A stretch of 64,000 nt of DNA, from positions 30,091 to 94,090 of the forward strand of contig CAYLOO010000002.1 in assembly GCA_964385355.1 (NCBI GenBank), written 5' to 3'. Below are positions 1 to 64,000 of this stretch, one piece after another; within the stretch, counting starts at the first letter, position 1; every line of letters starts with the position of its first letter. Source of the stretch: an uncultured Anaerolineaceae bacterium. GTDB taxonomy: Bacteria; Chloroflexota; Anaerolineae; Anaerolineales; E44-bin32. A model generated the notes under the pieces. It ran no database searches. It was given only the letters and a program-made list of their open reading frames with translations, and was not told the DNA's origin. The position numbers were made by a program, and so were the translations under genes.

Positions 1-1
1 A

Positions 2-397
2 TTTCTCGAGGATGGGCTTGTCGTCGTTGAGGAGCGTAGTGGCATAGAGAGCCAGTTATTCTATGTTCACGAGAAAGGATTGGCATCAGAGATTCCCATG
101 GTCGTCCTGGTGAATGCCGGGACCGCGAGCGCAGCGGAGGTAGTGGCGGCTTCGCTTCAGGAAAACGGGCGAGCACCATTAATTGGCGAGGCGACTTTTG
201 GTAAGGGTTCTGTGCAAGTGATTTTGGAATTGAGCGATGGATCCAGCCTGCATGTGACATCTGCTCGTTGGCTGACACCTAACGGCAATGTTATAGATAA
301 TATTGGCATCCTTCCCGATATCATTGTTGACCATCTAGATCCAAACGCGGACAATGACGTTGATGTTGCTGTAGAATGGTTGCGGGAGCTGCGCTAA
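2..397 (+). CDS. S41 family C-terminal processing peptidase, C-terminal fragment (5' end lies outside the window)
   Basis: The frame is open from base 2 with no stop before the listed ORF. The sequence LVNAGTASAAEVVAASLQENGRAPLIGEATFGKGSVQ matches the S41 Ser/Lys catalytic-region pattern. Confidence 0.85.
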   Translation, partial: FLEDGLVVVEERSGIESQLFYVHEKGLASEIPMVVLVNAGTASAAEVVAASLQENGRAPLIGEATFGKGSVQVILELSDGSSLHVTSARWLTPNGNVIDNIGILPDIIVDHLDPNADNDVDVAVEWLRELR

Positions 398-398
398 G

Positions 399-872
399 AT
401 GGCCAAGAAAACGAAGGATCCGTACAAGACAATCGCAAGAAATAAAAAGGCAGCACATGATTACCTCCTCGAGGATCGTCTAGAGGCAGGTATTGTATTG
501 CGTGGAACTGAAATTAAATCAGCGAGATCGGGCAATGTCAGCTTGAAGGAAGCTTATGTTCAAATTAGTGGAGAGGAAGCATGGCTTGTGAATGCCCACA
601 TCGCTCCGTATCAGGCGGCAAGCTTATTCAATCATGACCCTCGTCGGCGCAGGAAATTATTATTGCACCGAAGGGAGATATTACGATTAGATGCAAAAAT
701 TCGGCAACGCGGCTATACGGTCGTTCCCACGCGAATGTATCTGAAAAATGGCCGTGCAAAAGTGGAGATCGCCCTAGCCCGTGGGAAACGCAAATATGAT
801 AAACGCCGAGAAATTGCAGAGAAAGATGCTGCACGCGATATCGATAGATCCTTCGCAAGGAGAAAACGGTGA
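399..872 (+). CDS. smpB: SsrA-binding protein SmpB
   Basis: 157 aa. It has typical SmpB sequence (KTIARNKKAAHDYLLEDRLEAGIVLRGTEIKS ... RRRKLLLHRREI) and a basic C-terminal tail. Confidence 0.95.
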   Translation: MAKKTKDPYKTIARNKKAAHDYLLEDRLEAGIVLRGTEIKSARSGNVSLKEAYVQISGEEAWLVNAHIAPYQAASLFNHDPRRRRKLLLHRREILRLDAKIRQRGYTVVPTRMYLKNGRAKVEIALARGKRKYDKRREIAEKDAARDIDRSFARRKR

Positions 873-1654
873 AACCGAAATCAATCGCTTCAATTAATCA
901 ATTGCCGGAAAAGGAAAAAGAAGCAATTTATACACGGTTCATTCCAAATGAACTGCTCAAGAAGTTCGAAATTCAACCCGATTTCACTGATGCTGAGGGA
1001 AGGTCACTTCTTACTCTGCGGTTTACCGAAGGCAGTACCGACGTAGTGCTCGACCTGCGACATCAATTTGGTGCCCAAGACCCTCTGCTCTACACACATC
1101 TCACCGATACGATGAATGGACAAGTCCATGTACTGCTTTACATTGTCAACGATCCTAATTCCCCTCGCTTCGGTGTGGACAAAATGCCCGATGGAACGAG
1201 GACTGAATTTGGGGTATTTCGCAGGAATCTTGTCGAAGAGGAAAAAGCACTTAATGCCGGTCTAGCTCCTGGTCAAGTGCGCCAGGGATTGCGATTACTA
1301 AAGCATGCAATCCCTGCCTTTGATGAGTTCGTGCAGGCGCTGGGGCATGATGTATATTTTATTGATCCACTTTCCTACCACAACGCGATCGTTTTCGAGC
1401 GTTATGGCTTTTACTACCAACAAGGTAGGCGATTTATGATACGGATTAATGAGGGATTCGAACCCGAATCCGATCTTTTTCTACAATTAGACAACTCTAC
1501 ACCCTTCCGGAAACCTTCATTCCACAAAAGCATACTCGGAAGGAGTTGGGCAATCCACGACTATATCCTCGGGGAACCCTTCTCTGATGTCATAATGTAC
1601 AAAAAAATCGGCCAAAATGCAGGATTGAGCACTTTTCCTAATGCTGAATGGTGA
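869..1654 (+). CDS. Conserved hypothetical protein, possibly with a divergent GNAT-like C-terminal half
   Basis: 261-aa ORF whose GTG start overlaps the smpB TGA stop (GTGA). YHNAIVFERYGFYY resembles the GNAT motif-B pattern (NxxAxxxYEKxGF). No confident family assignment. Confidence 0.65.
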   Translation: MKPKSIASINQLPEKEKEAIYTRFIPNELLKKFEIQPDFTDAEGRSLLTLRFTEGSTDVVLDLRHQFGAQDPLLYTHLTDTMNGQVHVLLYIVNDPNSPRFGVDKMPDGTRTEFGVFRRNLVEEEKALNAGLAPGQVRQGLRLLKHAIPAFDEFVQALGHDVYFIDPLSYHNAIVFERYGFYYQQGRRFMIRINEGFEPESDLFLQLDNSTPFRKPSFHKSILGRSWAIHDYILGEPFSDVIMYKKIGQNAGLSTFPNAEW

Positions 1655-1661
1655 ACAAAAT

Positions 1662-1735
1662 ATGCGCATAGCCTTTATATATATAATTGAAAATATATAT
1701 TTATATTATGAAGAAGACAATATGGCTATGCGCAT
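1662..1735. repeat. Perfect 12-bp inverted repeat (ATGCGCATAGCC / GGCTATGCGCAT) flanking a 50-bp spacer of about 10% GC
   Basis: Read directly: arms at 1662-1673 and 1724-1735. The spacer at 1674-1723 contains (TA)n runs. It lies between the upstream ORF stop and the ssrA promoter. Confidence 0.85.
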
Positions 1736-1760
1736 GCAAGTGCATTTTTAAAAACCACTG

Positions 1761-1769
1761 TGTTATAAT
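1761..1769 (+). promoter_or_regulatory. Extended -10 promoter element TGTTATAAT for ssrA
   Basis: TGnTATAAT ends 8 nt before the tmRNA 5' GGGG at 1778. Confidence 0.65.
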
Positions 1770-1777
1770 CTACACAT

Positions 1778-2171
1778 GGGGATGAATGGTATCGACGGAG
1801 GTGGAGCGTCACAGATTGCAAGCCGAGAGGCGCCGAACTCGTTAACTCAGCGCACATACAAGTGCCAATCGCACTGACTATGCTGCTCTACCCGTAGCCG
1901 CGTAAGCGATCTATAGGAAGATCAGTGCTCTCCCAGGAGAGCTCGCCACCTCAAGTTTCGCCCCAGCAGCGCGAGGATTGGCGATCAAAATGTAGGGGCT
2001 GGCAGGATTGGATCCGCGACAGTTCTGCAAGAGCGGGTTTCGGCTCGCAGCGGATAGTTGAGTTGAACGCCTGTCAATCTACGTCATCTCAGCAAAAACA
2101 AAGATTGGCTATGCTTGTAGACATCTGTTGACTGAATCCTTCGGACGCGGGTTCGAATCCCGCCATCTCCA
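1778..2171 (+). ncRNA. ssrA: tmRNA (SsrA), one-piece
   Basis: The 5' end GGGGATGAATGGTATCGACGG and the 3' end GGACGCGGGTTCGAATCCCGCCATCTCCA form a tRNA-Ala-like acceptor with a G3:U pair and a T-arm. The internal tag frame GCC AAT CGC ACT GAC TAT GCT GCT CTA CCC GTA GCC GCG TAA (1864-1905) encodes ANRTDYAALPVAA. CCA is not encoded. Confidence 0.95.
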
Positions 2172-2172
2172 C

Positions 2173-2198
2173 AAAAAAGCCCCCAAAGGGGCTTTTTT
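2173..2198. terminator. Bidirectional intrinsic terminator (A6-GCCCC-caaa-GGGGC-T6)
   Basis: GC stem flanked by an A-tract and a T-tract. It sits between the ssrA 3' end and the stop codon (2201) of the convergent gene. Confidence 0.85.
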
Positions 2199-2200
2199 CT

Positions 2201-2866
2201 TCATGGAATAGGGTTTTCTAAACGGAAACCATGACCACGTACTGTAATTACGTACTGATACTCCGAGTCAACCTCGAAGATGCGATCTCGCAATCTGCGA
2301 ATAAGAGCATCTATCGCCTGGTCGGAAACACCTACACCATCCGTTCCTGGCCAAACATGCGAAGCAATCTCATCTCGTGTTACAACCCTACCCGAACTTC
2401 TATAGAGCAATTCAAGCAGGCGAAATTGAGGCGGCGAAAGAGGTGGATCCACTTCCTGTTCGTTTACCCATACGCGATGAGCCTGAACTTCCATTCGCAA
2501 CCTTCCAATACCAAAGATAGCGGCTTCATCAACCGAAAGTGGAAGTGTTGCCTCCGAACCTACAAAAGTGAGGCTTACCGCCAGTGCAATCTGGATCTCA
2601 TCACCATCTTGGAGTAATTCTTCCGCTTCAATGCGCGCCCCATTCAAATGTGTGTCATTCTTGCTGTCCAGATCCTCTAATAAGTAGCCTTCTTCCGTTT
2701 TGCGAATTCGAGCATGATGGCGTGATACCTGTCTATCCATTAAAACAAGATCACAGTCTTCACCTCTGCCAATTAGAAACATCGGATTAACTAATTGCCA
2801 ACGCTTGCCTCGAAATTCGCCGTTGTGGGCAATTAAGAAAGGGACTTCTTCTGATCGATCCTTCAT
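2201..2866 (-). CDS. FHA domain plus OmpR/PhoB-type winged-helix DNA-binding protein (no receiver domain)
   Basis: The N-terminus FLIGRGEDCDLVLMDRQVSRHHARI...NDTHLNG is an FHA pattern. The C-terminus LSPPQFRLLELLYRSSGRVVTRDEI...AIDALIRRLRDRI...ITVRGHGFRL is a trans_reg_C pattern. Confidence 0.85.
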   Translation of the reverse strand: MKDRSEEVPFLIAHNGEFRGKRWQLVNPMFLIGRGEDCDLVLMDRQVSRHHARIRKTEEGYLLEDLDSKNDTHLNGARIEAEELLQDGDEIQIALAVSLTFVGSEATLPLSVDEAAIFGIGRLRMEVQAHRVWVNEQEVDPPLSPPQFRLLELLYRSSGRVVTRDEIASHVWPGTDGVGVSDQAIDALIRRLRDRIFEVDSEYQYVITVRGHGFRLENPIP

Positions 2867-3002
2867 GATGCCTTTTCAGTAAGTATAGGTTCTTAAAAGA
2901 GTATAATTCAATAGCTTAACACGTGCATAAATAGGATACTCTTGGAGACCCCTCTCGACAAGCACTTGCTAAAGCATATACTGAAACTCTTCCGAGGTTA
3001 GA

Positions 3003-3986
3003 TTGCCCGAGCCACTCAAGTCAGGTCATATCTTAAAAGATCGTTACATCATCAAGGAGCCCATCGGTAGAGGTGGCATGGGTTCGATATACCTCGCAGA
3101 AGATAATCGTCTTGAAGGGCGCCGTTGCGCGATAAAGGAGGTTCAACAAGATTCAGAACTCCCCTCCGATATCTTAGAACAATCGCGAGCTCAATTCTAC
3201 CGGGAAGCATCCGTTCTCGCCCAGCTTGATCACCCCACCCTACCTAAGGTCTCTGATTATTTCTCCGAAGGTGATCGTGATTATTTGGTAATGGATTACG
3301 TTCCAGGAGATGACCTTAAATCCCTTATGGACAAAGCACGCAGAAAGGGTCAATTCTTACAGATTGACAATGTTTTATCTTGGGGTAAACAGCTAGCGGC
3401 AGCACTCACCTACCTTCATAACCAAGATCCGCCCATCATCCATCGAGATATCAAACCCAGCAACTTAAAGCTCACCCCACAAGGGTTGATTAAACTCGTT
3501 GATTTTGGTCTTGTTAAGCAATTGGTCCCGGATGAATTGACAATCACGGTTATTCAAGGTCGTGGAACTGCTTTATACACACCTTTAGAACAATACGGAG
3601 GTGACACCGGCCACACAGACATCAGAAGCGATATCTATGCCTTTGGAGCAACCTTCTATCATCTGCTTACGAACACTCCCCCTATTGAAGCTAAGCAGCG
3701 GTTCCTTCTTCCCGAATCGTTCCATCCGCCCAGAGAGATCAACCCTTCTATTCCGCGAGACCTCGAGCGGATCATCCTGAACGCTATGGCCCTTCATCCA
3801 GACGAAAGGCCAGGAGATTTGCTCGCCCTGCAGGATCTACTTCTACAAGGTAGCCACATTGACATCACTATTAACGGAGATCGCTTCCTCCAGGCTAAGG
3901 AATTATTCCGATCTCCAACTGATAGGATTTTTCTTGGTGTAGTTATAACGCTTGCGTTGCTAGCAATCGTTTCTTCTTTTATATAA
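3003..3986 (+). CDS. Hanks-type Ser/Thr protein kinase with a C-terminal membrane anchor
   Basis: Kinase motifs GRGGMGSIYLA, AIKE, HRDIKPSNL and DFG. C-terminal hydrophobic stretch IFLGVVITLALLAIVSSFI. TTG start with GAGG 5 nt upstream. Confidence 0.9.
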   Translation: MPEPLKSGHILKDRYIIKEPIGRGGMGSIYLAEDNRLEGRRCAIKEVQQDSELPSDILEQSRAQFYREASVLAQLDHPTLPKVSDYFSEGDRDYLVMDYVPGDDLKSLMDKARRKGQFLQIDNVLSWGKQLAAALTYLHNQDPPIIHRDIKPSNLKLTPQGLIKLVDFGLVKQLVPDELTITVIQGRGTALYTPLEQYGGDTGHTDIRSDIYAFGATFYHLLTNTPPIEAKQRFLLPESFHPPREINPSIPRDLERIILNAMALHPDERPGDLLALQDLLLQGSHIDITINGDRFLQAKELFRSPTDRIFLGVVITLALLAIVSSFI

Positions 3987-6771
3987 GGTATTTCTGGCAC
4001 CAAATCTGCGTAAATACATATGCGGATGCTCCGGTTATTATCGCAACAATGAAACCCGCGAAGGGCCCCATCGCATATAATAAACTTGATGCACCCGGAA
4101 GATCTAGCGCCAAATAGTTGTACCCCAATAATCCGCCGACGATCGGTATTAAGATGCATCTTAGACGGATTTCTTCTGGGGTATTTTGACGAATTACACT
4201 TGCATATCCCGCTCCTCCCACCACTGCTAGACCCAAAGCCCCAAACATGAGCCCAATAAATCCCAGCTGATTCTCGGTTGGTGTCTCTCCTGAGGCCTCG
4301 CCATTTTGCGGTCCGGACGTCGGTGTTGGGTCGTTTGTCACCGGTGACGGTTCAACGGTCAATGTGGGTGAAAGTGTTGGTGAAATCAGCGTCGCCTGCG
4401 CAGGCACATCAACATCAGCGTTGAACTGCAAGATCTCAGACACTAAAGCTTTTCCGCTTTGTGCAGAAATAGCTAATAATCCAGTGCGTTCCAAAGCAAC
4501 ATCAGCTCGTGCGATGCCGTCTACAGTAAATGCACTAATCGTCGCCGCTGAAACCCCCTCGCTTTGCTGCGTAATAATAAAATCGACGGGGGTATTATCT
4601 GGAACTGGATTGCCGTTATTGTCTACAATAACAGCTGTTTCGATCTTAAGGATATCTCCTACACTGTATCCGGTCGACGGTTCAACCGTTCCATCTTCGC
4701 TATCGCTCTCGATAATGAGCTGAATAATTTGATCGGGATTAGGTGATGTTGCCTCGATCAAGTCATACCCGATGCCAGCTACGCTAACGGGAGAAGCTCC
4801 TGGAGCGCTCACTTCCTGAAAGAGTAATTTTGCCGCTACGTCAATAAAAGGTGAAGAGCTATCGTATAGCGCGTGGTAAACATCAATCTTGCTGACATCT
4901 GTTGCATCAAGGATATTCGGTGAATCGTGACCGAATACGATAAGTTTCTTCGAGCTAGCTAGATCCGGACGCAAATCCAATAAAATCTTAAGCGCATTCG
5001 CGCCATATTCTGAGGATCTACTATCTAATACGCTAAATATTAACCAATCGCTTAAGCGCACAGCTTCGTCTATTTCGTCGGTGGAGATCAGAGGAACTGT
5101 GGGAACCTCCGTCGGGGTCTCGCCAAGGTAATTTGATAGATCCGCCATGCTGTATGATCGTAGATTCCAGCTCCCTACCTGACCAGCAGCGCCTTGGCCA
5201 AACAATCGATTTACTGCGTTCTCTAATGCGTTTACCGGAATAACATCAAGTTCATTACATGTTGAGCACTGGCTAACCTGACGTACGTCGCTAAAAAACA
5301 CGATCCTTTCTCCGATCCTCGGAGCCCCATCTACGCGATCTTCGATTTCGTCCAGTGAAGGACTTAGGAGTGTTGCGGCAGACTTCGCCACTTGATTCGC
5401 CAGGCTCGTATCCAGGTTTGTCTCATCAAAAACATTCATATGATTCACAACGCTTGGGTAAAAGAAAGCTCCGCCATAAATTCTGATTTTTAAGCGCAAT
5501 ATTTTCAGGACTGCGTCATCTACTAGCTGGGCAAATAATTCGTCTTCATCATACTTGTTCGCGAAAAACTCAATCGTATTGATTATTGTGGTGTATTCGT
5601 CAGGGTCGCTATTGTTCCTAAAATCAGAAAGGAGTAAAAGGTCATTCCCCGCGAGAAAGGCATCCCTGGCGACAAGATGCGCTTTGAATTCCTGTTCCAA
5701 TGGATCTTTAAAACGGCGGATCGCGTTAGAGCCTAGCGAATCGCTCATTGTTACACCACCCCCCCCCCGCCAGTCACTTAGTGGTGTAAGAGCCATCAAC
5801 GCGGTGAAAGCTTGCGGATCAAGACTGATCGGACGCGTTGTTGCCCGAATGTTTCCGTGAAAACCCTGGTAGCGTATATGTCCTACTAAAAGCCCGTCAG
5901 CCGTAGTGGGGTTTTCCCCGGGTTGTGTGCTTGTGACGGCAAGGAAAGGAGCCAGATCAGTTTGCGTGAGTTGATCAATGGTCTTTCGGACCGTTGCGAC
6001 TTCCTCGTCGATTGGACGGTCACTGCTTCCCAAGCCAGGAAAGTGTTTTGCGATTACAGCCAAGCCGCCTTGTGATCCGATGTGAAGACCGCGAATAAAT
6101 TCCTCCCCCATTAGACCAACCCAAAAGGGATCGCCACCGAAAGATTGAACGCCGATATCTCCGCCTGTAATCTGTGGCTGTTCAAGTACATCCAATGAAG
6201 GTCCAAGAACCATATTGATCCCCAAGGCCTCGAGCTCTCTTCCTAGAATCTCGCCCGCTTCCTGTGCCAGAGCAGGATCCCAAGTCGCTCCAATAGACAT
6301 TTGAGACGGGATTTCCGTCATCCCTTCGAGTATCTCTGGGATCCCATTCGCGCTGCCTGGCTCCTCGCTAGCAATGAAAAGTGGAATGTAAACGGGTTTG
6401 CTGCCGCTTATGAACAGTTGCTCATCTGCGTCGACAGTCAACGCCGTTTCGTAACGACTCTCCTGAAGGGTTCCTATCAGCGTTTGCAGCGCATCAAGTG
6501 TATCCGGTTGATCAGCGAAATTATCGTTTCCGCGTTTTAAGAGAACACCGGACACGTTGTAGTTATTAATCAGATCGATGATCTGATCGTTAGGCTTAAC
6601 TGCTGAGCCGCTTAAGGTTACGATAAAAAGCTGCCCTACACGCTCCCTGGGTGTCATGGAAACGAGCAACTCGCTCGCCAGGTCCATCTCTGGTGAGATA
6701 ATTTGATTATTGGCCAGGTTCAAGGGCACTACTAGGAGAATTACTATCAGTGCCCATCGAAATCTACTCAT
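3979..6771 (-). CDS. Large secreted, membrane-anchored glycoside hydrolase family 3 protein (NagZ/beta-hexosaminidase-like N-terminal domain)
   Basis: Signal peptide MSRFRWALIVILLVVPL. GH3 signature KHFPGLGSSDRPIDEE. Pro/Thr-rich linker and C-terminal TM segments. Contains a G10 tract. Confidence 0.85.
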   Translation of the reverse strand: MSRFRWALIVILLVVPLNLANNQIISPEMDLASELLVSMTPRERVGQLFIVTLSGSAVKPNDQIIDLINNYNVSGVLLKRGNDNFADQPDTLDALQTLIGTLQESRYETALTVDADEQLFISGSKPVYIPLFIASEEPGSANGIPEILEGMTEIPSQMSIGATWDPALAQEAGEILGRELEALGINMVLGPSLDVLEQPQITGGDIGVQSFGGDPFWVGLMGEEFIRGLHIGSQGGLAVIAKHFPGLGSSDRPIDEEVATVRKTIDQLTQTDLAPFLAVTSTQPGENPTTADGLLVGHIRYQGFHGNIRATTRPISLDPQAFTALMALTPLSDWRGGGGVTMSDSLGSNAIRRFKDPLEQEFKAHLVARDAFLAGNDLLLLSDFRNNSDPDEYTTIINTIEFFANKYDEDELFAQLVDDAVLKILRLKIRIYGGAFFYPSVVNHMNVFDETNLDTSLANQVAKSAATLLSPSLDEIEDRVDGAPRIGERIVFFSDVRQVSQCSTCNELDVIPVNALENAVNRLFGQGAAGQVGSWNLRSYSMADLSNYLGETPTEVPTVPLISTDEIDEAVRLSDWLIFSVLDSRSSEYGANALKILLDLRPDLASSKKLIVFGHDSPNILDATDVSKIDVYHALYDSSSPFIDVAAKLLFQEVSAPGASPVSVAGIGYDLIEATSPNPDQIIQLIIESDSEDGTVEPSTGYSVGDILKIETAVIVDNNGNPVPDNTPVDFIITQQSEGVSAATISAFTVDGIARADVALERTGLLAISAQSGKALVSEILQFNADVDVPAQATLISPTLSPTLTVEPSPVTNDPTPTSGPQNGEASGETPTENQLGFIGLMFGALGLAVVGGAGYASVIRQNTPEEIRLRCILIPIVGGLLGYNYLALDLPGASSLLYAMGPFAGFIVAIITGASAYVFTQIWCQKYLI

Positions 6772-6809
6772 AAGACCAGTATACCTTCTAGAATATAAAT
6801 CTAAGGTTG

Positions 6810-7631
6810 CTATTGGGCGGCCTCCGCCTGCAGAATTGTTCTCAGCGCAGCCCTGCGGTTATGGCCCGACATTAACTCAAGCTTCCTGATCCCTAACGGA
6901 TCGATATCTTCCCGGATCAACCTCAAATCATCCGTCGTTGGAGGTTCGGTGATTCTAATTGGCTCCTCTATTTCAATTTCAAACCCTGTTTTGGCTTTCA
7001 CTCTCTCAACATCAATTCCCGGATGTACTGAAATCAATCGCATCTTTCCGTTCTTATAATCAAAGGCACCTAAGTCGGTTATTAGATACTTTGGTCCAGC
7101 TCCACGTCGTCTAGTAGGTTGATGACCAAGGCCTGAAAGAAAATCTAGTTCGCGTACAAAGGTCACTCTTGAATGCCGTGGTACATACAAGTAAATTCCA
7201 TCCATAAACACAGTCACGTCAGGTATTCCCCCTGTGCCGGGCATTCTCATTCGCGGATGTGTAAAATCCTTTCCAAAGGCGATGTTATTGAAATTGCCGG
7301 CTTGATCAACTTGGCCAGGCCTGAAAAATTCTTTCGGTTTAACGCGTGGTAAAAGATCTGCTGCTGCCTGAACGAAACCTACCGAAACCATTGCGTGACC
7401 AAGCCATAGCGCTTCTATGTTCGCCAGCCCAAGCGGTGCAACCGTTCTACACAACGTCTGTCCAATTGCCGATGCAAAGTATAACTCCGACGCATAGGCG
7501 TGCCATGCGAGTAAATATCCGGCAGCTACAAGTGGAGTAGCAATGCCCTGCGCCAGAACATCACCATCTTCGACCTGCCGCGCGATACAGGTGCAAATCA
7601 GTTCGTCGATCGACCACTGCTCATCAGTCAT
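6810..7631 (-). CDS. Glutaconate/3-oxoacid CoA-transferase subunit B-like protein
   Basis: GQVDQAGNFNNIAFG...PGTGGIPD...LIREDIDP resembles GctB. The preferred start is ATG 7631 (MTDEQW), overlapping the upstream stop. The track ORF extends to 7664. Confidence 0.7.
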   Translation of the reverse strand: MTDEQWSIDELICTCIARQVEDGDVLAQGIATPLVAAGYLLAWHAYASELYFASAIGQTLCRTVAPLGLANIEALWLGHAMVSVGFVQAAADLLPRVKPKEFFRPGQVDQAGNFNNIAFGKDFTHPRMRMPGTGGIPDVTVFMDGIYLYVPRHSRVTFVRELDFLSGLGHQPTRRRGAGPKYLITDLGAFDYKNGKMRLISVHPGIDVERVKAKTGFEIEIEEPIRITEPPTTDDLRLIREDIDPLGIRKLELMSGHNRRAALRTILQAEAAQ

Positions 7632-8406
7632 CGTTTGTCGCCTCTCCTCGGGACCAAATCTCAATAACCTTTTTTGCAGTGTCCGGCGTATCTGTAATCA
7701 ATCCATCTACCCCCATAGAGAGCAATTTCATCATCACAGATTCTTCGTTGACGTTCCACACGTTCACTTTATGCCCAGCATCGTGATGCCTATCTACCAT
7801 CCCCTGATTGACCAATGATACCTCTGGGTGCAATGCAAAATAATCCGTAAACCCCTCGATGATGCCGCGTACGATTTTAGGACCGCTCCCGATCAAGGCC
7901 GCACGGCGGATCCTATCAGAAGCTCTCTTAGCCTTAATCAAAGCTATTGGGTTGAAAGAAGATAAAAGAACACGGTCTGATAAGCGCGCCTCCCTCACTA
8001 AATCAACTACGACTTCTGGCAGGAGATCGAATGGCGATGCGTAATTTTTTAATTCGACATTGATCAGGATCTTTTTACCAACAGTAGAAAATACCTCTTC
8101 CAAGGTCGAGATCTTCTCTCCGGCAAATCTGGCGTCAAACATTGACCCTGCATCAAGCAGCTTAATTTCTGCGACCGTTTTTGCAGAAACGCTGCCGCTT
8201 CCATTTGTTGTGCGCTCTAAAGATTGGTCATGGATGACGATAGGGATGCTATCCGCGGTCATCATTGTATCTAATTCAATCGCGTCCGCTCCCATCTGTA
8301 CAGCAATTTCAAAGGCAGCGATCGTATTTTCGGGTGCATACGTAGATGCCCCGCGGTGTGCGATCACCAGCGGGGCGGAGGAATCCCAATTGCGTTTATC
8401 CAGCAT
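7624..8406 (-). CDS. Glycerophosphodiester phosphodiesterase (GDPD family)
   Basis: VIAHRGASTYAPENTIAAFEIAVQMGADAIELD...IHD is a GDPD catalytic pattern. Confidence 0.9.
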   Translation of the reverse strand: MLDKRNWDSSAPLVIAHRGASTYAPENTIAAFEIAVQMGADAIELDTMMTADSIPIVIHDQSLERTTNGSGSVSAKTVAEIKLLDAGSMFDARFAGEKISTLEEVFSTVGKKILINVELKNYASPFDLLPEVVVDLVREARLSDRVLLSSFNPIALIKAKRASDRIRRAALIGSGPKIVRGIIEGFTDYFALHPEVSLVNQGMVDRHHDAGHKVNVWNVNEESVMMKLLSMGVDGLITDTPDTAKKVIEIWSRGEATNDD

Positions 8407-8407
8407 A

Positions 8408-9760
8408 TTACAGCTCTACAAAATATGCTTCTGCCGCGCGATTGAGTAGATCCTTTGTCATCTTCGGATCGATACTTATATAGCGAGAAATATCCAGGAT
8501 TTGATCGCAAATATCTCGTGGGTGAGATGCTCTCATCTTTCGGTTACGCTTGATATACCACTCCTGCAAAAGATATGCGAGGCCACTTTCGGAGTATTCA
8601 ACACCTTTGGCTTCAGCAACCACTTTGAAGATGCCCCGGTAAGCTTCATAGGATGGGTCTCCAACTTCGATCTTATGTCGCAAACGTCGCAAAAATGCTT
8701 CATCGACCAGGTCTTTTGGTGGAAGATTTGTTGAGAAAACGACCAGTACATCGAAAGGAATTTCTACTTTCCTTCCTGTGTGAAGTGTGAGGTAGTCAAT
8801 CCTGTTTTCGAGAGGCACAATCCACCGGTTAAGCAAGTCTCGCGGACGAACTTGCTGTCGGCCAAAGTCGTCGATTAGAAAAACGCCGCCGTTTGCTTTT
8901 ACTTGAAACGGTCCTTCGTAGAATTTATTCACATCGTCGAAAACAAGGTCTAATCCTTCCATCGTCAATTCTCCACCGGTGACAATGAAAGGGCGACGGA
9001 TCCGTACCCAACGCGGATCTCTCTTTGATCCAGTCATTAATGACCCGGTTCCTTCCGAGGAATGTTCTTCATCTGGAGAAAGCACATGGTTTACCGAATC
9101 GTAGAGTTTCACAACCTGTCCATCGATATCTATGGCGTAGGGAATGTACATATCCTCTTCGAGAAGAATACTCCCGATTGCCTTCGCAATGGATGTTTTA
9201 CCATTTCCGGGTGGCCCGTAGAGGAAGATCGAAGTTCCCGAGTTAACCGCCGGTCCGATCTGATTGAAGGTTCTTTCCGAGAGTACGAGTTCTGTAAGGG
9301 CTGATCGCATCGTATGCTCATCGACTGTGGGTCTACCCCGGCTCTGTCTAAGGATTGAATCGTTATAAACCGCTAGCGGCACAGGTGCAGGGCCTGCATA
9401 TTGGCTGCGTTCAAGCGCTTCCCTCGCGCGTGCAATCCCAGCTCCGGTAATAGCATATTGATAGGACCCCTCGCCAAAACCCACCTGAGATTTAACTTCG
9501 ACGAACTTCTCTCGTTTAAGGACCTCCAGAATCTGATCCGTTAATCCCGCAAATGTGAGCGACATCGCTTCGCTAACTTTGAAGCCGGTCATGTACCCCC
9601 TGAAATACAGAATCTTCAATGCTAAATCCTGAAGCCATAACTGAGAAAGGCCGGTGTCGGCTACACGGCTCACCGGTGGGGGCACAAAACGAAGATTTGA
9701 TGTTGAGGGCCGATCATCAACCGTCGTAGCTCTGACAGGACTTCTTGGTAGTGACATCAC
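8408..9760 (-). CDS. AAA+ ATPase with an N-terminal winged-helix-like region, function unknown
   Basis: Walker A GPPGNGKTS, Walker B VFLIDDFG, and a sensor/arginine region STNLPPKDLVDEAFLRRL. Confidence 0.75.
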   Translation of the reverse strand: MMSLPRSPVRATTVDDRPSTSNLRFVPPPVSRVADTGLSQLWLQDLALKILYFRGYMTGFKVSEAMSLTFAGLTDQILEVLKREKFVEVKSQVGFGEGSYQYAITGAGIARAREALERSQYAGPAPVPLAVYNDSILRQSRGRPTVDEHTMRSALTELVLSERTFNQIGPAVNSGTSIFLYGPPGNGKTSIAKAIGSILLEEDMYIPYAIDIDGQVVKLYDSVNHVLSPDEEHSSEGTGSLMTGSKRDPRWVRIRRPFIVTGGELTMEGLDLVFDDVNKFYEGPFQVKANGGVFLIDDFGRQQVRPRDLLNRWIVPLENRIDYLTLHTGRKVEIPFDVLVVFSTNLPPKDLVDEAFLRRLRHKIEVGDPSYEAYRGIFKVVAEAKGVEYSESGLAYLLQEWYIKRNRKMRASHPRDICDQILDISRYISIDPKMTKDLLNRAAEAYFVEL

Positions 9761-9889
9761 ATATCTCCAATACTTTATAAAATTGCTTTATTCTATGTTT
9801 CAATAAGCGTAACCCGATTATATATACCCATACCGCCATGAGCAAATAGTAAGTTGTGCCCACATAGATCGGGAGGTAAAATACCACCC

Positions 9890-10576
9890 ATGAAACTTAG
9901 TGTAGTGATCCCCGTTTATAACGAATACGACACCATCGAGATTCTTCTCGATAGAGTAATGTCTGTCGGACTTGCAGATGAAATCATTGTTATCGATGAT
10001 GGATCGACAGATGGAACACGTAAGCTCTTGCAGGAACGGGCACCCAACCATGATGTCATTCGTCTCATTCTTCACGAAATGAACCATGGTAAAGGAGCTG
10101 CGCTTCAAACAGGATTTCAGGCAGCTACATGCGATCTGATCCTTATTCAAGATGCTGATTTGGAATATGACCCCAGGGACTACGTCACGCTGCTAAAACC
10201 CATTCGTGAAGGAGTTGCAGACGTCGTATATGGGTCCAGATTTCTCGGTGCGCCTCGGCGGGTTACGATGTTCTGGCACATGATTGCCAATAAAATGCTC
10301 ACTCTCATGACTAACCTTCTCTTTAACAGCATCCTCACCGATATGGAGACAGGCTATAAACTCTTCAAGAGCGAAATAATCAAAGATATACCGCTCCGCT
10401 CGAAGCGCTTTAATATTGAGCCTGAAATAACTGCGAAATTACTCAAGCGTAAGGTTCGTATTTTTGAAGTTCCGATTACCTTTAACCCCCGCGAATACGA
10501 GCAGGGAAAGAAAATCGGCTTAGGAGATGCGTTCGAGGCTGTTTGGTCGTTGATTAAGTATCGATTGATTGATTAA
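9890..10576 (+). CDS. Family 2 glycosyltransferase (polyprenol-phosphate glycosyltransferase-like)
   Basis: MKLSVVIPVYNE...VIDDGSTDGT...QDADLEYDP. The start was moved to ATG 9890, which has GGAGG 13 nt upstream. The track ORF starts at 9854. Confidence 0.85.
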   Translation: MKLSVVIPVYNEYDTIEILLDRVMSVGLADEIIVIDDGSTDGTRKLLQERAPNHDVIRLILHEMNHGKGAALQTGFQAATCDLILIQDADLEYDPRDYVTLLKPIREGVADVVYGSRFLGAPRRVTMFWHMIANKMLTLMTNLLFNSILTDMETGYKLFKSEIIKDIPLRSKRFNIEPEITAKLLKRKVRIFEVPITFNPREYEQGKKIGLGDAFEAVWSLIKYRLID

Positions 10577-10636
10577 CTTCTTAATAAATAATCAGGTATG
10601 TCCTTCTTAGTGGCCTCAGGGAATTAAGAATCTCTT

Positions 10637-12322
10637 TTAGATCAATTTTCCAGGAAACTGAATATCCACAATGTTCAGCTGTAGCGATTCATAACCTAGA
10701 TAGGTGTTCCTCTCCAATCGATAGGCAATATCGATACATTCCGGCAGCCGTTCAATACTATCCCCCATCCGGAATGCGATCGCATCGAAGGATTTTGATC
10801 CTTTTCGCAAAGTCATCTTCAGGTGCGATTTATCCGCCCCCACTAGACGACTATCCCTAACTTGAACTTGCTCAGTACAGAATATTGGCCAATCATTTCC
10901 TTGGCCACACGGTTGTAACAGATCTATGAAATTCATTAATCTTTCCCCCAATTCGCCAAATTCTGCATCGGAATCAATCGCAATTGCGGGCTCTAATTCC
11001 TCATCTCCCATTTCCTGCTCGGCAATGGCCACCAAACGTTTCTGAAGAGCCTTAAGATTTTCATTTCGTACACTGAAACCGGCGGCTGCGGCATGCCCCC
11101 CAAACCGATCGAGAAGATCAGAGCATTTCTCCAGCGCTGCCGTGATATGAAACCCAGGGATGCTCCTTGCAGAAGCACGCGTATGACTCTCGCCGACTTT
11201 CCCGACAATCGCTGGCCGATAGAATTCATCGCAAATTCTTGACGCCGCGAGGCCAACTACTCCTTCATGAAAATCTGGTTCTGCTACCAATAATATAGGT
11301 CCAATATCACTTTGCTTGAAGGTTTCTATCGCCCGTTCGACAACATCAAGCGTGAGCAGTTTTCGTTTATTGTTTAACTGTTCTAGTTCTTTAGCAATTT
11401 CACTCGCCGTTTGTGGATTTTTTTCGACAAGCACCTTGTAGGCAATGAGCGCCGATTGGACTCTACCAGCTGCATTCAACCTGGGCCCCAGTCCAAAGCC
11501 GATTGCGGATGAATCAATCCCCCCTTCCCGATAACCTGAAACATTAATCAGCGCCTTTATCCCGACCCGAGGTGATGAGTTGATAACCTCCAAACCTGAT
11601 GTTACAAGAGCGCGATTCTCACCCGTCAATGGAACCATGTCCGCAATTGTCCCAATCGCAACAAAATCAAGAAGCGCCCTCTCTTTCGAAGAAGGCAGCT
11701 CCTTATCTCTGAAAATCGCTTGTGCAAATTTGTAAGCTACTCCGACGCCAGCTAAACCTTCATGCGGATACCTTGTGTCTGCTCGATGCGGGTTGAGTAT
11801 CGCGAGCGCATCAGGTAACGCATCCCCTTGAATATGATGATCGGTGATGATTACATCAAGCCCCAGTTTAGTCGCATGTATCACCTCATCGATGGCTCGT
11901 ACACCACAATCGACAGTGATCAAGAGCTTTGCTTCCGACGCGGCGATATGCTCTACAGCCTGATGGTTGAGCCCGTATCCCTCTGCAAACCGGTCTGGGA
12001 AGTATACGCTGACGCATGCGCCAACCGCTCTCAGCGCCTCAACCAACAACGCAGTCGCAGTGACCCCATCCGCATCGTAATCACCGTAGACCACAATACC
12101 CTGGTCCTCCTCTAGCGCTATGTTGATCCTTGAAACCGCTTCCTTCATCTCGTTAATTAAATAGGGGTCGGCTTCAATGAACGTCCCCGGATCTAAGAAT
12201 TCACTAACGCTGGCTTCTGTCGAGTATCCACGATTAAAAAGTATCTGCTGTTCGATCCTGCTAAAGGATCGCAGGGATTTGCTTACACCAGCAGGAGGGA
12301 ATTTGGGGATGGTCCATTTCAT
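10637..12322 (-). CDS. recJ: Single-stranded-DNA-specific exonuclease RecJ
   Basis: DHH family motifs DYDADGVTA, VDCG and ITDHH, followed by a DHHA1 region with GGHAAAAG. Confidence 0.92.
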   Translation of the reverse strand: MKWTIPKFPPAGVSKSLRSFSRIEQQILFNRGYSTEASVSEFLDPGTFIEADPYLINEMKEAVSRINIALEEDQGIVVYGDYDADGVTATALLVEALRAVGACVSVYFPDRFAEGYGLNHQAVEHIAASEAKLLITVDCGVRAIDEVIHATKLGLDVIITDHHIQGDALPDALAILNPHRADTRYPHEGLAGVGVAYKFAQAIFRDKELPSSKERALLDFVAIGTIADMVPLTGENRALVTSGLEVINSSPRVGIKALINVSGYREGGIDSSAIGFGLGPRLNAAGRVQSALIAYKVLVEKNPQTASEIAKELEQLNNKRKLLTLDVVERAIETFKQSDIGPILLVAEPDFHEGVVGLAASRICDEFYRPAIVGKVGESHTRASARSIPGFHITAALEKCSDLLDRFGGHAAAAGFSVRNENLKALQKRLVAIAEQEMGDEELEPAIAIDSDAEFGELGERLMNFIDLLQPCGQGNDWPIFCTEQVQVRDSRLVGADKSHLKMTLRKGSKSFDAIAFRMGDSIERLPECIDIAYRLERNTYLGYESLQLNIVDIQFPGKLI

Positions 12323-12467
12323 TATCTACATTCACCTTTGACTCGTTATGGAATTTGATGGTATATCTTTCCTCTCAAAGTGTACCTTACTATAAGCTTC
12401 TTGTTTGCCTTGCAGACTTGCTCTCGACCGCGCATAGGGGCACACTTTTCCGAAAAATCCTTGGATG

Positions 12468-12476
12468 TGCTACGAT
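12468..12476 (+). promoter_or_regulatory. Extended -10-like element TGCTACGAT, 6 nt before the fmt ATG
   Basis: Read directly. There is no Shine-Dalgarno between it and ATG 12483. Confidence 0.45.
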
Positions 12477-12482
12477 GAACCC

Positions 12483-13421
12483 ATGAACGTCGTATTTATG
12501 GGCTCTCCCGAATTCGCAATTCCATCTCTCAATACTCTGTCCGCAATGCGCGACATTAATCTCGTTGGTATTTTTTCTCAACCTGACCGCCCTGCCGGTC
12601 GGGGACGGAAATTGAGATCTTCGCCCGTCAAGCTGCGCAGCACTGAATTGGGATTGAGTATCTATCAACCAGATTCCTTGAAATCGCCTGATATATATTC
12701 AGTTTTCCAAGCCCTTAATACTGAGCTTATTGTCGTAGCTGCGTACGGTATGATTCTGCCGCCAAAGTTCCTTGATTTCCCTAAGTTTGGTTCGATTAAT
12801 GTCCATGCGTCTCTGCTGCCTCGCTGGCGTGGTGCAGCCCCAATTCAAGCTGCAATCCACGCTGGAGATTCAGATACAGGTGTGACGATTATGAAAATGG
12901 ATCCCGGTCTCGATACAGGTCCGATCCTATCTCAACGTCGTACCACAATCCATCCATCAGATACAGGAGGTGAACTATCAGAGCGCCTCTCAATATTAGG
13001 CGCCGAGCTACTCCTTGAAACCATCCCTTTGTTTTTATCAGGAGACCTCCTCCCACGCGAACAAGATGAAAATAAAGCTACGTATGCTCCGCCGCTAAAA
13101 AAATCTGAGGGTCGATTAGATTTCATGCGCTCCGCAATTGAGCTTGAGCGTCAAATTCGTGCATATAATCCTTGGCCAGGGTCTTTTCTCGAATGGGGTA
13201 ATAGGCGTATTCGCATCCACAAGGCTGATGCACTTACCGATGACACCTTAGAGCCTGGAGCTGTGGGCAAGATTGACGACAAGCCAGCTATCGGCGCAAA
13301 CCCTGGTACGCTCCTCCTGCAATCTGTCCAGCCAGCCGGGAAAAATGAGATGCCTGCTGAAGATTTTTTAAGGGGCGCAGGAGGTATTTTGAACACCAAC
13401 CTTCTCGCCAACCAGGTATGA
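12483..13421 (+). CDS. fmt: Methionyl-tRNA formyltransferase
   Basis: MNVVFMGSPEFAIPSL...QPDRPAGRG...NVHASLLPRWRGAAPI. The start was chosen at ATG 12483 to match the usual Fmt N-terminus. The track ORF starts at 12465. Confidence 0.92.
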   Translation: MNVVFMGSPEFAIPSLNTLSAMRDINLVGIFSQPDRPAGRGRKLRSSPVKLRSTELGLSIYQPDSLKSPDIYSVFQALNTELIVVAAYGMILPPKFLDFPKFGSINVHASLLPRWRGAAPIQAAIHAGDSDTGVTIMKMDPGLDTGPILSQRRTTIHPSDTGGELSERLSILGAELLLETIPLFLSGDLLPREQDENKATYAPPLKKSEGRLDFMRSAIELERQIRAYNPWPGSFLEWGNRRIRIHKADALTDDTLEPGAVGKIDDKPAIGANPGTLLLQSVQPAGKNEMPAEDFLRGAGGILNTNLLANQV

Positions 13422-13864
13422 CAATGGAACTCCAACTCCTTCGTACACGACATCCCCCGGAAATCTTTCTTCAACAGCTTATTGGACTACTCCAATCCGA
13501 AGGTTTCATCATCAGTCTAGAAGAAGTCCATTCAAGAATAGATAAACTACCCGCAGAGGATCGCCTTATTCTAGCTGTTGAAGGAGAGTGCTTGTATGGC
13601 TATGCGCACTTAAGGATAGCGCATGATCTTATCGATTCAGAGACAGCAGTTGTCGTATCCGTTATTGTTCACGTAGATAGGAGGCGACAAGGTGTCGGGA
13701 GCCGGCTTATTGCCGCCGCAGAGACTTGGGCGCGCCAAGCAGGCCGCTCACGCCTTCTCTTACGAACAGATGTTATTCGAACAGGAGCGCACGCATTCTT
13801 CGTCGCCTTAGGTTATGAAGGAAGCTCAACTCAGCTCGAATTTATCCGCCATCTCTCCGATTAA
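13418..13864 (+). CDS. GNAT family N-acetyltransferase
   Basis: VHVDRRRQGVGSRLIAAAETWARQAG...AHAFFVALGY shows the Q/RxxGxG/A motif. The start overlaps the fmt stop by 4 bp. Confidence 0.8.
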   Translation: MTMELQLLRTRHPPEIFLQQLIGLLQSEGFIISLEEVHSRIDKLPAEDRLILAVEGECLYGYAHLRIAHDLIDSETAVVVSVIVHVDRRRQGVGSRLIAAAETWARQAGRSRLLLRTDVIRTGAHAFFVALGYEGSSTQLEFIRHLSD

Positions 13865-13898
13865 TTTCATCCTCTCCTACTATTCGCTCCCTTTCGCG

Positions 13899-13926
13899 TT
13901 GACAAGCACCTGTTCTGTGAGAGAAT
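13899..13926 (+). promoter_or_regulatory. Sigma70-type promoter (TTGACA, 16-nt spacer, TGaGAGAAT) upstream of glpA
   Basis: -35 TTGACA at 13899-13904 and -10 GAGAAT at 13921-13926 with an upstream TG. The ATG at 13936 is only 9 nt downstream. Confidence 0.55.
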
Positions 13927-13935
13927 GACCGCTAT

Positions 13936-15501
13936 ATGTCCTCTCTTTCCACTCAGGTTCTCGTCATCGGCGGCGGAGCCACTGGGCTCGGTATTGCCTG
14001 GGATGCTGCCTTGCGCGGGCTCAAGGTTGTCCTTATCGAGCAGTCCGACATCGGTCAGGGAACTTCAGGCCGTCATCATGGTCTCCTGCACTCAGGAGGC
14101 CGCTACGCTCTTTCCGATCCCGTGTCGGCGCGAGATTGCGCCTCAGAAAATCGCATTCTCAGAGAGATTGCAGCTCACACCATTGAAGATACCGGCGGGC
14201 TTTTCGTAGCAACTCCGGCTGACCCAGTTGATTATCCTGATCGGTGGCTTAGCGCATGCTCCCACTTAAACATTCCAACTGAGGAAATTTCGCTCTCAGC
14301 AATGCTTGAACGAGAGCCATTGCTCAATCCGAGGATTTCTCGATCCTTTCTCGTTCAAGATGCATCTATCGACTCCTTCGACCTGGCACACGTTTTAGTG
14401 AGCGGCATTGAGGAGCATGGCGGCGTTGTCCTTCTGCGTCACCAATTGGAAAGCTTGATCATAGATCAAGATCGTTTGGTTGAGGCCAAAATCAGGAATC
14501 GATTAAACGGTAAAAGCCTAAGCCTATCCGCTAACCTCTTTATCAATGCCGCGGGTCCATGGGCAAAGACAATAACAACAATGGCAGGGGTTGAATTACC
14601 CCTTGCCCTCGGCAAAGGGACACTCGTCGCCATGTCCCGCCGCCTTGTCAACACCGTTGTTAACCGCTGTAAGCCTCCCTCAGACGGCGATATTATCGTC
14701 CCCGTAGGCACAGTGGCAATCCTTGGCACCACGGATATTCCAGTCAAAGAACCTACTTCCCTGGATGTTGAACCCTGGGAAGTCGATCTCTTGCTCGCGG
14801 AAGGGGATCTTCTCCTGCCGGGTTTGCGGGATAGCAGACCGCTTCGAACCTGGGCTGGCATACGCCCGCTTTACCGGCCAGCTGAGAACGGTAACACACA
14901 AACCCGTGCCCTCCTCCGATCACATGTGATCCTGGATCATGAGGAAAGCGATGGTCTTCAATGTTTTATCAGTGTGATCGGCGGCAAACTGACGACGTTC
15001 AGGTTGATGGCAGAGGAAACTGTTGATCTTATTTGCGATAAGCTCGAGATCGATCAGAAGTGCTCCACTGCATCAACTCCCCTTCCGAATGAGAGCGGAC
15101 ATTTCTATAGCTTGACCTCCCGTTTAGAGAAGCTCGAGCGCCAGCCTCTTCACGCCAGCACTGATCAGATTGTTTGCGAGTGTGAGCTCGTCACTCGCGG
15201 CGATATTGAGTTCGCTCTTGATAAATCTGTCACCGGCACCGAACTTGATGACCTCAGACGCGATCTGCGAATGGGGATGGGTCCCTGCCAGGCTGGCTTT
15301 TGCGCTTACCGCACATACGCGATTTCTTCAGAACACTCCTCGTCACCTCCTTCTTTAAATGGTCTCCATAACTTTTTATATGAGCGCTGGAAGGGAATTA
15401 GGCCTGTAGCCTGGGGGAGCACGCTCCAACAGATGGAGTTCTCACGCCGCATCTACCTCGACTTGCTCGCGGCCGGCCCTGAATCGGAGATTCGCTCTTG
15501 A
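13936..15501 (+). CDS. glpA: Anaerobic glycerol-3-phosphate dehydrogenase subunit A
   Basis: FAD motif VLVIGGGATGLGIAWDAALRG...GTSGRHHGLLHSGGRY and a C-terminal BFD-like Cys motif (CECE...GMGPCQAGFC). Confidence 0.9.
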   Translation: MSSLSTQVLVIGGGATGLGIAWDAALRGLKVVLIEQSDIGQGTSGRHHGLLHSGGRYALSDPVSARDCASENRILREIAAHTIEDTGGLFVATPADPVDYPDRWLSACSHLNIPTEEISLSAMLEREPLLNPRISRSFLVQDASIDSFDLAHVLVSGIEEHGGVVLLRHQLESLIIDQDRLVEAKIRNRLNGKSLSLSANLFINAAGPWAKTITTMAGVELPLALGKGTLVAMSRRLVNTVVNRCKPPSDGDIIVPVGTVAILGTTDIPVKEPTSLDVEPWEVDLLLAEGDLLLPGLRDSRPLRTWAGIRPLYRPAENGNTQTRALLRSHVILDHEESDGLQCFISVIGGKLTTFRLMAEETVDLICDKLEIDQKCSTASTPLPNESGHFYSLTSRLEKLERQPLHASTDQIVCECELVTRGDIEFALDKSVTGTELDDLRRDLRMGMGPCQAGFCAYRTYAISSEHSSSPPSLNGLHNFLYERWKGIRPVAWGSTLQQMEFSRRIYLDLLAAGPESEIRS

Positions 15502-16724
15502 CACATATCATTATTATTGGCGGTGGTCTAACAGGGCTTTATGCGTCCATTATTGCCGTAGATCGAGCAGCTAAAGTCACAACTGTCTTTCAGGGTCGCG
15601 GTGGATTATCGCTATCCCATGGCTGCATCGATGTACTGGACAGAAGCGCACCATCCAGGTCTCTGGCGCGCCTTTCAGACCATCACCCGTACAAACTCTC
15701 CGGCATAGCCAACCTTAAGGACGCACTTTCTAAATTCCGAGAGTTGATGCTACATGCCGGATATCCCTTTACCGGAAAGCTCTCGAAGAGTATATCGATT
15801 CTTACAGCACTTGGTTCCATCAAACGAACATCCTTTGCCCCCTCCGGCATCGCCAGGGGTGATCTCAACTCATGCGAGCCAATCGTTTTGGGACACTTCA
15901 GCGGTTTTCGGGATTTCTATCCGAAGATGATTCAAAAACGAGCACTCAAATCCGGTGTAAAGATTGCGAAAGTCATAGATTTACCCTTGCTCGAACCTCC
16001 AGTTCTTCGAGCTGCTTATTCCACAGATTACGCGCTCCGCTTTGAAGATTCTGGATGGCGCGAGGAGATAATTCGCATGTGGAGGCCGCTCCTTCCCGGC
16101 GTTAAACGTCTCGGGCTTCCAGCTGTCCTCGGCATTCAAAATCATTGCGAGATACTCGAAGAACTTGAGGATTCGCTAGGCGTAGATATCTTTGAGATTC
16201 CTTCGCTACCACCATCAGTACCCGGACTTCGGATCGAGCGCATTCTTCTACGCCAAGCCCAAACTCTCGGTGTTAATATAATTGAGGGCGTCGGCGTGAT
16301 TGGCCGCATAGATGGTCGGAGCCGCGGAAAACGCGTTGCCGGAGTTGTCCTGCATTCTACTGGTCGTACGATTCAACTCGACGCAGATGCAGTCCTGTTG
16401 GCGACGGGAGGTTTTTTGAATGGCGGCTTGGTCGCCCAACAAGACCATCGCATCCGCGAATCTGTCTTTGACCTTCCAGTGCTCCATCCGACTAATCGAT
16501 CAGATTGGGTTGGTTTATCGCTTTTCCATAGACAAGAATACGCGAGCACTGGCGTTTTCGTTAATTCTCGCATGCAGCCACTCGGTCTTGACGAGAAACC
16601 AATGTTTAAGAATCTTTACGCTGCCGGTGGTCTTCTTGCGGGTTCAGATCGATCGATCGAGGGCAGCCGTCAAGGCATCGACCTCGCCACTGCGTATTGT
16701 GCCGTTAACGAAGCCCTGAGATGA
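15498..16724 (+). CDS. glpB: Anaerobic glycerol-3-phosphate dehydrogenase subunit B
   Basis: IIIGGGLTGL at the N-terminus. The size and the 4-bp overlap with glpA fit. C-terminus YAAGGLLAG. Confidence 0.8.
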   Translation: MTHIIIIGGGLTGLYASIIAVDRAAKVTTVFQGRGGLSLSHGCIDVLDRSAPSRSLARLSDHHPYKLSGIANLKDALSKFRELMLHAGYPFTGKLSKSISILTALGSIKRTSFAPSGIARGDLNSCEPIVLGHFSGFRDFYPKMIQKRALKSGVKIAKVIDLPLLEPPVLRAAYSTDYALRFEDSGWREEIIRMWRPLLPGVKRLGLPAVLGIQNHCEILEELEDSLGVDIFEIPSLPPSVPGLRIERILLRQAQTLGVNIIEGVGVIGRIDGRSRGKRVAGVVLHSTGRTIQLDADAVLLATGGFLNGGLVAQQDHRIRESVFDLPVLHPTNRSDWVGLSLFHRQEYASTGVFVNSRMQPLGLDEKPMFKNLYAAGGLLAGSDRSIEGSRQGIDLATAYCAVNEALR

Positions 16725-16782
16725 TGGATCTGAGATTGGCAACTAGACTATTCAATAATTGATTCCCAAGGATGGTACCTGA

Positions 16783-17415
16783 ATGGATCACAAGATAACA
16801 CTTCTTCGCCACGGTCTCTCTACTGGCAATGAAAAGGGGATCGTCCAAGGGCAAAAGGACTACCCATTAACTGAAGAAGGCATAGAACAAAGCCGCTCTT
16901 TATTTCATTATTGGAAAGATCACGGCGTTTCTTTTGACGCTATCATTGCCAGCCCCCTTCTGCGCGCAAAACAAACCGCCGAAATCATTGCCTCCGGCAT
17001 GAATCTACCTATCGATTTCGACGAGGCTTGGTGCGAGCGCCATTCAGGAAAAGCAGAAGGAAGACCGTTTTCTGAAGTAAAGCTCCATTATGCAGATCGG
17101 CCCCAAGAAACAGCTTATGATCCCCTCTTCGAATCTGGTGAAAGCAGATGGGATCTGTTTATCCGGGCAGCAAATGCGATGCAAAACCTCCTCCGACGCC
17201 CAGCAGGATCATACCTGGTCGTCAGTCATGGGGCTATAATGGGGGCTGCACTTCACGCTGTCCTTGGTATATCACCGTCGCCAGCAAGGATTCGCCCAAT
17301 TCGAATCGGGTTCGATAACACGGGCTATGCAGTTTTGAACTTCGACGCTGATGACGCTCGGTGGGGATTACGCCATCTGAATGTGATCTGTCATCTACCG
17401 AAAAGATCTGGATAA
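16783..17415 (+). CDS. Histidine phosphatase family protein (phosphoglycerate mutase-like)
   Basis: RHG motif (LLRHGLSTGN) and a later SHG (VVSHGAIM). Confidence 0.85.
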   Translation: MDHKITLLRHGLSTGNEKGIVQGQKDYPLTEEGIEQSRSLFHYWKDHGVSFDAIIASPLLRAKQTAEIIASGMNLPIDFDEAWCERHSGKAEGRPFSEVKLHYADRPQETAYDPLFESGESRWDLFIRAANAMQNLLRRPAGSYLVVSHGAIMGAALHAVLGISPSPARIRPIRIGFDNTGYAVLNFDADDARWGLRHLNVICHLPKRSG

Positions 17416-17419
17416 TACA

Positions 17420-19012
17420 ATGAACAAGGATGGTCTGCTCCTAGAAAACGCAATTATCTATACCTTCGGTGACCCTGCTGGTCCAGTTGAGAGCCTGGCA
17501 ATTCAGGACGGCCATATCTTCGCAATCGGCGACAGAGAGCGCCTTATGCAAACTATTCCCTCAAGCTTCACAAGCCTGGACCTTGGCGGACGAGTAATCC
17601 TTCCCGGCTTGACGGATTCCCACATCCACTTCGAGAAATACTCGCTCAATCATGAACAAATAGGCTGTGACACAAATACAATCGATGAGTGTCTTGCCCG
17701 AATTGAGAGCGTAGCCAAGACGCTCCAACCAGGTGAGTGGATACTTGGACATGGGTGGGATCAAAACTTGTGGGGACGATACGGCACGAAAGAGGAGCTT
17801 GATCGAGTCACGGCCAGCAACCCTGCATACATCACCGCGAAATCCCTCCACGCTGCTTGGGCGAATACAGCTGCGCTCAACCAGGCCGGATTGAACACCT
17901 ACTCAGCAGACCCTCCTAAAGGAAAGCTTCAGCGCAGAGAAGACGGAAGCCTGACAGGTATCCTGTATGAATTCGCCATGCTCCTCATCTCCGATCTCAT
18001 TCCGCGACTGTCTCCTTCCGATCTCTCCCGAATAATGCTGCATGGGCAGGATGAACTTCTCCGTTTGGGGATCACTTCAATACATGATTTCGACGGCAAA
18101 AGGTGTCTTCAAGCGCTTCAATTACTAAGGGAAGATTCGCTGCTTCAACTTCGAGCTGTAAATTCAATTCGTTTTGATGATTTTGAAAGCTCCATTGATG
18201 CCGGCTTGCGCACCGGCTTCGGGGATGAGTGGCTCCGCATCGGTGCCGTTAAGCTATTTTCTGATGGCGCCTTAGGACCTCACACAGCAGCTATGCTCAA
18301 TCCCTATGAAGATGATGCAAGTAATTCGGGGATCCTTCTTTTAACTGCAGAAGAAATTACAGAAATTGGCAAGAGAGCAGCAGCGAACGGCCTCGCGCTC
18401 GCTATTCATGCCATTGGCGATCGAGCGAACCGCGTTGTTCTGGACGCTTTTGAAGAGCTGCGGGCATTTGAAGTGGAGAACCAGATCAAACCCCTTCCGC
18501 ATCGAATCGAGCATCTCCAGTTAATCTCGCAAGAAGATACCCAAAGACCGGCATATCTTGACATCATCGTGTCGATGCAACCCATCCATGCAACATCTGA
18601 TATGCAGATGGCTGATCGCTATTGGGGCAATAGAGTCCAACAAAGCTATGGATGGCGTTCTCAGATAAATGCGGGTTCGAAGCTGTTATTCGGCTCAGAT
18701 GCCCCTGTTGATTCTGCAAACCCGTTTATAGGGATTCATTCCGCAGTCACCCGCAAAGCAGTTGATTGCAATGATGATGCATTCTCCTGGGTTCCCGATC
18801 AAAGAATCAATCTTCAAGAAGCCTTCAATGCCTATACAGTCTGGCCTGCGCAATCCATTGGTCTCGGATCTAAGCTGGGAAAGCTTCTTCCCGGATACCT
18901 CGCCGACCTTATCGTGCTTGACGAGGACCCATTCCACCTGGACTATTCTGAACTTCCCTCAATCAAACCTTCGGGGGTGATGGTAAATGGCGAGTGGCAC
19001 TTCTTAGACTAG
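17420..19012 (+). CDS. Amidohydrolase family protein (Amidohydro_3 / YtcJ-like)
   Basis: LPGLTDSHIHF metal-binding start, HAIGD, and GSDAPV near the C-terminus. Confidence 0.85.
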   Translation: MNKDGLLLENAIIYTFGDPAGPVESLAIQDGHIFAIGDRERLMQTIPSSFTSLDLGGRVILPGLTDSHIHFEKYSLNHEQIGCDTNTIDECLARIESVAKTLQPGEWILGHGWDQNLWGRYGTKEELDRVTASNPAYITAKSLHAAWANTAALNQAGLNTYSADPPKGKLQRREDGSLTGILYEFAMLLISDLIPRLSPSDLSRIMLHGQDELLRLGITSIHDFDGKRCLQALQLLREDSLLQLRAVNSIRFDDFESSIDAGLRTGFGDEWLRIGAVKLFSDGALGPHTAAMLNPYEDDASNSGILLLTAEEITEIGKRAAANGLALAIHAIGDRANRVVLDAFEELRAFEVENQIKPLPHRIEHLQLISQEDTQRPAYLDIIVSMQPIHATSDMQMADRYWGNRVQQSYGWRSQINAGSKLLFGSDAPVDSANPFIGIHSAVTRKAVDCNDDAFSWVPDQRINLQEAFNAYTVWPAQSIGLGSKLGKLLPGYLADLIVLDEDPFHLDYSELPSIKPSGVMVNGEWHFLD

Positions 19013-20893
19013 GCGCCGCAAATCTCCTTCTCGTACCGTTACTCCCACCGCATCGAGATGTTCCATCAGCGCTAACGCGTATTTCCTCGATGTTTGAAAT
19101 TTGTCGCGAACATCTGCGACCGTGACTGTTCCGCTTTCCTTCAGGTCTTTCTTAACTTTATCGACCATCTCATCGTACGTATCCGTCTTAAATATAACGT
19201 CATCTGATACCTGCACCAGCGATCCGCTCTCAAGCATGAACCGGACGAGATCCTCTCCGATCTCCTGCGATGTTTCCTTTAGTGATGGCGGAGCGTACGG
19301 GTTAGAATCGAATTTCAAGAGCAATTGATCCACTAATTCTTTCTCATTATCATCAAGCTGAACCCTGTGGTCTTTTAAAGACACATATCCTGGAACGATT
19401 ACAGCATATCCATCTTCTTCAGCCTGTTCTATCAGAAAACTTGCCGTTTTCGTCTCCATCCCCATTTTGCTGCGCAATTCTTCAATTGGCATCCCAACCC
19501 GGAGTGGATTTGACTGGTGGTAATCTGCCAAGAGTTTTCGGATCTGCTCTACCTTCGTCAGCCACGTGTTCTTGTCCATGACTAACGATAAAGATTCCAC
19601 AGATAAGTCACTTGCGTTGTGTGAGATCAGTTCACCGTTTTGGATTAATTCTCGAATTGCTCCTTCTGCTTCATCATCAGAGATACCCGCCTCTTTCAAA
19701 CTATCATATAAGGGTACTGGTCCCATCCTTTCGAGCGTTCTCTGGACAACCGTCGCAGGTGTTCCTCGAAGCAAGGCTTCTAGGTGCCCAATTACAGCAT
19801 GGTCTTTTAGGCGATGTCTTCTTTTTGGATGCGCGTCAGCTACTACCCCACCTCCTAACGTTGAGCTGGGCGAAGGTCGACGTATTATAAATCTGTCTCC
19901 CCTAATAATGATTACTGGGGTTGAGAGGATAAGTTGAAGCCAACCTTCATCGCCCGGGTTGAGCTTCTCACGCCCCAACAATCGGACTTTCGCAACACGC
20001 TGTGCCGCACCTGCATACAGCTTGATTTCTTGATTATGGCGCATTACATGATCCGCATCTGCCAACATTTGAAAGTGGACATCGATCATGCTCGTCGATT
20101 TGCAGGTTCCAGGTTTAATTACAACTTCTCCGCGCTCCACATCATCCACTTCTATTCCGCTGATATTCACCGCTACCCTGCTCCCTTGGAGGGCATGGTC
20201 CAATTTTTCTTTATGTGTTTGCAAGCCACGTATTCTCCCTTTAGAGCCACCGGGTTGTATCTCGACGAGATCACCTACTGTAAGTGTGCCATCTAGCAGT
20301 GTCCCCGTTACAACGGTTCCGAAACCAGCGATTGTAAAGATCCGATCAATGGGCAATCGCGGGACACCTCGATCCTTGCGCCGCGGAATTTCCTGCAAGA
20401 TATCTTGCAGCGATGCCACCAGGTTATCAAGACCTTCGCCCGTTTTTGCTGAGACTCGTACAATCGGTGATTGACCAAGCGAAGAGGCGCTTACTAGCTT
20501 CGATACATCCTCTTCAACCAAGCCAAGCCACTCGTCATCAACAATGTCGATTTTCGTTAGGACGATAATCCCTCTTTGCACGTTTAGAAGATCCAAGATT
20601 GATAGGTGCTCCCTTGTTTGCGGCATGACCCCCTCGTCTGCCGCGACAACAAAGAGAACAGCGTCGATCCCCCCCGCTCCTGCCAACATGTTTTCGATAA
20701 AATCGCGATGTCCTGGAACATCGACGATGCCAACGGATTCGCCATCCGGTAAAGTCAGCCAGGCGAATCCTAAGTCGATCGTCATCTGTCTTCTCTGTTC
20801 TTCGGCTAGCCGGTCTGGATTGATCCCGGTTATCGCTTGAACGAGAGATGATTTGCCGTGATCCACATGTCCTGCCGTTCCAATTACACGCAT
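19004..20893 (-). CDS. selB: Selenocysteine-specific translation elongation factor SelB
   Basis: GTPase start IGTAGHVDHGKSSL...DVPGH. Long C-terminal winged-helix region ending TSRKYALALMEHLDAVGVTVREGDLRRL. Confidence 0.9.
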   Translation of the reverse strand: MRVIGTAGHVDHGKSSLVQAITGINPDRLAEEQRRQMTIDLGFAWLTLPDGESVGIVDVPGHRDFIENMLAGAGGIDAVLFVVAADEGVMPQTREHLSILDLLNVQRGIIVLTKIDIVDDEWLGLVEEDVSKLVSASSLGQSPIVRVSAKTGEGLDNLVASLQDILQEIPRRKDRGVPRLPIDRIFTIAGFGTVVTGTLLDGTLTVGDLVEIQPGGSKGRIRGLQTHKEKLDHALQGSRVAVNISGIEVDDVERGEVVIKPGTCKSTSMIDVHFQMLADADHVMRHNQEIKLYAGAAQRVAKVRLLGREKLNPGDEGWLQLILSTPVIIIRGDRFIIRRPSPSSTLGGGVVADAHPKRRHRLKDHAVIGHLEALLRGTPATVVQRTLERMGPVPLYDSLKEAGISDDEAEGAIRELIQNGELISHNASDLSVESLSLVMDKNTWLTKVEQIRKLLADYHQSNPLRVGMPIEELRSKMGMETKTASFLIEQAEEDGYAVIVPGYVSLKDHRVQLDDNEKELVDQLLLKFDSNPYAPPSLKETSQEIGEDLVRFMLESGSLVQVSDDVIFKTDTYDEMVDKVKKDLKESGTVTVADVRDKFQTSRKYALALMEHLDAVGVTVREGDLRRLV

Positions 20894-20924
20894 GGGGAAT
20901 ACTCACAAGCTACTAGATAGAGAT

Positions 20925-22109
20925 TTACCTGCCTCTTGAGTCCAATTCTGTTATCCATTCTCGGATTGTAGACAATAGTTCGGCAAGTCGCCTTCTATCG
21001 CTTCCTTCGATCTCTCCCAACCGATCGAGCCCATTGCTGAGATTCGATGAAATCTCATCGATCTCAGGTAGCAGTTTATCGTGCAGCCTAGTATGTTCGT
21101 TCCAGCGCTCATCCATGGTTAAGGCATAAGTGCTCCAGCGCCGGTGATCTTCTGATTGAAATTCTCCCCATTTATGCTTAATCCGTTCTTCAGCAAGGCG
21201 CTGCATCTCACCTACCTCGGTAATTCTGCGCTCTAATCGTTCAATAACTTCTTCAAGGTCGCTTTGCATCTGCTTTAAAAAACGATGTGTTCCTTCATAC
21301 GCAATCACTCGCTTATCGATTGCTTCAGCCATTTTTTCGAAAGCTGAATAGCTCTGGTCCCATTCTTTCAAGGTCTTCTCAAATTCAACAGTCTTCAGCC
21401 CCTGAGTCTCCATCCAGAGTTCCTGCGATTCGCGGCGCTCTTTTTCGCTCGCTTGAGATTCATTCGTACGCACATCTAATCGACGAGTAAAGTTTTCCAA
21501 TAACTCTACCTTCGCATTAGCCCCATCAAGACCTTTCTTATGTCTTTCGATAAGACTTTCAATCTTTATTAGACGTTTGCCAACCTGTTTCTGATTTTCG
21601 CTCAAGGAGACCGTTTTCCGTTTTCCCGTTTCGTACTCTTCAAACGAGCGCTCTTGCTTTTCCTTGATAGCATTGAGCTCTTTTCTTATTTGAATCTCCT
21701 CCTCTCGACGATTCTCCAGGAGTTGTTCTAGTTTTTCTAGCCGCAATAACTCCTTTCGAACATTTTCGAGTCTTTTGGAAAACTCTTTTTGGTCTGTCTT
21801 ACGGAGGACTTCAAGGCCCTTTTCTTTCTCTGTGCGTCTTTCTTCAACATCTTCTAATTGACGCGATATCTCGTTTCGATGCTTCGCCAAAGCATCATCC
21901 ATTTGATGGATCCTCGCTGCAAGAGCCGCTGTTCGGGACGTTTCTTCAGATAGCCCTAGAATTTTTTGATCGAGTTTCTCAATGGATTCTTCAAGGTATT
22001 TGTTTCTGTCAAGAAGAGCCTGCAATTGTTCGGAGTCTTTAATCCGTTGCTCATCAAGCCATTTAAGCCTTTTCTCAATATCCTTTTGATCCATCTTCCT
22101 GCCTCCCAC
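20925..22109 (-). CDS. Coiled-coil protein of unknown function
   Basis: 394 aa, very rich in E/K/R/L with heptad-like periodicity. No TM segment or recognisable enzymatic motif. Confidence 0.7.
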   Translation of the reverse strand: MGGRKMDQKDIEKRLKWLDEQRIKDSEQLQALLDRNKYLEESIEKLDQKILGLSEETSRTAALAARIHQMDDALAKHRNEISRQLEDVEERRTEKEKGLEVLRKTDQKEFSKRLENVRKELLRLEKLEQLLENRREEEIQIRKELNAIKEKQERSFEEYETGKRKTVSLSENQKQVGKRLIKIESLIERHKKGLDGANAKVELLENFTRRLDVRTNESQASEKERRESQELWMETQGLKTVEFEKTLKEWDQSYSAFEKMAEAIDKRVIAYEGTHRFLKQMQSDLEEVIERLERRITEVGEMQRLAEERIKHKWGEFQSEDHRRWSTYALTMDERWNEHTRLHDKLLPEIDEISSNLSNGLDRLGEIEGSDRRRLAELLSTIREWITELDSRGR

Positions 22110-22146
22110 GTAAAAGGCGACGATTCCCTTTATTTGGGGATCTTGT

Positions 22147-23538
22147 TTATAAAAATAGATTCGCTAGTCCGGACGCAACATCTTCTACCCATGGAAAGAC
22201 AAGCTGCGGGAATAAGCCAAGAAGCAACAGCAAAATAATTCCACCCAGAAGAAAGATTCGGGGCTCTTTCGACACTGTGATTAATTCCTCGCCATCCCCT
22301 TTCCCGAAAAGAATTGCCGCCCATCTAATTACAAGCACACCCAATCCAATCATTGAGAATATTACAGCACCTGCCGCAAGTTTATCTCCTTGGAGCACTG
22401 CAGTTAAGAGCGACCATCTTCCAGGAAATCCTGCCGTGAGAGGAGTTCCTGCAGCCGAGAGCAATCCAATAAGGAAAGCGACCGCTGCAAATGGCATCTT
22501 ATATCCTACACCTCCCATCTGACTAATTAAACGCTTAACATTACATAAATACGATAACCCCAACGCAAGCACCCCAAGAGCAACCACACGCACAGCGCTA
22601 AGGCTCAACGCTATACGGAAAGCATCTTCGGTTCCAGATCCAACTGCGATCAGCATCACGCCCAAATCAACCAACAATGCATAGGCCATTAATTTCTTTA
22701 TGTCTCTTTGGCTGGCCGAGAACACAACCGCTAAAATCGTGGTAATAATCCCCGCGATTCGAATCCCATCGAATATTAACGTTTGTTCTCTTAACCATAG
22801 GTAACTGTCTAAAAATCTCAGCAAGAAGAAAAAGCCAGCACTCTGAAGGATAACCAGAATAAATATTAATAAATATGGATCTGACTCATCGGCAGATTTT
22901 GGCAGCCATAAATGAAAAGGTGGAACTGTCATCAAAATGGCAAATCCGAAACCGAGCATAAATGTCACCCGCATGGCCAGAACCGGGGTTGCGCTTGTGA
23001 TTCCAGCTACATCTAACAACGATCCGGTGAATAGGATGCTGATCATCGCAAACGTGTAAAGAATCAGCATTCGAGTTGCGCCGGTGCTCCTGGTATGCTG
23101 TTGTGTAACAAGAACAAACACGGCACCCATAGCTGCCAGCTCAATAAACACTGCCGCAAACACAAATGGATCTACCATCAGCGACGCAGCCACTATTGCC
23201 AGGATTAATAGTCCTACAGACGGAAAGAATCGATTTACTTTAGCAGCCCATGCTGCAGGTAATAGAAAGGTACCAGCTAGATAGAGAAATCCAATTAGCG
23301 GTCGTACATTATCACTCAAGGAAAACATACGCCCCAAGATAATCCACTCGCTCGCGAACTTAATTGAAAAATCCCCGAAGAGGAACGCCTCATCAAATGG
23401 GACCAATAACACAAATGCCGCAATGGAACCTGCCCCAATTGCAGCTGCAAACGCAGACGTCATTCGCTGGTGTCGCAGAACCAAGCACAACAGCGAATAT
23501 ATAACGGTTAAAAGGAAAATAATCAGGCCCGCACTCAT
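22147..23538 (-). CDS. Polytopic membrane protein, diverged NuoN/MrpD-type antiporter-like subunit (Proton_antipo_M-like)
   Basis: About 14 predicted TM segments. PPFHLWLPKSADESDPYLL aligns to the family core HxWLPxAxxxAPTPVSALLH, but most flanking conserved positions differ. Confidence 0.65.
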   Translation of the reverse strand: MSAGLIIFLLTVIYSLLCLVLRHQRMTSAFAAAIGAGSIAAFVLLVPFDEAFLFGDFSIKFASEWIILGRMFSLSDNVRPLIGFLYLAGTFLLPAAWAAKVNRFFPSVGLLILAIVAASLMVDPFVFAAVFIELAAMGAVFVLVTQQHTRSTGATRMLILYTFAMISILFTGSLLDVAGITSATPVLAMRVTFMLGFGFAILMTVPPFHLWLPKSADESDPYLLIFILVILQSAGFFFLLRFLDSYLWLREQTLIFDGIRIAGIITTILAVVFSASQRDIKKLMAYALLVDLGVMLIAVGSGTEDAFRIALSLSAVRVVALGVLALGLSYLCNVKRLISQMGGVGYKMPFAAVAFLIGLLSAAGTPLTAGFPGRWSLLTAVLQGDKLAAGAVIFSMIGLGVLVIRWAAILFGKGDGEELITVSKEPRIFLLGGIILLLLLGLFPQLVFPWVEDVASGLANLFL

Positions 23539-24152
23539 AAATCGTGATTCTCCGACATCACATAACGTATCTGGATAGAAATAATGTAACTGAATACGAG
23601 TACGATACCCAGATGAACCATTGCCAGCAAGGCAACCAGTGCCAGCGCAGGTTCAATGAAACCGTAGATTAACTCAGCACCTGACACAAGTGTGAGCAAC
23701 CCGATTCCGATTCTCAGCTTATCCGTTCCTAATCCCAAATTCAATAGGCTGGAAGCGATAAGAAATGAGGCGCCCACACTCGCTTCGATTCTTATGTCAA
23801 ATTGTGCAAATAAGTTACTTCTTGCGACGCTTACAGACGCAACCAATACAATAAGTAATGCAATGATACGAAAAGGTAAATTGGCTGATAACAGCTGCTC
23901 ATCCCCTTGCAAAGGCTCATTACCAATTTGTCGAATTCCGAGGTACAAGATTACACACACCAGTAATCCGGTCACCAATTTTGCAGCAACACCTGCGGCT
24001 GGCAAACTCGTAGCTGCCAACCATGAGATGGATAGGTATTGCACCGCAAGAATAAGCATTGATCTTGGTTGTGGCTTCATAATAGCGAGAGCAGTTCCCG
24101 TTATGAAGATAAAAATCACAGGCAAGATCAAGTAATTATTGAGCCAGGTCAT
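23535..24152 (-). CDS. Small polytopic membrane protein (possibly NuoJ/K- or MrpB/C-like)
   Basis: 205 aa, about 6 hydrophobic segments. Overlaps the downstream gene by 4 bp. The similarity call is weak. Confidence 0.55.
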   Translation of the reverse strand: MTWLNNYLILPVIFIFITGTALAIMKPQPRSMLILAVQYLSISWLAATSLPAAGVAAKLVTGLLVCVILYLGIRQIGNEPLQGDEQLLSANLPFRIIALLIVLVASVSVARSNLFAQFDIRIEASVGASFLIASSLLNLGLGTDKLRIGIGLLTLVSGAELIYGFIEPALALVALLAMVHLGIVLVFSYIISIQIRYVMSENHDL

Positions 24153-24158
24153 TTAAGA

Positions 24159-25712
24159 TCACCTCAAAGCGAGAAGGAGCGCCGCAATGAAGGCAAACAT
24201 CCAAAGCATTGCAGCTTCGCCCTCGAATAGTTCACCAATAGATCTTGCCATACTAAGCGCACGACGAAGGACGTTCCAGATCACTGAGAATATCCATTGC
24301 GGATTTATGCCCAGAAACATAGCCCTCCATCGCGTAAATTCAATCTTTTCAATATTGCGCAATGCGAAGAAGGCACCCACACCTACGGCAACTGCTACTG
24401 CTGTAACAATCCCTCCTTCAATGCTGGAAGTCCCTTGAATCCAGAAACCCAGCCCTATACTTACTAAAACTGGCAATGCCAAGCCCATGCTATACATGAC
24501 TCGAATAAGACTTTCACCGGTAGGCCATGGCTCCTCTTCCGAAAAGAAGAGATGGATCGCACCGAGAGAGAGGCTGCTTATTCCTATGATTCCTATTAAA
24601 GCCTGAATCCATGTTCCCTCATTCAATGCCGATTGACCTATCACCGAACTAATCAGCCCCCCTGGACTCCAAGGTATGCCAACTAGCAGCACTGAGGCAA
24701 AAACAGGCCAAACGCGATGCGAGGGTGTATGGATTTGAACAAGCGATAGCAATACTCCAACAAGCAACAGCAATACACTTGTCACGAATAGGACATCGCC
24801 ATTCGCAGAAGCGCTGCTGCTTGCCAGGATGCCAACACCTGCGAGACCCATAACAAAAAATGGGCCTGCCAAGACCCGATTCTCTTCCAGCATCCAGCGA
24901 ACTCCCCCGAGCAGGATTCCTATCGCTCCAGCCAATGCTAGCCAGAATCTTATTGCTGAAGGTGCTCCATTTTCAAGAAATCTCGCGAGCAGTAAGAGCG
25001 CAAGCGCCGGTGGTAACAAACGCAATAGTGAACCTGCGCCTCTCCGGAAAGGGGAAGGGGAAGGCAATGTTAACTGCAAAGGAATCACTCCTAACCGTAG
25101 TAAAACCCCCATGAGAAACATCAACGCCGCCGGTGTGGAAAAGGACGCGGCGTCAAGACCTGCTCCAATTCCTTCGATTGAGTTAATCCAGGCTGCCGTG
25201 ACGATTAAGAACACACTCACCAAGTCAACGCCGGCTCGAACTATCGCTCGGTGGATGTCTTCCACGTTTTCCATAAAGTAAATAAAGAAAATAAAAGAGC
25301 ACAAATCTAATAATGCAAATGTAAGTACAGCGGTGAGTAAATTGATCGCGAAAGCAACCAACATGGCCAGTGCTGCGTATACAAACCAGAACACCCGTAC
25401 GCCCGTCGATGCACTGTCTGAACTTACAGCAGCAGTTAGAATCATCGAGAGAAGAACGGTCGTAATACAATACGCAAGTCCCCAGCCAGTTCTGTCGAGT
25501 GAAAATTCAAGAGGGGTCTGAAATAAGTTTGCCGGTTGCCATATTGAGAAACTTGCAGCATCAGGTATCGCCGCGAGCATCACTAGAGACAAAAACCAGA
25601 TGAGCAATACGAGCGACGTGCTCACAACCCATTGAGTCCGAGATGGGCTATTGCGGACAAGCCATGTTGCGCCCGCAGCGAGCAGGAGAGCGATAATTGG
25701 AATAAATAGCAT
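24159..25712 (-). CDS. Polytopic membrane protein, highly diverged NuoL/MrpA-type antiporter-like subunit
   Basis: 517 aa, more than 14 hydrophobic segments. GVIPLQLTLPSPSPFRRGAGSLLRLLPPALALLLLARF occupies the position of the family FPLHxWLPDAMEGPTPVSAL...LLAR block. Confidence 0.55.
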   Translation of the reverse strand: MLFIPIIALLLAAGATWLVRNSPSRTQWVVSTSLVLLIWFLSLVMLAAIPDAASFSIWQPANLFQTPLEFSLDRTGWGLAYCITTVLLSMILTAAVSSDSASTGVRVFWFVYAALAMLVAFAINLLTAVLTFALLDLCSFIFFIYFMENVEDIHRAIVRAGVDLVSVFLIVTAAWINSIEGIGAGLDAASFSTPAALMFLMGVLLRLGVIPLQLTLPSPSPFRRGAGSLLRLLPPALALLLLARFLENGAPSAIRFWLALAGAIGILLGGVRWMLEENRVLAGPFFVMGLAGVGILASSSASANGDVLFVTSVLLLLVGVLLSLVQIHTPSHRVWPVFASVLLVGIPWSPGGLISSVIGQSALNEGTWIQALIGIIGISSLSLGAIHLFFSEEEPWPTGESLIRVMYSMGLALPVLVSIGLGFWIQGTSSIEGGIVTAVAVAVGVGAFFALRNIEKIEFTRWRAMFLGINPQWIFSVIWNVLRRALSMARSIGELFEGEAAMLWMFAFIAALLLALR

Positions 25713-25840
25713 ACTTATCTTGTGGAGAGGTTCCTCAGCTTTTTTCGACGTTTAGCATACCACGGAAGCGCCCTCATGCTATACTTTTTACGCTTCTTCA
25801 CAGAATCTAATCCTAGGCCGACGAAAAGAGACTTAATGAA

Positions 25841-27457
25841 ATGACCAAGCGAATCACTCCAACCAAGGACCATCCATCGTCGAACCCTGTCGTAATCGAC
25901 GGCAACCATCTTACACTAGCGAACCTTAAATCCGTTGTTCGCTTCAAAACCCGAGTTGATCTCGATAAATCAGCAAGAGAGAGAATAAACCAATCCGCTA
26001 AGAATCTTAAACGGCTTGCATCTTCTAAAGCCCCAATCTATGGTGTGAATACTGGTTACGGTATTTTTGCCGATCGGCGTCTGGATTCCTCCCAGGCATC
26101 GAAGATCTCGGACAATCTGGTTCTGAGTCACGCAGTAGCGGTCGGAGATCCTTTCTCAGAGGAGGTCGTTAGAGCTGCGATTCTCATTCGGGCAAACTCT
26201 CTTGCACATGGATACTCTGGCGTAAGAACCGAAATCATCGACGTCCTTCTTTCGTTATTAAATAAAGGTGTAACACCTTACATTCCCTCTCAAGGCTCAT
26301 TAGGTTCATCGGGTGATCTCGCCCAATTAGCTCAACTCGCACTTGTTATTACAAATTCCGACGCTCGTGAGTTTGGAGATACGGAGGTGCAAGCCTGGTT
26401 CGAAAACAGCCTTCTCCCTGGTCATGAGGCAATGAAAAAAGCAGGTATCGAGCCTATTGTACTCGGCCCAAAGGAAGGCTTAGCGCTCACGAACGGCGCA
26501 ACCTTTTCGACGGCTCTTCTCGCTTTGGCCGTCATAGATTCGCAGCGAGTGCTTTTCTCGAATGAGATCGCTTCATCTATGACCCTCGATGCCCTCCTTG
26601 GCGTTTCTGCCGCGTTTGATGAACGAATCCATGCAGCGAGGCCTTACACCGGGCAACAAGCCGTTGCTCAGAGAATGCGCAACCTTATTGCAGGCAGCCA
26701 GCTTATTGATAGCACTGCAAGGGTGCAGGACGCTTACAGCCTACGCTGCTGCCCTCAAATCCTTGGTCCGATTTGGGATACGCTCGCGTACGCAGAAAAG
26801 GTATGCAATATTGAGATTAACTCAGCAACCGATAATCCCCTGCTATTTGGCGATGATGTCCTCTCAGGGGGAAATTTCCATGGGGAACCCGTGGGTCTTG
26901 CCGCCGATTATCTAAAAATAGCACTTTCGGAGGCTGGATCAATATCAGAGAGGCGAATCTTCAGACTTTTGTCTGAGGATATGAATGCTAACCTCCCGGC
27001 CATGCTTATCGCAGATCGCAGCAAGATCGGTCTCTACTCGGGCTTAATGATGCTTCATTACACTGCCGGTTCGTTGGCGCTTGAAAATCAAGCTCTTGCT
27101 AATCCTAACTCAATTTTCTCTGTGCCTACTTCTGCCGGCCAGGAGGACCATAACGCCAACTCGACTACGGCTGCCAGGAATCTTCGACTCATAGTTGAGA
27201 ACTTGACCTGCATCACCGCAATCGAAATTATCTGCGCTTCCCAAGCTCTCGATTTGCGCATGAAAGAAACCCCCGGGAAATCTCCAGGCTCAGGAACACT
27301 TGTTGCGCTTAAACACATCCGTAAATCTATCGCTTTTATCGAGCGCGACCGGCCATACTCAGTAGACATCAAGCTCATCAGCGAAGTAATCCAATCTGGA
27401 TCACTGCTCACCGCCCTTTATGATGCGGGGTTTGACGATTACCCCCCTGTGCTATAA
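25841..27457 (+). CDS. hutH: Histidine ammonia-lyase-like MIO-family enzyme
   Basis: YGVNTGYG, LSHAVAVG, and GSLGSSGDLAQLAQ at the MIO site (usually GASGDLAPLAH). C-terminal SAGQEDHNAN. Confidence 0.8.
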   Translation: MTKRITPTKDHPSSNPVVIDGNHLTLANLKSVVRFKTRVDLDKSARERINQSAKNLKRLASSKAPIYGVNTGYGIFADRRLDSSQASKISDNLVLSHAVAVGDPFSEEVVRAAILIRANSLAHGYSGVRTEIIDVLLSLLNKGVTPYIPSQGSLGSSGDLAQLAQLALVITNSDAREFGDTEVQAWFENSLLPGHEAMKKAGIEPIVLGPKEGLALTNGATFSTALLALAVIDSQRVLFSNEIASSMTLDALLGVSAAFDERIHAARPYTGQQAVAQRMRNLIAGSQLIDSTARVQDAYSLRCCPQILGPIWDTLAYAEKVCNIEINSATDNPLLFGDDVLSGGNFHGEPVGLAADYLKIALSEAGSISERRIFRLLSEDMNANLPAMLIADRSKIGLYSGLMMLHYTAGSLALENQALANPNSIFSVPTSAGQEDHNANSTTAARNLRLIVENLTCITAIEIICASQALDLRMKETPGKSPGSGTLVALKHIRKSIAFIERDRPYSVDIKLISEVIQSGSLLTALYDAGFDDYPPVL

Positions 27458-27458
27458 T
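27450..27458 (+). promoter_or_regulatory. Extended -10 element TGCTATAAT overlapping the hutH stop codon
   Basis: Read directly. It is the same TGnTAnAAT form seen upstream of ssrA, mnmA and other genes in this window. Confidence 0.55.
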
Positions 27459-27466
27459 CTTTTATC

Positions 27467-27608
27467 ATGAAAGCTGGGTCCACGCACCACAAACGAGAGG
27501 TATCAGCCCGCCATCTAGTGGGCATAGTGCGCGCGTAGACCCACCCGCTCTGACAAGAAGGGATCGTTTAAAAAGACGGCGTGGGCTGCGCTCAAGTCGT
27601 CTTTTTTT
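27467..27608 (+). promoter_or_regulatory. Candidate His-responsive attenuator leader of hisS (23-codon His-His mini-ORF, alternative hairpins, terminator)
   Basis: ORF MKAGSTHHKREVSARHLVGIVRA spans 27467-27538. Segment 27475-27485 pairs with 27533-27543. Segment 27540-27548 can instead pair with 27579-27585, which is the 5' arm of the terminator. Confidence 0.4.
27570..27608 (+). terminator. Intrinsic terminator immediately upstream of the hisS ribosome-binding site
   Basis: Stem 27570-27580 with 27596-27606, inner stem GGGC/GCUC, then T7 (27602-27608). GGAGG at 27614 and ATG at 27624 follow. Confidence 0.75.
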
Positions 27609-27623
27609 GTAACGGAGGCATCA

Positions 27624-28901
27624 ATGCCAATCATTCAACCAGTTCGAGGCACGCGCGATTTCTACCCGGAGAATATGGCCTTTCGCCAGTGGCTCAACAC
27701 TCAGATCCGAGAGGCATCCACGCAATTTGGGTATCAGGAATTCGATGGCCCCTTTCTGGAGCGCCTGGAACTCTATGCCGCCAAATCCGGTGACGAGCTC
27801 GTTAAAGAGCAATCCTATGTTTTTCCCGATCGAAGTGGTTCGATGATCACGCTCCGCCCAGAACTCACTCCATCTCTTGCACGTATGGTTGCGCAGCGCG
27901 GCAAAGGCCTCAACCTGCCTCTTCGCTGGTGGTCTTTTGGGCCTTTTTGGCGATACGAGCGAAAACAGAAAGGCCGATCCCGAGAATTCTTCCAGTGGAA
28001 TATCGACCTTATCGGCGTCGACACCCCTGAAGCGGATGCAGAGCTTGTAGCTGTAGCGGCGACACTTTTTCGCAATGTTGGGCTGACAGCAGATATGATC
28101 CGCATCAAAATTAACAACCGGCGCCTTGCAGAGAAACGGCTCGAGGAAATCGGTATACAGGGCGAGCTGCTGCCAATAACTTTCCGTCTCATCGATCGTC
28201 AAGATCGCATGGCGCCAGAGGCATGGAAATCTTATACGCTCGAAAGCGGATTAAACGAAGATCAATTCGCAGGTCTCGCGAACATGCTCGAAGATCTTGA
28301 TGCATGGAAATCTTCACCGGAATTGCTTCAATGCTTCAATGCGGCCAAATCGCTCGGCATGGATGAGTATTTGGACTATGACCCGACCGTAATCCGGGGC
28401 CTCGATTACTACACCGGGACGGTTTATGAAGCCAGGGACGTCAAAGGTAATCATCGTTCGATCCTCGGCGGAGGTCGATACGACGATCTAGTCTCTGTGG
28501 TCGGCGGCAACCCTATCCCTGGGACTGGTTTCGCGATGGGAGATGTCGTATTCGGATTGGTCCTGGACGAAAACGGGATTAAACCTGATTTGCGCGTGAG
28601 TCCGACGGACATCTTGATCACAACTTTTGAAGATGGCGGTGAGAGCGCTTCTATTCAAATCGCTGCAGAGCTGCGTGATGCCGGTTATCGGGTTGAATGG
28701 TATCCTCAACCTGTACGCCTTCAACGGCAGCTAAAGTACGCAGATCGTAATGAAATCCCACTGGTTGTAATTATTGGTCCCGATGAAATGGAGTCGGATA
28801 AGGTCTCGCTGAAGGATATGGTCTCTGGCGAGCAGGAGACGATTGCTCGCAGCGACCTTCGAGCACGGATAAAAGCTCTGCTTGCTGGTAAATTGCCTTG
28901 A
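27624..28901 (+). CDS. hisS: Histidine--tRNA ligase
   Basis: MPIIQPVRGTRDFYPE, class II motifs (FRYERKQKGRSREFFQWNID, GGGRYDDL) and a C-terminal anticodon-binding domain. Confidence 0.95.
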   Translation: MPIIQPVRGTRDFYPENMAFRQWLNTQIREASTQFGYQEFDGPFLERLELYAAKSGDELVKEQSYVFPDRSGSMITLRPELTPSLARMVAQRGKGLNLPLRWWSFGPFWRYERKQKGRSREFFQWNIDLIGVDTPEADAELVAVAATLFRNVGLTADMIRIKINNRRLAEKRLEEIGIQGELLPITFRLIDRQDRMAPEAWKSYTLESGLNEDQFAGLANMLEDLDAWKSSPELLQCFNAAKSLGMDEYLDYDPTVIRGLDYYTGTVYEARDVKGNHRSILGGGRYDDLVSVVGGNPIPGTGFAMGDVVFGLVLDENGIKPDLRVSPTDILITTFEDGGESASIQIAAELRDAGYRVEWYPQPVRLQRQLKYADRNEIPLVVIIGPDEMESDKVSLKDMVSGEQETIARSDLRARIKALLAGKLP

Positions 28902-28926
28902 TTTTGTGGCTCGATACCTGCCTTCG

Positions 28927-28935
28927 TGTTAGAAT
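28927..28935 (+). promoter_or_regulatory. Extended -10 element TGTTAGAAT upstream of tRNA-His
   Basis: Read directly, about 70 nt upstream of the tRNA 5' end. Confidence 0.45.
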
Positions 28936-29004
28936 AACTCTCGCATAAAAGGTGGCTTGTCATTCATTTGCTGATTGGCTAATTGCGAAAATGCAGAACA
29001 ACAT

Positions 29005-29077
29005 GGCGAGGGTAGTTCAGTGGCAGAACGCGCGCCTGTGGAGCGCGATGTCGCGGGTTCGAATCCCGTCCCTCGCC
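29005..29077 (+). tRNA. tRNA-His (anticodon GTG) with encoded G-1
   Basis: Cloverleaf read by eye: G-1 plus acceptor GCGAGGG/CCCTCGC, D-stem GTTC/GAAC, anticodon loop CTGTGGA, T-arm GCGGG-TTCGAAT-CCCGT, discriminator C73. CCA is not encoded. Confidence 0.92.
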
Positions 29078-29162
29078 CTGACATAACCTTAATAACGAAA
29101 GCTCTAGCTTTTCCTTTTATAGAATTGGCGAGGACTTGGATCCCTTCAGTCACCAATTCGAG

Positions 29163-29184
29163 AACGCCCGCCGGGGCGTTTTTC
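29163..29184 (+). terminator. Intrinsic terminator (AACGCCC-gccg-GGGCGTT-TTTC)
   Basis: 7-bp GC-rich stem, 4-nt loop and T-run, downstream of tRNA-His. Confidence 0.75.
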
Positions 29185-29188
29185 TATA

Positions 29189-30238
29189 TTAGCGAGCTAT
29201 CCCAGTTATGGGGCCCACCCCTGTGTCAATATAGCCATCGATCAAATCTTGCAGGATCTTCAGCGCCCACGTTTCGCGTCCGGATGTCAACCGCTCATGG
29301 TTGACATCTTCGATAATAATCGGCATAGGCAGCGTTCCCCCGCCTTCGTCCACACAAACGTGATCCCAGATTTCTGCGATCGCCAGTTCAGGGGCAGCTC
29401 GCACTGTCGCGATCCATTTCTCTCCAAGATCCTCTTTTGGGACCTCGCCGCCAATATAGCTCAATCCAGGACCTTCTAGCATATCCGCTGATGCTGCTGC
29501 GCTCAATTCAGGCGGTAAGAAGATCGTATCCACATCCATAGATGTTAGTGCAAAAATTGCATCCTGAACTGCCGAAATCTCAAATGAGAATGCCTCGGCA
29601 CCAACAGGATAGGTTTGAAAAGGTGGGTAAGCCGGTCTGCACAACCCACAATAGAATATCGCACCGTTTTGAAACGCTAAATTGCTGGCGTGCTCTTGGC
29701 TTGAGTTCTGCACTGAGATAGCGCCTACCCGCCAATCGGGGGTGACTGAGGCTGCGATAACGCCAGCGATGAATCCAACTTGATCTGCACCCAAACCGTC
29801 CGGACCGATCCTCGTTAAATTGTCTGCATCGTTTAATCCATGGATCCCGATAGCCACAAATTGCACCGCTGGATATCGCCTCACCAAATCGTTCAATCCC
29901 GGATCAGTTGCAAGAAAAAATACAACCTTTGCATTCTGCTCAATCTCGCTGTTAGAGATTTCGTCTAGAACGATGAATTCATTTCCTGAAGCTGCCGAGA
30001 GCATTGTGATGGTATCTCCCACCCTGGAAGCCATCCTCTCCTCTGCCTCGCCCCCACTAATCAGGTAAACCAAATCAGGTGCATCCGTAGGCGATGCTGT
30101 TGGCGCGATCAGGCGTTCCAGTGTGGGAGTCGCTGAGGCCTGCCTATTGACTCCTGATCCGCCGCATGCGGTAAGCAAGACAAGAATTCCAAGCAATAGA
30201 TTTTTTCCTGCAGAGTGATTGTTAGAAATCCGCATCAA
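29189..30238 (-). CDS. Lipoprotein, BMP/PnrA-like periplasmic binding fold (tentative)
   Basis: Lipobox LLTAC. VGFIAGVIAA...VGAIS resembles BMP-family substrate-binding proteins. Confidence 0.6.
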   Translation of the reverse strand: MMRISNNHSAGKNLLLGILVLLTACGGSGVNRQASATPTLERLIAPTASPTDAPDLVYLISGGEAEERMASRVGDTITMLSAASGNEFIVLDEISNSEIEQNAKVVFFLATDPGLNDLVRRYPAVQFVAIGIHGLNDADNLTRIGPDGLGADQVGFIAGVIAASVTPDWRVGAISVQNSSQEHASNLAFQNGAIFYCGLCRPAYPPFQTYPVGAEAFSFEISAVQDAIFALTSMDVDTIFLPPELSAAASADMLEGPGLSYIGGEVPKEDLGEKWIATVRAAPELAIAEIWDHVCVDEGGGTLPMPIIIEDVNHERLTSGRETWALKILQDLIDGYIDTGVGPITGIAR

Positions 30239-30316
30239 ATTTGTATCCCATCCATGTCCATTATTTTACTATCTGCACTGGGCCCTTGACCATATCACCC
30301 AAACGTGGAGAATTAT

Positions 30317-30334
30317 TATCGATTCTATCGATTC
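30317..30334. repeat. Tandem 9-bp direct repeat TATCGATTC x2 in a divergent promoter region
   Basis: Read directly. Each unit contains the ATCGAT palindrome. Confidence 0.8.
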
Positions 30335-30383
30335 ATCTTTCTAGTTCACCAATTCTAAAGAAATACGAGATAATAGCGGTCAC

Positions 30384-31481
30384 ATGAAAGCATCTTCAAG
30401 AGTTACCGAACGCATGAACCGTCGAGATGCGCTGAGAATATCCGCCCTGGGATTGGGTGGTATTGCCTCCCGTCGTTTCCTGAACGGACTCGCGTTACCG
30501 GAATTTCCTAGTGCAGAACGTCTTGGTCGGGTTACATCACCTAAAATCGAGCTTCACGGGCGACCTGATTCAAGCAGCCAGGTAGTCGGAACCCTTTACG
30601 AGGATGCGGTCGTTCCCTGGGTGCGGGAAGTTGTCGGGCATCATCCATACCGTTTTAATCAGCGCTGGGTAGAAACGCCAGATGGCTACCTTTGGTCAGG
30701 AACAGTTCAGCCCGTCCAAAATGAGCCCAATCAACCCGTAGATCTTCTGCCTGTGACGAGCTTCGGCGAGGGGATGTGGGTTCAGGTGACGGTCCCATGG
30801 GTGGATCTCATCTTGGACAACCCCCCTGCTCGTTCTCCCTGGTTGAAAGAAAGCCTAACACCGCGTCTATCTTACAGCCAGATATTGTGGGTTGACCAAA
30901 TTCGCACAGACGGTTCTGGCAACAACCCCCTCTACCGTATCAATGAGCGTTATGGATATGGCGACATCTTCTGGGCTGATGCCCATGCATTTCGACCGCT
31001 CATTGAAGAAGATCTTTCTCCAATCCATCCGGAGGTTGAAGACAAGCGGGTCGTAGTAGATCTGACCTACCAGACACTCTCTTGTTTTGAGGGTAATCGA
31101 GAGGTCTATTTCTGCCGCATTTCTTCCGGCGCTAAATTTAATTCTTCCGGTGAGCCGGTCGATGAGTGGTCCACTCCGCTTGGTGGCTTCCAGATCTGGC
31201 GCAAGCTGATTTCGCTCCACATGAGTGGCGGTACGACCGGAGGCGGCTACGATCTTCCGGGAATCGGCTGGGTAACCCTCTTCGTAGGCAATGGTGTAGC
31301 AATCCATTCAACCTTCTGGCATAACAATTTTGGTGTCCCCATGTCACATGGTTGTGTGAATGCGCGCCCCCAGGACGCTCAATGGATTTTCCGCTGGACA
31401 ACACCCTTCATCGATAATGATCCTGGCGACGTCACTGTCTCAATGCCTGGAGGGACCCGCATCCTGATTGTTGAAGAATGA
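30384..31481 (+). CDS. L,D-transpeptidase (YkuD domain) with a Tat-type signal
   Basis: NRRDALRISALGLGG twin-arginine region. The C-terminus GVAIHSTFWHNNFGVPMSHGCVNA carries the YkuD catalytic His/Cys motif. Confidence 0.85.
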   Translation: MKASSRVTERMNRRDALRISALGLGGIASRRFLNGLALPEFPSAERLGRVTSPKIELHGRPDSSSQVVGTLYEDAVVPWVREVVGHHPYRFNQRWVETPDGYLWSGTVQPVQNEPNQPVDLLPVTSFGEGMWVQVTVPWVDLILDNPPARSPWLKESLTPRLSYSQILWVDQIRTDGSGNNPLYRINERYGYGDIFWADAHAFRPLIEEDLSPIHPEVEDKRVVVDLTYQTLSCFEGNREVYFCRISSGAKFNSSGEPVDEWSTPLGGFQIWRKLISLHMSGGTTGGGYDLPGIGWVTLFVGNGVAIHSTFWHNNFGVPMSHGCVNARPQDAQWIFRWTTPFIDNDPGDVTVSMPGGTRILIVEE

Positions 31482-31552
31482 AGCATCCCTTCTTTGGCAA
31501 TCTCGCCTTCTTTTTAAAGTGACGATTCACTTGTAAGACTGGACTAAAAACG

Positions 31553-32551
31553 ATGTCCGAAAAACGCGCAACTGCAACCGCTTCGCCAAACATCGCCTTT
31601 ATCAAGTATTGGGGCAACCGCGTTCCTGCGCTCCGTCTTCCAGCGAATACTTCGCTTTCCATGACGCTCGCGAATCTCCAAACAGAGACGACAGTCCAGT
31701 TCGATAACATCCTGGAGTCTGATCAAATCGAAATCAACGGCAGCCCCGCCTCAGAGAAAGCTGCCTGCCGTGTTACGGAGCATTTGGATCTCATCCGCAC
31801 TCTCTCAGGGGTACCTTCCTTCGCAAGCATACGCAGCCAGAGCAATTTCCCTATCGGTGCAGGCATTGCCTCTTCAGCCTCAGCTTTCGCCGCACTCACT
31901 GCAGCTGCCAGCAATGCAGCTGGACTGGAGCTAGACAAGAAGCAGCTATCCATCCTCGCCCGACACGGCTCCGGCTCTGCCGCTCGATCCATATTCGGTG
32001 GTTTCGTGCAATTATTCTCTGGAGAAGCTAACGAGGATGGGTATGCCGAGCAGCTTGCGCCTGCAGAACATTGGCAATTGGTCGATCTCATCGCAGTTGT
32101 CACCAAAGAACACAAATCGACGGGATCATCTGAGGGCCACCTGCTCGCACCTACAAGTCCAATTCAAGCCGTCCGTGTCCAGGATGCAGATCGTCGTCTG
32201 GAAATCTGTAAAAATGCGATTATGCAAAAGGACTTTCGAACGCTTTCTCATATTGTTGAACTGGACTCAAACTTGATGCATTCTGTGATGATGACATCCG
32301 AACCGCCGCTTCTCTACTTGGAGCCGGCGTCAATTAGGATCATGAAGCATGTAACCCGCTGGCGAGAGGATGGTCTATCAGTGTGTTACACAATCGACGC
32401 CGGACCAAACGTTCATTGCATTTGTCCTTCTGAGGACTCCCGTGAAGTCGAGCGTCAGCTCCGTTCTATCGAGGGCATATTAGATATTTTCCGCTGCGCA
32501 CCTGGAATTGGTTTGGCTATTGCCGATAGCAGCGGACAAACACCACGGTGA
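31553..32551 (+). CDS. mvaD: Mevalonate diphosphate decarboxylase family protein (GHMP kinase fold). It could instead be a phosphomevalonate decarboxylase
   Basis: ASPNIAFIKYWGNR, GAGIASSASAFAAL and GSGSAARS motifs. Confidence 0.85.
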   Translation: MSEKRATATASPNIAFIKYWGNRVPALRLPANTSLSMTLANLQTETTVQFDNILESDQIEINGSPASEKAACRVTEHLDLIRTLSGVPSFASIRSQSNFPIGAGIASSASAFAALTAAASNAAGLELDKKQLSILARHGSGSAARSIFGGFVQLFSGEANEDGYAEQLAPAEHWQLVDLIAVVTKEHKSTGSSEGHLLAPTSPIQAVRVQDADRRLEICKNAIMQKDFRTLSHIVELDSNLMHSVMMTSEPPLLYLEPASIRIMKHVTRWREDGLSVCYTIDAGPNVHCICPSEDSREVERQLRSIEGILDIFRCAPGIGLAIADSSGQTPR

Positions 32552-32578
32552 TATAATCGCGGTTAAACAAAGGCGTAG

Positions 32579-33634
32579 GTGATCTTCGTGTCAATAACCT
32601 TATTAGTAATAATCGTTATCTCCATATCGATACTAGGGCACGAGTTGGGCCACTTTCTCGTAGGTAAATGGCGTGGTGTAAAGATCGAAGAGTTTGGTTT
32701 GGGTTTCCCTCCCAAAGTGCTGACATTATTTGAAGCTGGTGGTGTTGAGTACTCTCTGAATTGGATCCCCTTTGGCGGTTTTGTCCGTTTCGCTGGAGAG
32801 GATAATCCTGAAATACAGAACGGTCTCTCTTCGTCGAGCATACTGACACGCACGCTCGTCCTTTCCGCCGGCCCTGCAGCGAACATCCTCTTGGGCTTCC
32901 TTGCTTTTCTCATGGCTTTTAAATTTGCTGCACCCGATGTCAACCGCGTACTCATCGCTGAAGTCCTGGAAGGGACCCCTGCCTACTCTGCCGGGATACT
33001 TGCAGGCGATATCGTCGAATTCGTTGATGACCTTCCTGTTAAGGGCATAAGCGATATGCAGGAAGCCATCCATGCAAAGCTCGGCGAAACTGCTCGTATT
33101 GTTGTTGATCGAGATGGACAGATTGTTGAACTAACCTTGATCCCGCGTGTGGTATTCCCTGATGATCAGGGACCCATCGGAGTGACATTGAGTTTCCCCA
33201 CCGCCCAGATGGGGTGGATCGAAGCCTCCAAGTGGGGCGTGGATTCGGTCACGACCCAGATCACCGCGCTTCTCAAGCTTCCGGGGCGATTATTAAGTGG
33301 TCAAGCCTCACCTGATGAAGCGCGCATTAGCGGCTTCAAAGGGATTTATGATATGTTTTCGTGGGCAACCACGATCGATCGAACATCCGAAAAACCCTTC
33401 ATCACCTTGAACTTAATCGGGGTTTTAAATATTGGTCTGGCATTAGCCAATCTCTTGCCTATCCCCGCTCTTGATGGTGGGCGATTAATGTTTGTTCTTT
33501 ACGAGGCGATCTTTCGGCGCCGGATATCTCCTCGCTTCGAGGGACTCGCGCATGCCATCGGCTTTGCTGTTCTCATATTTCTCATGGTTTACATCAACCT
33601 ACAGGATTTCATCAATCCAATCTCTCTTCCCTAA
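32579..33634 (+). CDS. rseP: RIP (site-2) metalloprotease, RseP/M50 family with a PDZ domain
   Basis: HELGHF in the first TM, a central PDZ-like segment, and NLLPIPALDGG near the C-terminus. Confidence 0.9.
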   Translation: MIFVSITLLVIIVISISILGHELGHFLVGKWRGVKIEEFGLGFPPKVLTLFEAGGVEYSLNWIPFGGFVRFAGEDNPEIQNGLSSSSILTRTLVLSAGPAANILLGFLAFLMAFKFAAPDVNRVLIAEVLEGTPAYSAGILAGDIVEFVDDLPVKGISDMQEAIHAKLGETARIVVDRDGQIVELTLIPRVVFPDDQGPIGVTLSFPTAQMGWIEASKWGVDSVTTQITALLKLPGRLLSGQASPDEARISGFKGIYDMFSWATTIDRTSEKPFITLNLIGVLNIGLALANLLPIPALDGGRLMFVLYEAIFRRRISPRFEGLAHAIGFAVLIFLMVYINLQDFINPISLP

Positions 33635-33654
33635 CACCCCTGATGTGAGATCTC

Positions 33655-34614
33655 ATGGATCACGAACTAGACGAAATATTCTCACTTTTGATGGACGAAG
33701 AACAGCTTCTGCCCATCGAAGAACTCCCTGCACTTTCTGACCTAAATACCCGTCAGCTCGGTCGCTTTTCGAGTTGCTGGCAATCAATGTCTCCTCTACG
33801 GCGCCGCACCTTGCTGGCGACACTCGGCCAGCAAGCCGATGAACATATTGAGCTTCTATTCGACAGCATCAACCGTCTCGGGCTCGATGATCCCGACCCT
33901 ATCGTTAGAAAGATTGCGATTGGTAATCTGTGGGAAGCGACAGACCCATCTCTCCTTCCAGCTTTCCTTATATTATTTAACGAAGATAGTTCTATCGAAG
34001 TTCGTACTGCTGCCGCGGATGCACTTGGGCGTTTCATCTTTTTAGCAGAAGTCGAGGATGTTTCCTTAGAAGAGCCGGATCAGATCGTGGACGATCTCCT
34101 AGGAACAATAAGGGCTGGTGCCTCCTCTGAGTTGCATTGCGCTTGTGTAAAATCCCTCGGTTTCTCATCTCACGAAGATGTGCAAGTGATCATCACAGAT
34201 GCTTACCAATCAGGAGATGAGGAATTATTACAGTCTGCCTTATCAGCTATGGGTAGATCGGCTAACCCAGTTTGGCGACCCGAAATTCTCCAAGAGTTAG
34301 ATCACCCCTCTCCGCGAATCCGCGTCGAGGCAGCTCGCGCTGCAGGTAAACTTGAGCTTCACGATGCAGCACAACCTCTTATAGAGCTTCTCGAAGACGT
34401 CAGCGACGAAGTAACTCACGTCGCGATAGGATCTTTGGGGCAGCTTGGTGGTGACGCAGCCAGATCAGCCCTATTAAAAATCCAGGCATCAACAGCAGAT
34501 CCCGAGACTTTTAAGAAAGCTGATGAAGCCCTCGAACACCTGGCATTCCTCGAAGGCACACCTGATCTCTTGATCTTTGACTTCGATGAGCCCAAAGAGG
34601 ATGCCGTGGATTGA
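33655..34614 (+). CDS. HEAT-repeat protein (PBS-lyase HEAT-like repeats)
   Basis: Repeated units of the form DPxxxVRxxAaxALGr (DPIVRKIAIGNL, SIEVRTAAADALG, SPRIRVEAARAAG). Confidence 0.75.
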   Translation: MDHELDEIFSLLMDEEQLLPIEELPALSDLNTRQLGRFSSCWQSMSPLRRRTLLATLGQQADEHIELLFDSINRLGLDDPDPIVRKIAIGNLWEATDPSLLPAFLILFNEDSSIEVRTAAADALGRFIFLAEVEDVSLEEPDQIVDDLLGTIRAGASSELHCACVKSLGFSSHEDVQVIITDAYQSGDEELLQSALSAMGRSANPVWRPEILQELDHPSPRIRVEAARAAGKLELHDAAQPLIELLEDVSDEVTHVAIGSLGQLGGDAARSALLKIQASTADPETFKKADEALEHLAFLEGTPDLLIFDFDEPKEDAVD

Positions 34615-35522
34615 GGGAATTTCTAAGCCTTTTCACGAGCAATATTTTCCCGATCCTCGCTGTCGCCGGGGCGGGCTTTCTGCTCCAGCGCAGAACGAGC
34701 CTTGATCCCCAACCTATCTCCGCTGCGATTTTTCACATCCTCATACCCGCCCTCGTTTTTGATCTGGTGCTTAAAACAGAAATTCCCAAGGATGCTATCG
34801 TAAGTATGGTTATCCTTGCATCGGGCGTGATCGTCTTCATGCTCTTTCTTAGTTGGGCGCTATCGAAAATTCTTCGCTTACCTCAGGCGCTGGCATCCGC
34901 CTTCATACTCTGTGTATCCTTTATCAATTCAGGGAATTATGGTCTTTCGCTTAACCACTTTGCGTTGGGCGATGCCGGTCTACTCTGGGCAAGTATCTAT
35001 TTCATAACGAGTGCTTTATGGACAAACTCAGCGGGTGTTTACATAGCCAGCGCTGGTAGAATGGACCCGCTGCATGCGGTAAAGAATCTAACCAGGGTGC
35101 CTGCCGTATATGCCATCCTTTTATCACTCATTCTCCGCGCACTCAATATTAGCTTCCCACAAGCCATATACCGGCCGATCGAACTTCTGGCAGCGGCTAT
35201 GATCCCCATGATGCTACTAGTTCTGGGAATGCAGATTGGGAAAGCGGGTCCTCCGAAGCGCCTCGGTTTACTCTCTATCGTCGTCGCCCTTCGTTTAATA
35301 CTTTCTCCAATCGTTGCCTGGCTCATTGCCGGCGCATTTCGTATGCCCGTGATCGGCATGCAAGTTGGGGTTCTCGAGTCCGCTATGCCTACTGCGGTCC
35401 TTGCATCTATCCTTGCTCTCCAATACGATACAGAACCTGAATTCGTCACTGGCGCAATTCTTGTATCAACCTTGCTAAGTCCAATCACATTGACGCCGCT
35501 TCTCTATTTGCTTGGGGTGTAG
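34611..35522 (+). CDS. AEC (auxin efflux carrier) family transporter
   Basis: 303 aa, about 10 TM segments, typical AEC size and topology. The start overlaps the upstream stop by 4 bp. Confidence 0.75.
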   Translation: MREFLSLFTSNIFPILAVAGAGFLLQRRTSLDPQPISAAIFHILIPALVFDLVLKTEIPKDAIVSMVILASGVIVFMLFLSWALSKILRLPQALASAFILCVSFINSGNYGLSLNHFALGDAGLLWASIYFITSALWTNSAGVYIASAGRMDPLHAVKNLTRVPAVYAILLSLILRALNISFPQAIYRPIELLAAAMIPMMLLVLGMQIGKAGPPKRLGLLSIVVALRLILSPIVAWLIAGAFRMPVIGMQVGVLESAMPTAVLASILALQYDTEPEFVTGAILVSTLLSPITLTPLLYLLGV

Positions 35523-35560
35523 CCATCAGACGACTGCCTTCCATCCTGCTTGCTGCCTTT

Positions 35561-36721
35561 TTGCTGCTATCTCCGCTGGAATCTGTTTTAGCCCAGACGG
35601 ACGAGATACATGTCGATACATACACCGAGTATAAGTTTGGTTCAACCATCAACTTCAGCGCGCAAATACAATCTACAAGTGAAGTCATTCGTGCGGTAGT
35701 GTTCTTCCGCGATAGCTCATCAGAAGCTACGCGCGTCGTCATTGCTGTCCTTTCAGACGGCTCCACGATCTCGGCGGAAGTAATCGAAGAAGTTCAAGCG
35801 CTCGGGGTCCAACCATTTACTACTATCACTTACTGGTGGCAGATCGACTTCGCAAATGGTGATAACTATCTCACAGACCCTGCATCCTTTATATACGAGG
35901 ATAATCGTTTCGATTGGCAAACACTTGGCAATTCCAACATCACCGTACATTGGATAGAAGGCGATATGGCTCGTGGTCAGGACATCCTAAACCTGGCAAA
36001 TGATTCTATTGTGAAAGTTCAGCGTGATCTCGCGTTGCCAGCCTTGGATCAAGTAGACTTATACATCTACCCTACAGTTGGTCAGCTTCAATCAAGCATA
36101 CGCATGGGTGGCGCCACGTGGATCGGAGGGCATGCCCAACCAGAATTGAGAACCGTGCTCTTGGCCGCGCCAACGGGTGTTGAAGGTCAAATCTCTCTGG
36201 AACGCGATCTCCCCCACGAAATTGTTCACATCCTGCTTTACGAACGCATGGGCGATCAATACCACAACCTTCCTACCTGGCTCAACGAAGGACTTGCCAC
36301 GCTCCAAGAAGGTGTGCCGAATCCCGCATACATCTTCGAATTGGATCGTGCCGCCCGCGAGAATGCGCTTCTTTCAATGCATTCCCTGTGTTCATCTTTC
36401 CCGATTTCCGAGGATGATGCCTTGCTGGCATACGCTCAGAGCGCATCCTTTACACAATATTTGCTTGACATTTATGGGGTTGGCGGCGTGGCACTGCTTC
36501 TAGATGCTTATCAGGAAGGAACAAGCTGTGAAGGCGGCATCCAACGAGTGTATCAACGTCCCATCTCTCAACTAGAAAACGAGTGGAGATGGACATCGCT
36601 CTCGAATCCCAACCTGCTTGATTTCGCCCAGCCTCTTCTGCCATGGCTTCTGCTCGGCCTCTCTGTTCTCGGCGTATTTGCAATCATTTTTCTGCTTAGC
36701 CGCAGACAACGCAAGGGATAA
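35561..36721 (+). CDS. Peptidase MA-like zinc metalloprotease with a C-terminal TM anchor
   Basis: HEIVHILLYE (HExxH) plus WLNEGLATLQE, and a C-terminal hydrophobic segment. The start is uncertain: signal-peptide-like residues continue upstream of TTG 35561 without an ATG, GTG or TTG. Confidence 0.7.
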   Translation: MLLSPLESVLAQTDEIHVDTYTEYKFGSTINFSAQIQSTSEVIRAVVFFRDSSSEATRVVIAVLSDGSTISAEVIEEVQALGVQPFTTITYWWQIDFANGDNYLTDPASFIYEDNRFDWQTLGNSNITVHWIEGDMARGQDILNLANDSIVKVQRDLALPALDQVDLYIYPTVGQLQSSIRMGGATWIGGHAQPELRTVLLAAPTGVEGQISLERDLPHEIVHILLYERMGDQYHNLPTWLNEGLATLQEGVPNPAYIFELDRAARENALLSMHSLCSSFPISEDDALLAYAQSASFTQYLLDIYGVGGVALLLDAYQEGTSCEGGIQRVYQRPISQLENEWRWTSLSNPNLLDFAQPLLPWLLLGLSVLGVFAIIFLLSRRQRKG

Positions 36722-36725
36722 AAAA

Positions 36726-37271
36726 ATGAACAAATTAAAAACACTTGTATTCGATCTTGAGACGAAGAGGCTTGCAGATGAGGTCGGCGGTTGGAACCAC
36801 ATCGATAAGATGGGCCTCTCTGCTGGCGTAACCTACCACGTAGAAGAGGGAAGCTGGTCCTTATTCAAAGAGGATGAAGCTGGTTCTCTCCTTGATGTAC
36901 TTGCTTCCGCATCCAAAGTCGTCGGCTTCAACCTAATCCGCTTTGACTACACAGTTCTTAAACCCTATGGGCTTTCAGTCGATCGGTCCCTGATAGAGAA
37001 GACAGCCGACTTGCTTGCAGATATCTCGCTAACACTTGGATTTCGAGTTGGGTTAGATCACCTTGCAGAAGCAACGCTGGGTGAAAGCAAGTCCGCGGAT
37101 GGTCTTGCCGCGGTTGAATGGTACAAGAAAGGTGAGATTGACAAGGTTTTAGCGTATTGCAAACAGGATGTTTGGGTTACATACCGCCTATGGGGATATG
37201 GTTGCGACCACGGCCATATCTTCCGGCGTGATCTAAGCGGCAGTAAGAAGAAGATCCCGGTGTCCTGGTGA
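36726..37271 (+). CDS. RNase H-like / DEDD-type 3'-5' exonuclease-fold protein
   Basis: LVFDLETKRL (DxE), NLIRFDY, and a C-terminal YCKQDV. The start was moved to ATG 36726. The track ORF starts at 36618, inside the upstream gene. Confidence 0.65.
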   Translation: MNKLKTLVFDLETKRLADEVGGWNHIDKMGLSAGVTYHVEEGSWSLFKEDEAGSLLDVLASASKVVGFNLIRFDYTVLKPYGLSVDRSLIEKTADLLADISLTLGFRVGLDHLAEATLGESKSADGLAAVEWYKKGEIDKVLAYCKQDVWVTYRLWGYGCDHGHIFRRDLSGSKKKIPVSW

Positions 37272-37288
37272 AACCTGCCGTGTTCGTC

Positions 37289-38914
37289 TTATATTGCCCT
37301 TTTACCGATTAGCTCCGCGAAATCCCTCCCGTCTGAACTTTCTGAACGCCACACAATCGCATCATGGCCTCGATTAGCAGATAACGTGAAAGCAAATGCT
37401 GCAGCAATACCAGGCTGGGATCGAACCATCCGATAGAACTCTAAATATTGGCGAGCCTTCGTATGGTCCGCTACGCCCTTGATGGGGTTGCAGAATTCAG
37501 TAATAATGAGTATCTTATCCGGGAATTTATCCCGATAGTCCTCGAATACACGCCCCTTATTGCGAGCCCTTAGAGAAGCTGAATCCGTCCAATAGCAATT
37601 CACGCCTACCCAATCAGCCTTCTGGACAGCGCCCTCCGCCTCATTAAGGAAATGAGCATCATCTGCCCTCCAGCCTGGTACAAGTCCGCCTTGAGATAAA
37701 CCGGGGAAACCGATCTTTGCATCGGGGAAGCGTGTCTTGACCAAGTGGGCTACTTTGTTAAACCACTGTGAGAACTCGAACCCATCACGCCACGAACGCC
37801 GCCAACCTGAGTTTTGCAGGTTCGGATTACTGTGGAGTTCGAAGTATCTGATCCCGGATCGATATAGACGTCCTAAATTGTTTTCAATCGATGCGAAATA
37901 TCTTTCTGCAGAGATTGCCTCGCTAGAAAATTCTCCCGTCACACGTACAACGATAAACATGTCCGCCTTCAGCGCTCGAAGGCGCTCGATCGTGTCGATC
38001 CTTTCGTCAAGCTCCAGCTTGACAGCTTCTAACCTCGCCAATCGTATAAGGTCGAGATCTTCGTCATGCAATGGCTCCCCCACCCTTGCGTGAGCACCGA
38101 CAAGGCATTCTTCATGATTTAAGCGGGAGGCATCGAACGATTTCTTCTTCGCTGGCCAAATAAGAAACGGCGTGGGATCGATGATATCCTTTGGGAAATT
38201 TGTTTCCCCGCGGTCGGTCGCTCCATCTCTTTTCAGCGTCAGGTGCAGATGCGAGCCTGTGGATGCTCCAGTAGAGTTTGCTTTCCCAAGTAGCTCGCCA
38301 GCCTTCAACTCCTGTCCCTCGCGTACCAATGGTCGCGCAAGATGCCCGTAAACGGTTTTATATCCATCCTTATGTCGAACGCGGACATGTTTCCCGTAAG
38401 CATGCACCCTTGGGTCTGGGTTATTATGAACCCGATAAACAACGCCGTCTGCGCAGCAGTAGATATTGGTGTTATTCAAAGCGCGGATATCTACGCCCTC
38501 ATGGCCTGGCATGCCAAAACGGCTATATATCTGTGGATTTGCTGCATATTCTTGAGTGATAAATGAGTAATCAGTGGGCCAAACCAAGTAGAAAGACTTG
38601 CGTTTTTGCCCGTAGCGATCCGAATCTGCGATTCGCTGTGCGAATTCCTCCTCCAGCCCTTTAGCGGTTTCCGTGGAAATCGGGTCAAGGCGAACGCCAG
38701 GGTGCTGCGTATAAAACCATTCATCAAGTTGGCTATATTCAGGATATCCGCCTGGCACAATAGGGTAAGTAATCACCTGAGCGGGCGCCATGTATTGCGC
38801 CGCAGTTTGAGGATCTTTTGTCAGGTTGGGCCCATACTGCAGAACATATTCAGAACATGAGCGCACCCATGTCCAGTAATTCTCGCGCGGGAGCAAGATC
38901 ACTTGGTGATGCAT
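37289..38914 (-). CDS. M23 (LytM) peptidase domain fused to a TIM-barrel glycoside-hydrolase-like C-terminal domain
   Basis: HEGVDI...GSHLHLTL are the M23 zinc motifs. The C-terminus YFELHSNPN...NCYW...ITEFCNP is clan GH-A-like. No signal peptide is seen. Confidence 0.7.
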   Translation of the reverse strand: MHHQVILLPRENYWTWVRSCSEYVLQYGPNLTKDPQTAAQYMAPAQVITYPIVPGGYPEYSQLDEWFYTQHPGVRLDPISTETAKGLEEEFAQRIADSDRYGQKRKSFYLVWPTDYSFITQEYAANPQIYSRFGMPGHEGVDIRALNNTNIYCCADGVVYRVHNNPDPRVHAYGKHVRVRHKDGYKTVYGHLARPLVREGQELKAGELLGKANSTGASTGSHLHLTLKRDGATDRGETNFPKDIIDPTPFLIWPAKKKSFDASRLNHEECLVGAHARVGEPLHDEDLDLIRLARLEAVKLELDERIDTIERLRALKADMFIVVRVTGEFSSEAISAERYFASIENNLGRLYRSGIRYFELHSNPNLQNSGWRRSWRDGFEFSQWFNKVAHLVKTRFPDAKIGFPGLSQGGLVPGWRADDAHFLNEAEGAVQKADWVGVNCYWTDSASLRARNKGRVFEDYRDKFPDKILIITEFCNPIKGVADHTKARQYLEFYRMVRSQPGIAAAFAFTLSANRGHDAIVWRSESSDGRDFAELIGKRAI

Positions 38915-38915
38915 A

Positions 38916-39620
38916 TCAGTTATTAAACCCCATGCCTTTTGATTTAAGAGAAACGAAACGGTTTTTTCCGATTAAGAGATGATCAAGCACCTCAATGTCG
39001 AGAAGTTTTCCGGCACCCACAATTGCCCGGGTTACGGCTACATTTTCAAGACTGGGTGTTGGGTCACCACTCGGATGATTATGCGCAACGATGATTGCCG
39101 CTGCATTGCGCCGTACTGCTTCCCGGAAGACCTCACCAACTCTGATGACTGAACTGTTGAGCGATCCTCGATATACATCTACAACCTTAATGACATGATT
39201 TCGTGTGTCTAACAGCAGCACGCGTAAGTGTTCTTGTTCTAATGCACCCATTTCATAGAGAACGACATTGGCAGCATCTTGCGGTGACTGAATACGCGGT
39301 TTGTCTTCTTGGTTCACAGTCGCAGGTCTACGCCCTAACTCAACCGCTGCTTGTATTTGAGTGGCCTTTGCGAATACGATTCCCCGTTTACTCTCAAGTT
39401 CAGGGAGCGAGATTCGATGTAGTCCGGCAAGGCCTCCGACTTCCATCAATAGTGTCTGCGCTAACTGAACAGCGTTCATCCCTTTGATACCTGTTCTAAG
39501 CATGATGGCCAGCAACTCTGCGTTGGTCAGCGCTCCCGGACCTAAAGCAGCGAGCCGTTCACGTGGCCGATCGCCAGAGTCAAGGTCCATAATCCGGTAA
39601 CCCAACTGTTTATCCCCCAT
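38916..39620 (-). CDS. radC: RadC-like JAB domain protein (UPF0758)
   Basis: N-terminal HhH-like region [14 protein letters not shown] and the JAMM motif [13 protein letters not shown]. Confidence 0.9.
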
Positions 39621-39742
39621 ATCACACCCCCATTCTGTGCAAATTGCGTGCCGCAGCCGATGACAGCGACTATACTTCAGTGGAATATCGCTGTATCGCT
39701 GTCAAAGTGGCCCGGAATTTGCATCGTCATAAGTGAACTGCA

Positions 39743-39751
39743 TGCTATAAT
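39743..39751 (+). promoter_or_regulatory. Extended -10 element TGCTATAAT
   Basis: Read directly. AGGAG and ATG 39772 follow within 20 nt. Confidence 0.5.
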
Positions 39752-39771
39752 GCCGCTCGTCAGGAGTGCCT

Positions 39772-40263
39772 ATGCTTGATCTTTTCGGAATCGCCTCCTT
39801 AGGAAAATTCTTTACCTATCTCACAGCTTTTTTTGGCGCCTTCTTGGCCGCTTTGTGGCTGAGCCTGATTTTTTGGACACTCAGAGATATCCGCTCCAGG
39901 TCTCACGATAAACTTGTGCACATTCTCACAGTGCTCCTGGTTGCCCTCTTGAACTTAGCTGGACTAATCATCTATCTCATACTTCGCCCATCCCTTACGC
40001 TCACAGAGGAATACCAACTCACGCTTGAAGAAGAAGCACTCCTTTCGCAAGTTGAGGAACGGATGTTATGCCCAGGATGCGGAAGTCATACAGAAGATAA
40101 TTGGCAGGTTTGCGCTCATTGCCATACCCGTCTCCGAAAGGTTTGCCGGCAGTGTGGCCAGCTTCTGCAGCTTCCATGGCAAATTTGTCCGCACTGCACA
40201 GCACCTATACCAGATGCCCATTCCGAAGCTCAACCAGCAGAGAATCCACCAATTACAGGCTAG
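39772..40263 (+). CDS. Membrane protein with a PLD-nuclease-N-like TM region and a double zinc ribbon
   Basis: WTLRDIRSR...LAGLIIYLILRP, then CPGCG...CAHC...CRQCG...CPHC. ATG 39772 is preferred (AGGAG 5 nt upstream). The track starts at GTG 39766. Confidence 0.7.
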   Translation: MLDLFGIASLGKFFTYLTAFFGAFLAALWLSLIFWTLRDIRSRSHDKLVHILTVLLVALLNLAGLIIYLILRPSLTLTEEYQLTLEEEALLSQVEERMLCPGCGSHTEDNWQVCAHCHTRLRKVCRQCGQLLQLPWQICPHCTAPIPDAHSEAQPAENPPITG

Positions 40264-40291
40264 CACTCGAACCTGTTTCTCTGGTAATTAA

Positions 40292-40330
40292 AAGAAACTG
40301 CCGAATCGTATTCGCCAGTTTCTTCTTTTT
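40292..40330. terminator. Bidirectional intrinsic terminator between convergent genes
   Basis: Stems AAGAAACTG-c-CGAAT and ATTCG-c-CAGTTTCTT around a cgt loop (14 bp, one C.C mismatch), flanked by A-rich and T-rich runs. Confidence 0.85.
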
Positions 40331-40357
40331 AGATTGTCATCTTGATATTGTGCGCTA

Positions 40358-41689
<1,332 letters not shown>

Positions 41690-41747
41690 TTATAAACCTT
41701 ATCCCTCTATTCGGGATCACTTTATGACCTCCTTTACAAAATCCTCA

Positions 41748-41756
41748 TGATAGAAT
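41748..41756 (+). promoter_or_regulatory. Extended -10 element TGATAGAAT, 6 nt before the mnmA ATG
   Basis: Read directly. No Shine-Dalgarno is possible in the 6-nt gap. Confidence 0.55.
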
Positions 41757-41762
41757 CTACCC

Positions 41763-42833
41763 ATGATTCCAAAAAACAAGACCATTGCCATAGCAATGAG
41801 CGGCGGTGTCGATAGCTCGGTTGCGGCTGCCCTTCTTGTTAAGCAAGGTTTCAATGTCTTCGGCGTAATGCTTCGCCTTTGGTCTGCCGGACCCGAGTCA
41901 AACAACCGTTGTTGCTCACCGGAAGATGTCTCACTTGCCGGGCAAGTGGCAAGTCAGCTCGATATACCCTTCCACACACTGGATGTTAAAGACACATTCA
42001 AACAGGAGATCGTCGATCCCTTTATTGATGGCTATGCGAAGGGAAGAACCCCGAACCCCTGCATGCGTTGTAATCGAATAATTCGCTGGGGTTCCCTTCT
42101 AGGAAGCGTCCTCACAATGGGCGCAAGTCTCCTCGCAACAGGTCATTACGCACGGATACGCCATATAGAAGATCGCTATCATTTATTCCGAGCGAAGGAT
42201 AAAAACAAGGATCAAACCTACGTTCTCAGCGTCCTGCAACAACATCAACTTGCGCGCACAATATTCCCCCTGGGCGATATCTCTAAAAATCAAGTTCGTG
42301 AACAAGCTGCAAAACTCAATCTTCCGATCGCCGACCGGGCTGAGAGCCAGGACCTATGCTTTGTAGGTGATAAGGATTATCGAGATTTCCTCACCGACCA
42401 GGGAATTCAGTTATCCCCCCCCGGCCCCATTCTCGACGAGAAGGGTGAAATTCTCGGTCAGCACTCTGGTTTAGCAAATTACACAATCGGGCAGCGCAAA
42501 GGCATCGGAGTTTCGAAATCTTTTCCACTCTATGTAATAAACAAGAAAATACAGGATAATGTCCTCGTCGTGGGTCCCAAGGACAGGCTCGGCCGCACGA
42601 GCTTCAATATTGGACAGGCAAATTGGATTTCTGGATCTCCACCTACAGGCGGCAGCCCCATCCTTGTACGAGTGCGATATAAAGCAGAGGAAGTCGGTGC
42701 TACCCTTCGTGCCCTTGATCATGCTCATGCCGAAATCCAACTTCTTAAGTCGCTCCCTGACGTAACTCCCGGGCAGTACGCAGTGTTTTACGAGGGGGAG
42801 GAATGCTTAGGAGGAGGGATAATCCTTCCGTGA
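41763..42833 (+). CDS. mnmA: tRNA-specific 2-thiouridylase MnmA
   Basis: PP-loop IAIAMSGGVDSSVAAALL, the catalytic Cys region NPCMRCN, and QDLCF. Confidence 0.93.
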   Translation: MIPKNKTIAIAMSGGVDSSVAAALLVKQGFNVFGVMLRLWSAGPESNNRCCSPEDVSLAGQVASQLDIPFHTLDVKDTFKQEIVDPFIDGYAKGRTPNPCMRCNRIIRWGSLLGSVLTMGASLLATGHYARIRHIEDRYHLFRAKDKNKDQTYVLSVLQQHQLARTIFPLGDISKNQVREQAAKLNLPIADRAESQDLCFVGDKDYRDFLTDQGIQLSPPGPILDEKGEILGQHSGLANYTIGQRKGIGVSKSFPLYVINKKIQDNVLVVGPKDRLGRTSFNIGQANWISGSPPTGGSPILVRVRYKAEEVGATLRALDHAHAEIQLLKSLPDVTPGQYAVFYEGEECLGGGIILP

Positions 42834-43120
42834 CTCTTCATGGCTTTGTCCTGGGTTTGACCATCGCATCATCTTGCGCCTTCCTTTTCCACATCCTTCG
42901 CGGCGGCACCCTCAAACGTCTCGCAATCTATATGCTCTCTGCGTGGATCGGTTTTTTTTCGGGTCACATTCTTAGCGAACTAATTAATTGGCAATTGCTA
43001 AGGTTCGGCTCGATTAATCTGTTCCCTGCGCTTCTAGGAGCGATCCTGAGCCTTGTTCTAACCGCGGTCTTGGTCCAACCTAATTCCCGCTCACAAAAGA
43101 AATCCCGCCGCCGGCGTTAG
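42830..43120 (+). CDS. Small membrane protein, unknown function
   Basis: Three hydrophobic segments and a basic tail. GTG 42830 (GTGA overlap with the mnmA stop, GGAGGAGGG 10 nt upstream) is preferred over track start 42803. Confidence 0.55.
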   Translation: MTLHGFVLGLTIASSCAFLFHILRGGTLKRLAIYMLSAWIGFFSGHILSELINWQLLRFGSINLFPALLGAILSLVLTAVLVQPNSRSQKKSRRRR

Positions 43121-43144
43121 ACACATTTTCAGCAATTTTGCATG

Positions 43145-43153
43145 TGTTATAAT
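43145..43153 (+). promoter_or_regulatory. Extended -10 element TGTTATAAT, 8 nt before ATG 43162
   Basis: Read directly. No Shine-Dalgarno in the gap. Confidence 0.55.
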
Positions 43154-43161
43154 CGACATCA

Positions 43162-43617
43162 ATGACCGAAAAAGCTACGCTCACCCCACCTGATAACACC
43201 TCTGCGCCCGTTGAGGCCGCCCCCTCGGGCAATAAGATTCCCACGATATGGATCGTACTGGGAGTGGTGTTTTTTCTCTTTCTTATTGCATTAATAATCG
43301 TTGCTGTGAACGCAATGGTCAAAAACCCCGCACAAACTGAAACCTTGCGCGACATTATGATAATTTTTATGGCCTTCGAATCAATAATTATCGGCCTAGC
43401 ACTTGTTATCTTGCTTGTTCAGTTAGCCCGTCTGACGAACCTCCTTCAATACGAGATCAGGCCGATACTCGAAGCCACAAATGAGACAGTCGGTTCGTTG
43501 CGTGGAACTACCAAATTTCTCAGCGATAACCTTGTAACACCTGTTGTCAAAGCGAACAGCTCATTCGCGGCGCTAAGACGCGCGATCGAGTTATTCGACT
43601 TTCGCCGCACTAAGTAA
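43162..43617 (+). CDS. DUF948-like membrane-anchored protein
   Basis: Single N-terminal TM followed by a helical region. It is paired with a YtxH-like gene, as in many genomes. The family call is tentative. Confidence 0.6.
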   Translation: MTEKATLTPPDNTSAPVEAAPSGNKIPTIWIVLGVVFFLFLIALIIVAVNAMVKNPAQTETLRDIMIIFMAFESIIIGLALVILLVQLARLTNLLQYEIRPILEATNETVGSLRGTTKFLSDNLVTPVVKANSSFAALRRAIELFDFRRTK

Positions 43618-43653
43618 GTTTGTTCTAATACATTAACCAAAGGAGAACGGATT

Positions 43654-43998
43654 ATGTCGGATAACAACAGTGATTTCGGCGCCTTCATCTCAGGCTTTTT
43701 AATTGGCGGTCTGGTCGGTGCGGCTGTCTCTTTGCTCTTCGCCCCGCAGTCGGGAGAGGAGACCCGAACCCTAATCTATGACAAGGGTATTGAGTTAAAG
43801 GATCAGGCTGAAGGCGTCATTGATGATACGCGTGCTCGCGCGGAAGACCTCGCCAAGGAAGCAAAATCCATAGCCGAGGATCTTCAGAAACGAGGCAAGA
43901 GTATCGTTGAAGAACAGAAGAAGAAGTCCACTAAAGCAGTTGATCCTGAGAAGAAAACCGCTACCCCCAAGAAGAAAGACGATTCAGCGAAAAAGTAA
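43654..43998 (+). CDS. YtxH-like general stress protein
   Basis: GFLIGGLVGAAVSLLFAPQSGEETR is the YtxH signature, followed by a charged helical tail. Confidence 0.8.
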   Translation: MSDNNSDFGAFISGFLIGGLVGAAVSLLFAPQSGEETRTLIYDKGIELKDQAEGVIDDTRARAEDLAKEAKSIAEDLQKRGKSIVEEQKKKSTKAVDPEKKTATPKKKDDSAKK

Positions 43999-44021
43999 CT
44001 TAATCTTTTTCTCTGTACATC

Positions 44022-44057
44022 AATGGGACACCTCAATGGGGCGTCCCATTTATTGTT
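44022..44057 (+). terminator. Probable intrinsic terminator after the YtxH-like gene
   Basis: AATGGGAC...GTCCCATT stem (8 bp) followed by TATTGTT. The loop is rather large. Confidence 0.55.
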
Positions 44058-44090
44058 CTACCTTCATTCGAAATCATCGTGGGCGAAAAA

Positions 44091-45710
44091 TTAACCGCGC
44101 TCCAATTCACTTATAGCAGCAGGAATAAGCTCCGCAACATCACCTGCTATCACTCCGGCTGCAGTACCCATCATTCCTGCCGCTATCTCACCTGCCCATC
44201 CATGAAGAAAGCAACCTAATATCGCGGCCTGATATGGGTGTAAGCCTTGCGCAAGCAGAGATGCAATCGCGCCCGACAATACGTCTCCAGTTCCCGCACG
44301 CGCTAACGCAGGTGTTGCGAAAGGCAAAATCGTTGCTTGTCCTGTTGGAGAGGCGACGATGGTAAATGCCCCCTTCAAGACGACCACATGCCCCCATTTA
44401 TTCGCCCAATCCAAGGCAGTTTGTTCTCGGTCTGCTTGGATTTCTGTTACGGTTAGCCCTGTCAACACCGACATCTCGCCCGGGTGAGGTGTGAGGATCG
44501 ATTGCCCAGGCAAATGCCCATGCCATTCCGGTATTTCTGCGAGCAGCTTCAAAGCATCAGCATCAATAACAATAGGAGGCAGAACCATCATCTCATCGCT
44601 GCCTTCGTGACGAATGAACCCCATTCCTTGCTTTGCGGCCGCCGAAGGATTTATCAGCCGTTTCATAAAGGTTAGCGTTGGTCGTTCTTGTCCAAAACCA
44701 GGGCCCAGCAAAAGGGCCTGGCAATGAGGAAGCTCTTCAAGGATGACGTCCGCTGCAGGACCGGCAATGACTCCAACCTCATGCGGTAAGACAAGCCACG
44801 TCGCTTCTGGAATCATTGGGACCAAAAATCCCTGAATTGGCTCTGGAACGGCTAGAGTAACCAGGCCTGCGCCCGATCGATATGCCCCTTTTGCGGATAA
44901 CGATGCAGCGCCAGGGAAATTAACCGACCCGGCAACGATCATCACTCGTCCAAAAGTACCCTTGTGAGCGTCCCGCGTCCTTTCCGGCAACCATGCCCGA
45001 ACACCCTCACGCGTGGCGAAGTCAAGTTCTATTGTTGCCATTTCTTTCAGTGAAGGGGGTATCCCGATATCCCCAACCACGATTTCGCCAACATATTCTG
45101 CTCCAGGAAAACGCAGGAGTCCTGGCTTGGCGGCAGCGAGCGTTACAGTTAAATCAGCGAACAGGCTCTCTTCTGCAATTTCGCCCGTATCACAATCTAA
45201 GCCCGACGGGCAATCTACCGCAACAATGTAGGGTGCTGAAACACGCTCTTGAAGCACTTTATTAACGATTGCCAGTATTTTCTTTGAATCACCTTTAATA
45301 GGAGGTTTGAAGCCAGTCCCAAAAACAGAGTCTACAAGTAGATCTGCAGAAATAACTAAATCTCTCAGCGCTTTATGCCGCGTGTCCTTATTTGCATCGG
45401 TAACCGGACATCCATGCTGGATAATGCGCTGAAGGTTCTCATCCTCTTCAGTCCGCTCTCTAGTGAGATAGACCGATACCTTCGCTCCCGCCTCTTGTAG
45501 ATAATGTCCAACAACGAGCCCATCTCCACCGTTGTTTCCTGGTCCAGCCAGAATAGCGACGCTCCATCTTTCTGCTTCCGGCCAATACTCAAGAATCGCA
45601 GTAGCGATAGATTTGCCTGCGTTTTCCATCATCTTCTCGTACGTCAGCCCAGATGCATCAGTCGCCTGCTCAATCGCATGCATTTGCTCAACCGTAGCAA
45701 CTTTCTTCAA
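44091..45710 (-). CDS. nnr: Bifunctional NAD(P)H-hydrate repair enzyme Nnr (epimerase plus ADP-dependent dehydratase)
   Basis: YjeF N-terminal domain (GPGNNGGDGLV) and a C-terminal carbohydrate-kinase domain (GAGDVLSG). Confidence 0.9.
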   Translation of the reverse strand: MKKVATVEQMHAIEQATDASGLTYEKMMENAGKSIATAILEYWPEAERWSVAILAGPGNNGGDGLVVGHYLQEAGAKVSVYLTRERTEEDENLQRIIQHGCPVTDANKDTRHKALRDLVISADLLVDSVFGTGFKPPIKGDSKKILAIVNKVLQERVSAPYIVAVDCPSGLDCDTGEIAEESLFADLTVTLAAAKPGLLRFPGAEYVGEIVVGDIGIPPSLKEMATIELDFATREGVRAWLPERTRDAHKGTFGRVMIVAGSVNFPGAASLSAKGAYRSGAGLVTLAVPEPIQGFLVPMIPEATWLVLPHEVGVIAGPAADVILEELPHCQALLLGPGFGQERPTLTFMKRLINPSAAAKQGMGFIRHEGSDEMMVLPPIVIDADALKLLAEIPEWHGHLPGQSILTPHPGEMSVLTGLTVTEIQADREQTALDWANKWGHVVVLKGAFTIVASPTGQATILPFATPALARAGTGDVLSGAIASLLAQGLHPYQAAILGCFLHGWAGEIAAGMMGTAAGVIAGDVAELIPAAISELERG

Positions 45711-45727
45711 TGGCCTACCTCCTTCCC

Positions 45728-47563
45728 TTATTGCAGGAAATGCTCTTCGGATAGACTATCCAATCCTAACTCCCTCATCTTCTTCGTCGTTGGCATTCCT
45801 GTGCTTGAATCCCATCCACGTCCATCGTAGTAGGCAAGCAACATCTCTTCAAAAGGAGGGGTATAACCAGCAGCGCCGCCTTCTGCAAGAGGAACTTTAA
45901 AACACTCTGGCAGCGAGTCCTCTATTCCAACGGGGCTGAGGTGGTGGTTGATCATCCTTTTGAGATTCCATGATCGCTCGCCGAGAAGCAGCAGCTCGTT
46001 TAAAGTGTATTCAAATCCAGTTGCGAATTGGATCAATTTACTGGTGTCGCTTGGAGGTACGTTTGCGAAGATGCACATCACGAGGGCGTTTATGACAGAT
46101 GACCAATTCTGATGACGGATGATGTTCTTGACCTTTTCCACTCCATCCTGGCGATTGAAGAAGTCTATGCCGATCACCTCAATTGTCTGCCCCAGCTCGA
46201 CCAAGTAGTACGGTCCCTGATTATGGCAAGCGCCTCGAGGTGAGGTGGCGTAAACAAGCGCCATCCCTGATCCACCTCGCGGCTCATGATAAGGCACTTC
46301 TAGTCCCTTTACTTCTACCGCAGCATTCGGTGAGTTAAAATGCTCCGCTAGAGCCCTCGCCCCTCTGGCTATGATCGCCCCCAAACCTTCACGCAACACA
46401 GTTTGATGGACGAGTTTCTCGACAACAGCGTGATCCCCCCAACGGAATTCATCGCCTCCGAAGTCCTTTGAAGTGAATAATCCATCCTCGAATAATTTCA
46501 AAACTAAGCCAATTGTGTTAGAGAGCGAGATCGTATCCATCCCATAGCGATCACATATCTCCCCCATTCTCGTAATGAACGGTAGATCCGTAATTCCGAG
46601 ATTCGGTCCGAAACCGACTGTCGTCTCATATTCGGGACCCTTTCGTTCTATACCGTCCTTCAATTTAACTTTTCTACCGCACGCGATCACACAACCATGA
46701 CAAGCGCTGATACCACTTAATATCGTCTCCGCTGCCTCTGATCCAGAGACATTTTCAGTACCCTCCAACGAGCCTGCTGAAAAGTATTTCTTTGGCATTA
46801 AACCAAAATGATCGAATAAATCGCTTGAACTGGATGTGCCTAATTCTCGCATACTCACACTTACGATATCGTTCTTGAGCTCTCTGTTTACTCTAGCCCT
46901 GATGGCTGCATATTCTGCCGGGTTATCAAGATGGATCGAACCTCGACCGCGAACGGCGATAGCCTTCAAGTTCTTCGAACCCATTACGGCGCCCAATCCA
47001 GTCCGTCCCGCCACTCTTCCATGATCGCAGAGTATCAGTGCGAAGGGGATTTGTTGTTCCCCGGCAAGACCGATACATGCCACCCGAGCTGCCGGCTGAC
47101 CTAGTTCTTCCTTGATTATTTCCTGTGTTTGGTACGTATCTGCCGCTCCCCATAGATGGCCAGCAGAACGAAGCTCTATCTGGCTACCCTGGATATTTAA
47201 ATAAACCGGTACTGCGGCTCGACCGCGAACGATCAAGACATCGATCCCTGCTTTACGCAACTCTGTTCCGAAGAAACCACCAATATTGGATTCGGCCCAG
47301 AGCCCTGTCGAGGGTGACTTGCCAGAAATGACAGACCGAGCCACGGCGGGCCCACTCGTGCCCGTTAGCGGCCCGGTTAGAAAGGCAAGAGGGGCTTCTG
47401 GGCACAGTGGATCGAGGTCTGGGGACAACTCAGGGAATAGTAAATACGCGCCTAGACCACTCCCTCCTAGATACTTTTGTATAACTTCATGCTTGATAAT
47501 CTCAATAGCATTTGAGCCAGTTGAAAGATCAATCGTCAAGGTACGGAATTGGTACTTGCTCAT
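45728..47563 (-). CDS. aor: Aldehyde:ferredoxin oxidoreductase family (tungstopterin) enzyme
   Basis: The N-terminus IDLSTG...YLGGSGLGAYLL, the size (611 aa), and the CHGCVIACGR [4Fe-4S] Cys motif. Confidence 0.88.
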   Translation of the reverse strand: MSKYQFRTLTIDLSTGSNAIEIIKHEVIQKYLGGSGLGAYLLFPELSPDLDPLCPEAPLAFLTGPLTGTSGPAVARSVISGKSPSTGLWAESNIGGFFGTELRKAGIDVLIVRGRAAVPVYLNIQGSQIELRSAGHLWGAADTYQTQEIIKEELGQPAARVACIGLAGEQQIPFALILCDHGRVAGRTGLGAVMGSKNLKAIAVRGRGSIHLDNPAEYAAIRARVNRELKNDIVSVSMRELGTSSSSDLFDHFGLMPKKYFSAGSLEGTENVSGSEAAETILSGISACHGCVIACGRKVKLKDGIERKGPEYETTVGFGPNLGITDLPFITRMGEICDRYGMDTISLSNTIGLVLKLFEDGLFTSKDFGGDEFRWGDHAVVEKLVHQTVLREGLGAIIARGARALAEHFNSPNAAVEVKGLEVPYHEPRGGSGMALVYATSPRGACHNQGPYYLVELGQTIEVIGIDFFNRQDGVEKVKNIIRHQNWSSVINALVMCIFANVPPSDTSKLIQFATGFEYTLNELLLLGERSWNLKRMINHHLSPVGIEDSLPECFKVPLAEGGAAGYTPPFEEMLLAYYDGRGWDSSTGMPTTKKMRELGLDSLSEEHFLQ

Positions 47564-47647
47564 TGCCTGGGAATTTTATGGATCTGTCGTTGGCGACTGT
47601 GCATTAAGCAGTGCTCCATTCTCGTAGAATCACGTTTCCTAGAAGAT

Positions 47648-49273
47648 CTAAATTTTTTCAGCAATCCCGCTCATCGCGTATTCTGCCATCGCAGTTATCG
47701 TCAAGGTCGGGTTTAGCCCTGGGTTAGCCTGGATGATTGAACCATCGACGATATACAGGCCTGGGTAGTTAAACACCTCAAGCTCATTATTGACCACCCC
47801 TTCCGCGTCGCTCTTCCCCATAAGACACCCCCCTAGAATATGTGCGGTCATCGATGCGTTCAGCGCGCCTTCTGCAATATTCCCCATTGGCATACCATCA
47901 ATCTCCGCGGCCATCGCTCGTACTACCTGGTGGCCTATTGGAATTTCCGCAGGCACCTGTTTCTCCGTCCCTCTATCTGATGTCATTCCCAAACGGTATA
48001 AAGTCGTTAGACTGCGGCCCAGTTTCACACGCATGAGATTGTCCTCGGTTTGCATAAGGAGGATTCCAAAAGTGCGTCGGCCCCAGGTGGGTTCGAACTT
48101 CGATTTAATAAAGGACCAGGGATGGCGGAGAATGGCGAGCAGGAGCATCCACAATCGGTAGACAACTCCAGCCTTACCAGCCTCGATCATCGGCGCACCT
48201 AATAAGCGATACATGAATGACGAGCCTTCTTGAAATCGAAAAGGCTCGATATGGGTAACGTCGTCAGCATGGAAAACTGTGCTAATCGCAATTCCTTCCG
48301 TATGATTGCTGGCCGGATCCAGATCGGTAACGCCTAGGAGCGCTTCGCTATTTGTCCGCACATTTTCTCCAAGCCTTATGGACAACTCGGGGAGAGTGCG
48401 CAATACATCTCGGCATCGTAGAAGCAGGTTCAACGTTCCGATTACCCCCGCGGCGACGATCACGTTGGTGGCATAAACTTCAGCGTTCACGTACCGGATT
48501 GCACGTGTAGGATTATAGTATCGAATGCGATACCTGGCGCCATCCTCAACTCCATCTTTCACTTTACTTATTTCAGTGACCTGAGACTCAGGCCGGATCT
48601 CAACTCCGAGTTTTTCAGCAAAATACAGATAGTTCTTCGGTAGCGTATTTTTTGCGTTTTCCCTGCACCCAACCATGCAGCCGCCGCAATAGGTGCATCC
48701 TGACCGTCGAGGGCCCTCGCCATTAAAGAAAGGGTCATCAACCTCGACGCCCTGTGTACCGAAATAAACGCCTACAGGAAGGTTTCGAAATGTACTCCCC
48801 CTGCCCATTTTCTCTGCTACCGATCTCATGATCCTGTCGGCTTCAGTAATGCTGGGGCTGAGCGTACGCCCTAACATCCGCTTTGCCGTCTCAAAATGAG
48901 GAGCGAGGACAGATTTCCAATCATCAAGACCAGCCCAATTGCCAATCTCATACATTTTCGCGTCCGGATCCACGAGCACGTTCGCATATCCCAGGCTTCC
49001 ACCGCCCACCCCGCTCCAGCGCATTGCCATCACATCTCGCAAAAGTGTTAATTCCATGATTCCGAACAAACGAAGCGCGGGCATCCAAAGGTATTTCCGC
49101 AACACCCAATTGCTCTTCGGAAAATCCTCATCCTCGTACCGTAAACCTCTCTCAAGTACGAGAACCCGATATCCCTTTTCGGCCAAACGCATTGCCGAAA
49201 CACTCCCGCCAAATCCCGAGCCGATGATTACAAAATCGTAAAGATGTTCGGATGATTGAGTATCTGATGCCAT
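47648..49273 (-). CDS. GMC family FAD oxidoreductase (cholesterol oxidase-like)
   Basis: YDFVIIGSGFGGSVSAMRLAEKGYRVLVLERG, and a C-terminal GMC pattern NPGLNPTLTITAMAE. Confidence 0.88.
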   Translation of the reverse strand: MASDTQSSEHLYDFVIIGSGFGGSVSAMRLAEKGYRVLVLERGLRYEDEDFPKSNWVLRKYLWMPALRLFGIMELTLLRDVMAMRWSGVGGGSLGYANVLVDPDAKMYEIGNWAGLDDWKSVLAPHFETAKRMLGRTLSPSITEADRIMRSVAEKMGRGSTFRNLPVGVYFGTQGVEVDDPFFNGEGPRRSGCTYCGGCMVGCRENAKNTLPKNYLYFAEKLGVEIRPESQVTEISKVKDGVEDGARYRIRYYNPTRAIRYVNAEVYATNVIVAAGVIGTLNLLLRCRDVLRTLPELSIRLGENVRTNSEALLGVTDLDPASNHTEGIAISTVFHADDVTHIEPFRFQEGSSFMYRLLGAPMIEAGKAGVVYRLWMLLLAILRHPWSFIKSKFEPTWGRRTFGILLMQTEDNLMRVKLGRSLTTLYRLGMTSDRGTEKQVPAEIPIGHQVVRAMAAEIDGMPMGNIAEGALNASMTAHILGGCLMGKSDAEGVVNNELEVFNYPGLYIVDGSIIQANPGLNPTLTITAMAEYAMSGIAEKI

Positions 49274-49351
49274 GAATTTACCTGTTTTCTAAAAATATAG
49301 ACCGGTGGAACGCCGCAATTTACGTTGGAAATCTAAATGCGAAATTCGCCA

Positions 49352-49624
49352 CTAATCCAACCATAACGTATCGAACAGGATGATTTCACTCGAAGATTCA
49401 ATGGGAGCTTGCTCTTGAATACCTGGCGGAAGACATTTCATAATTGCTTCTATATTTTCTGCTTTCCACTGGCAATACAATTTCCCTTCTGCTGGATCTA
49501 AGAATGAATGAAGCCACTCAACATCTCCGTGGGCTTTCTTTCTAACTTCGCGCCACTGATCGATCCATTCATCCTGTGATTCAGGATACATTGCAACTTT
49601 ATGTACGAGAAGGTAATGCGGCAT
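49352..49624 (-). CDS. Small conserved hypothetical protein (possibly DUF4242-like)
   Basis: 90 aa with an ORF of plausible composition. The family call is from memory of a ferredoxin-like small-protein pattern and is weak. Confidence 0.5.
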   Translation of the reverse strand: MPHYLLVHKVAMYPESQDEWIDQWREVRKKAHGDVEWLHSFLDPAEGKLYCQWKAENIEAIMKCLPPGIQEQAPIESSSEIILFDTLWLD

Positions 49625-49665
49625 GGTCCGACCTCCTGGTCATGGGCACGATTCTTCAAGGCTAA

Positions 49666-50082
49666 TTATTTTATCGGAACCTCTTTACAGCAGCGTACAA
49701 AATCCAGCACAGTAGGCACATTGCGCAGCATGTATGCCATATTCCCCTCAACTCGAAGACGACGGGTCATCATCGCCTGGATCGGGTCCAATTGACCGGT
49801 AAATAATTGCTCGATATTGCCTATGCGGGCGCGAAGTGTATATGCTGCATCCGGCATCTCTTCTTTCTCCAGATTGATGAACCATGCGCCGCGGCACTTC
49901 CCATGCCATAGATCGAGATATACGGCCATAGGAAGATCATGTCTCCGATCCCCGTCTTCCGGTTCAATCACAACATTCATATCCCCTTCCCAATTCTGTG
50001 CAATCTCTGCATAGCGTTGATCTGAATTAAGAACTTCGACGAGAACTTGCAGCCATTCTTCGCTAGGAAATGAATAAGCCAT
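49666..50082 (-). CDS. SCP2 sterol-binding domain protein
   Basis: LFTGQLDPIQAMMTRRLRVEGNMAYMLR is an SCP2 C-terminal pattern. Start ATG 50082 has GGAGGAG upstream. The track ORF extends to 50109. Confidence 0.75.
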   Translation of the reverse strand: MAYSFPSEEWLQVLVEVLNSDQRYAEIAQNWEGDMNVVIEPEDGDRRHDLPMAVYLDLWHGKCRGAWFINLEKEEMPDAAYTLRARIGNIEQLFTGQLDPIQAMMTRRLRVEGNMAYMLRNVPTVLDFVRCCKEVPIK

Positions 50083-50205
50083 ACAGCTCCTCCAGAAAGG
50101 GTGATTCAATTATGTGCCATAAGATGCATACCTGTCAACGCGTCACGTTGACATCGCTCTCTTTACTCGGTTACACTCACAGGCGCAGATTAGCGGGAGG
50201 ATGTC

Positions 50206-51357
50206 ATGATTTACCCCAGAGAAAAACTTGAAGATCTGGAGGATAAGCATCTTGCACCGTATGGCTTTCGCAGCCGCGATTCTAAAGGGCGTGAGCATCC
50301 CGATCCAGAGCGTAAATACCGCACAGCCTTCCAACGCGACCGTGATCGCATCATCCACACAACTGCCTTTCGGCGTCTTGAATATAAGACGCAAGTATTT
50401 GTAAATACCGAGGGCGACTACTATAGAACTCGGCTGACCCACACGCTGGAGGTTGCGCAGATAGGCAGAACGATTGCCCGTGCGCTTGGCGCGAACGAAG
50501 ACCTCGTGGAGGCGATCTGCCTTGCCCACGACCTCGGTCACACACCTTTCGGTCATTCGGGCGAGCATATTCTCTCCGAATTGATGAGTGACTACGGCGG
50601 CTTTGAACACAATCGCCAATCACTTCGCATTGTGACGATACTGGAAAGAAGGTTTCCACAATTCCCCGGTCTGAACCTAACTTACGAGGTTCGTGAGGGT
50701 ATTGTCAAGCACGAAACGGAATACGATATCTCGGACGCACAAGGCTATGACCCGAAGAAACGCGGAAATTTAGAAGCACAGATAGCAAATGTGGCTGATG
50801 AAGCAGCATACACCGCACATGATCTAGACGATGGCCTTCGTTCTGGTTTACTCAAAATAAAACAACTTGAAGAAATTACGCTATGGCAGAAACTAAAGGA
50901 GATTGTCGGCTGGGATGCCATGGAGCTTGACGATATTACCCGGCACCAAATCATCCGTCGCTTGATCGGTATCGAGATCTCAGATGTGCTAGAGTCGACT
51001 TTACTTACCCTGGAAGCGAGCGGCGCTCAATCCGTGGATGAGCTTCAGCGCTATAAAGGGAACGTCGTTGTCTATTCTGAACCATTCATCAAGATGAACC
51101 AGGAGTTGAAAGATTTCCTTTTCGTAAATATGTACCGCCACTTTCGAGTTTACCGTATGCAGATCAAAGCAGAACATATCTTGCAGGATTTATTCAATGC
51201 CTACACCGAAAATCCGGGTATACTTCCCGCAGAAGTTCAGGAACGAGCAAAGAATGGTGAATTTCACCGAGTAATTTGCGATTATATCGCTGGTATGACT
51301 GATCGCTTTGCACTAGATGAGCACAGCCGTTTATTTGATCCACAAGCAGCTTTGTAG
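50206..51357 (+). CDS. dgt: dGTP triphosphohydrolase-like HD-domain protein
   Basis: FQRDRDRIIHTTAFRRLEYKTQVF...TRLTHTLEVAQI...HDLGHTPFGH. Confidence 0.9.
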   Translation: MIYPREKLEDLEDKHLAPYGFRSRDSKGREHPDPERKYRTAFQRDRDRIIHTTAFRRLEYKTQVFVNTEGDYYRTRLTHTLEVAQIGRTIARALGANEDLVEAICLAHDLGHTPFGHSGEHILSELMSDYGGFEHNRQSLRIVTILERRFPQFPGLNLTYEVREGIVKHETEYDISDAQGYDPKKRGNLEAQIANVADEAAYTAHDLDDGLRSGLLKIKQLEEITLWQKLKEIVGWDAMELDDITRHQIIRRLIGIEISDVLESTLLTLEASGAQSVDELQRYKGNVVVYSEPFIKMNQELKDFLFVNMYRHFRVYRMQIKAEHILQDLFNAYTENPGILPAEVQERAKNGEFHRVICDYIAGMTDRFALDEHSRLFDPQAAL

Positions 51358-51379
51358 ATAAGCTTCATCAGGTAAGATC

Positions 51380-51847
51380 ATGGAAAATAAAGAGATCTAT
51401 CTTACATCTGAAGGCGCACTAAAGCTTCAGGAAGAACTCAAGGAATTAACGGGACCACGGCGCGTGGATATAGCAAAACGTCTTCGTGAGGCGATCTCCA
51501 TGGGAGATCTCAAGGAAAACGCGGATTATATTGTCGCCAAGGAAGACCAGGCTTTTTTAGAGGGGAAGATCGCCGAGATACAGCAAATTCTAAAAATTGC
51601 AATTATTGTTGAAGGCAATGGCAGCAATGAGCAAGTTAATATCGGATCAACAGTTGTTGTTATTATTGACGGCGATGCTCCGCAGACGTACAAACTCGTG
51701 GGCATTAAAGAAGCCGATCCAAGAAACGGCAAGATATCGAACGAATCACCCATAGGCAGTTCTCTTATGGGAAGACGTGCCGGTGATACGGCCACTGCTG
51801 AGACCCCGGGTGGTGACCTCATAATGAAGATCCAAGAAATTCGGTAA
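51380..51847 (+). CDS. greA: Transcription elongation factor GreA
   Basis: 155 aa. The N-terminal coiled coil carries LKENADY, and the C-terminal domain carries SPIGSSLMGRRAGD. Confidence 0.92.
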   Translation: MENKEIYLTSEGALKLQEELKELTGPRRVDIAKRLREAISMGDLKENADYIVAKEDQAFLEGKIAEIQQILKIAIIVEGNGSNEQVNIGSTVVVIIDGDAPQTYKLVGIKEADPRNGKISNESPIGSSLMGRRAGDTATAETPGGDLIMKIQEIR

Positions 51848-51942
51848 AACACTTGGGAGGTGTAGAGACGGATCATGCTACGCCTCTACAAGTATCCTGG
51901 TTAATATATTCGTTGGGGAGATTAGCACGGGATATAATGTAA

Positions 51943-51973
51943 GTGGCTGGCCTTTTTGGCCAGCCACTTTTTT
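51943..51973 (+). terminator. Strong intrinsic terminator (GTGGCTGGCC-ttttt-GGCCAGCCAC-TTTTTT)
   Basis: Perfect 10-bp GC-rich stem and T6. Confidence 0.88.
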
Positions 51974-52029
51974 ATTCGTCGAGACAAACGGTGTTCTCTG
52001 TCGCTTCCAGAAACCCTTTATAGGATTTC

Positions 52030-53094
52030 CTAGGTCTTGGCTATTGCTTTCAGTTCGATCGTCATGCGTTCAAAGAAACTTTCTTTAGGAAGTGCCCCCT
52101 CCCCATAACTAATATCAACGATGCGAGCCTCGACGCGAAGGGAAGCAGTTTCTAGTTCTACAACCTCTCCTCCCTCGGCCGCAACCGGATCACCTTTCGC
52201 GGCGAGTTGACTGCGCGCCTCTTCATCGCTGAAGGTGTAGTTGCTCATAATAATCTTGGTTACGGTCTGAATATCATTTTTATCGAAGAGCCAAACCTCA
52301 AAAGCTGATACTTTCTTGGGATCCCCCACCCCTATTGCTTCAGCAATACCTACACCACACTCACCCAGGAAGTCGCCAGATGCTGGGCTTTCTACGCTGA
52401 ACGAATCATCATACAGATCATCGCCGATCGTGTAGGTTGTACGGAATGTTGCCAACGGCTCGTCACTCGGGATTTCCATTTCAGCTTCAAAACCGATATC
52501 ATGCGCTGCATCCTCAGGTTCAGGCATAAACTCAGATTCAAAGTCGCTTTCCCTGGCTTCGATCCTGCGTCGCATGACTAGCGCAACACCAAGCAACGCG
52601 CCTAAACCCAGCGTTCCCAGACAAACTGGCAAAATGTACCGTGATGCTGTAGTCGGTTCTGACGTCACAGCAGTCGGATCTGCAATTACGGCAGTCGTCT
52701 CCGACGCCGCCAGCTCTTCACTCGCTTCAGTGGTTCCAATGACCGGCGCACCTGAGGGCGATTCCATAGCCACAAGCGCCTGGAACTTTTGGAGTTCGCT
52801 AGGGCTGACTTCACCTGGACTTTGGCCCACATCTCTTAGTGTTTCTTCTTTATTTTCGCCGAGCGATTCATAGCGTTGAATGGCTAATTCTGCATCTGCA
52901 TTTACGGAATACGAATCAATCGCCATTCGTAAGTAATCCACGCGAAGGTCCTCGCGCAGCTGAGAAATGTCAGCATCAACAAGCTGCACGGGCTGAAGCA
53001 CCCAAGCGTAAAGTAAACCCAGCGCAAGTCCTGCGATTAGAGCCACGATTACGGCGAAGGACTTCCTAGTGATTATCTCTTTTGCGTTATCCAT
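52030..53094 (-). CDS. Hypothetical membrane protein with two TM segments, an acidic linker and a C-terminal soluble domain
   Basis: Hydrophobic segments near residues 12-32 and 155-175, and a D/E-rich region. No recognisable motif. Confidence 0.6.
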   Translation of the reverse strand: MDNAKEIITRKSFAVIVALIAGLALGLLYAWVLQPVQLVDADISQLREDLRVDYLRMAIDSYSVNADAELAIQRYESLGENKEETLRDVGQSPGEVSPSELQKFQALVAMESPSGAPVIGTTEASEELAASETTAVIADPTAVTSEPTTASRYILPVCLGTLGLGALLGVALVMRRRIEARESDFESEFMPEPEDAAHDIGFEAEMEIPSDEPLATFRTTYTIGDDLYDDSFSVESPASGDFLGECGVGIAEAIGVGDPKKVSAFEVWLFDKNDIQTVTKIIMSNYTFSDEEARSQLAAKGDPVAAEGGEVVELETASLRVEARIVDISYGEGALPKESFFERMTIELKAIAKT

Positions 53095-53207
53095 GGTCTC
53101 TCTTTTCCCTCCATAGCCCTCAGCCTAATATTCTCAGGGCTGAAGATACTCCACTGTCTGGATTTTAGTCTGACAGTGAGAACAAAGCAAAGTAACCGAT
53201 GCATGAT

Positions 53208-55550
53208 CTATGCCGTATCATCCCCGGTATTTGAAAATTCGCTGCGATCGAATTTCGCCCCGCATGATTTGCACACTGCCTGATCACGATTCTCCACTAC
53301 CAGCAGCCCATTACAAGCTGGACAGGGTACATTTAAAGGTCGTTTCCAGGAAGTGAATTGGCATTCCGGGTAATTCGAGCAGCCGTAGAATACGCGCCCT
53401 TTCTTGGTTCGTCTCTCGACCAGATCACCGCCGTCGTCCGGGCAGCTAACCCCAATTTTCTCAAGCCAAGGCTCGGTGTGCCGGCAAGTGGGGAAATCCG
53501 AACAGCCGATGAATTTTCCATAGCGCCCATGTCGAATTAGAAGAGGTTTTCCACACTCAGGACAGGGAAGATCGAGCAATTCAGGCTCCGTCTTAATCTC
53601 AGGCATATTCTCAATAGCGCTCTCAAGCTCCTCTGAGAATGGCTTATAGAATTCGCGGATGACCTCCACCCATTCCCGTTTACCTGATGCGATTTCGTCT
53701 AACGAACCTTCCAGTTTGGCAGTGAAAGTTATATCGAGCACCTCCGAGAAATGCTCCACCAGTAGATCCGTGACAATTTCACCGATCTCGGTAGGATGCA
53801 GGCGTCGCTTCTCTCGAGTAACGTATCCCCGCTGACGCAGCGTCGAGATCGTTGGAGCATAAGTTGAAGGACGACCAATCCCATGGTCTTCCATTGCTTT
53901 AATCAAACTTGCGTCGGAATAACGTGAAGGAGGTTGCGTGAAATGCTGACCTGGAAACACCTCAGTCAGATCAAGAGAATCCCCCTCCACCAGTTCGGGA
54001 AGTTGTTCAAGTGTGGACATAAGACCATTTCCGCCATTATCTCCATTCTTGGATTTCTTCTCCCTATCACCATACACTTCCAAGAACCCTGTAAACCGTA
54101 AGGCGGATGCCGACACTCTGAAAAGATACTTATGGTCCGTAGAAACGCCCTCGATCTCAATCGCAAGCGTGTTGTACTCTGCGGGTTTCATCTGGGAGGC
54201 GACAAATCGCCGCCAGATGAGATCGTATAATTTAAACTGATCTGCCGAGAGATACGCCTTGATCCGCTCTGGAGTTCGGGAAACAGATGTTGGGCGAATC
54301 GCCTCGTGCGCTTCTTGAGCGCCGCGCGCTCGCGTCTTGTAGATTACTGGATTCCCGGGTAGGAAATCTTTTCCAAAGCGCTTTTCGATAAATTGCCTGG
54401 CATCCCCAATGGCATCCTTAGACACCTGTGTCGAATCTGTACGCATATAAGTAATCAGACCGTATGAATCACCTTCGCCTACATCGAGTCCCTCATACAA
54501 TTGCTGAGCGATAGCCATTGTCTTACGCGCAGTGTAATTAAACCGTCTAGACGCAGCTTGCTGCATTGTACTGGTTGTGAAGGGTGCCGCTGGTTTTCGG
54601 ATACGCTGGCCATGCTTGACCCCACCTACGCGGTAATCCGCCGCTTCGATATCCTCGACGAGCTCCTTAACTTCCCCTTCGCTCGTGATTTCTGCTTTCG
54701 TACCATCCCGGCGTGTAAGTCTCGCTATAAAATTAGGAGGCTTCTGTTGATTCACGAATCCTGCATCGATCGTCCAATATTCCTGGGGAATGAAATCCTG
54801 GATTTCACGCTCTCTTTCTACAACCATCCTCAGGGCAACGGATTGAACCCTACCAGCCGATAGGCGCCCACGGACCTTGGACCAGAGCAATGGGCTGAGT
54901 TTGTAGCCCACAAGCCTGTCGATGATGCGTCGAGCCTGCTGCGCATCGACAAGATCCATATCAATAATGCGTGGTTTTTGAAATGCCTCTTCAACAGCAG
55001 TTTTCGTGATCTCATGGAATACTACACGTTTAACGATTTCGGGTTCGATCTCAACCGCTTCAATAAGATGCCATGCGATCGCCTCACCTTCGCGATCTGG
55101 GTCTGTTGCAACGAAAACTTCGGCAGCTTTTGCAGAATCTCCCTTTAAGCCCTTGACGACATCGCGTTTTTCGTTTGGAACCCGGTACTTTGGTGTAAAA
55201 TTATTCTCCACGTCTACCGATAGCTGAGAGCGCAATAGATCGCGAACATGACCCACCGACGCTGTCACAGAGTAATCTTTTCCCAAGATTCGTCCAACTG
55301 TCCTCGCCTTTGCGGGAGATTCCACAATGACCAGTTTGCCTTTGCGTTTGTGAGGCTTTTTCTTTGATGCTTTCTTCTGCACATCAGGTTTCTCAAGACC
55401 TTCGTGCGCCGGTGTTTTACCCATCCTATATAACCCGGTGGCGCAAACCGGACATATTCCCCGCGTTGCTGGAGTCCCAGAAGACGTAAACGTCGGTTTT
55501 GGGCTGCCAATTTCTCTCTTCTCCTTGCACTTTACACAATAAGCTTCCAT
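53208..55550 (-). CDS. topA: DNA topoisomerase I with an extra N-terminal zinc ribbon
   Basis: Toprim LVIVESPAKA and the active-site region ITYMRTDS. C-terminal CxxC zinc ribbons. The N-terminal 45 aa carry CVKC...CPVC. Confidence 0.93.
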   Translation of the reverse strand: MEAYCVKCKEKREIGSPKPTFTSSGTPATRGICPVCATGLYRMGKTPAHEGLEKPDVQKKASKKKPHKRKGKLVIVESPAKARTVGRILGKDYSVTASVGHVRDLLRSQLSVDVENNFTPKYRVPNEKRDVVKGLKGDSAKAAEVFVATDPDREGEAIAWHLIEAVEIEPEIVKRVVFHEITKTAVEEAFQKPRIIDMDLVDAQQARRIIDRLVGYKLSPLLWSKVRGRLSAGRVQSVALRMVVEREREIQDFIPQEYWTIDAGFVNQQKPPNFIARLTRRDGTKAEITSEGEVKELVEDIEAADYRVGGVKHGQRIRKPAAPFTTSTMQQAASRRFNYTARKTMAIAQQLYEGLDVGEGDSYGLITYMRTDSTQVSKDAIGDARQFIEKRFGKDFLPGNPVIYKTRARGAQEAHEAIRPTSVSRTPERIKAYLSADQFKLYDLIWRRFVASQMKPAEYNTLAIEIEGVSTDHKYLFRVSASALRFTGFLEVYGDREKKSKNGDNGGNGLMSTLEQLPELVEGDSLDLTEVFPGQHFTQPPSRYSDASLIKAMEDHGIGRPSTYAPTISTLRQRGYVTREKRRLHPTEIGEIVTDLLVEHFSEVLDITFTAKLEGSLDEIASGKREWVEVIREFYKPFSEELESAIENMPEIKTEPELLDLPCPECGKPLLIRHGRYGKFIGCSDFPTCRHTEPWLEKIGVSCPDDGGDLVERRTKKGRVFYGCSNYPECQFTSWKRPLNVPCPACNGLLVVENRDQAVCKSCGAKFDRSEFSNTGDDTA

Positions 55551-55566
55551 ATAAGAATAATCTCCG

Positions 55567-56667
55567 CTAAGAATATTTTCCCAATTCGCGTGCGTTCAAC
55601 AAATCGACTAAACGCTTCACTTTATCAGCCTTTTCTCTCCGGCAAATAAGCAGCACATCCTCGGTATCAATTATGACAAGGTCATCGATTCCAAGAGTGG
55701 CAATAAGACGACCCGATTCTTTTTGCTCATCTTGCAGGACAATCACGCCTCGTGTATCTAGCAAAAGTGCGGTTCCGGCATCGCTAACATTTCCATCCTC
55801 ATCTTTCTCGAGAACGTTATATAAGCGATTCCAATCTCCAACGTCAATCCAGCCCAGGTCATCAGCGGGAATCACGACGACACCTTCCGCCCCTTCCATC
55901 ACGCCGTAATCAATCGTGATACTCCTCAGTTCATTCCAAACTGCAGCAACTGTTTCACGCTCTCGATCCGTATCCAAAGCCATCTCAATCTCTTGTAACC
56001 CGGAAAAAAGATCCGGCATTTGACGTTTGAATTCTTCTAAGATGCGGTCGGTTCGCCAGACAAACATTCCTGAATTCCAGCTGTATTCACCGCTTTTTTG
56101 ATACTCCAAGGCAAGATCCACGTCCGGCTTTTCTCTGAACGCCTGAACTGCAAACGTTTGGAATCCCCGGTATATCCCTGCACCATCTCCTGTATGAATG
56201 TATCCGTAGGTTGGATCCGGAGCTTCGGGCGTAATCCCCAGAGTAACTAGGTTATTATCAAGCGCAGCCTCGTAGGCCGCTAGTAGGAGCTCCCGGAATG
56301 CTGGCTCGTTGGCCATATAGTGATCCGCCGTCAGACAGGCCATGACGCTTCCGGGATTGCGATGGTTGAGATAAATTGCAGCGAGTCCGATCACCGAAGC
56401 GGTGCCGCGCGGAGATGGCTCAATAATGAAATTCTCCAGCAGCAGCGATTCCTCTTGCTTGGCTAGAATCTGCGCATGATCTTCAACCGTGAGCACGAGA
56501 ATGTTCGCAGGATCGATAATCGGCATAAGCCGCTCCACCGAAATCTGAAAGAGCGTCCTGCCTCCAAAAAACTTGAGCGTTTGTTTGGGGCGCTTTTTTC
56601 TAGATAAAGGCCAGAGTCGGGTCCCCCCTCCTCCAGCCATTATCGCAGCATAGTAATTTGGACCCAT
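55567..56667 (-). CDS. Mannose-1-phosphate guanylyltransferase-like nucleotidyltransferase
   Basis: AAIMAGGGGTRLWPLSRKKRPKQ. Start ATG 56667 is preferred (AGGTGGA 8 nt upstream). The track ORF extends to 56703. Confidence 0.85.
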   Translation of the reverse strand: MGPNYYAAIMAGGGGTRLWPLSRKKRPKQTLKFFGGRTLFQISVERLMPIIDPANILVLTVEDHAQILAKQEESLLLENFIIEPSPRGTASVIGLAAIYLNHRNPGSVMACLTADHYMANEPAFRELLLAAYEAALDNNLVTLGITPEAPDPTYGYIHTGDGAGIYRGFQTFAVQAFREKPDVDLALEYQKSGEYSWNSGMFVWRTDRILEEFKRQMPDLFSGLQEIEMALDTDRERETVAAVWNELRSITIDYGVMEGAEGVVVIPADDLGWIDVGDWNRLYNVLEKDEDGNVSDAGTALLLDTRGVIVLQDEQKESGRLIATLGIDDLVIIDTEDVLLICRREKADKVKRLVDLLNARELGKYS

Positions 56668-56671
56668 GGGT

Positions 56672-57773
56672 TTAATCCACCTTATATGTCGCTCTTGCCT
56701 CACGAATTCTTACGAAGTTCATACCGCCAACCTGCTTAATCCGCCCCTTTAATTCCAACATTGCGAGCGCTGCATTTACGGCTGACACTGGCAGCGAGCA
56801 GCGTGTCTGCAGTTCGTCAACGTGAATCGGCTGCTTGCTTAATGCTTGCTCAATCTCGTCTTCGGGGAGTTGCTCTGCAACGTCATCCTGACTGCTAACA
56901 AGATCCAGATTTAATACCTCTAAGGCCTCTTCAGGTTTTACTAAAGGGTGTGCTCCGGCTTGGATCAACCGATTCGTCCCTTTACTGCTCGGCTTATAAA
57001 TATCGCCCGGTACAGCAAATACATCTCTATCCTGATCTGCTGAGAAGTCCGCTGTGATGAGCGCCCCACTCGACTCGCCAGTCTCGATGACTATAACGGC
57101 CAAAGAAAGCCCGCTGATAATGCGGTTGCGGGGAGGAAAATTACGCCCCTCTGGCTTCGTCCCCAGAGGATAATCGCTGACGACCGATCCCTGTGCCGCG
57201 ATCTTATCCGCCAAGCCACGATGTTCAGGGGGATAGATTTTATCCATCCCTGAACCCAACACTGTAATAGTTCTTCCGCCTGCATCGATCGCCGCCTGGT
57301 GAGCAATCCCATCGATCCCGCGAGCAAGGCCAGAGATAATCGTTACGCCGCACCCGGCCAGAACATACGCGATTTCGCGTGCAACCGATTTCCCGTATTG
57401 CGTCGCTCGTCGTGTGCCAACGATTGCTGCAGCCAGGCGATCGTCATCCCCCAATTCACCGTTTAGGTAGAGAAGCGGTGGCGGCAAGTCTATCTCGCGG
57501 AGCCTGGCGGGATAGTTCCGATCTTTAATCGTAAGTAATGAAAACCCCTGTTCGTAAATCCGTTCCAGTTCCCGATCAAGATCCATCTCGTTACGTGCCG
57601 CCAAGATGGATTGAATTGTTTTTTTGTCCTAACCCAGCCTTCCGCAATTCCGACGCTGTCGCCTTCCAGGCAGATTCCAAATCTCCGAAGGCTTCCAGGA
57701 GCAGCTTGAAGCGTGCCGCGCCTACACCGCTAATTCGATTGAATCCAACCCAATAACGAAGATCGTCCCCCAT
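56672..57773 (-). pseudogene. dprA: DNA processing protein DprA (Smf), split by a +1 frameshift in an A7 run
   Basis: The track shows two ORFs, at 57591-57773 (N-terminal SAM-like domain) and 56672-57604 (Rossmann domain, GLARGIDGIAHQAA). Deleting one A at 57619-57625 fuses them in frame. Confidence 0.85.
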
Positions 57774-58111
57774 AGTATCTCCTATTTGTACTTTCCTTTA
57801 CGAAAGCCGGTTGAGAATACCATAGCGATTCCGCGTGTGTCAAGTTCTCCCTTTACAAACACACAACCCGATCCAATCACAACCATCTAAGCCCGAAAGT
57901 ATCACACGATCGGCGATCTGGATGGTAGAATTCGGTATCAATCAACCATTTCATCGAGAGTAAAATTATGGAACCCTCCTTCATCTAACTGCTATTTAAA
58001 CGCAAATCTACATTTCAATCTCTTCAGTAAATTCCGACATTCTCTCTGTCAGACGAATAATCGGTTCAACGATTTCTAGCCATAAGTTCCCACATCACTG
58101 AGAAGCGTGAA

Positions 58112-59914
58112 ATGGACAAGCAGCGCGATTTCCAACACATCGTAACGGACAACAGATTGGTGGGCTTGCTGCGCGTGATGCGTGGTTATCGCTTTATCTA
58201 CATCATCGCCACCATTAGCCTTGGCGTAGCGGCACTTGCCAGGACAGCGATATATCTATGGCTCCGGTACTTTATCGATGACGTACTCCCAAGCGTTCCA
58301 ACATCAACACGCTTATTCTGGGTGGGCATGGGTTTTATCGGGCTTGCCCTTTTACAGGGCTTCTTTACCTTCGTCAGCGGAGCGCTCGCCGCCAGAACGG
58401 CAGAGGGAATTGTCCGACAGCTAAGAAACTATCTATTTGACCACATTCAACGCCTGACTTTTACCTATCACGACCAGACGCCAACAGGCGAACTCATTCA
58501 GCGCTGCACCTCAGATGTCGATGCTTTACGTAGATTCTTCGCTGATCAAGTCATCGGCCTGGGGCGTATCCTTCTACTTTTTGGCTTAAACTTCGCTGCG
58601 ATCTTCAGTATAAGTCCGGTGCTCGCGTGGCGATCAATCGTCGTGATCCCGCTCATCATAATCCTTTCCTACTTCTTCTTCCGAAAGATTTCTAAACTCT
58701 ACGAGTCCTACCAGGAACAAGAAGCAGTTCTATCGACAACACTTCAGGAAAATCTGAGCGGCACACGAGTAGTGAAGGCCTTCGCCCGTCAGGCTTTCGA
58801 GAGAGAGAAGTTCGAGCGCGAAAATTGGGGGAAATTTGTTCTTGGTCGCCGCCTGCTCACCATGCACGCCTATTATTGGCCCTTATCAGACATCCTCGCC
58901 AGTTTCCAGATGATCGCCGGCCTTGCCATCGGGGCGTTAATGACAATCGACGGATCCTTATCCATCGGCTCTTATATCGCCTATACCGGAATGCTAATCT
59001 GGATCATTTGGCCAATGAGAAACCTGGGGCGTCTTATCGTCCAAATGTCTATGGGGGTGGTCTCATACAGCCGAGTTGTAGAAGTGATCCGTCAAATCCG
59101 AGAACCTATGGATGTCGGTGCTTATCCACAGGATCGTGACTCATCCGGTCAAATTATCTTTAACAACGTTGGTTTCGCTTATGAAGATGGTTCCCCTGTT
59201 CTTGAAAACATCTCCTTCGAATGCGAACCCGGCGATGTCATTGGCTTACTAGGACCTACCGGATCTGGCAAGACCACGCTCGTCAACCTGCTTCCACGTT
59301 TCTATGACTACACAAACGGTAGCTTGCAGCTCGACGGGGTTGAACTCAATGAGTACTCACGGCGTTTCCTGAGGCAGCAAATCGGGATCGTTGAGCAAGA
59401 GCCCTTCTTGTTTTCGAGGACGATACGAGAAAATATAACTCTTGGCGTAAATCGCGATTTATCCCAGGAAGAAATTGAAGCCGCTGCCCGCGCCGCAGCG
59501 ATCCACGAAACGATTATGACGTTTCCAGAAGACTATGAAACGCTCGTGGGAGAGAGAGGCGTAACGCTCTCTGGCGGTCAGAAACAAAGAATTGCCATTG
59601 CCCGTACGCTGTTAAAAGATCCCTGCATTCTCATCCTTGACGATTCGACATCTTCCGTGGATACACTGACTGAAACGGAAATTCGCGAAGCTTTAAATCG
59701 ATTGATGGAAAACAGGACGACATTCATCATTGCTCATCGCATTCAGAGCGTAATGAACGCCGATCGGATACTCGTTTTGGATAAGGGGAAAGTCGTACAG
59801 CATGGGGTTCACGAGGAACTCATCACCGAGGATGGGATATATCAGAAGATCCACGAAATGCAGACACAGATCGAAGATGCACTTGAACAGGAGCTGACAG
59901 ATGTCGGTAGTTGA
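58112..59914 (+). CDS. ABC exporter, fused permease/ATPase subunit (MdlA-like half transporter)
   Basis: Six N-terminal TM segments. Walker A GPTGSGKTT, signature LSGGQKQR, Walker B ILILDD. Confidence 0.9.
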   Translation: MDKQRDFQHIVTDNRLVGLLRVMRGYRFIYIIATISLGVAALARTAIYLWLRYFIDDVLPSVPTSTRLFWVGMGFIGLALLQGFFTFVSGALAARTAEGIVRQLRNYLFDHIQRLTFTYHDQTPTGELIQRCTSDVDALRRFFADQVIGLGRILLLFGLNFAAIFSISPVLAWRSIVVIPLIIILSYFFFRKISKLYESYQEQEAVLSTTLQENLSGTRVVKAFARQAFEREKFERENWGKFVLGRRLLTMHAYYWPLSDILASFQMIAGLAIGALMTIDGSLSIGSYIAYTGMLIWIIWPMRNLGRLIVQMSMGVVSYSRVVEVIRQIREPMDVGAYPQDRDSSGQIIFNNVGFAYEDGSPVLENISFECEPGDVIGLLGPTGSGKTTLVNLLPRFYDYTNGSLQLDGVELNEYSRRFLRQQIGIVEQEPFLFSRTIRENITLGVNRDLSQEEIEAAARAAAIHETIMTFPEDYETLVGERGVTLSGGQKQRIAIARTLLKDPCILILDDSTSSVDTLTETEIREALNRLMENRTTFIIAHRIQSVMNADRILVLDKGKVVQHGVHEELITEDGIYQKIHEMQTQIEDALEQELTDVGS

Positions 59915-61706
59915 ATTCAGAGAAGAGGAATTCTCAACAGAATTCAACGGGCGTACCGTGCTCCGCATCCTGGGTCTCACGAAACCCCACTGGCCCTGGT
60001 TGATCGGATTCGTTGTTACGATAGGTGTCGTTTCGGCTCTCGATGCCTACTTCACATTCCTCGGTAAACAGATCATCGATGATGGCATCCTCGCGGGCGA
60101 CCGTGCTGCCTTATTCAAGATTATTCGTACCTATGGCTTGTTCACCATTGTGCAGGTTCTTAACGTCTTTGGTTTCATTTACCTGGCCGGGGTGCTTGGT
60201 GAGCGGGTCCAATACGACCTGCGCAAGAACACATTCAACCACCTCCAGAACCTTTCGCTCTCATACTTCGATCGGACACCCGTAGGATGGATTATGTCGC
60301 GGGTGACTTCAGATTCTGAGCGAATCGCGCAGCTGGTCACTTGGGGTCTGCTGGATGTAACCTGGGGATTGCTGAATATCGGAACAGCAGTCTACTTCAT
60401 GTTGGTGATCAATTGGCAGCTGGCTCTTATCGTCCTCTTGATGATCCCAATCCTCATCGTTATCGCAGCACAATTCAAGAAAAAGATTCTTCTCCAATTT
60501 CGTCTTGTCCGAAAAATAAACTCCAAGATTACCGGCGCCTACAACGAGCAAATTGCAGGGGTTCGGGTGATCAAGGCACTCAACCGTGAAGTGAAGAGTC
60601 TTAACGAGTTCAATGAGCTCGCAAGCGAGATGTATAACGCAAGCTATCGTGCCGCCTGGCTCTCGGCGCTATTCCTCCCTACAGTTCAATTCGTAAGTGC
60701 GATTGCCATCGGAGCGATCACCTGGTACGGCGGCCTTCAAGTGCCGATAGCTGGAATCACAATCGGAGGTATTCAGGCGTTTATTTCCTACATCACCTTC
60801 ATGATGTGGCCGATTCAAGATTTAGCCCGGGTTTACGCAGAAATGCAGCATGCGATCGCTTCCGCCGAGCGCGTTTTTTCACTCATCGACTCGACACCAG
60901 AAGTGCAAGATAAACCGGACGCGTTCGATCCCGGCAGCATCCAAGGGGACATCTCCTTCGAAGGCGTTGATTTCTTCTATGAAAAAGAAACGCTCGTCCT
61001 TGAGGATTTCAACCTCAAAGTTCGCAGAGGGGAGACCATCGCCCTTGTTGGTCCAACAGGCGGCGGGAAGAGCACAATCGTAAATCTCGTCAGCCGTTTC
61101 TACGAACCTAGCAAGGGAAGAATAACCATCGGCGGCCAAGATTACACAGACTTCTCTCTTTATGCCATTCACTCCCGCATCGGCATGGTCCTGCAAACAC
61201 CTCATCTATTCTCTGGAACCGTTCTTGATAACCTGCGCTACGGGCGATTAGATGCCGTCGCTGAGGAGATCCAGAATGCGGCAGAGATCGCGGGTGCCCA
61301 TGACTTTATTACCAAGTTGGATAAAGGCTACGATACTGAAGTCGGCGAAGGCGGTATCCTGCTTTCTGTTGGACAGAAGCAGCTCATCAGCCTAGCCAGA
61401 GCCTTACTCGCCGACCCTGAGATCTTCATCATGGACGAAGCGACAAGCTCTGTCGACACGCTCACTGAAGCACTCATCCAGCAGGGCATGGCAGCGCTCA
61501 CGGATGAGAGAACCAGTTTCATCATCGCCCATCGTCTCTCCACCATCAAACGCGCCGACCGCATCCTCGTGATCGAAAACGGCAAGATCCTTGAGATGGG
61601 TACACACGCTGAATTACTGGAAGATAAAGGGCATTACTACAAGCTGTATACCGAACAATTCCGACGGCAGCTCGAACAAGAGCTGGACCCATTCCAACAA
61701 AACTAA
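59901..61706 (+). CDS. ABC exporter, fused permease/ATPase subunit (MdlB-like half transporter)
   Basis: Walker A GPTGGGKST, signature LSVGQKQL, Walker B IFIMDE. Overlaps the partner gene by 14 bp, suggesting a heterodimer. Confidence 0.9.
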   Translation: MSVVEFREEEFSTEFNGRTVLRILGLTKPHWPWLIGFVVTIGVVSALDAYFTFLGKQIIDDGILAGDRAALFKIIRTYGLFTIVQVLNVFGFIYLAGVLGERVQYDLRKNTFNHLQNLSLSYFDRTPVGWIMSRVTSDSERIAQLVTWGLLDVTWGLLNIGTAVYFMLVINWQLALIVLLMIPILIVIAAQFKKKILLQFRLVRKINSKITGAYNEQIAGVRVIKALNREVKSLNEFNELASEMYNASYRAAWLSALFLPTVQFVSAIAIGAITWYGGLQVPIAGITIGGIQAFISYITFMMWPIQDLARVYAEMQHAIASAERVFSLIDSTPEVQDKPDAFDPGSIQGDISFEGVDFFYEKETLVLEDFNLKVRRGETIALVGPTGGGKSTIVNLVSRFYEPSKGRITIGGQDYTDFSLYAIHSRIGMVLQTPHLFSGTVLDNLRYGRLDAVAEEIQNAAEIAGAHDFITKLDKGYDTEVGEGGILLSVGQKQLISLARALLADPEIFIMDEATSSVDTLTEALIQQGMAALTDERTSFIIAHRLSTIKRADRILVIENGKILEMGTHAELLEDKGHYYKLYTEQFRRQLEQELDPFQQN

Positions 61707-62170
61707 TCGCCGCCGATGCGTTCTCTTCGCTATGACAATGACTTGAAGGGCTGTGCACTACTAAATGTCATTTCTAGAAAGCCGGGAAACAGTGTAGGAA
61801 TGACAGTATGCAGGAACTTGTCATGGCGAACCCATTCGACTTTACTCCCCAATCTCTTCGGTCGGTGACTTCGCAGGCAAAACTCCGTGATGCATCTCGC
61901 TCTTTGACCTTAATTAATCTCCATGCCGTAAACAGGATTCTTCGTCGCCAAGTTCATTCTGAACTTGTCTAATGGTTCCTCAGAATTCCATTGGCCAATA
62001 ACCTGTCATGCAGAGTGAAGCGAGAAATCCTAATATTGATTCTCTTCGGGACTCCAGCTGCTGACAGACTCCATTCATGATTAGATCAGAGCTTAACCCT
62101 CTCGCAGTTTTATTAGCCGTGAGTCTGCCCGGATCTTACAGTCATCTGCGCGCACAATTACCAGGTGATC
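61707..62170. repeat. ORF-free region with clustered short direct and inverted repeats
   Basis: TCTCTTCG occurs three times (61722, 61853, 62041). TGTCAT/ATGACA occurs five times. An imperfect inverted repeat pairs AGGATTCTTCGTCGC (61934) with GCGAGAAATCCT (62020). The track has no ORF of 60 aa or more. Confidence 0.7.
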
Positions 62171-62173
62171 AAT

Positions 62174-62204
62174 AAAAAAGCCGCCTGGTATATTCCAGGC
62201 GGCT
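62174..62204 (-). terminator. Intrinsic terminator downstream of tRNA-Asp
   Basis: AGCCGCCTGG-tatatt-CCAGGCGGCT (10-bp stem). The T-run is on the minus strand (A6 at 62174-62179 on plus). Confidence 0.88.
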
Positions 62205-62206
62205 AG

Positions 62207-62280
62207 CGGGGATGACGGGATTCGAACCCGCGATCTCTGCCTTGACAGGGCAGCGTGTTAAGCCACTACACTACACCCCC
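62207..62280 (-). tRNA. tRNA-Asp (anticodon GTC)
   Basis: The reverse complement reads GGGGGTG TA GTGT AGTGGCTTA ACAC G CTGCC CTGTCAA GGCAG AGATC GCGGG TTCGAAT CCCGT CATCCCC G. CCA is not encoded. Confidence 0.92.
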
Positions 62281-62367
62281 GTAGTGAAAAAAGTATAACG
62301 CAAGCCGCGGACTTCGGTCAAGACTGCGATACTAGTTGTAATTGACATTTTCGAGCAGGGGTGACAC

Positions 62368-63678
62368 TCAAAGTAAATCCGCGAGGATACGCGCGGCGCA
62401 ATCTTTTCCAGTATACAGTGCGCCGCCAGTGCTTGGTCCTGCGAAGTAGTCACCACAGAAATAGATCGGACCTTCCTGCGGGTCCTCCCAGAACTTGGTT
62501 AACGCATTCAAATATCCTGGGCGGAATGTTGGCACCTTCTCGCGCCAGCGGAAAATGCGGTGATCTACAAACCTACCTTTGATTTCCGGAAAGATCCTTG
62601 AGGCCGTCTCTTCGGCCTCCTTGTTTAATTCTTCCTCAGGCTTATCCATACTAAAGGTGTAGATGCTAGGGTCGGAGATCATCAACCAGTGACCATCTTT
62701 GAACTGTTCGAAACCAACGCCGCTAATGGGGAGTTTAGTTGAACGTGGGATGAAGACGCCCTCTACTTCAGGCTGGTAATCCGTCTCCACGATATGGTAA
62801 TGAAGCGCACCTGTGCTGTAGTTCACATGAGGGAAGAACTGCCGCCATGCAGGCTGCGGCGCGTCAAACAAGTTCAGAACATAATTGCCCGGAATAGCGA
62901 CGACAACAGAGCTGGCGGATATGACTTTCTCGCTTCCATCTTTCTCGTATCGTACGTTTGCACCGCTGCCATCAGGCAGCACTTCGATACGCTTCACTCG
63001 CGAGCTTAGATCGATCTCAAAGCGTTCCGCCAACGTGTTCGGAAGCACACCAACGCCGTCTTTAAAAGTGACTGAATTGGCGTTCATATAGGCAACCATC
63101 ATGGCTAAAAATGCTTTGCTTGAGATATCATCTCCAGAATAGGAGCACATGACCTCGAACATCGGGATAGCCCAATATTCAAACATCTCTTCACTGATCC
63201 GGTTGTAAAAGAATTGTTCATAGGTCTCTTCCAGATCAGGGCCTGGCGCTTGTTCCAAATGGTAGACGTTCTTCAAGCGAATCATCTTTAAGAAGTGTGG
63301 AATCAGTTTGAGCATCGCCAATCGTGCAGGCAAAGACACCCCACTCCACGTGAAGTAAGACGGGATGGAGAGAAAATTTGCGGAATGAAGTTTGTCATTA
63401 CGGTAGATAGTGATTGTAAGACCCGATTCATCTCGAACTAACTGATCTTCAAGACCAAGCACCCGAACCATTTCCAGGAGTGATTTGTCCGTGGTGGTGA
63501 CAAATTTAGCCCCGATGTCTACTTTGAAACCTCCCCAATCTACGGTCGTCATGCGTCCGCCGACATGATCCCTCTCTTCGAGAAGGATCACCTCGTGCCC
63601 AGCGTTTTGCAATTCATAGGCAGCTGACAAACCGGAAATACCTGCGCCGACAATAATGACCGATGCCTCTGATTTCAC
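62368..63678 (-). CDS. FAD-dependent amine-oxidase-fold oxidoreductase (protoporphyrinogen oxidase / phytoene desaturase-like)
   Basis: VIIVGAGISGLSAAYELQNAGHEVILLEERDHVGGR, and the C-terminus FCGDYFAGPSTGGALYTG. Confidence 0.8.
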   Translation of the reverse strand: MKSEASVIIVGAGISGLSAAYELQNAGHEVILLEERDHVGGRMTTVDWGGFKVDIGAKFVTTTDKSLLEMVRVLGLEDQLVRDESGLTITIYRNDKLHSANFLSIPSYFTWSGVSLPARLAMLKLIPHFLKMIRLKNVYHLEQAPGPDLEETYEQFFYNRISEEMFEYWAIPMFEVMCSYSGDDISSKAFLAMMVAYMNANSVTFKDGVGVLPNTLAERFEIDLSSRVKRIEVLPDGSGANVRYEKDGSEKVISASSVVVAIPGNYVLNLFDAPQPAWRQFFPHVNYSTGALHYHIVETDYQPEVEGVFIPRSTKLPISGVGFEQFKDGHWLMISDPSIYTFSMDKPEEELNKEAEETASRIFPEIKGRFVDHRIFRWREKVPTFRPGYLNALTKFWEDPQEGPIYFCGDYFAGPSTGGALYTGKDCAARILADLL

Positions 63679-63931
63679 GATATTCTCCTATTTATGTACT
63701 TGCCTGTACGGTGAGCGCTAGAGAGTCTCATTTTGGCTTAATTGAGCAAACACTGCAAATGAATAAAAAGAGTGGATCGGAAATGAGCTTTTCCTAGGAG
63801 GTAAACACGGATTTAGCTTTCCTCCCTTGAACTCAGGTTTGGTTTGTGCAAGAATCTCGGGTGATCCATACAATCCGTGGTTGAAGGGCATTATCAGGTA
63901 GCGTATAATCCCTCTTTGAAGTGGAGGTTTA

Positions 63932-64000
63932 ATGGCAGGCAAGAAGATGACTAAGGGGAAAAATAGCAGCATGACCAGTGCAGAGATCCGGCAATCGTTC
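63932..64000 (+). CDS. alaS: Alanine--tRNA ligase, N-terminal fragment (continues beyond the window)
   Basis: MAGKKMTKGKNSSMTSAEIRQSF contains the AlaRS start pattern SAEIRQxF. GGAGG lies just upstream and TATAAT at 63904. The true start could be any of three in-frame ATGs. Confidence 0.6.
   Translation, partial: MAGKKMTKGKNSSMTSAEIRQSF

Follow-up and report, generated by a model that had tools for sequence, protein, structure and literature searches.

Five co-directional open reading frames (ORFs) on the minus strand span positions 19004-25712 of the window, the whole 64,000-nt stretch of DNA that was analyzed, and four of them are named here by letter and ORF length. A517 (24159..25712) encodes a predicted NuoL/MrpA-type antiporter-like membrane protein of 517 aa whose family has no Pfam model, and 6 nt separate it from B205 (23535..24152), which encodes an orphan polytopic membrane protein of 205 aa. 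The end of B205 overlaps by 4 bp the start of C463 (22147..23538), the gene for a diverged, 463-aa PF00361 (NuoM/N/MrpD-type) protein without the canonical Lys/His residues. The D394 ORF, for an acidic coiled-coil protein, begins 37 nt beyond C463, and selB (19004..20893), for a selenocysteine-specific elongation factor of 629 aa, lies 31 nt downstream of it. A first-pass annotation made from the letters alone had described this arrangement, and the ORF listing of the window confirms the strand and every gap. All five ORFs are genuine genes rather than chance reading frames, because the exact products of 517, 205, 463, 389, and 629 aa are publicly recorded, all from one 108,717-bp NCBI contig, and the diverged, full-length homologues of each number in the hundreds.

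About 80 species-level Anaerolineae genomes share one fixed order of the five genes, so the synteny brought out by the neighborhood survey is very strong. In 79 loci B205 separates A517 from C463, and selB follows the coiled-coil gene in 78 of 79; the one locus without selB (L074) keeps the other four genes and the promoter of D394 described below. This order has been kept despite membrane proteins that share only 15-30% identity and despite changing neighbors (11 different families upstream and 28 downstream). Judged from these comparisons, the block is a fixed unit under purifying selection and specific to the Anaerolineae lineage. Profile scans of the block and ten other large ORFs of the window, with flanking genes otherwise taken from syntenic loci, found no Q-module, NuoH, hydrogenase, or MrpE/F/G gene adjoining the block or among those ORFs, and no DabA gene is adjacent to the block. 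The first-pass annotation had likewise seen no adjacent Q-module, hydrogenase, or MrpE/F/G-like gene.

Two antiporter-like subunits and an orphan

C463 matches PF00361 over residues 188-389 with an E value of 2.7e-25 and 89.6 bits, above the gathering score, and its top PDB sequence match is 6u8y_X of MBS (E 2.9e-13). Its best NCBIfam match reaches 68 bits against a cut-off of 617 bits, and it falls far below every NuoL/M/N/MrpD equivalog cut-off (263-937 bits for MrpD/NuoM). Sources label the protein MnhD/HyfB-like. The motif PFHLWLP occupies residues 207-213 and is followed by KSADESDPYLLIFILVILQSAGFF; the proposal that C463 is a diverged PF00361 protein without the Lys of TM7/TM8 or the usual APTP block is upheld by both the Pfam match and the residue counts. 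Those counts were made on 78 family sequences filtered to less than 70% identity. The TM5 carboxylate E133 is Glu in 66 of them (85%), R317 is Arg in 71 (91%), and position 374 is Arg in 63, His in 6, and Lys in 3. The TM7a and TM8 windows are free of Lys in all 78, so this absence does not depend on alignment register. When ovine ND5 is aligned to C463, H248 falls on I227, K336 on V318 (which adjoins R317), and K392 on R374. By sequence, C463 is a genuine but atypical PF00361 member of the NuoM/N/MrpD type.

A517 is more remote. Neither it nor 44 relatives gave a single Pfam, NCBIfam, or PDB sequence match, the PF00361 and PF00662 HMMs included, and a HMMER search of 1.84 billion proteins retrieved only its own family (1253 representatives, the best 150 of which are 329-562 aa long and mostly full length). 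Profile-profile alignment of the A517 and C463 families with hhalign nevertheless gave a probability of 97.4% (E 4.4e-11, 422 columns). An AF2 model of moderate confidence (pLDDT 69.8, pTM 0.77, with the C-terminal lateral helix and anchor below 60) has about 16 TM helices, including broken TM7 and TM12, and ends in a short lateral helix and then a TM anchor at the C terminus. DSSP places 14 TMs in the core, with breaks at 193-207/212-215 and 334-344/350-365, followed by TM15, helices at 456-494, and a terminal TM at 500-516. With this model, Foldseek returned NuoL, ND5, NdhF, MrpA, and MrpD as top matches (E 5.6e-12 to 5e-9, TM 0.6-0.74, probability 1.0); the MrpA/MrpD chains among them included 9a6h, 7qru_D, 7d3u_A, and 6z16_D. 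Together the hhalign and AF2/Foldseek results show, at the level of profile and modeled fold, that A517 is a NuoL-type antiporter-like protein. The first-pass description of it as an even more eroded relative, from the motif IPLQLTLPSPSPFRRGAG...LLLLARF, which the protein does contain, was therefore apt, although ordinary HMMs are blind to the relationship. Strongly conserved in the family are D136 (190/193, 98%), R206 (187/193, 97%), R231 (161/193), R244 (168/193), and E497 (189/193). The equivalences of these residues come from a single profile-profile alignment in global mode together with motif register, which leave the position of R231 relative to the TM8 site uncertain by about 2 residues.

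B205 has about 6-7 hydrophobic or transmembrane segments predicted from hydropathy. Pfam and NCBIfam were empty for it and 42 relatives, a 43-sequence profile found nothing significant among PDB sequences, and hhalign against the A517 and C463 families gave probabilities of 1-3%. Three antiporter-like proteins had been proposed for the locus; because B205 resembles nothing in sequence or profile, the evidence covers two. Polar residues are conserved in its membrane segments, namely Q38, Y39, K58 (54/63), E160 (Glu or Asp in 57/63), Y163, and E167 (50/63). The 4-bp overlap of its stop with the C463 start is consistent with translational coupling, and across loci the median gaps are -1 nt for A517-B205 and -4 nt for B205-C463.

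Both large subunits retain the TM5 carboxylate, and their TM7 and TM12 are still broken helices with the Pro/Gly motifs. Every canonical Lys/His position in TM7, TM8, TM11, and TM12 is occupied instead by conserved Arg (R206 in TM7 and R231 in the TM8 region of A517; R317 in TM11 and R374 in TM12 of C463) or by hydrophobic residues (TM7 and TM8 of C463; TM12 of A517). Because the protonatable Lys/His are replaced, a canonical Lys-to-Lys proton relay appears unlikely in either subunit, and the pattern argues against canonical pumping, as the earlier suggestion of a possibly non-pumping module had anticipated. The Arg substitutions alone leave room for other transport chemistry, such as that of Na+ or anions.

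These residues bear on the best-placed alternative, which we consider unlikely, namely that the block encodes a conventional, functional cation/proton antiporter in the form of a minimal Mrp, whose diverged residues still support Na+/H+ or K+/H+ exchange, with the coiled-coil gene and selB as mere neighbors. Two antiporter-like subunits and a small one with membrane Glu residues do recall MrpA/MrpD plus MrpB/C, and the retained TM5 carboxylates and broken-helix motifs and the annotation of C463 point the same way. However, the Lys/His of TM7, TM8, and TM12 underlie current models of proton transfer in Mrp and complex I, and all are absent here; Arg would not be expected to cycle protons at physiological pH. 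Moreover, C463 scores at most 68 bits against the equivalog cut-offs, and no homologues of MrpC (PF00420), MrpB, MrpE, MrpF, or MrpG were detected in the block.

The coiled-coil gene, selB, and their promoter

The start of D394 is most likely the ATG at 22094, which gives a 389-aa product (20925..22094), rather than the GTG at 22109, which gives 394 aa. This ATG has a GGGAGG Shine-Dalgarno sequence 7 nt upstream; every homologue begins at its Met, and the publicly recorded product is exactly the 389-aa form. With this start, the gap between C463 and D394 is 52 nt. The protein (pI 5.7, 43% charged residues) is modeled by AF2 (pLDDT 85.9) as a pair of roughly 185-residue helices, 3-186 and 194-388, joined by a hinge at 187-193; the pTM of 0.24 leaves the hairpin geometry uncertain and an extended form equally possible. 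Pfam, NCBIfam, and PADLOC gave only coiled-coil noise, and a Foldseek search of the model against the PDB gave no match. Relatives are encoded in at least 496 species-level genomes. In 44 sequences, 22 positions are invariant, of which 11 are Arg, and they cluster at 54-98 and 286-329. The neighboring product carries the GTP_EFTU, D2, SelB beta-barrel, wing_2, and wing_3 domains of Pfam and matches TIGR00475 with E 2.1e-112 and 376.7 bits (cut-off 242.25 bits); by these matches it is a canonical, bona fide SelB with winged-helix SECIS-binding domains.

In 56 of 81 loci the 100 nt preceding the coiled-coil start contain an exact TATAAT, which carries a TGn extension in 34. The same test was positive in 4 of 81 shuffles, 2 of 69 regions upstream of A517, and 0 of 71 upstream of selB. 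The window itself has TATAAA at this position (22146..22151, minus strand), a -10-like hexamer that overlaps the C463 stop codon and that a generic scan for promoters in the window did not report; two 82%-identical relatives (L009 and L010) have the exact TATAAT there. Across loci the median distance from the C463 stop to the start of the hexamer is 27.5 nt, which often places the -35 region within C463; in many loci the promoter is found 50-148 nt beyond C463. The intergenic leader also contains an imperfect 7-bp hairpin, GATCCCC-AAATAAA-GGGAATC (22122..22142, minus strand), a terminator-like pattern match reported on the plus strand, but the structure is not conserved (median z-score of -0.3 for C463/D394 intergenic folds across loci). 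Downstream, the D394-selB gap has a median of 31 nt and is at most 50 nt in 50 of 71 loci. Because a conserved extended -10 promoter sits upstream of D394, D394 and selB are, on sequence evidence, a transcription unit separate from A517-B205-C463, which speaks against the simple five-gene operon first described. That description had also made D394 a partner of the membrane module; the adjacency has proved to be conserved and makes D394 a candidate partner on that ground.

A doubtful reading, next in standing, makes the membrane proteins a non-transporting scaffold, with the antiporter fold as a rigid platform that would hold the coiled-coil protein at the membrane, for example in a structure of these filamentous bacteria that is cytoskeleton-like or associated with the septum. 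The loss of the proton-relay residues, the length of the coiled coil (about 2 x 185 residues), its lack of an enzymatic domain, and its constant position beside A517-B205-C463, even in L074, would all fit, and DabC offers an analogy for antiporter-derived subunits turned purely structural. Near-invariant buried charges (D136 and R206 of A517, E133 and R317 of C463, and the Glu/Lys of B205) are hard to reconcile with a passive anchor, however, no membrane-binding element was identified in D394, and its promoter would have it co-transcribed with selB rather than with the membrane genes. Precisely this promoter, absent upstream of selB, and the short D394-selB gap give some credit to a still less probable reading, in which D394 is an accessory factor that helps SelB insert selenocysteine or regulates this insertion; the membrane genes would then have stayed adjacent because the 3' end of C463 contains the promoter. 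Arg, as half of the invariant residues, would suit such a role, yet an acidic protein would be unusual as an RNA-binding factor, and the family is confined to one lineage. To our knowledge, bacterial SelB requires no accessory protein. In addition, L074 retains D394 and the promoter with no neighboring selB, and the adjacency is kept even in the many loci where the promoter lies well past C463. Finally, it is very improbable that all five genes form one selenium system, in which the Arg-lined module would import a selenium oxyanion or hydroselenide or tether Sec insertion to the membrane, since the near-constant attachment of selB despite 28 downstream families and the suitability of fixed membrane-core arginines for anion binding amount to guilt by association, L074 keeps four genes without selB, no selA, selD, or yedE/F occurs among the neighbor families examined and no selC (tRNA-Sec) in the 88 loci, and we know of no PF00361 protein that carries anions.

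The preferred reading and known systems

The reading we favor, with a probability of about one half, is that this Anaerolineae block consists of two adjacent transcription units, one for an antiporter-derived membrane complex and one for D394 and SelB. The first, translationally coupled unit would encode a stand-alone three-subunit complex derived from the Mrp/complex-I antiporter module, with A517 as the NuoL/MrpA-type subunit, C463 as the NuoM/N/MrpD-type subunit, and B205 as a small orphan bearing membrane Glu and Lys. The likeliest substitute for the Lys relay would be a carboxylate-plus-fixed-arginine device: ions may bind to the Asp/Glu of TM5 and to the Glu/Lys of B205, and the arginines may act as permanent counter-charges, by analogy with the stator arginine of rotary ATPases. 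Such a device would conduct or sense ions, or couple conformational changes, rather than pump in the manner of complex I. The second unit, with its own extended -10 promoter, would supply a canonical SelB and a D394 that is probably an antiparallel hairpin, whose conserved patch, in which residues of about 51-98 would pair with 286-329, could plausibly dock onto either SelB or the membrane complex on its cytoplasmic side. The block brings together two lysine-less proton-pump-like proteins, an orphan membrane protein, a long coiled coil, and SelB. No description of such a system was found in the literature searched, as the first-pass annotation had supposed, and we regard the block as a variant of the antiporter module that has not been described before, its first four genes being without a described function.

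With NuoL/NuoM/NuoN (ND5/ND4/ND2) of complex I the two large subunits share the 14-TM core, broken TM7/TM12, a P-x-H-x-W-x-P type motif, and the TM5 carboxylate; C463 is linked to them by PF00361 and A517 by superposition on NuoL/ND5, together with a modeled NuoL-like TM15, lateral helix, and terminal TM. The lateral helix of NuoL is far longer than the roughly 40 residues modeled for A517. Complex I also differs in its Lys/His, in its detectability by the standard HMMs and equivalogs, and in its NuoH/A/J/K and Q/N-module genes, which the scanned ORFs lack. Mrp (Mnh/Pha/Sha, MrpA-G) offers the parallel of a stand-alone complex, as the block's product would be, with one NuoL-like, one NuoM/N-like, and small subunits, but the block has a single small subunit unlike MrpB, C, E, F, or G, has neither the MrpA C-terminal domain nor the catalytic lysines, and continues into a soluble coiled-coil gene and selB. 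The membrane-bound hydrogenase and sulfane reductase modules (MBH, MBS, MBX) share the modular use of Mrp-like subunits, and the top PDB match of C463 belongs to MBS; the block has no NiFe-hydrogenase-like, NuoB/C/D/I-like, or MbhM/NuoH-like genes. D394 recalls the long helices and central hinge of SMC/Rad50/JetC-type arms, and it has weak, coiled-coil-only matches to SMC, Rad50, JetC, and LmuB, but it scores far below cut-offs (17 versus 567 bits) and has no ATPase head, Walker motifs, or hinge domain. The block may also be compared with the DAB complexes of vectorial CO2 hydration (DabA/DabB, with DabC in DAB1). DAB1 places a NuoL-like PF00361 subunit outside complex I with a cytosolic partner, and its DabC, a small Pfam-less, non-conducting membrane subunit with hydrophobic relay residues that was judged structural, sets a precedent for B205 beside a NuoL-like protein (bioRxiv 10.64898/2026.05.01.722082). 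DAB differs in that DabA (PF10070) is beta-carbonic-anhydrase-like and has no gene in the block, where the possible cytosolic partner is a non-enzymatic coiled coil, and in that DabB retains proton-translocation residues that both large subunits of the block have lost; DAB has one full-size antiporter-like subunit and the block has two.

Layout and conservation of the five-gene block

Five open reading frames occupy 19004-25712 on the minus strand, at the positions the first-pass annotation had assigned to them. Three encode membrane proteins of 517 aa (A517, 24159-25712), 205 aa (B205, 23535-24152) and 463 aa (C463, 22147-23538), and these are followed by a coiled-coil protein (D394, 20925-22109 when read from its GTG start) and by selB (19004-20893). 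Along the block, A517 and B205 lie 6 nt apart, B205 and C463 overlap by 4 bp, and the next two gaps measure 37 nt and 31 nt, again as first read; the peptide motifs quoted at that stage are found in the reading frames. The coiled-coil gene is present as described but not at the proposed length of 394 aa. A Shine-Dalgarno sequence, GGGAGG, lies 7 nt 5' of an ATG at 22094, every D394 homologue starts at the Met encoded by this ATG, and the exact 389-aa product is publicly recorded; D394 is therefore taken to have 389 aa, which sets the gap to C463 at 52 nt. The exact products of 517, 205, 463, 389 and 629 aa are recorded together on a single 108,717-bp NCBI contig; the only names given to them by the sources are 'hypothetical protein', 'formate hydrogenlyase subunit 3/MnhD' and 'selenocysteine-specific elongation factor'.

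The relatives of C463, A517 and D394 all came from Anaerolineales/Anaerolineae metagenome-assembled genomes (MAGs). When a D394 profile was run against one genome per GTDB species, relatives appeared in at least 496 genomes, which include those of the cultured Thermanaerothrix daxensis GNS-1 and T. solaris as well as MAGs assigned to Anaerolinea, Bellilinea, Levilinea and Longilinea. The synteny on which the first-pass proposal had been made to depend is there: the order A517-B205-C463-D394-selB is retained in the best 80 loci and in the other related loci wherever the contig reaches, despite changing flanks and despite identities to the window that fall as low as 15-22% for A517, 21-27% for B205, 23-29% for C463, 28-31% for D394 and 47-51% for SelB. 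With genes of 11 families directly upstream of A517 and of 28 families downstream of selB (68 loci on each side), the block behaves as a unit more than as a piece of a frozen region. Further conserved genes past the five were sought and none was generally conserved; the commonest neighbors are clade-specific housekeeping genes, an amidohydrolase/hydantoinase-like gene upstream (38 loci) and, by reading of the sequences, genes for ribosomal proteins, thymidine kinase and HPRT downstream. The five-gene arrangement shows strong positional conservation within one lineage.

Several side observations accompany these comparisons. A 12.6-kb contig titled 'Methanosarcinales archaeon' (L010, JAIWHF010000066.1) carries a complete block at ~80% identity to the window; it almost certainly belongs to Anaerolineales and was binned by mistake with an archaeal MAG. 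Within selB and D394, antisense ORFs 90-170 aa long (19566-20474 and 21966-22238, plus strand) recur in about 50-60 loci and make up clusters 5, 6, 10 and 13 of the all-against-all BLAST families; these 'shadow' ORFs look like by-products of conserved sense coding and not like genes. A tRNA-His(GTG) gene (29006-29078, plus strand) lies ~100 nt downstream of a histidyl-tRNA synthetase gene (27624-28901), and tRNA-His is also found in 27 related loci. Elsewhere the window holds a tmRNA gene (1778-2172, plus strand) with the tag peptide ANRTDYAALPVAA, and a topoisomerase I (53208-55550, minus strand) that has an N-terminal DUF5679 besides the usual Toprim, Topoisom_bac and zinc-ribbon domains. 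An aldehyde:ferredoxin oxidoreductase gene (AFOR_N/AFOR_C, 45728-47563, minus strand) sits between YjeF-type NAD(P)HX repair and GMC-type oxidoreductase genes, a setting that fits an anaerobic lifestyle.

Two antiporter-like proteins and an orphan membrane protein

C463 is recognizable by sequence as a member of the antiporter-like superfamily. The PF00361 (Proton_antipo_M) model matches residues 188-389 with 89.6 bits (gathering 21.5; E 2.7e-25), and among solved structures the MBS subunit 6u8y_X and chains of ND5, NuoL and NuoM come nearest (E 1e-13 to 1e-9). The NCBIfam NuoL/M/N/MrpD models give it just 40-68 bits against cut-offs of 263-963 bits: 68.4 bits for the top-scoring NF006419 (cut-off 617), 66 bits for TIGR01972 (cut-off 263.8) and 62.8 bits for the MrpD model NF009306 (cut-off 542). 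Ordinary nuoL/M/N or mrp genes with intact charges, the outcome that the first-pass annotation had named as fatal to its idea, are ruled out by HMM and residue checks alike, with equivalog scores 4-15 times under the cut-offs and the key Lys missing.

A517 is invisible to sequence HMMs. The window protein has no Pfam or NCBIfam match and stays below the PF00361 gathering threshold, 44 diverse relatives have no Pfam match at E <= 1, and profiles of 4 or 44 sequences recovered no complex-I chain from the PDB sequences. Scanned against 1.84 billion proteins, the A517 profile returned its own family only (1253 representatives, 548 at E <= 1e-30; the best 150 of the 1253 span 329-562 aa, most of them full-length), with no spill-over to the very large PF00361 family. 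A lack of any relationship to PF00361, as a shallow four-sequence hhalign comparison (0.06%) and the null PDB HMM searches had indicated, was overturned by deep alignments and by the fold. With 236 versus 176 sequences, hhalign joins the A517 and C463 families at 97.4% probability (E 4.4e-11) over 422 columns. The AlphaFold2 model of A517 (pLDDT 69.8, pTM 0.77) finds NuoL, ND5, NdhF, MrpA and MrpD by Foldseek at E 5.6e-12 to 5e-9, probability 1.0 and TM 0.6-0.74, at 10-17% identity. The model follows the NuoL plan of 14 core helices and then TM15, with helix breaks at 193-207/212-215 (TM7) and 334-344/350-365 (TM12). Beyond TM15, residues 456-494 make up two amphipathic helices, after which a near-invariant E497-G498 leads into the terminal TM (500-516); in this low-confidence part of the model, the C-terminus looks like a short lateral helix and anchor. 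The homology of A517 to the PF00361 superfamily is real, a remote homology combined with an antiporter-like fold (14-TM core, discontinuous TM7 and TM12). A 697-aa ORF that reads as a natural A517-B205 fusion (L004:5911-8004, GCA_011772595) proved to be an assembly artefact with an ambiguous base (N) and a frameshift; the nearly identical L005:5825-8004 (Logan run ERR2564004) has A517 and B205 as two separate genes.

A517 and C463 are thus homologous, highly diverged antiporter-like proteins encoded with an orphan membrane protein, B205. The description of all three as antiporter-like holds for A517 and C463 but not for B205, for which no relative was detected outside its own family. B205 has about 6-7 hydrophobic segments. 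Pfam searches with the protein and 42 relatives gave scattered noise without a recurring match (MNHE in a single member, at E 0.077, is noise), its profile found nothing under E 0.45 among PDB sequences, and hhalign against the A517 and C463 families gave probabilities of 1-3%; B205 as half of an antiporter-like repeat, or as NuoK, NuoJ or MrpB/C, is accordingly unsupported by these three comparisons. Conserved polar residues lie in its hydrophobic segments: Q38, Y39, K58 (54/63), E160 (E/D in 57/63), Y163 and E167 (50/63). A precedent useful for B205 is DabC of DAB1, a small membrane subunit without a Pfam family. DabC can be superposed on one half of NuoM, its relay positions are hydrophobic, and it was judged to be structural (bioRxiv 10.64898/2026.05.01.722082).

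Proton pumping is driven by PF00361 antiporter-like subunits in complex I and Mrp as well as in membrane-bound hydrogenases and the DAB CO2 pumps, and current models of these subunits are built around a Lys/His/Glu chain. The corresponding sites were located by HMMER alignment to ovine ND5 and mycobacterial NuoM and by an A517/C463 profile alignment; the ovine ND5 numbering recovers the established residues H248, K336 and K392. Frequencies were counted in sets filtered to <70% identity (C463 family, n = 78; A517 family, n = 193). The TM5 acid is kept in both proteins, as E133 of C463 (E in 66/78) and D136 of A517 (D in 190/193), and the two align to each other. At the TM7 Lys site, C463 has L, W, I, M, V or Y at position 202 and A517 has R206 (R in 187/193, K in 1). 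The TM8 Lys/His site is hydrophobic in C463, where I227 aligns with ND5 H248, and also at the aligned position 229 of A517, with R231 (83%) two residues off and R244 (87%) at the helix end. C463 carries R317 at the TM11 'FK' (R in 71/78, H in 4, Q in 3) and R374 at the TM12 Lys/Glu site, aligned with ND5 K392 (R in 63/78, H in 6, K in 3); the TM12 site of A517, position 355, is without conserved charge (W in 128/193). Independently of alignment register, none of the 78 C463-family sequences has a Lys within residues 192-206 or 221-240, and only two have a His within 221-240. By these alignments, A517 and C463 retain the hallmarks of the fold and the TM5 carboxylate, with every protonatable Lys/His of the relay replaced by fixed Arg or hydrophobic residues. 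Since those residues are replaced, the suggestion of a possibly non-pumping module is backed for the canonical mechanism; other chemistry remains compatible. Specific buried charges are conserved in A517, C463 and B205 although the canonical relay residues are gone.

Transcription units and the D394-SelB pair

Across the related loci, the median spacing is -1 nt between A517 and B205, -4 nt between B205 and C463, 80 nt between C463 and D394 and 31 nt between D394 and selB. The three membrane genes overlap or nearly abut, which is consistent with translational coupling. An exact TATAAT lies within 100 nt 5' of D394 in 56 of 81 loci, in 34 of them as an extended -10 element (TGnTATAAT), compared with 4/81 in shuffled controls, 2/69 ahead of A517 and 0/71 ahead of selB. 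The conserved extended element frequently reads ATGCTATAAT or TGGTATAAT, the hexamer starts a median of 27.5 nt past the C463 stop, and a stable hairpin precedes it in 12 of the 28 loci with sufficient room. The window equivalent is TATAAA at 22146-22151 (minus strand), overlapping the C463 stop codon; the related loci L009 and L010 (82% identical) have an exact TATAAT at this site. A generic promoter/terminator scan of the window region gave chance-level counts, and the promoter signal was seen solely by cross-species comparison. The conserved hexamer suggests that D394 and selB form a separate transcription unit right behind the membrane genes, into which there may be read-through. The simple operon first proposed gives way to a block that this -10 promoter after C463 splits into two predicted units, the second of which would co-transcribe D394 with a canonical SelB. 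Rfam models found no known RNA or SECIS in the region at E <= 1, and the folds computed for the C463-D394 intergenic regions do not exceed shuffled sequences in stability (median z -0.3).

At the outer edges of the block, the selB stop and a convergent amidohydrolase gene (17420-19012, plus strand) share 9 nt at 19004-19012, an overlap that leaves no intergenic room for a terminator behind selB. A scan detected no consensus promoter in the 128-nt divergent region (25713-25840) that separates A517 from an aromatic/histidine ammonia-lyase gene (25841-27457); the region includes TGGTATGCT, similar to the extended -10 ahead of D394 in other species.

D394 is acidic (pI 5.7), with 43% charged residues. 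Its model (pLDDT 85.9) is all-helical from residue 3 to 388, with helices at 3-186 and 194-388 and a low-confidence hinge between them; no ABC-type ATPase heads flank the coiled coil. An assignment as an SMC/Rad50/JetC or defence protein was rejected, since these models gave coiled-coil noise only (16-17 bits; cut-offs 567-729) and the predicted structure had no Foldseek match in the PDB. Among 44 sequences with identity down to 26%, 22 positions are invariant, 11 of them Arg, and they cluster at residues 54-98 and 286-329, two segments that would face each other if the molecule were a hairpin, a geometry that the low pTM (0.24) leaves tentative. SelB scores 376.7 bits with TIGR00475, above the equivalog cut-off of 242.25, and has the domains GTP_EFTU, D2, Beta-barrel_SelB, SelB-wing_2 and SelB-wing_3, thus including both winged-helix domains. 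Across 60 sequences, conservation extends over the motifs G1, G3 and G4 and over a C-terminal segment, TSRKY...GD.RRL.

D394 may dock on the membrane complex, on SelB or on neither. D394 as a SelB accessory factor is favored by its own promoter and its coupling to selB, which directly follows D394 in 78 of 79 loci. Docking on the membrane complex is favored by the universal adjacency of D394 to the membrane genes, which extends to the sole locus without selB after D394 (L074:10001-16800, from a Bellilinea sp. MAG, DAISHK010000002.1). In this locus A517, B205, C463, D394 and the TATAAT promoter are intact, a membrane protein and unrelated ORFs stand in the place of selB, and selB is absent within 10 kb; it could represent a natural loss or relocation of selB.

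Possible roles and comparison with known systems

A517, B205 and C463 would assemble into a complex similar to NuoM-NuoL, the distal membrane arm, or to the MrpD-MrpA core. Such a complex would not carry out Lys-to-Lys proton pumping. Its ion-binding sites would most likely be the TM5 Asp/Glu together with the Glu/Lys of B205, the arginines would act as permanent counter-charges, and its output could be ion conduction or sensing, or conformational signaling. Two less probable readings are a SelB accessory factor, for D394, and a purely structural anchor. The anchor would match the loss of the relay residues and the structural role judged for DabC, and it must be weighed against the specific buried charges that all three membrane proteins conserve. 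The least probable reading is that the five genes make up one selenium-linked system, in which the Arg-for-Lys antiporter module, D394 and SelB would serve selenium-anion import or membrane-tethered selenocysteine insertion. If true, it would explain the attachment of selB through dozens of flank rearrangements; neither the window nor 88 related loci (±10 kb around each) yielded a tRNA-Sec, and there are no selenium genes among the neighbor families examined. Among the alternatives, an Mrp antiporter of minimal but ordinary kind stands slightly ahead of the structural anchor and the SelB factor, and well behind the ion-binding complex; the sub-threshold MrpD score and the lost Lys speak against it.

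The block offers a natural experiment on which features of the fold count when protons do not hop. In at least 496 species-level genomes, one lineage conserves a two-subunit module with its relay Lys/His systematically changed to Arg or hydrophobic residues, while selection is still strong on the fold with its broken helices and on the carboxylates of TM5. The analysis defines a NuoL-type family without a Pfam model (A517) and two orphan families (B205 and D394), and it brings to light a very stable, unexplained linkage to selB. The cultured hosts T. daxensis and T. solaris make these questions testable.

The PF00361 fold is common to the block, complex I, Mrp, MBH/MBS and DAB, but the block is without the defining features of each, as it is without their canonical Lys/His. 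An Mrp operon has several small subunits, whereas the block has one small membrane gene, B205, and MrpB, MrpC (NuoK-like), MrpE, MrpF and MrpG are found neither beside the block nor among ten other large window ORFs. NuoH-like proteins, the Q-module (NuoB/C/D/I) and hydrogenase large/small subunits are likewise missing beside the block, among the ten large window ORFs and in the examined related-locus flanks, which bears out the earlier observation that no Q-module, hydrogenase or MrpE/F/G genes are adjacent. In the DAB complex, DabA (PF10070) stands beside the PF00361 subunit; the block has no DabA, and its neighbors are B205, D394 and selB. A full-text literature search found no description of the block, in keeping with the initial impression that it does not correspond to a described system. 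Because the features of known systems are missing and no published description was found, we regard the block as a stand-alone antiporter-like module of two subunits, Arg-substituted and accompanied by two orphan partner families.

Follow-up and report, generated by a model that had tools for sequence, protein, structure and literature searches.

A candidate histidine-responsive leader-peptide attenuator preceding hisS in uncultured Anaerolineales

Described attenuators closest to the hisS leader

Most experimental work on leader-peptide attenuation concerns Proteobacteria, with predictions in Actinobacteria and a few Firmicutes. For histidine, the reference system is hisL of E. coli and Salmonella (Rfam His_leader, RF00514), in which a short ORF with His codons, competing 1:2, 2:3 and 3:4 pairings and an intrinsic terminator allow His-tRNA-His to be sensed through the position of the ribosome. 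The leader that we describe here, located upstream of hisS in an uncultured member of the Chloroflexota, carries the same set of elements, but it has no sequence or structure homology to hisL (no Rfam match at E<=10). Moreover, while hisL has seven His codons in a row and controls a biosynthetic operon, the new leader has three, two of them in tandem, and would control a synthetase gene. It also differs from hisL in that its ORF is not preceded by a Shine-Dalgarno sequence and probably starts at the very 5' end of the transcript.

Leader-peptide control of an aminoacyl-tRNA synthetase gene through its cognate codons is exemplified by the pheST attenuator of E. coli, whose leader peptide gene, pheM, has its own ribosome-binding site. 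Other synthetase genes are known or predicted to be regulated in this way (PMC1262725, PMC2965389), including trpS2 and leuS of Streptomyces, for which attenuators with cognate codons have been predicted (PMC1262725). The leader studied here shares neither amino acid nor lineage nor RNA sequence with pheST, trpS2 and leuS. In bacilli, a His leader peptide has been predicted before a hisS paralogue (hisS*) and hisZ (Naville & Gautheret 2010, PMC2965389); that system, also a computational prediction, similarly combines a short ORF containing a run of His codons with a premature terminator. However, the bacilli leader precedes a recent paralogue and hisZ, with the main hisS gene being under T-box control, whereas our leader precedes the hisS gene that lies in conserved synteny with tRNA-His, has no T-box, and is unrelated in sequence.

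Two further systems share part of the proposed logic. Mycobacteria encode leaderless polycysteine short ORFs (Canestrari et al., bioRxiv 10.1101/834739), in which a leaderless ORF is likewise the sensor and an RNA structure is switched when the ribosome stalls at the codons for a single amino acid. The output is different: in our leader it would be termination of transcription at an intrinsic terminator, and no predicted fold sequesters the hisS Shine-Dalgarno sequence. The Firmicutes hisS T-box (RF00230) involves the same gene, the same signal (tRNA-His charging) and a terminator/antiterminator output, but it senses the uncharged tRNA directly and without translation, and its defining motifs are absent from our leader. 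A full-text literature search found no paper on leader-peptide attenuation in Chloroflexi. The leader thus most likely belongs to a known class of attenuator that had not been described for hisS in this phylum, and its sequence appears unrelated to the known leaders.

The hisS leader and its competing hairpins

The window analysed here is a stretch of 64,000 nucleotides from an uncultured Anaerolineaceae bacterium, and the leader elements and both flanking genes lie on its + strand. The leader is flanked upstream by hutH (histidine ammonia-lyase, 25841..27457; NCBIfam TIGR01225, 549.8 bits, cut-off 539) and downstream by hisS (histidine--tRNA ligase, 27624..28901; NCBIfam TIGR00442, 353.7 bits, cut-off 286.75), the gene that it would regulate. 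A tRNA-His gene (29006-29078), which encodes C73 of a tRNA whose 3' end reads CCCA, begins 104 nt past hisS, and no other his genes are present in the neighbourhood. The region before hisS is compact, comprising 166 bases, and the leader itself is only ~145 nt in length.

An extended -10 element, TGCTATAAT (27450..27458; TGn followed by TATAAT at 27453-58), is found where the first-pass annotation had placed it, and the hutH stop codon, TAA (27455-57), falls within this box. The ATG at 27467 is located 8 nt past the hexamer and opens a 23-codon ORF, MKAGSTHHKREVSARHLVGIVRA (27467..27538), which ends at the TAG at 27536-38, is not preceded by a Shine-Dalgarno sequence and has His-rich counterparts in relatives. 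It contains the tandem His codons CAC CAC (27485..27490, sensor cluster 1) and one further His codon, CAT (27512..27514, sensor cluster 2), all as annotated initially. Because the ATG lies only 8 nt past the -10 hexamer, the ORF is probably leaderless, that is, the peptide would be translated from an mRNA whose predicted start site is at or beside the start codon. Leaderless genes with a TAtaaT signal have been reported in Chloroflexi (PMC3160421), and the window itself contains another TGTTATAAT box, with an ATG 8 nt further on that opens a 151-aa ORF. TGNTATAAT boxes are scarce, with only five in the window, all on the + strand and each a short distance ahead of a + strand gene or the tmRNA. 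The -35 region is non-canonical (TTGACG, just 15 nt from the -10 hexamer), and a simple promoter/terminator scan overlooked the promoter because of this spacing and the full terminator because its stem is bulged; the negative result of that scan is therefore uninformative. In a scan of the window for other mini-ORFs rich in a single amino acid and associated with a terminator, none was convincing.

The leader can adopt competing folds, which we describe as segments 1 to 4. Segment 1 (27475..27490), which includes the tandem His codons, forms in MFE folds the 5' arm of an anti-antiterminator hairpin by pairing with 27527-27543 (-29.4 kcal/mol for the whole of 27475-27543); the first-pass annotation had recognized the part of this helix that joins 27475-27485 to 27533-27543. 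The loop of the 1:2 hairpin is predicted to contain an inner hairpin (GCCCGC/GUGGGC, 27506..27523), whose 5' arm, together with 27504-05, can instead pair with the terminator arm at 27581-88. Segment 2 (27527..27551), with the core CCCACCCG at 27540-47, pairs with segment 1 through 27527-43 and with segment 3 (27574..27590) through 27534-51. Segment 3 consists of the 5' arm and loop of the terminator and is common to the antiterminator and the terminator, which exclude each other. The antiterminator originally proposed, 27540-27548 with 27579-27585, is thus part of a longer helix, 27534-51 with 27574-90, of 16 bp and -21.4 kcal/mol.

The intrinsic terminator, A5-GACGGCGUGGGC-UGC-GCUCAAGUCGUC-U7 (27570..27608), likewise agrees with the initial description: 27570-80 pairs with 27596-606, an inner stem joins 27582-86 to 27590-94, and the U7 run occupies 27602-08 (-18.7 kcal/mol). 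The U run ends about 15-16 nt short of the hisS ATG at 27624, and the hisS Shine-Dalgarno sequence, GGAGG (27614..27618), follows 5 nt past it, which leaves no room for a promoter in between; this Shine-Dalgarno sequence is free in every predicted fold. In stability, the structures are ordered 1:2 (-29.4 kcal/mol), 2:3 (-21.4 kcal/mol) and 3:4 (-18.7 kcal/mol), the same energy order as in the trp attenuator. Taken alone, the fold of the leader in the window is only moderately unusual (z = -2.39).

Folding was computed for free RNA, for a ribosome at a His codon and for a ribosome at the stop codon. In the clade of the window, free RNA has 2-5 of the 14-16 terminator-arm bases paired upstream, a number that rises to 11-12 when a ribosome occupies a His codon. 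With the ribosome at the stop, no arm bases are paired upstream in the window, L001 and L082, and 5/14 are in L004. Over 39 leaders, the means are 9.2 arm bases in the stalled state vs 4.5 at the stop.

Conservation of the leader across Anaerolineae

The case that this arrangement exceeds chance rests on the relatives, and specifically on the enrichment of His codons and on the two alternative helices both keeping their register. The comparative set comprised 160 Anaerolineae hisS loci. In this set, the order hutH-leader-hisS-tRNA-His is widespread, with some 30 related loci having hutH ahead of the leader, and the pair hisS-tRNA-His is near-universal among related loci. The leader is also kept in relatives without an upstream hutH (L011, L014, L015, L018, L019, L025, L037 and L068), and the -10 box is conserved in 62 related loci, at -140 to -250 from hisS, including loci without hutH. 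The promoter divides the loci into two classes: those with the distal promoter have the terminator and the His ORF, while those with a proximal TGTTAAAAT promoter have neither. The tRNA-His gene has its own extended -10 box in 41/55 loci (TGTTAGAAT at 28927-35 in the window). We had considered that the attenuator co-regulates tRNA-His with hisS and, given this box, dropped the idea as a main claim, although read-through into the tRNA may occur. The widespread synteny, the tRNA-His promoter and the leaderless-type position of the leader ATG had all been overlooked in the first-pass annotation. Among the loci compared, those of the four named cultured Anaerolineae species (one of them represented by a MAG) all lack the leader, and thus no studied strain has been seen to carry it.

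Comparison with the relatives shows that the His-codon ORF and the alternative pairings are conserved while the peptide has diverged. Among 55 non-redundant leaders, the summed maximum count of His codons in leader ORFs is 162, compared with 58.8+-7.0 in dinucleotide shuffles (z = 14.8; 0/300 shuffles reach the value). Eight other amino acids with two codons (N, D, C, Q, E, K, F and Y) each gave |z| <= 2, and thus His alone is enriched among those tested. The peptides themselves diverge freely while keeping 2-7 His residues (for example, MNHHLQHTHCL, MNIHLLIHIHHHGKIMGI and MNTQTVRPIHHHFHAHHHLGYCRLGRV), and those of about 40 non-redundant leaders share little except their His codons. With three His in 23 codons, the ORF of the window has one less than its close relatives, which have 3-4 at shifting positions; the codon before the CAT at 27512 is CGC in the window and CAC in 6/6 close relatives. 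Some relatives carry just 1-2 His codons in the leader, and others have a similar promoter-hairpin layout without a closed His-rich ORF (L005/L084/L085, L006/L090, L010/L023, L012 and L098).

The placement of the ORF is also conserved at both ends. A start codon lies 6-10 nt past the -10 hexamer in 28/39 loci (ATG in 26), compared with 2.1+-1.4 in shuffles, and the stop codon directly adjoins the segment 2 core in 25/25 loci of the family to which the window belongs; in the window, the UAG is inside segment 2. In these 25 loci, 88.3% of the antiterminator cells are paired in the native register, compared with <=48% when one strand is slid, and the outer helix of the terminator is 94.3% paired, with three pairs changed on both sides. 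Moreover, segment 2 forms a more stable duplex with the terminator arm of its own locus than with a swapped arm (-16.17 vs -14.28 kcal/mol; 0/5000 permutations, p < 2e-4). The antiterminator pair A27543-U27582 is kept as AU in 17 loci and replaced by GC in four (two sequence groups); U27582 is a bulge in most terminators. The converse holds for C27580, a bulge in the antiterminator that shows covariation within the terminator (CG 17, UA 5, UG 3).

This covariation is thin, as one antiterminator pair is changed on both sides, in four loci that probably represent two lineages. The close clade is near-invariant in segments 2 and 3 and so speaks neither for nor against the pairing: across the seven close relatives, segment 2 is invariant but the central part of the ORF is not. 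The energies of the 2:3 duplex are modestly below those of shuffles (mean z = -1.2) because the segments are GC-rich, and given these weak z-scores we relied on register and covariation instead. The segment 1:2 helix has 93.9% of cells paired in the seven close relatives, with a compensatory change (G-C to A-U) in the inner hairpin of L003. The 1:2 hairpin, clear in the clade of the window, is inconsistently predicted in more distant relatives; therefore, we do not claim the four-segment model for the whole family.

Proposed mechanism, alternatives and significance

The conserved His ORF, the terminator, the exclusive antiterminator, the placement of the stop codon and the energies together support the trp/his-type attenuation originally suggested for this gene, and we consider it highly probable that the hisS leader is a ribosome-mediated transcription attenuator that tracks the supply of charged tRNA-His. 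Computation establishes the elements themselves, their conservation, the enrichment specific to His codons, the exclusive pairings with their register and covariation, and where the ORF starts and stops; from these we infer where transcription begins, that the ORF is translated and the ribosome stalls, and how hisS would respond, as follows. Transcription would start ~7-9 nt past the extended -10 element, at or beside the AUG, and a ribosome would load on the emerging 5' end by leaderless initiation. When His-tRNA-His is plentiful, the ribosome would reach the UAG (27536-38) and cover segment 2 (27534-51), allowing 3:4 to pair and RNA polymerase to terminate at the U7 run before hisS. When His-tRNA-His is scarce, the ribosome would stall at CAC CAC (27485-90) or at the CAU (27512) and keep segment 1 or the inner hairpin open; the 16-bp 2:3 helix would then form, no terminator would arise and hisS would be transcribed. 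With no translation at all, the 1:2 hairpin would sequester segment 2 and the terminator would form. Transcripts derived from hutH would pass through the same terminator gate.

It could be argued that the hairpin is a plain hutH terminator, the mini-ORF a chance and untranslated frame, and hisS expressed by constitutive leaky read-through. Indeed, the hairpin is found 113 nt past the hutH stop with no other terminator after hutH, about 30 loci have hutH before the leader, and the three His codons of the window are weak evidence taken alone. We find this quite unlikely, since the unit of promoter, His ORF and terminator is retained in the eight loci without hutH, a conserved -10 box separates hutH from the terminator, and a chance ORF would not hold its His codons (z = 14.8), its start 6-10 nt past the -10 box (28/39 loci) and its stop beside the conserved antiterminator strand (25/25 loci) amid sequence divergence. 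The unit might also act as a general translation-coupling attenuator, which would be read through upon any slowing of the leading ribosome, as in global starvation or with antibiotics, and would not be specific for His. A leaderless ORF with an antiterminator-masking stop and a terminator would respond to any stall, and the relatives with just 1-2 His codons fit such a device. However, His is the sole enriched amino acid among those tested, and the regulated gene is hisS, which makes a general attenuator very unlikely.

In the Bacillus hut system, the RNA-binding protein HutP binds UAG repeats near a terminator. With hutH as the neighbouring gene and three UAG triplets in the leader (at 27515, 27525 and 27536), a similar His-activated protein, or a riboswitch, could control the antiterminator, the ORF being incidental. 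We rejected a HutP-like site because, of these three triplets, two lack conservation even among the nearest relatives (in place of the first, L001/L004 have CAAGTG and L003 has CGTGTG; L002, L003 and L082 have lost the second) and because their spacing of 10-11 nt does not fit a HutP site. More broadly, the sequence is highly variable outside the paired segments, so no conserved ligand pocket is evident, no Rfam family matches, and the in-frame His codons and the start and stop placement would be left unexplained; protein or ligand control is thus even less probable than a general attenuator. Least probable of all is the non-canonical T-box that the first-pass annotation had kept as a fallback, in which the C73-CCA end of uncharged tRNA-His would pair with UGGG (27582-85) and its anticodon with a looped His codon, stabilising the antiterminator. 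The complementarity of UGGG to the CCCA end, the His codons in the leader and the T-box control of hisS in Firmicutes (PMC2965389) are all compatible with it. Yet Stem I, the specifier loop and the T-box 14-mer are all absent from this leader of just ~145 nt, and its His codons keep the frame set by a conserved start and stop instead of occupying a fixed structural position. In addition, relatives have C or A in place of the U of UGGG, in covariation with the upstream strand (AU 17, GC 4), and such changes would destroy pairing with the invariant CCA end. Searches of the whole window at the gathering threshold and of 27350-27700 at E<=10 matched neither the T-box (RF00230) nor the His leader (RF00514) family, nor any other cis-regulatory family, with a spurious Rubella_3 match alone in the latter region, and 20 related loci yielded only tRNAs, with no T-box, at the gathering threshold.

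Returning to ribosome-mediated attenuation, the observations can be joined in a broader reading, to which we give about even chances. In uncultured Anaerolineales, hisS would be under an independently evolved attenuator, in which the His-sensing peptide is made from a leaderless mRNA with the AUG at its 5' end, so that ribosome loading is coupled to transcription initiation without a Shine-Dalgarno sequence. The same element would also gate transcription from hutH, a catabolic gene, into hisS in a histidine-dependent manner. Furthermore, the locus would have passed through at least 2-3 RNA architectures, with the logic alone being kept, that is, the His codons, the stop beside the antiterminator and the terminator.

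If this attenuator operates as proposed, leader-peptide attenuation would extend to another deep phylum, and a further synthetase gene would be under the control of the codons of its own amino acid, in a lineage without the T-box solution. It would also be a clean natural case in which a sensory ORF on a leaderless mRNA drives an intrinsic terminator. The element merits annotation, lest the mini-ORF and its hairpin be taken for the terminator of hutH. Finally, the comparative set provides a useful case of regulatory logic conserved amid sequence turnover.

Leader anatomy and predicted folds

In the window, hisS (27624-28901, + strand; NCBIfam TIGR00442, 353.7 bits) lies 3' of hutH (25841-27457, + strand; NCBIfam TIGR01225, 549.8 bits) and 5' of a tRNA-His(GTG) gene on the same strand (29006-29078). 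The proteins closest to its HisRS, at 86-92% identity, come from uncultured Anaerolineales MAGs (phylum Chloroflexota). The first-pass annotation had placed a candidate His-sensing attenuator before hisS, and all of its elements were found: an extended -10 box TGCTATAAT (27450-58), which contains the hutH stop TAA; a leader ORF MKAGSTHHKREVSARHLVGIVRA running from ATG 27467 to TAG 27536-38, with His codons CAC CAC (27485-90) and CAT (27512-14); a long hairpin between segments 1 and 2 (27475-90 with 27527-43); an intrinsic terminator (27570-27608; A5-GACGGCGUGGGC-UGC-GCUCAAGUCGUC-U7); and a hisS Shine-Dalgarno GGAGG (27614-18). As it had also argued, no promoter can fit between terminator and gene, since the hisS ATG comes only 15 nt after the U run, and therefore every hisS transcript must pass the terminator.

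We folded the window leader in three ribosome states: free RNA, ribosome at the His codons and ribosome at the stop codon. In the free RNA, both the 1:2 hairpin (27475-27543, with an inner hairpin at 27506-23) and the terminator form. With a ribosome on the His codons, 27534-51 pairs with 27574-90 over 16 bp (CGUAG/CUGCG, CCCAC/GUGGG, CCG/CGG and UCU/AGA) and uses up the terminator 5' arm, as anticipated for the middle segment. When the ribosome sits on the stop codon and shields about 27521-48, that arm is left unpaired upstream (-5.5 kcal/mol), so the terminator would be free to form. Antiterminator and terminator are mutually exclusive, and the isolated energies (-29.4 kcal/mol for the anti-antiterminator 1:2, -21.4 for the antiterminator 2:3 and -18.7 for the terminator 3:4) rank, as modelled, as those of a trp-type attenuator should. 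None of the folds sequesters the hisS Shine-Dalgarno, so the output would be transcriptional.

The fold with a ribosome on the His codons also offers 27504-11 paired with 27581-88. The hexamer GUGGGC is present twice, in the 3' arm of the inner hairpin (27518-27523) and in the terminator 5' arm (27581-27586), so that either copy is open to pairing with the strand that bears the His codon, GCC-C[G/A]C (27506-11), which makes a second antiterminator possible. The 1:2 hairpin is not general beyond the window clade (the window and its closest relatives, seven sequences). By itself the window stands out only moderately (fold z = -2.39), and the case therefore depends on its relatives.

Histidine codons and start sites among related leaders

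The comparison set comprised 80 Anaerolineae hisS loci from genomes and 80 from metagenomes, picked by protein only, and they fall into two classes. In about 60 loci there is an extended -10 box 140-250 nt 5' of hisS, together with a strong hairpin or terminator whose end lies 15-80 nt (mostly 17-33 nt) short of the gene. In the remaining loci a TGTTAAAAT-type box stands 30-60 nt 5' of hisS and there is no terminator; the loci of the four named cultured species (Bellilinea caldifistulae, Leptolinea tardivitalis, Anaerolinea thermolimosa and A. thermophila) belong to this class.

Most leaders of the first class hold a short ORF with 2-7 His codons, and the peptides are otherwise unconserved (for example MNHHLQHTHCL, MNIHLLIHIHHHGKIMGI, MFVINCAHHHASSFHG and MNTQTVRPIHHHFHAHHHLGYCRLGRV); the window leader has one His codon fewer than its relatives. 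As a selection-aware statistic, we took the highest count of a given amino acid in any ORF of 5 codons or more and summed these maxima over 55 non-redundant leaders, with 300 dinucleotide shuffles as the reference. His reached 162 against 58.8±7.0 in the shuffles (z = 14.8), while each of the eight other two-codon amino acids stayed at |z| ≤ 2. A chance ORF or a plain terminator would leave unexplained this His-specific enrichment as well as the fixed start and stop positions. A non-specific sensor of translation is still conceivable, but it gives no account of why His alone is enriched.

The window ORF lacks a Shine-Dalgarno, and its ATG starts 8 nt past the -10 hexamer. Similarly, the most upstream in-frame start lies 6-10 nt past the hexamer in 28 of 39 His-ORF leaders (26 of them ATG), against 2.1±1.4 (maximum 7) in shuffles. 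As the ORFs were chosen without regard to this spacing, it is independent support for the reading frame and for the promoter. Only five TGNTATAAT boxes occur in the window, all on the + strand and just 5' of + strand features. One TGTTATAAT box (region from 1761) ends 8 nt before the annotated start of the tmRNA gene (1778-2174; tag peptide ANRTDYAALPVAA), an arrangement suggesting that such boxes serve this organism as its real promoters. Another (43145-53, + strand) precedes by 8 nt the ATG (43162) of a 151-aa ORF (to 43617) with no Pfam match; since the spacing equals that of the hisS leader, this ORF is a candidate for a full-length gene with a leaderless mRNA. Some Chloroflexi are reported to possess leaderless genes marked by a TAtaaT signal (PMC3160421). 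We consider it fairly likely that the leader peptide is translated from a leaderless transcript, its start site being placed from the box.

Some loci (L005/L084/L085, L006/L090, L010/L023, L012 and L098) have a similar layout, with a distal TGCTATAAT, a leader of 140-190 nt and a hairpin, without a closed His ORF. These could reflect decay, another mechanism or mis-called ORFs. In L010, an ATG ORF with His codons extends through the terminator, meeting no stop. The nearest outgroup to the window clade is L005.

Antiterminator pairing and competing readings

The window family, 25 aligned loci that share the terminator arm ACGG[CU]G-X-GGGC, has the ORF stop codon immediately 5' of a C-rich strand pairing with that arm in 25/25 cases. 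In a MAFFT alignment of the real sequences, with the partner slid by 1-3 columns as control, 88.3% of cells were paired in the antiterminator register and at most 48% when slid. Pairing between segment 2 and the terminator arm is also stronger within a locus than between loci (-16.17 against -14.28 kcal/mol; 0/5000 permutations reach the observed value). The equivalent of A27543-U27582 is A-U in 17 loci and G-C in four (L014, L019, L104 and L091, from two sequence groups); because base X is bulged in most terminators, its covariation is better explained by the antiterminator than by the terminator. The terminator outer helix is 94.3% paired, and C27580, bulged in the antiterminator, covaries in the terminator (CG in 17 loci, UA in 5, UG in 3). 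Across the seven closest sequences, TAGACCCACCCGCUCUGA and the terminator arm show no change, the ORF middle differs freely, and the inner hairpin has a G-C to A-U swap. Covariation is restricted to a few positions and probably two lineages.

Sequence analysis, within its limits, excludes the fallback of the first-pass annotation, a non-canonical T-box: the window, the leader region and 20 related loci gave no Rfam T-box match, neither Stem I nor the 14-mer is present, and the UGGG proposed for tRNA pairing is variable, changing in concert with the upstream strand. Nor is there support for a HutP-like site, because two of the three UAG triplets are unconserved. That the element is merely the hutH terminator was ruled out by leaders kept where hutH is absent (L011, L014, L015, L018, L019, L025, L037 and L068). 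The reading as leader-peptide attenuation of hisS is backed by the His enrichment, the stop placement and the antiterminator register.

In seven further loci (L025, L069, L123, L127, L140, L152 and L160), a different segment 2, GGGUCGCGUC, conserved as a GGGTCGCGTCTG[AG] box, mimics the terminator 3' arm. The His-rich peptide ends at this box in five of the loci, and 12 or 22 nt before it in L140 and L152; 44-77 nt separate terminator and hisS. L037 and L068 have a TATATT promoter and an unrelated terminator, CCCCCGG/CGGGGG. Both groups keep the logic and not the RNA sequence.

Genomic context and known attenuators

Synteny with hutH is widespread among leader-bearing loci (hutH is 5' of the leader in about 30), including the window, L001-L004, L007, L008, L081, L082 and L099. 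Because the hutH stop codon falls either within the -10 box or 10-70 nt 5' of it, transcripts from hutH run into the attenuator too. In several lineages the hutH TAA is that of the leader promoter TATAAT; this brings hutH transcripts, and the ribosomes that terminate on them, to a point 9 nt before the leader ATG, where these ribosomes could re-initiate. Nearly all of the Anaerolineae loci examined, with or without a leader, have a tRNA-His(GTG) gene 3' of hisS and on its strand. This gene is independent of the attenuator, because an extended -10 box of its own (TGNTAnAAT) precedes it. The distance from box to tRNA is about 22 nt in most loci and mostly 79-81 nt in the window clade (69 nt in L001); in the window the box is TGTTAGAAT at 28927-35, and in some loci the hisS stop codon overlaps the box.

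In its logic, the window element follows the leaders of the his and trp operons and, among synthetase genes, the attenuator of E. coli pheST, those predicted for Streptomyces trpS2 and leuS (PMC1262725), and the His leader predicted in bacilli before a hisS paralogue and hisZ (PMC2965389). It is no member of Rfam His_leader, as it does not match the model. Its probable leaderless start is reminiscent of the mycobacterial poly-Cys short ORFs, which act on translation and not on a terminator (bioRxiv 10.1101/834739). Full-text literature searches returned no paper joining Chloroflexi, leader peptide and transcription attenuation. Our results, all computational, make it likely that hisS of Anaerolineales is under leader-peptide transcription attenuation, and they point to the element as a new attenuator of this kind, unrelated in sequence to known ones.
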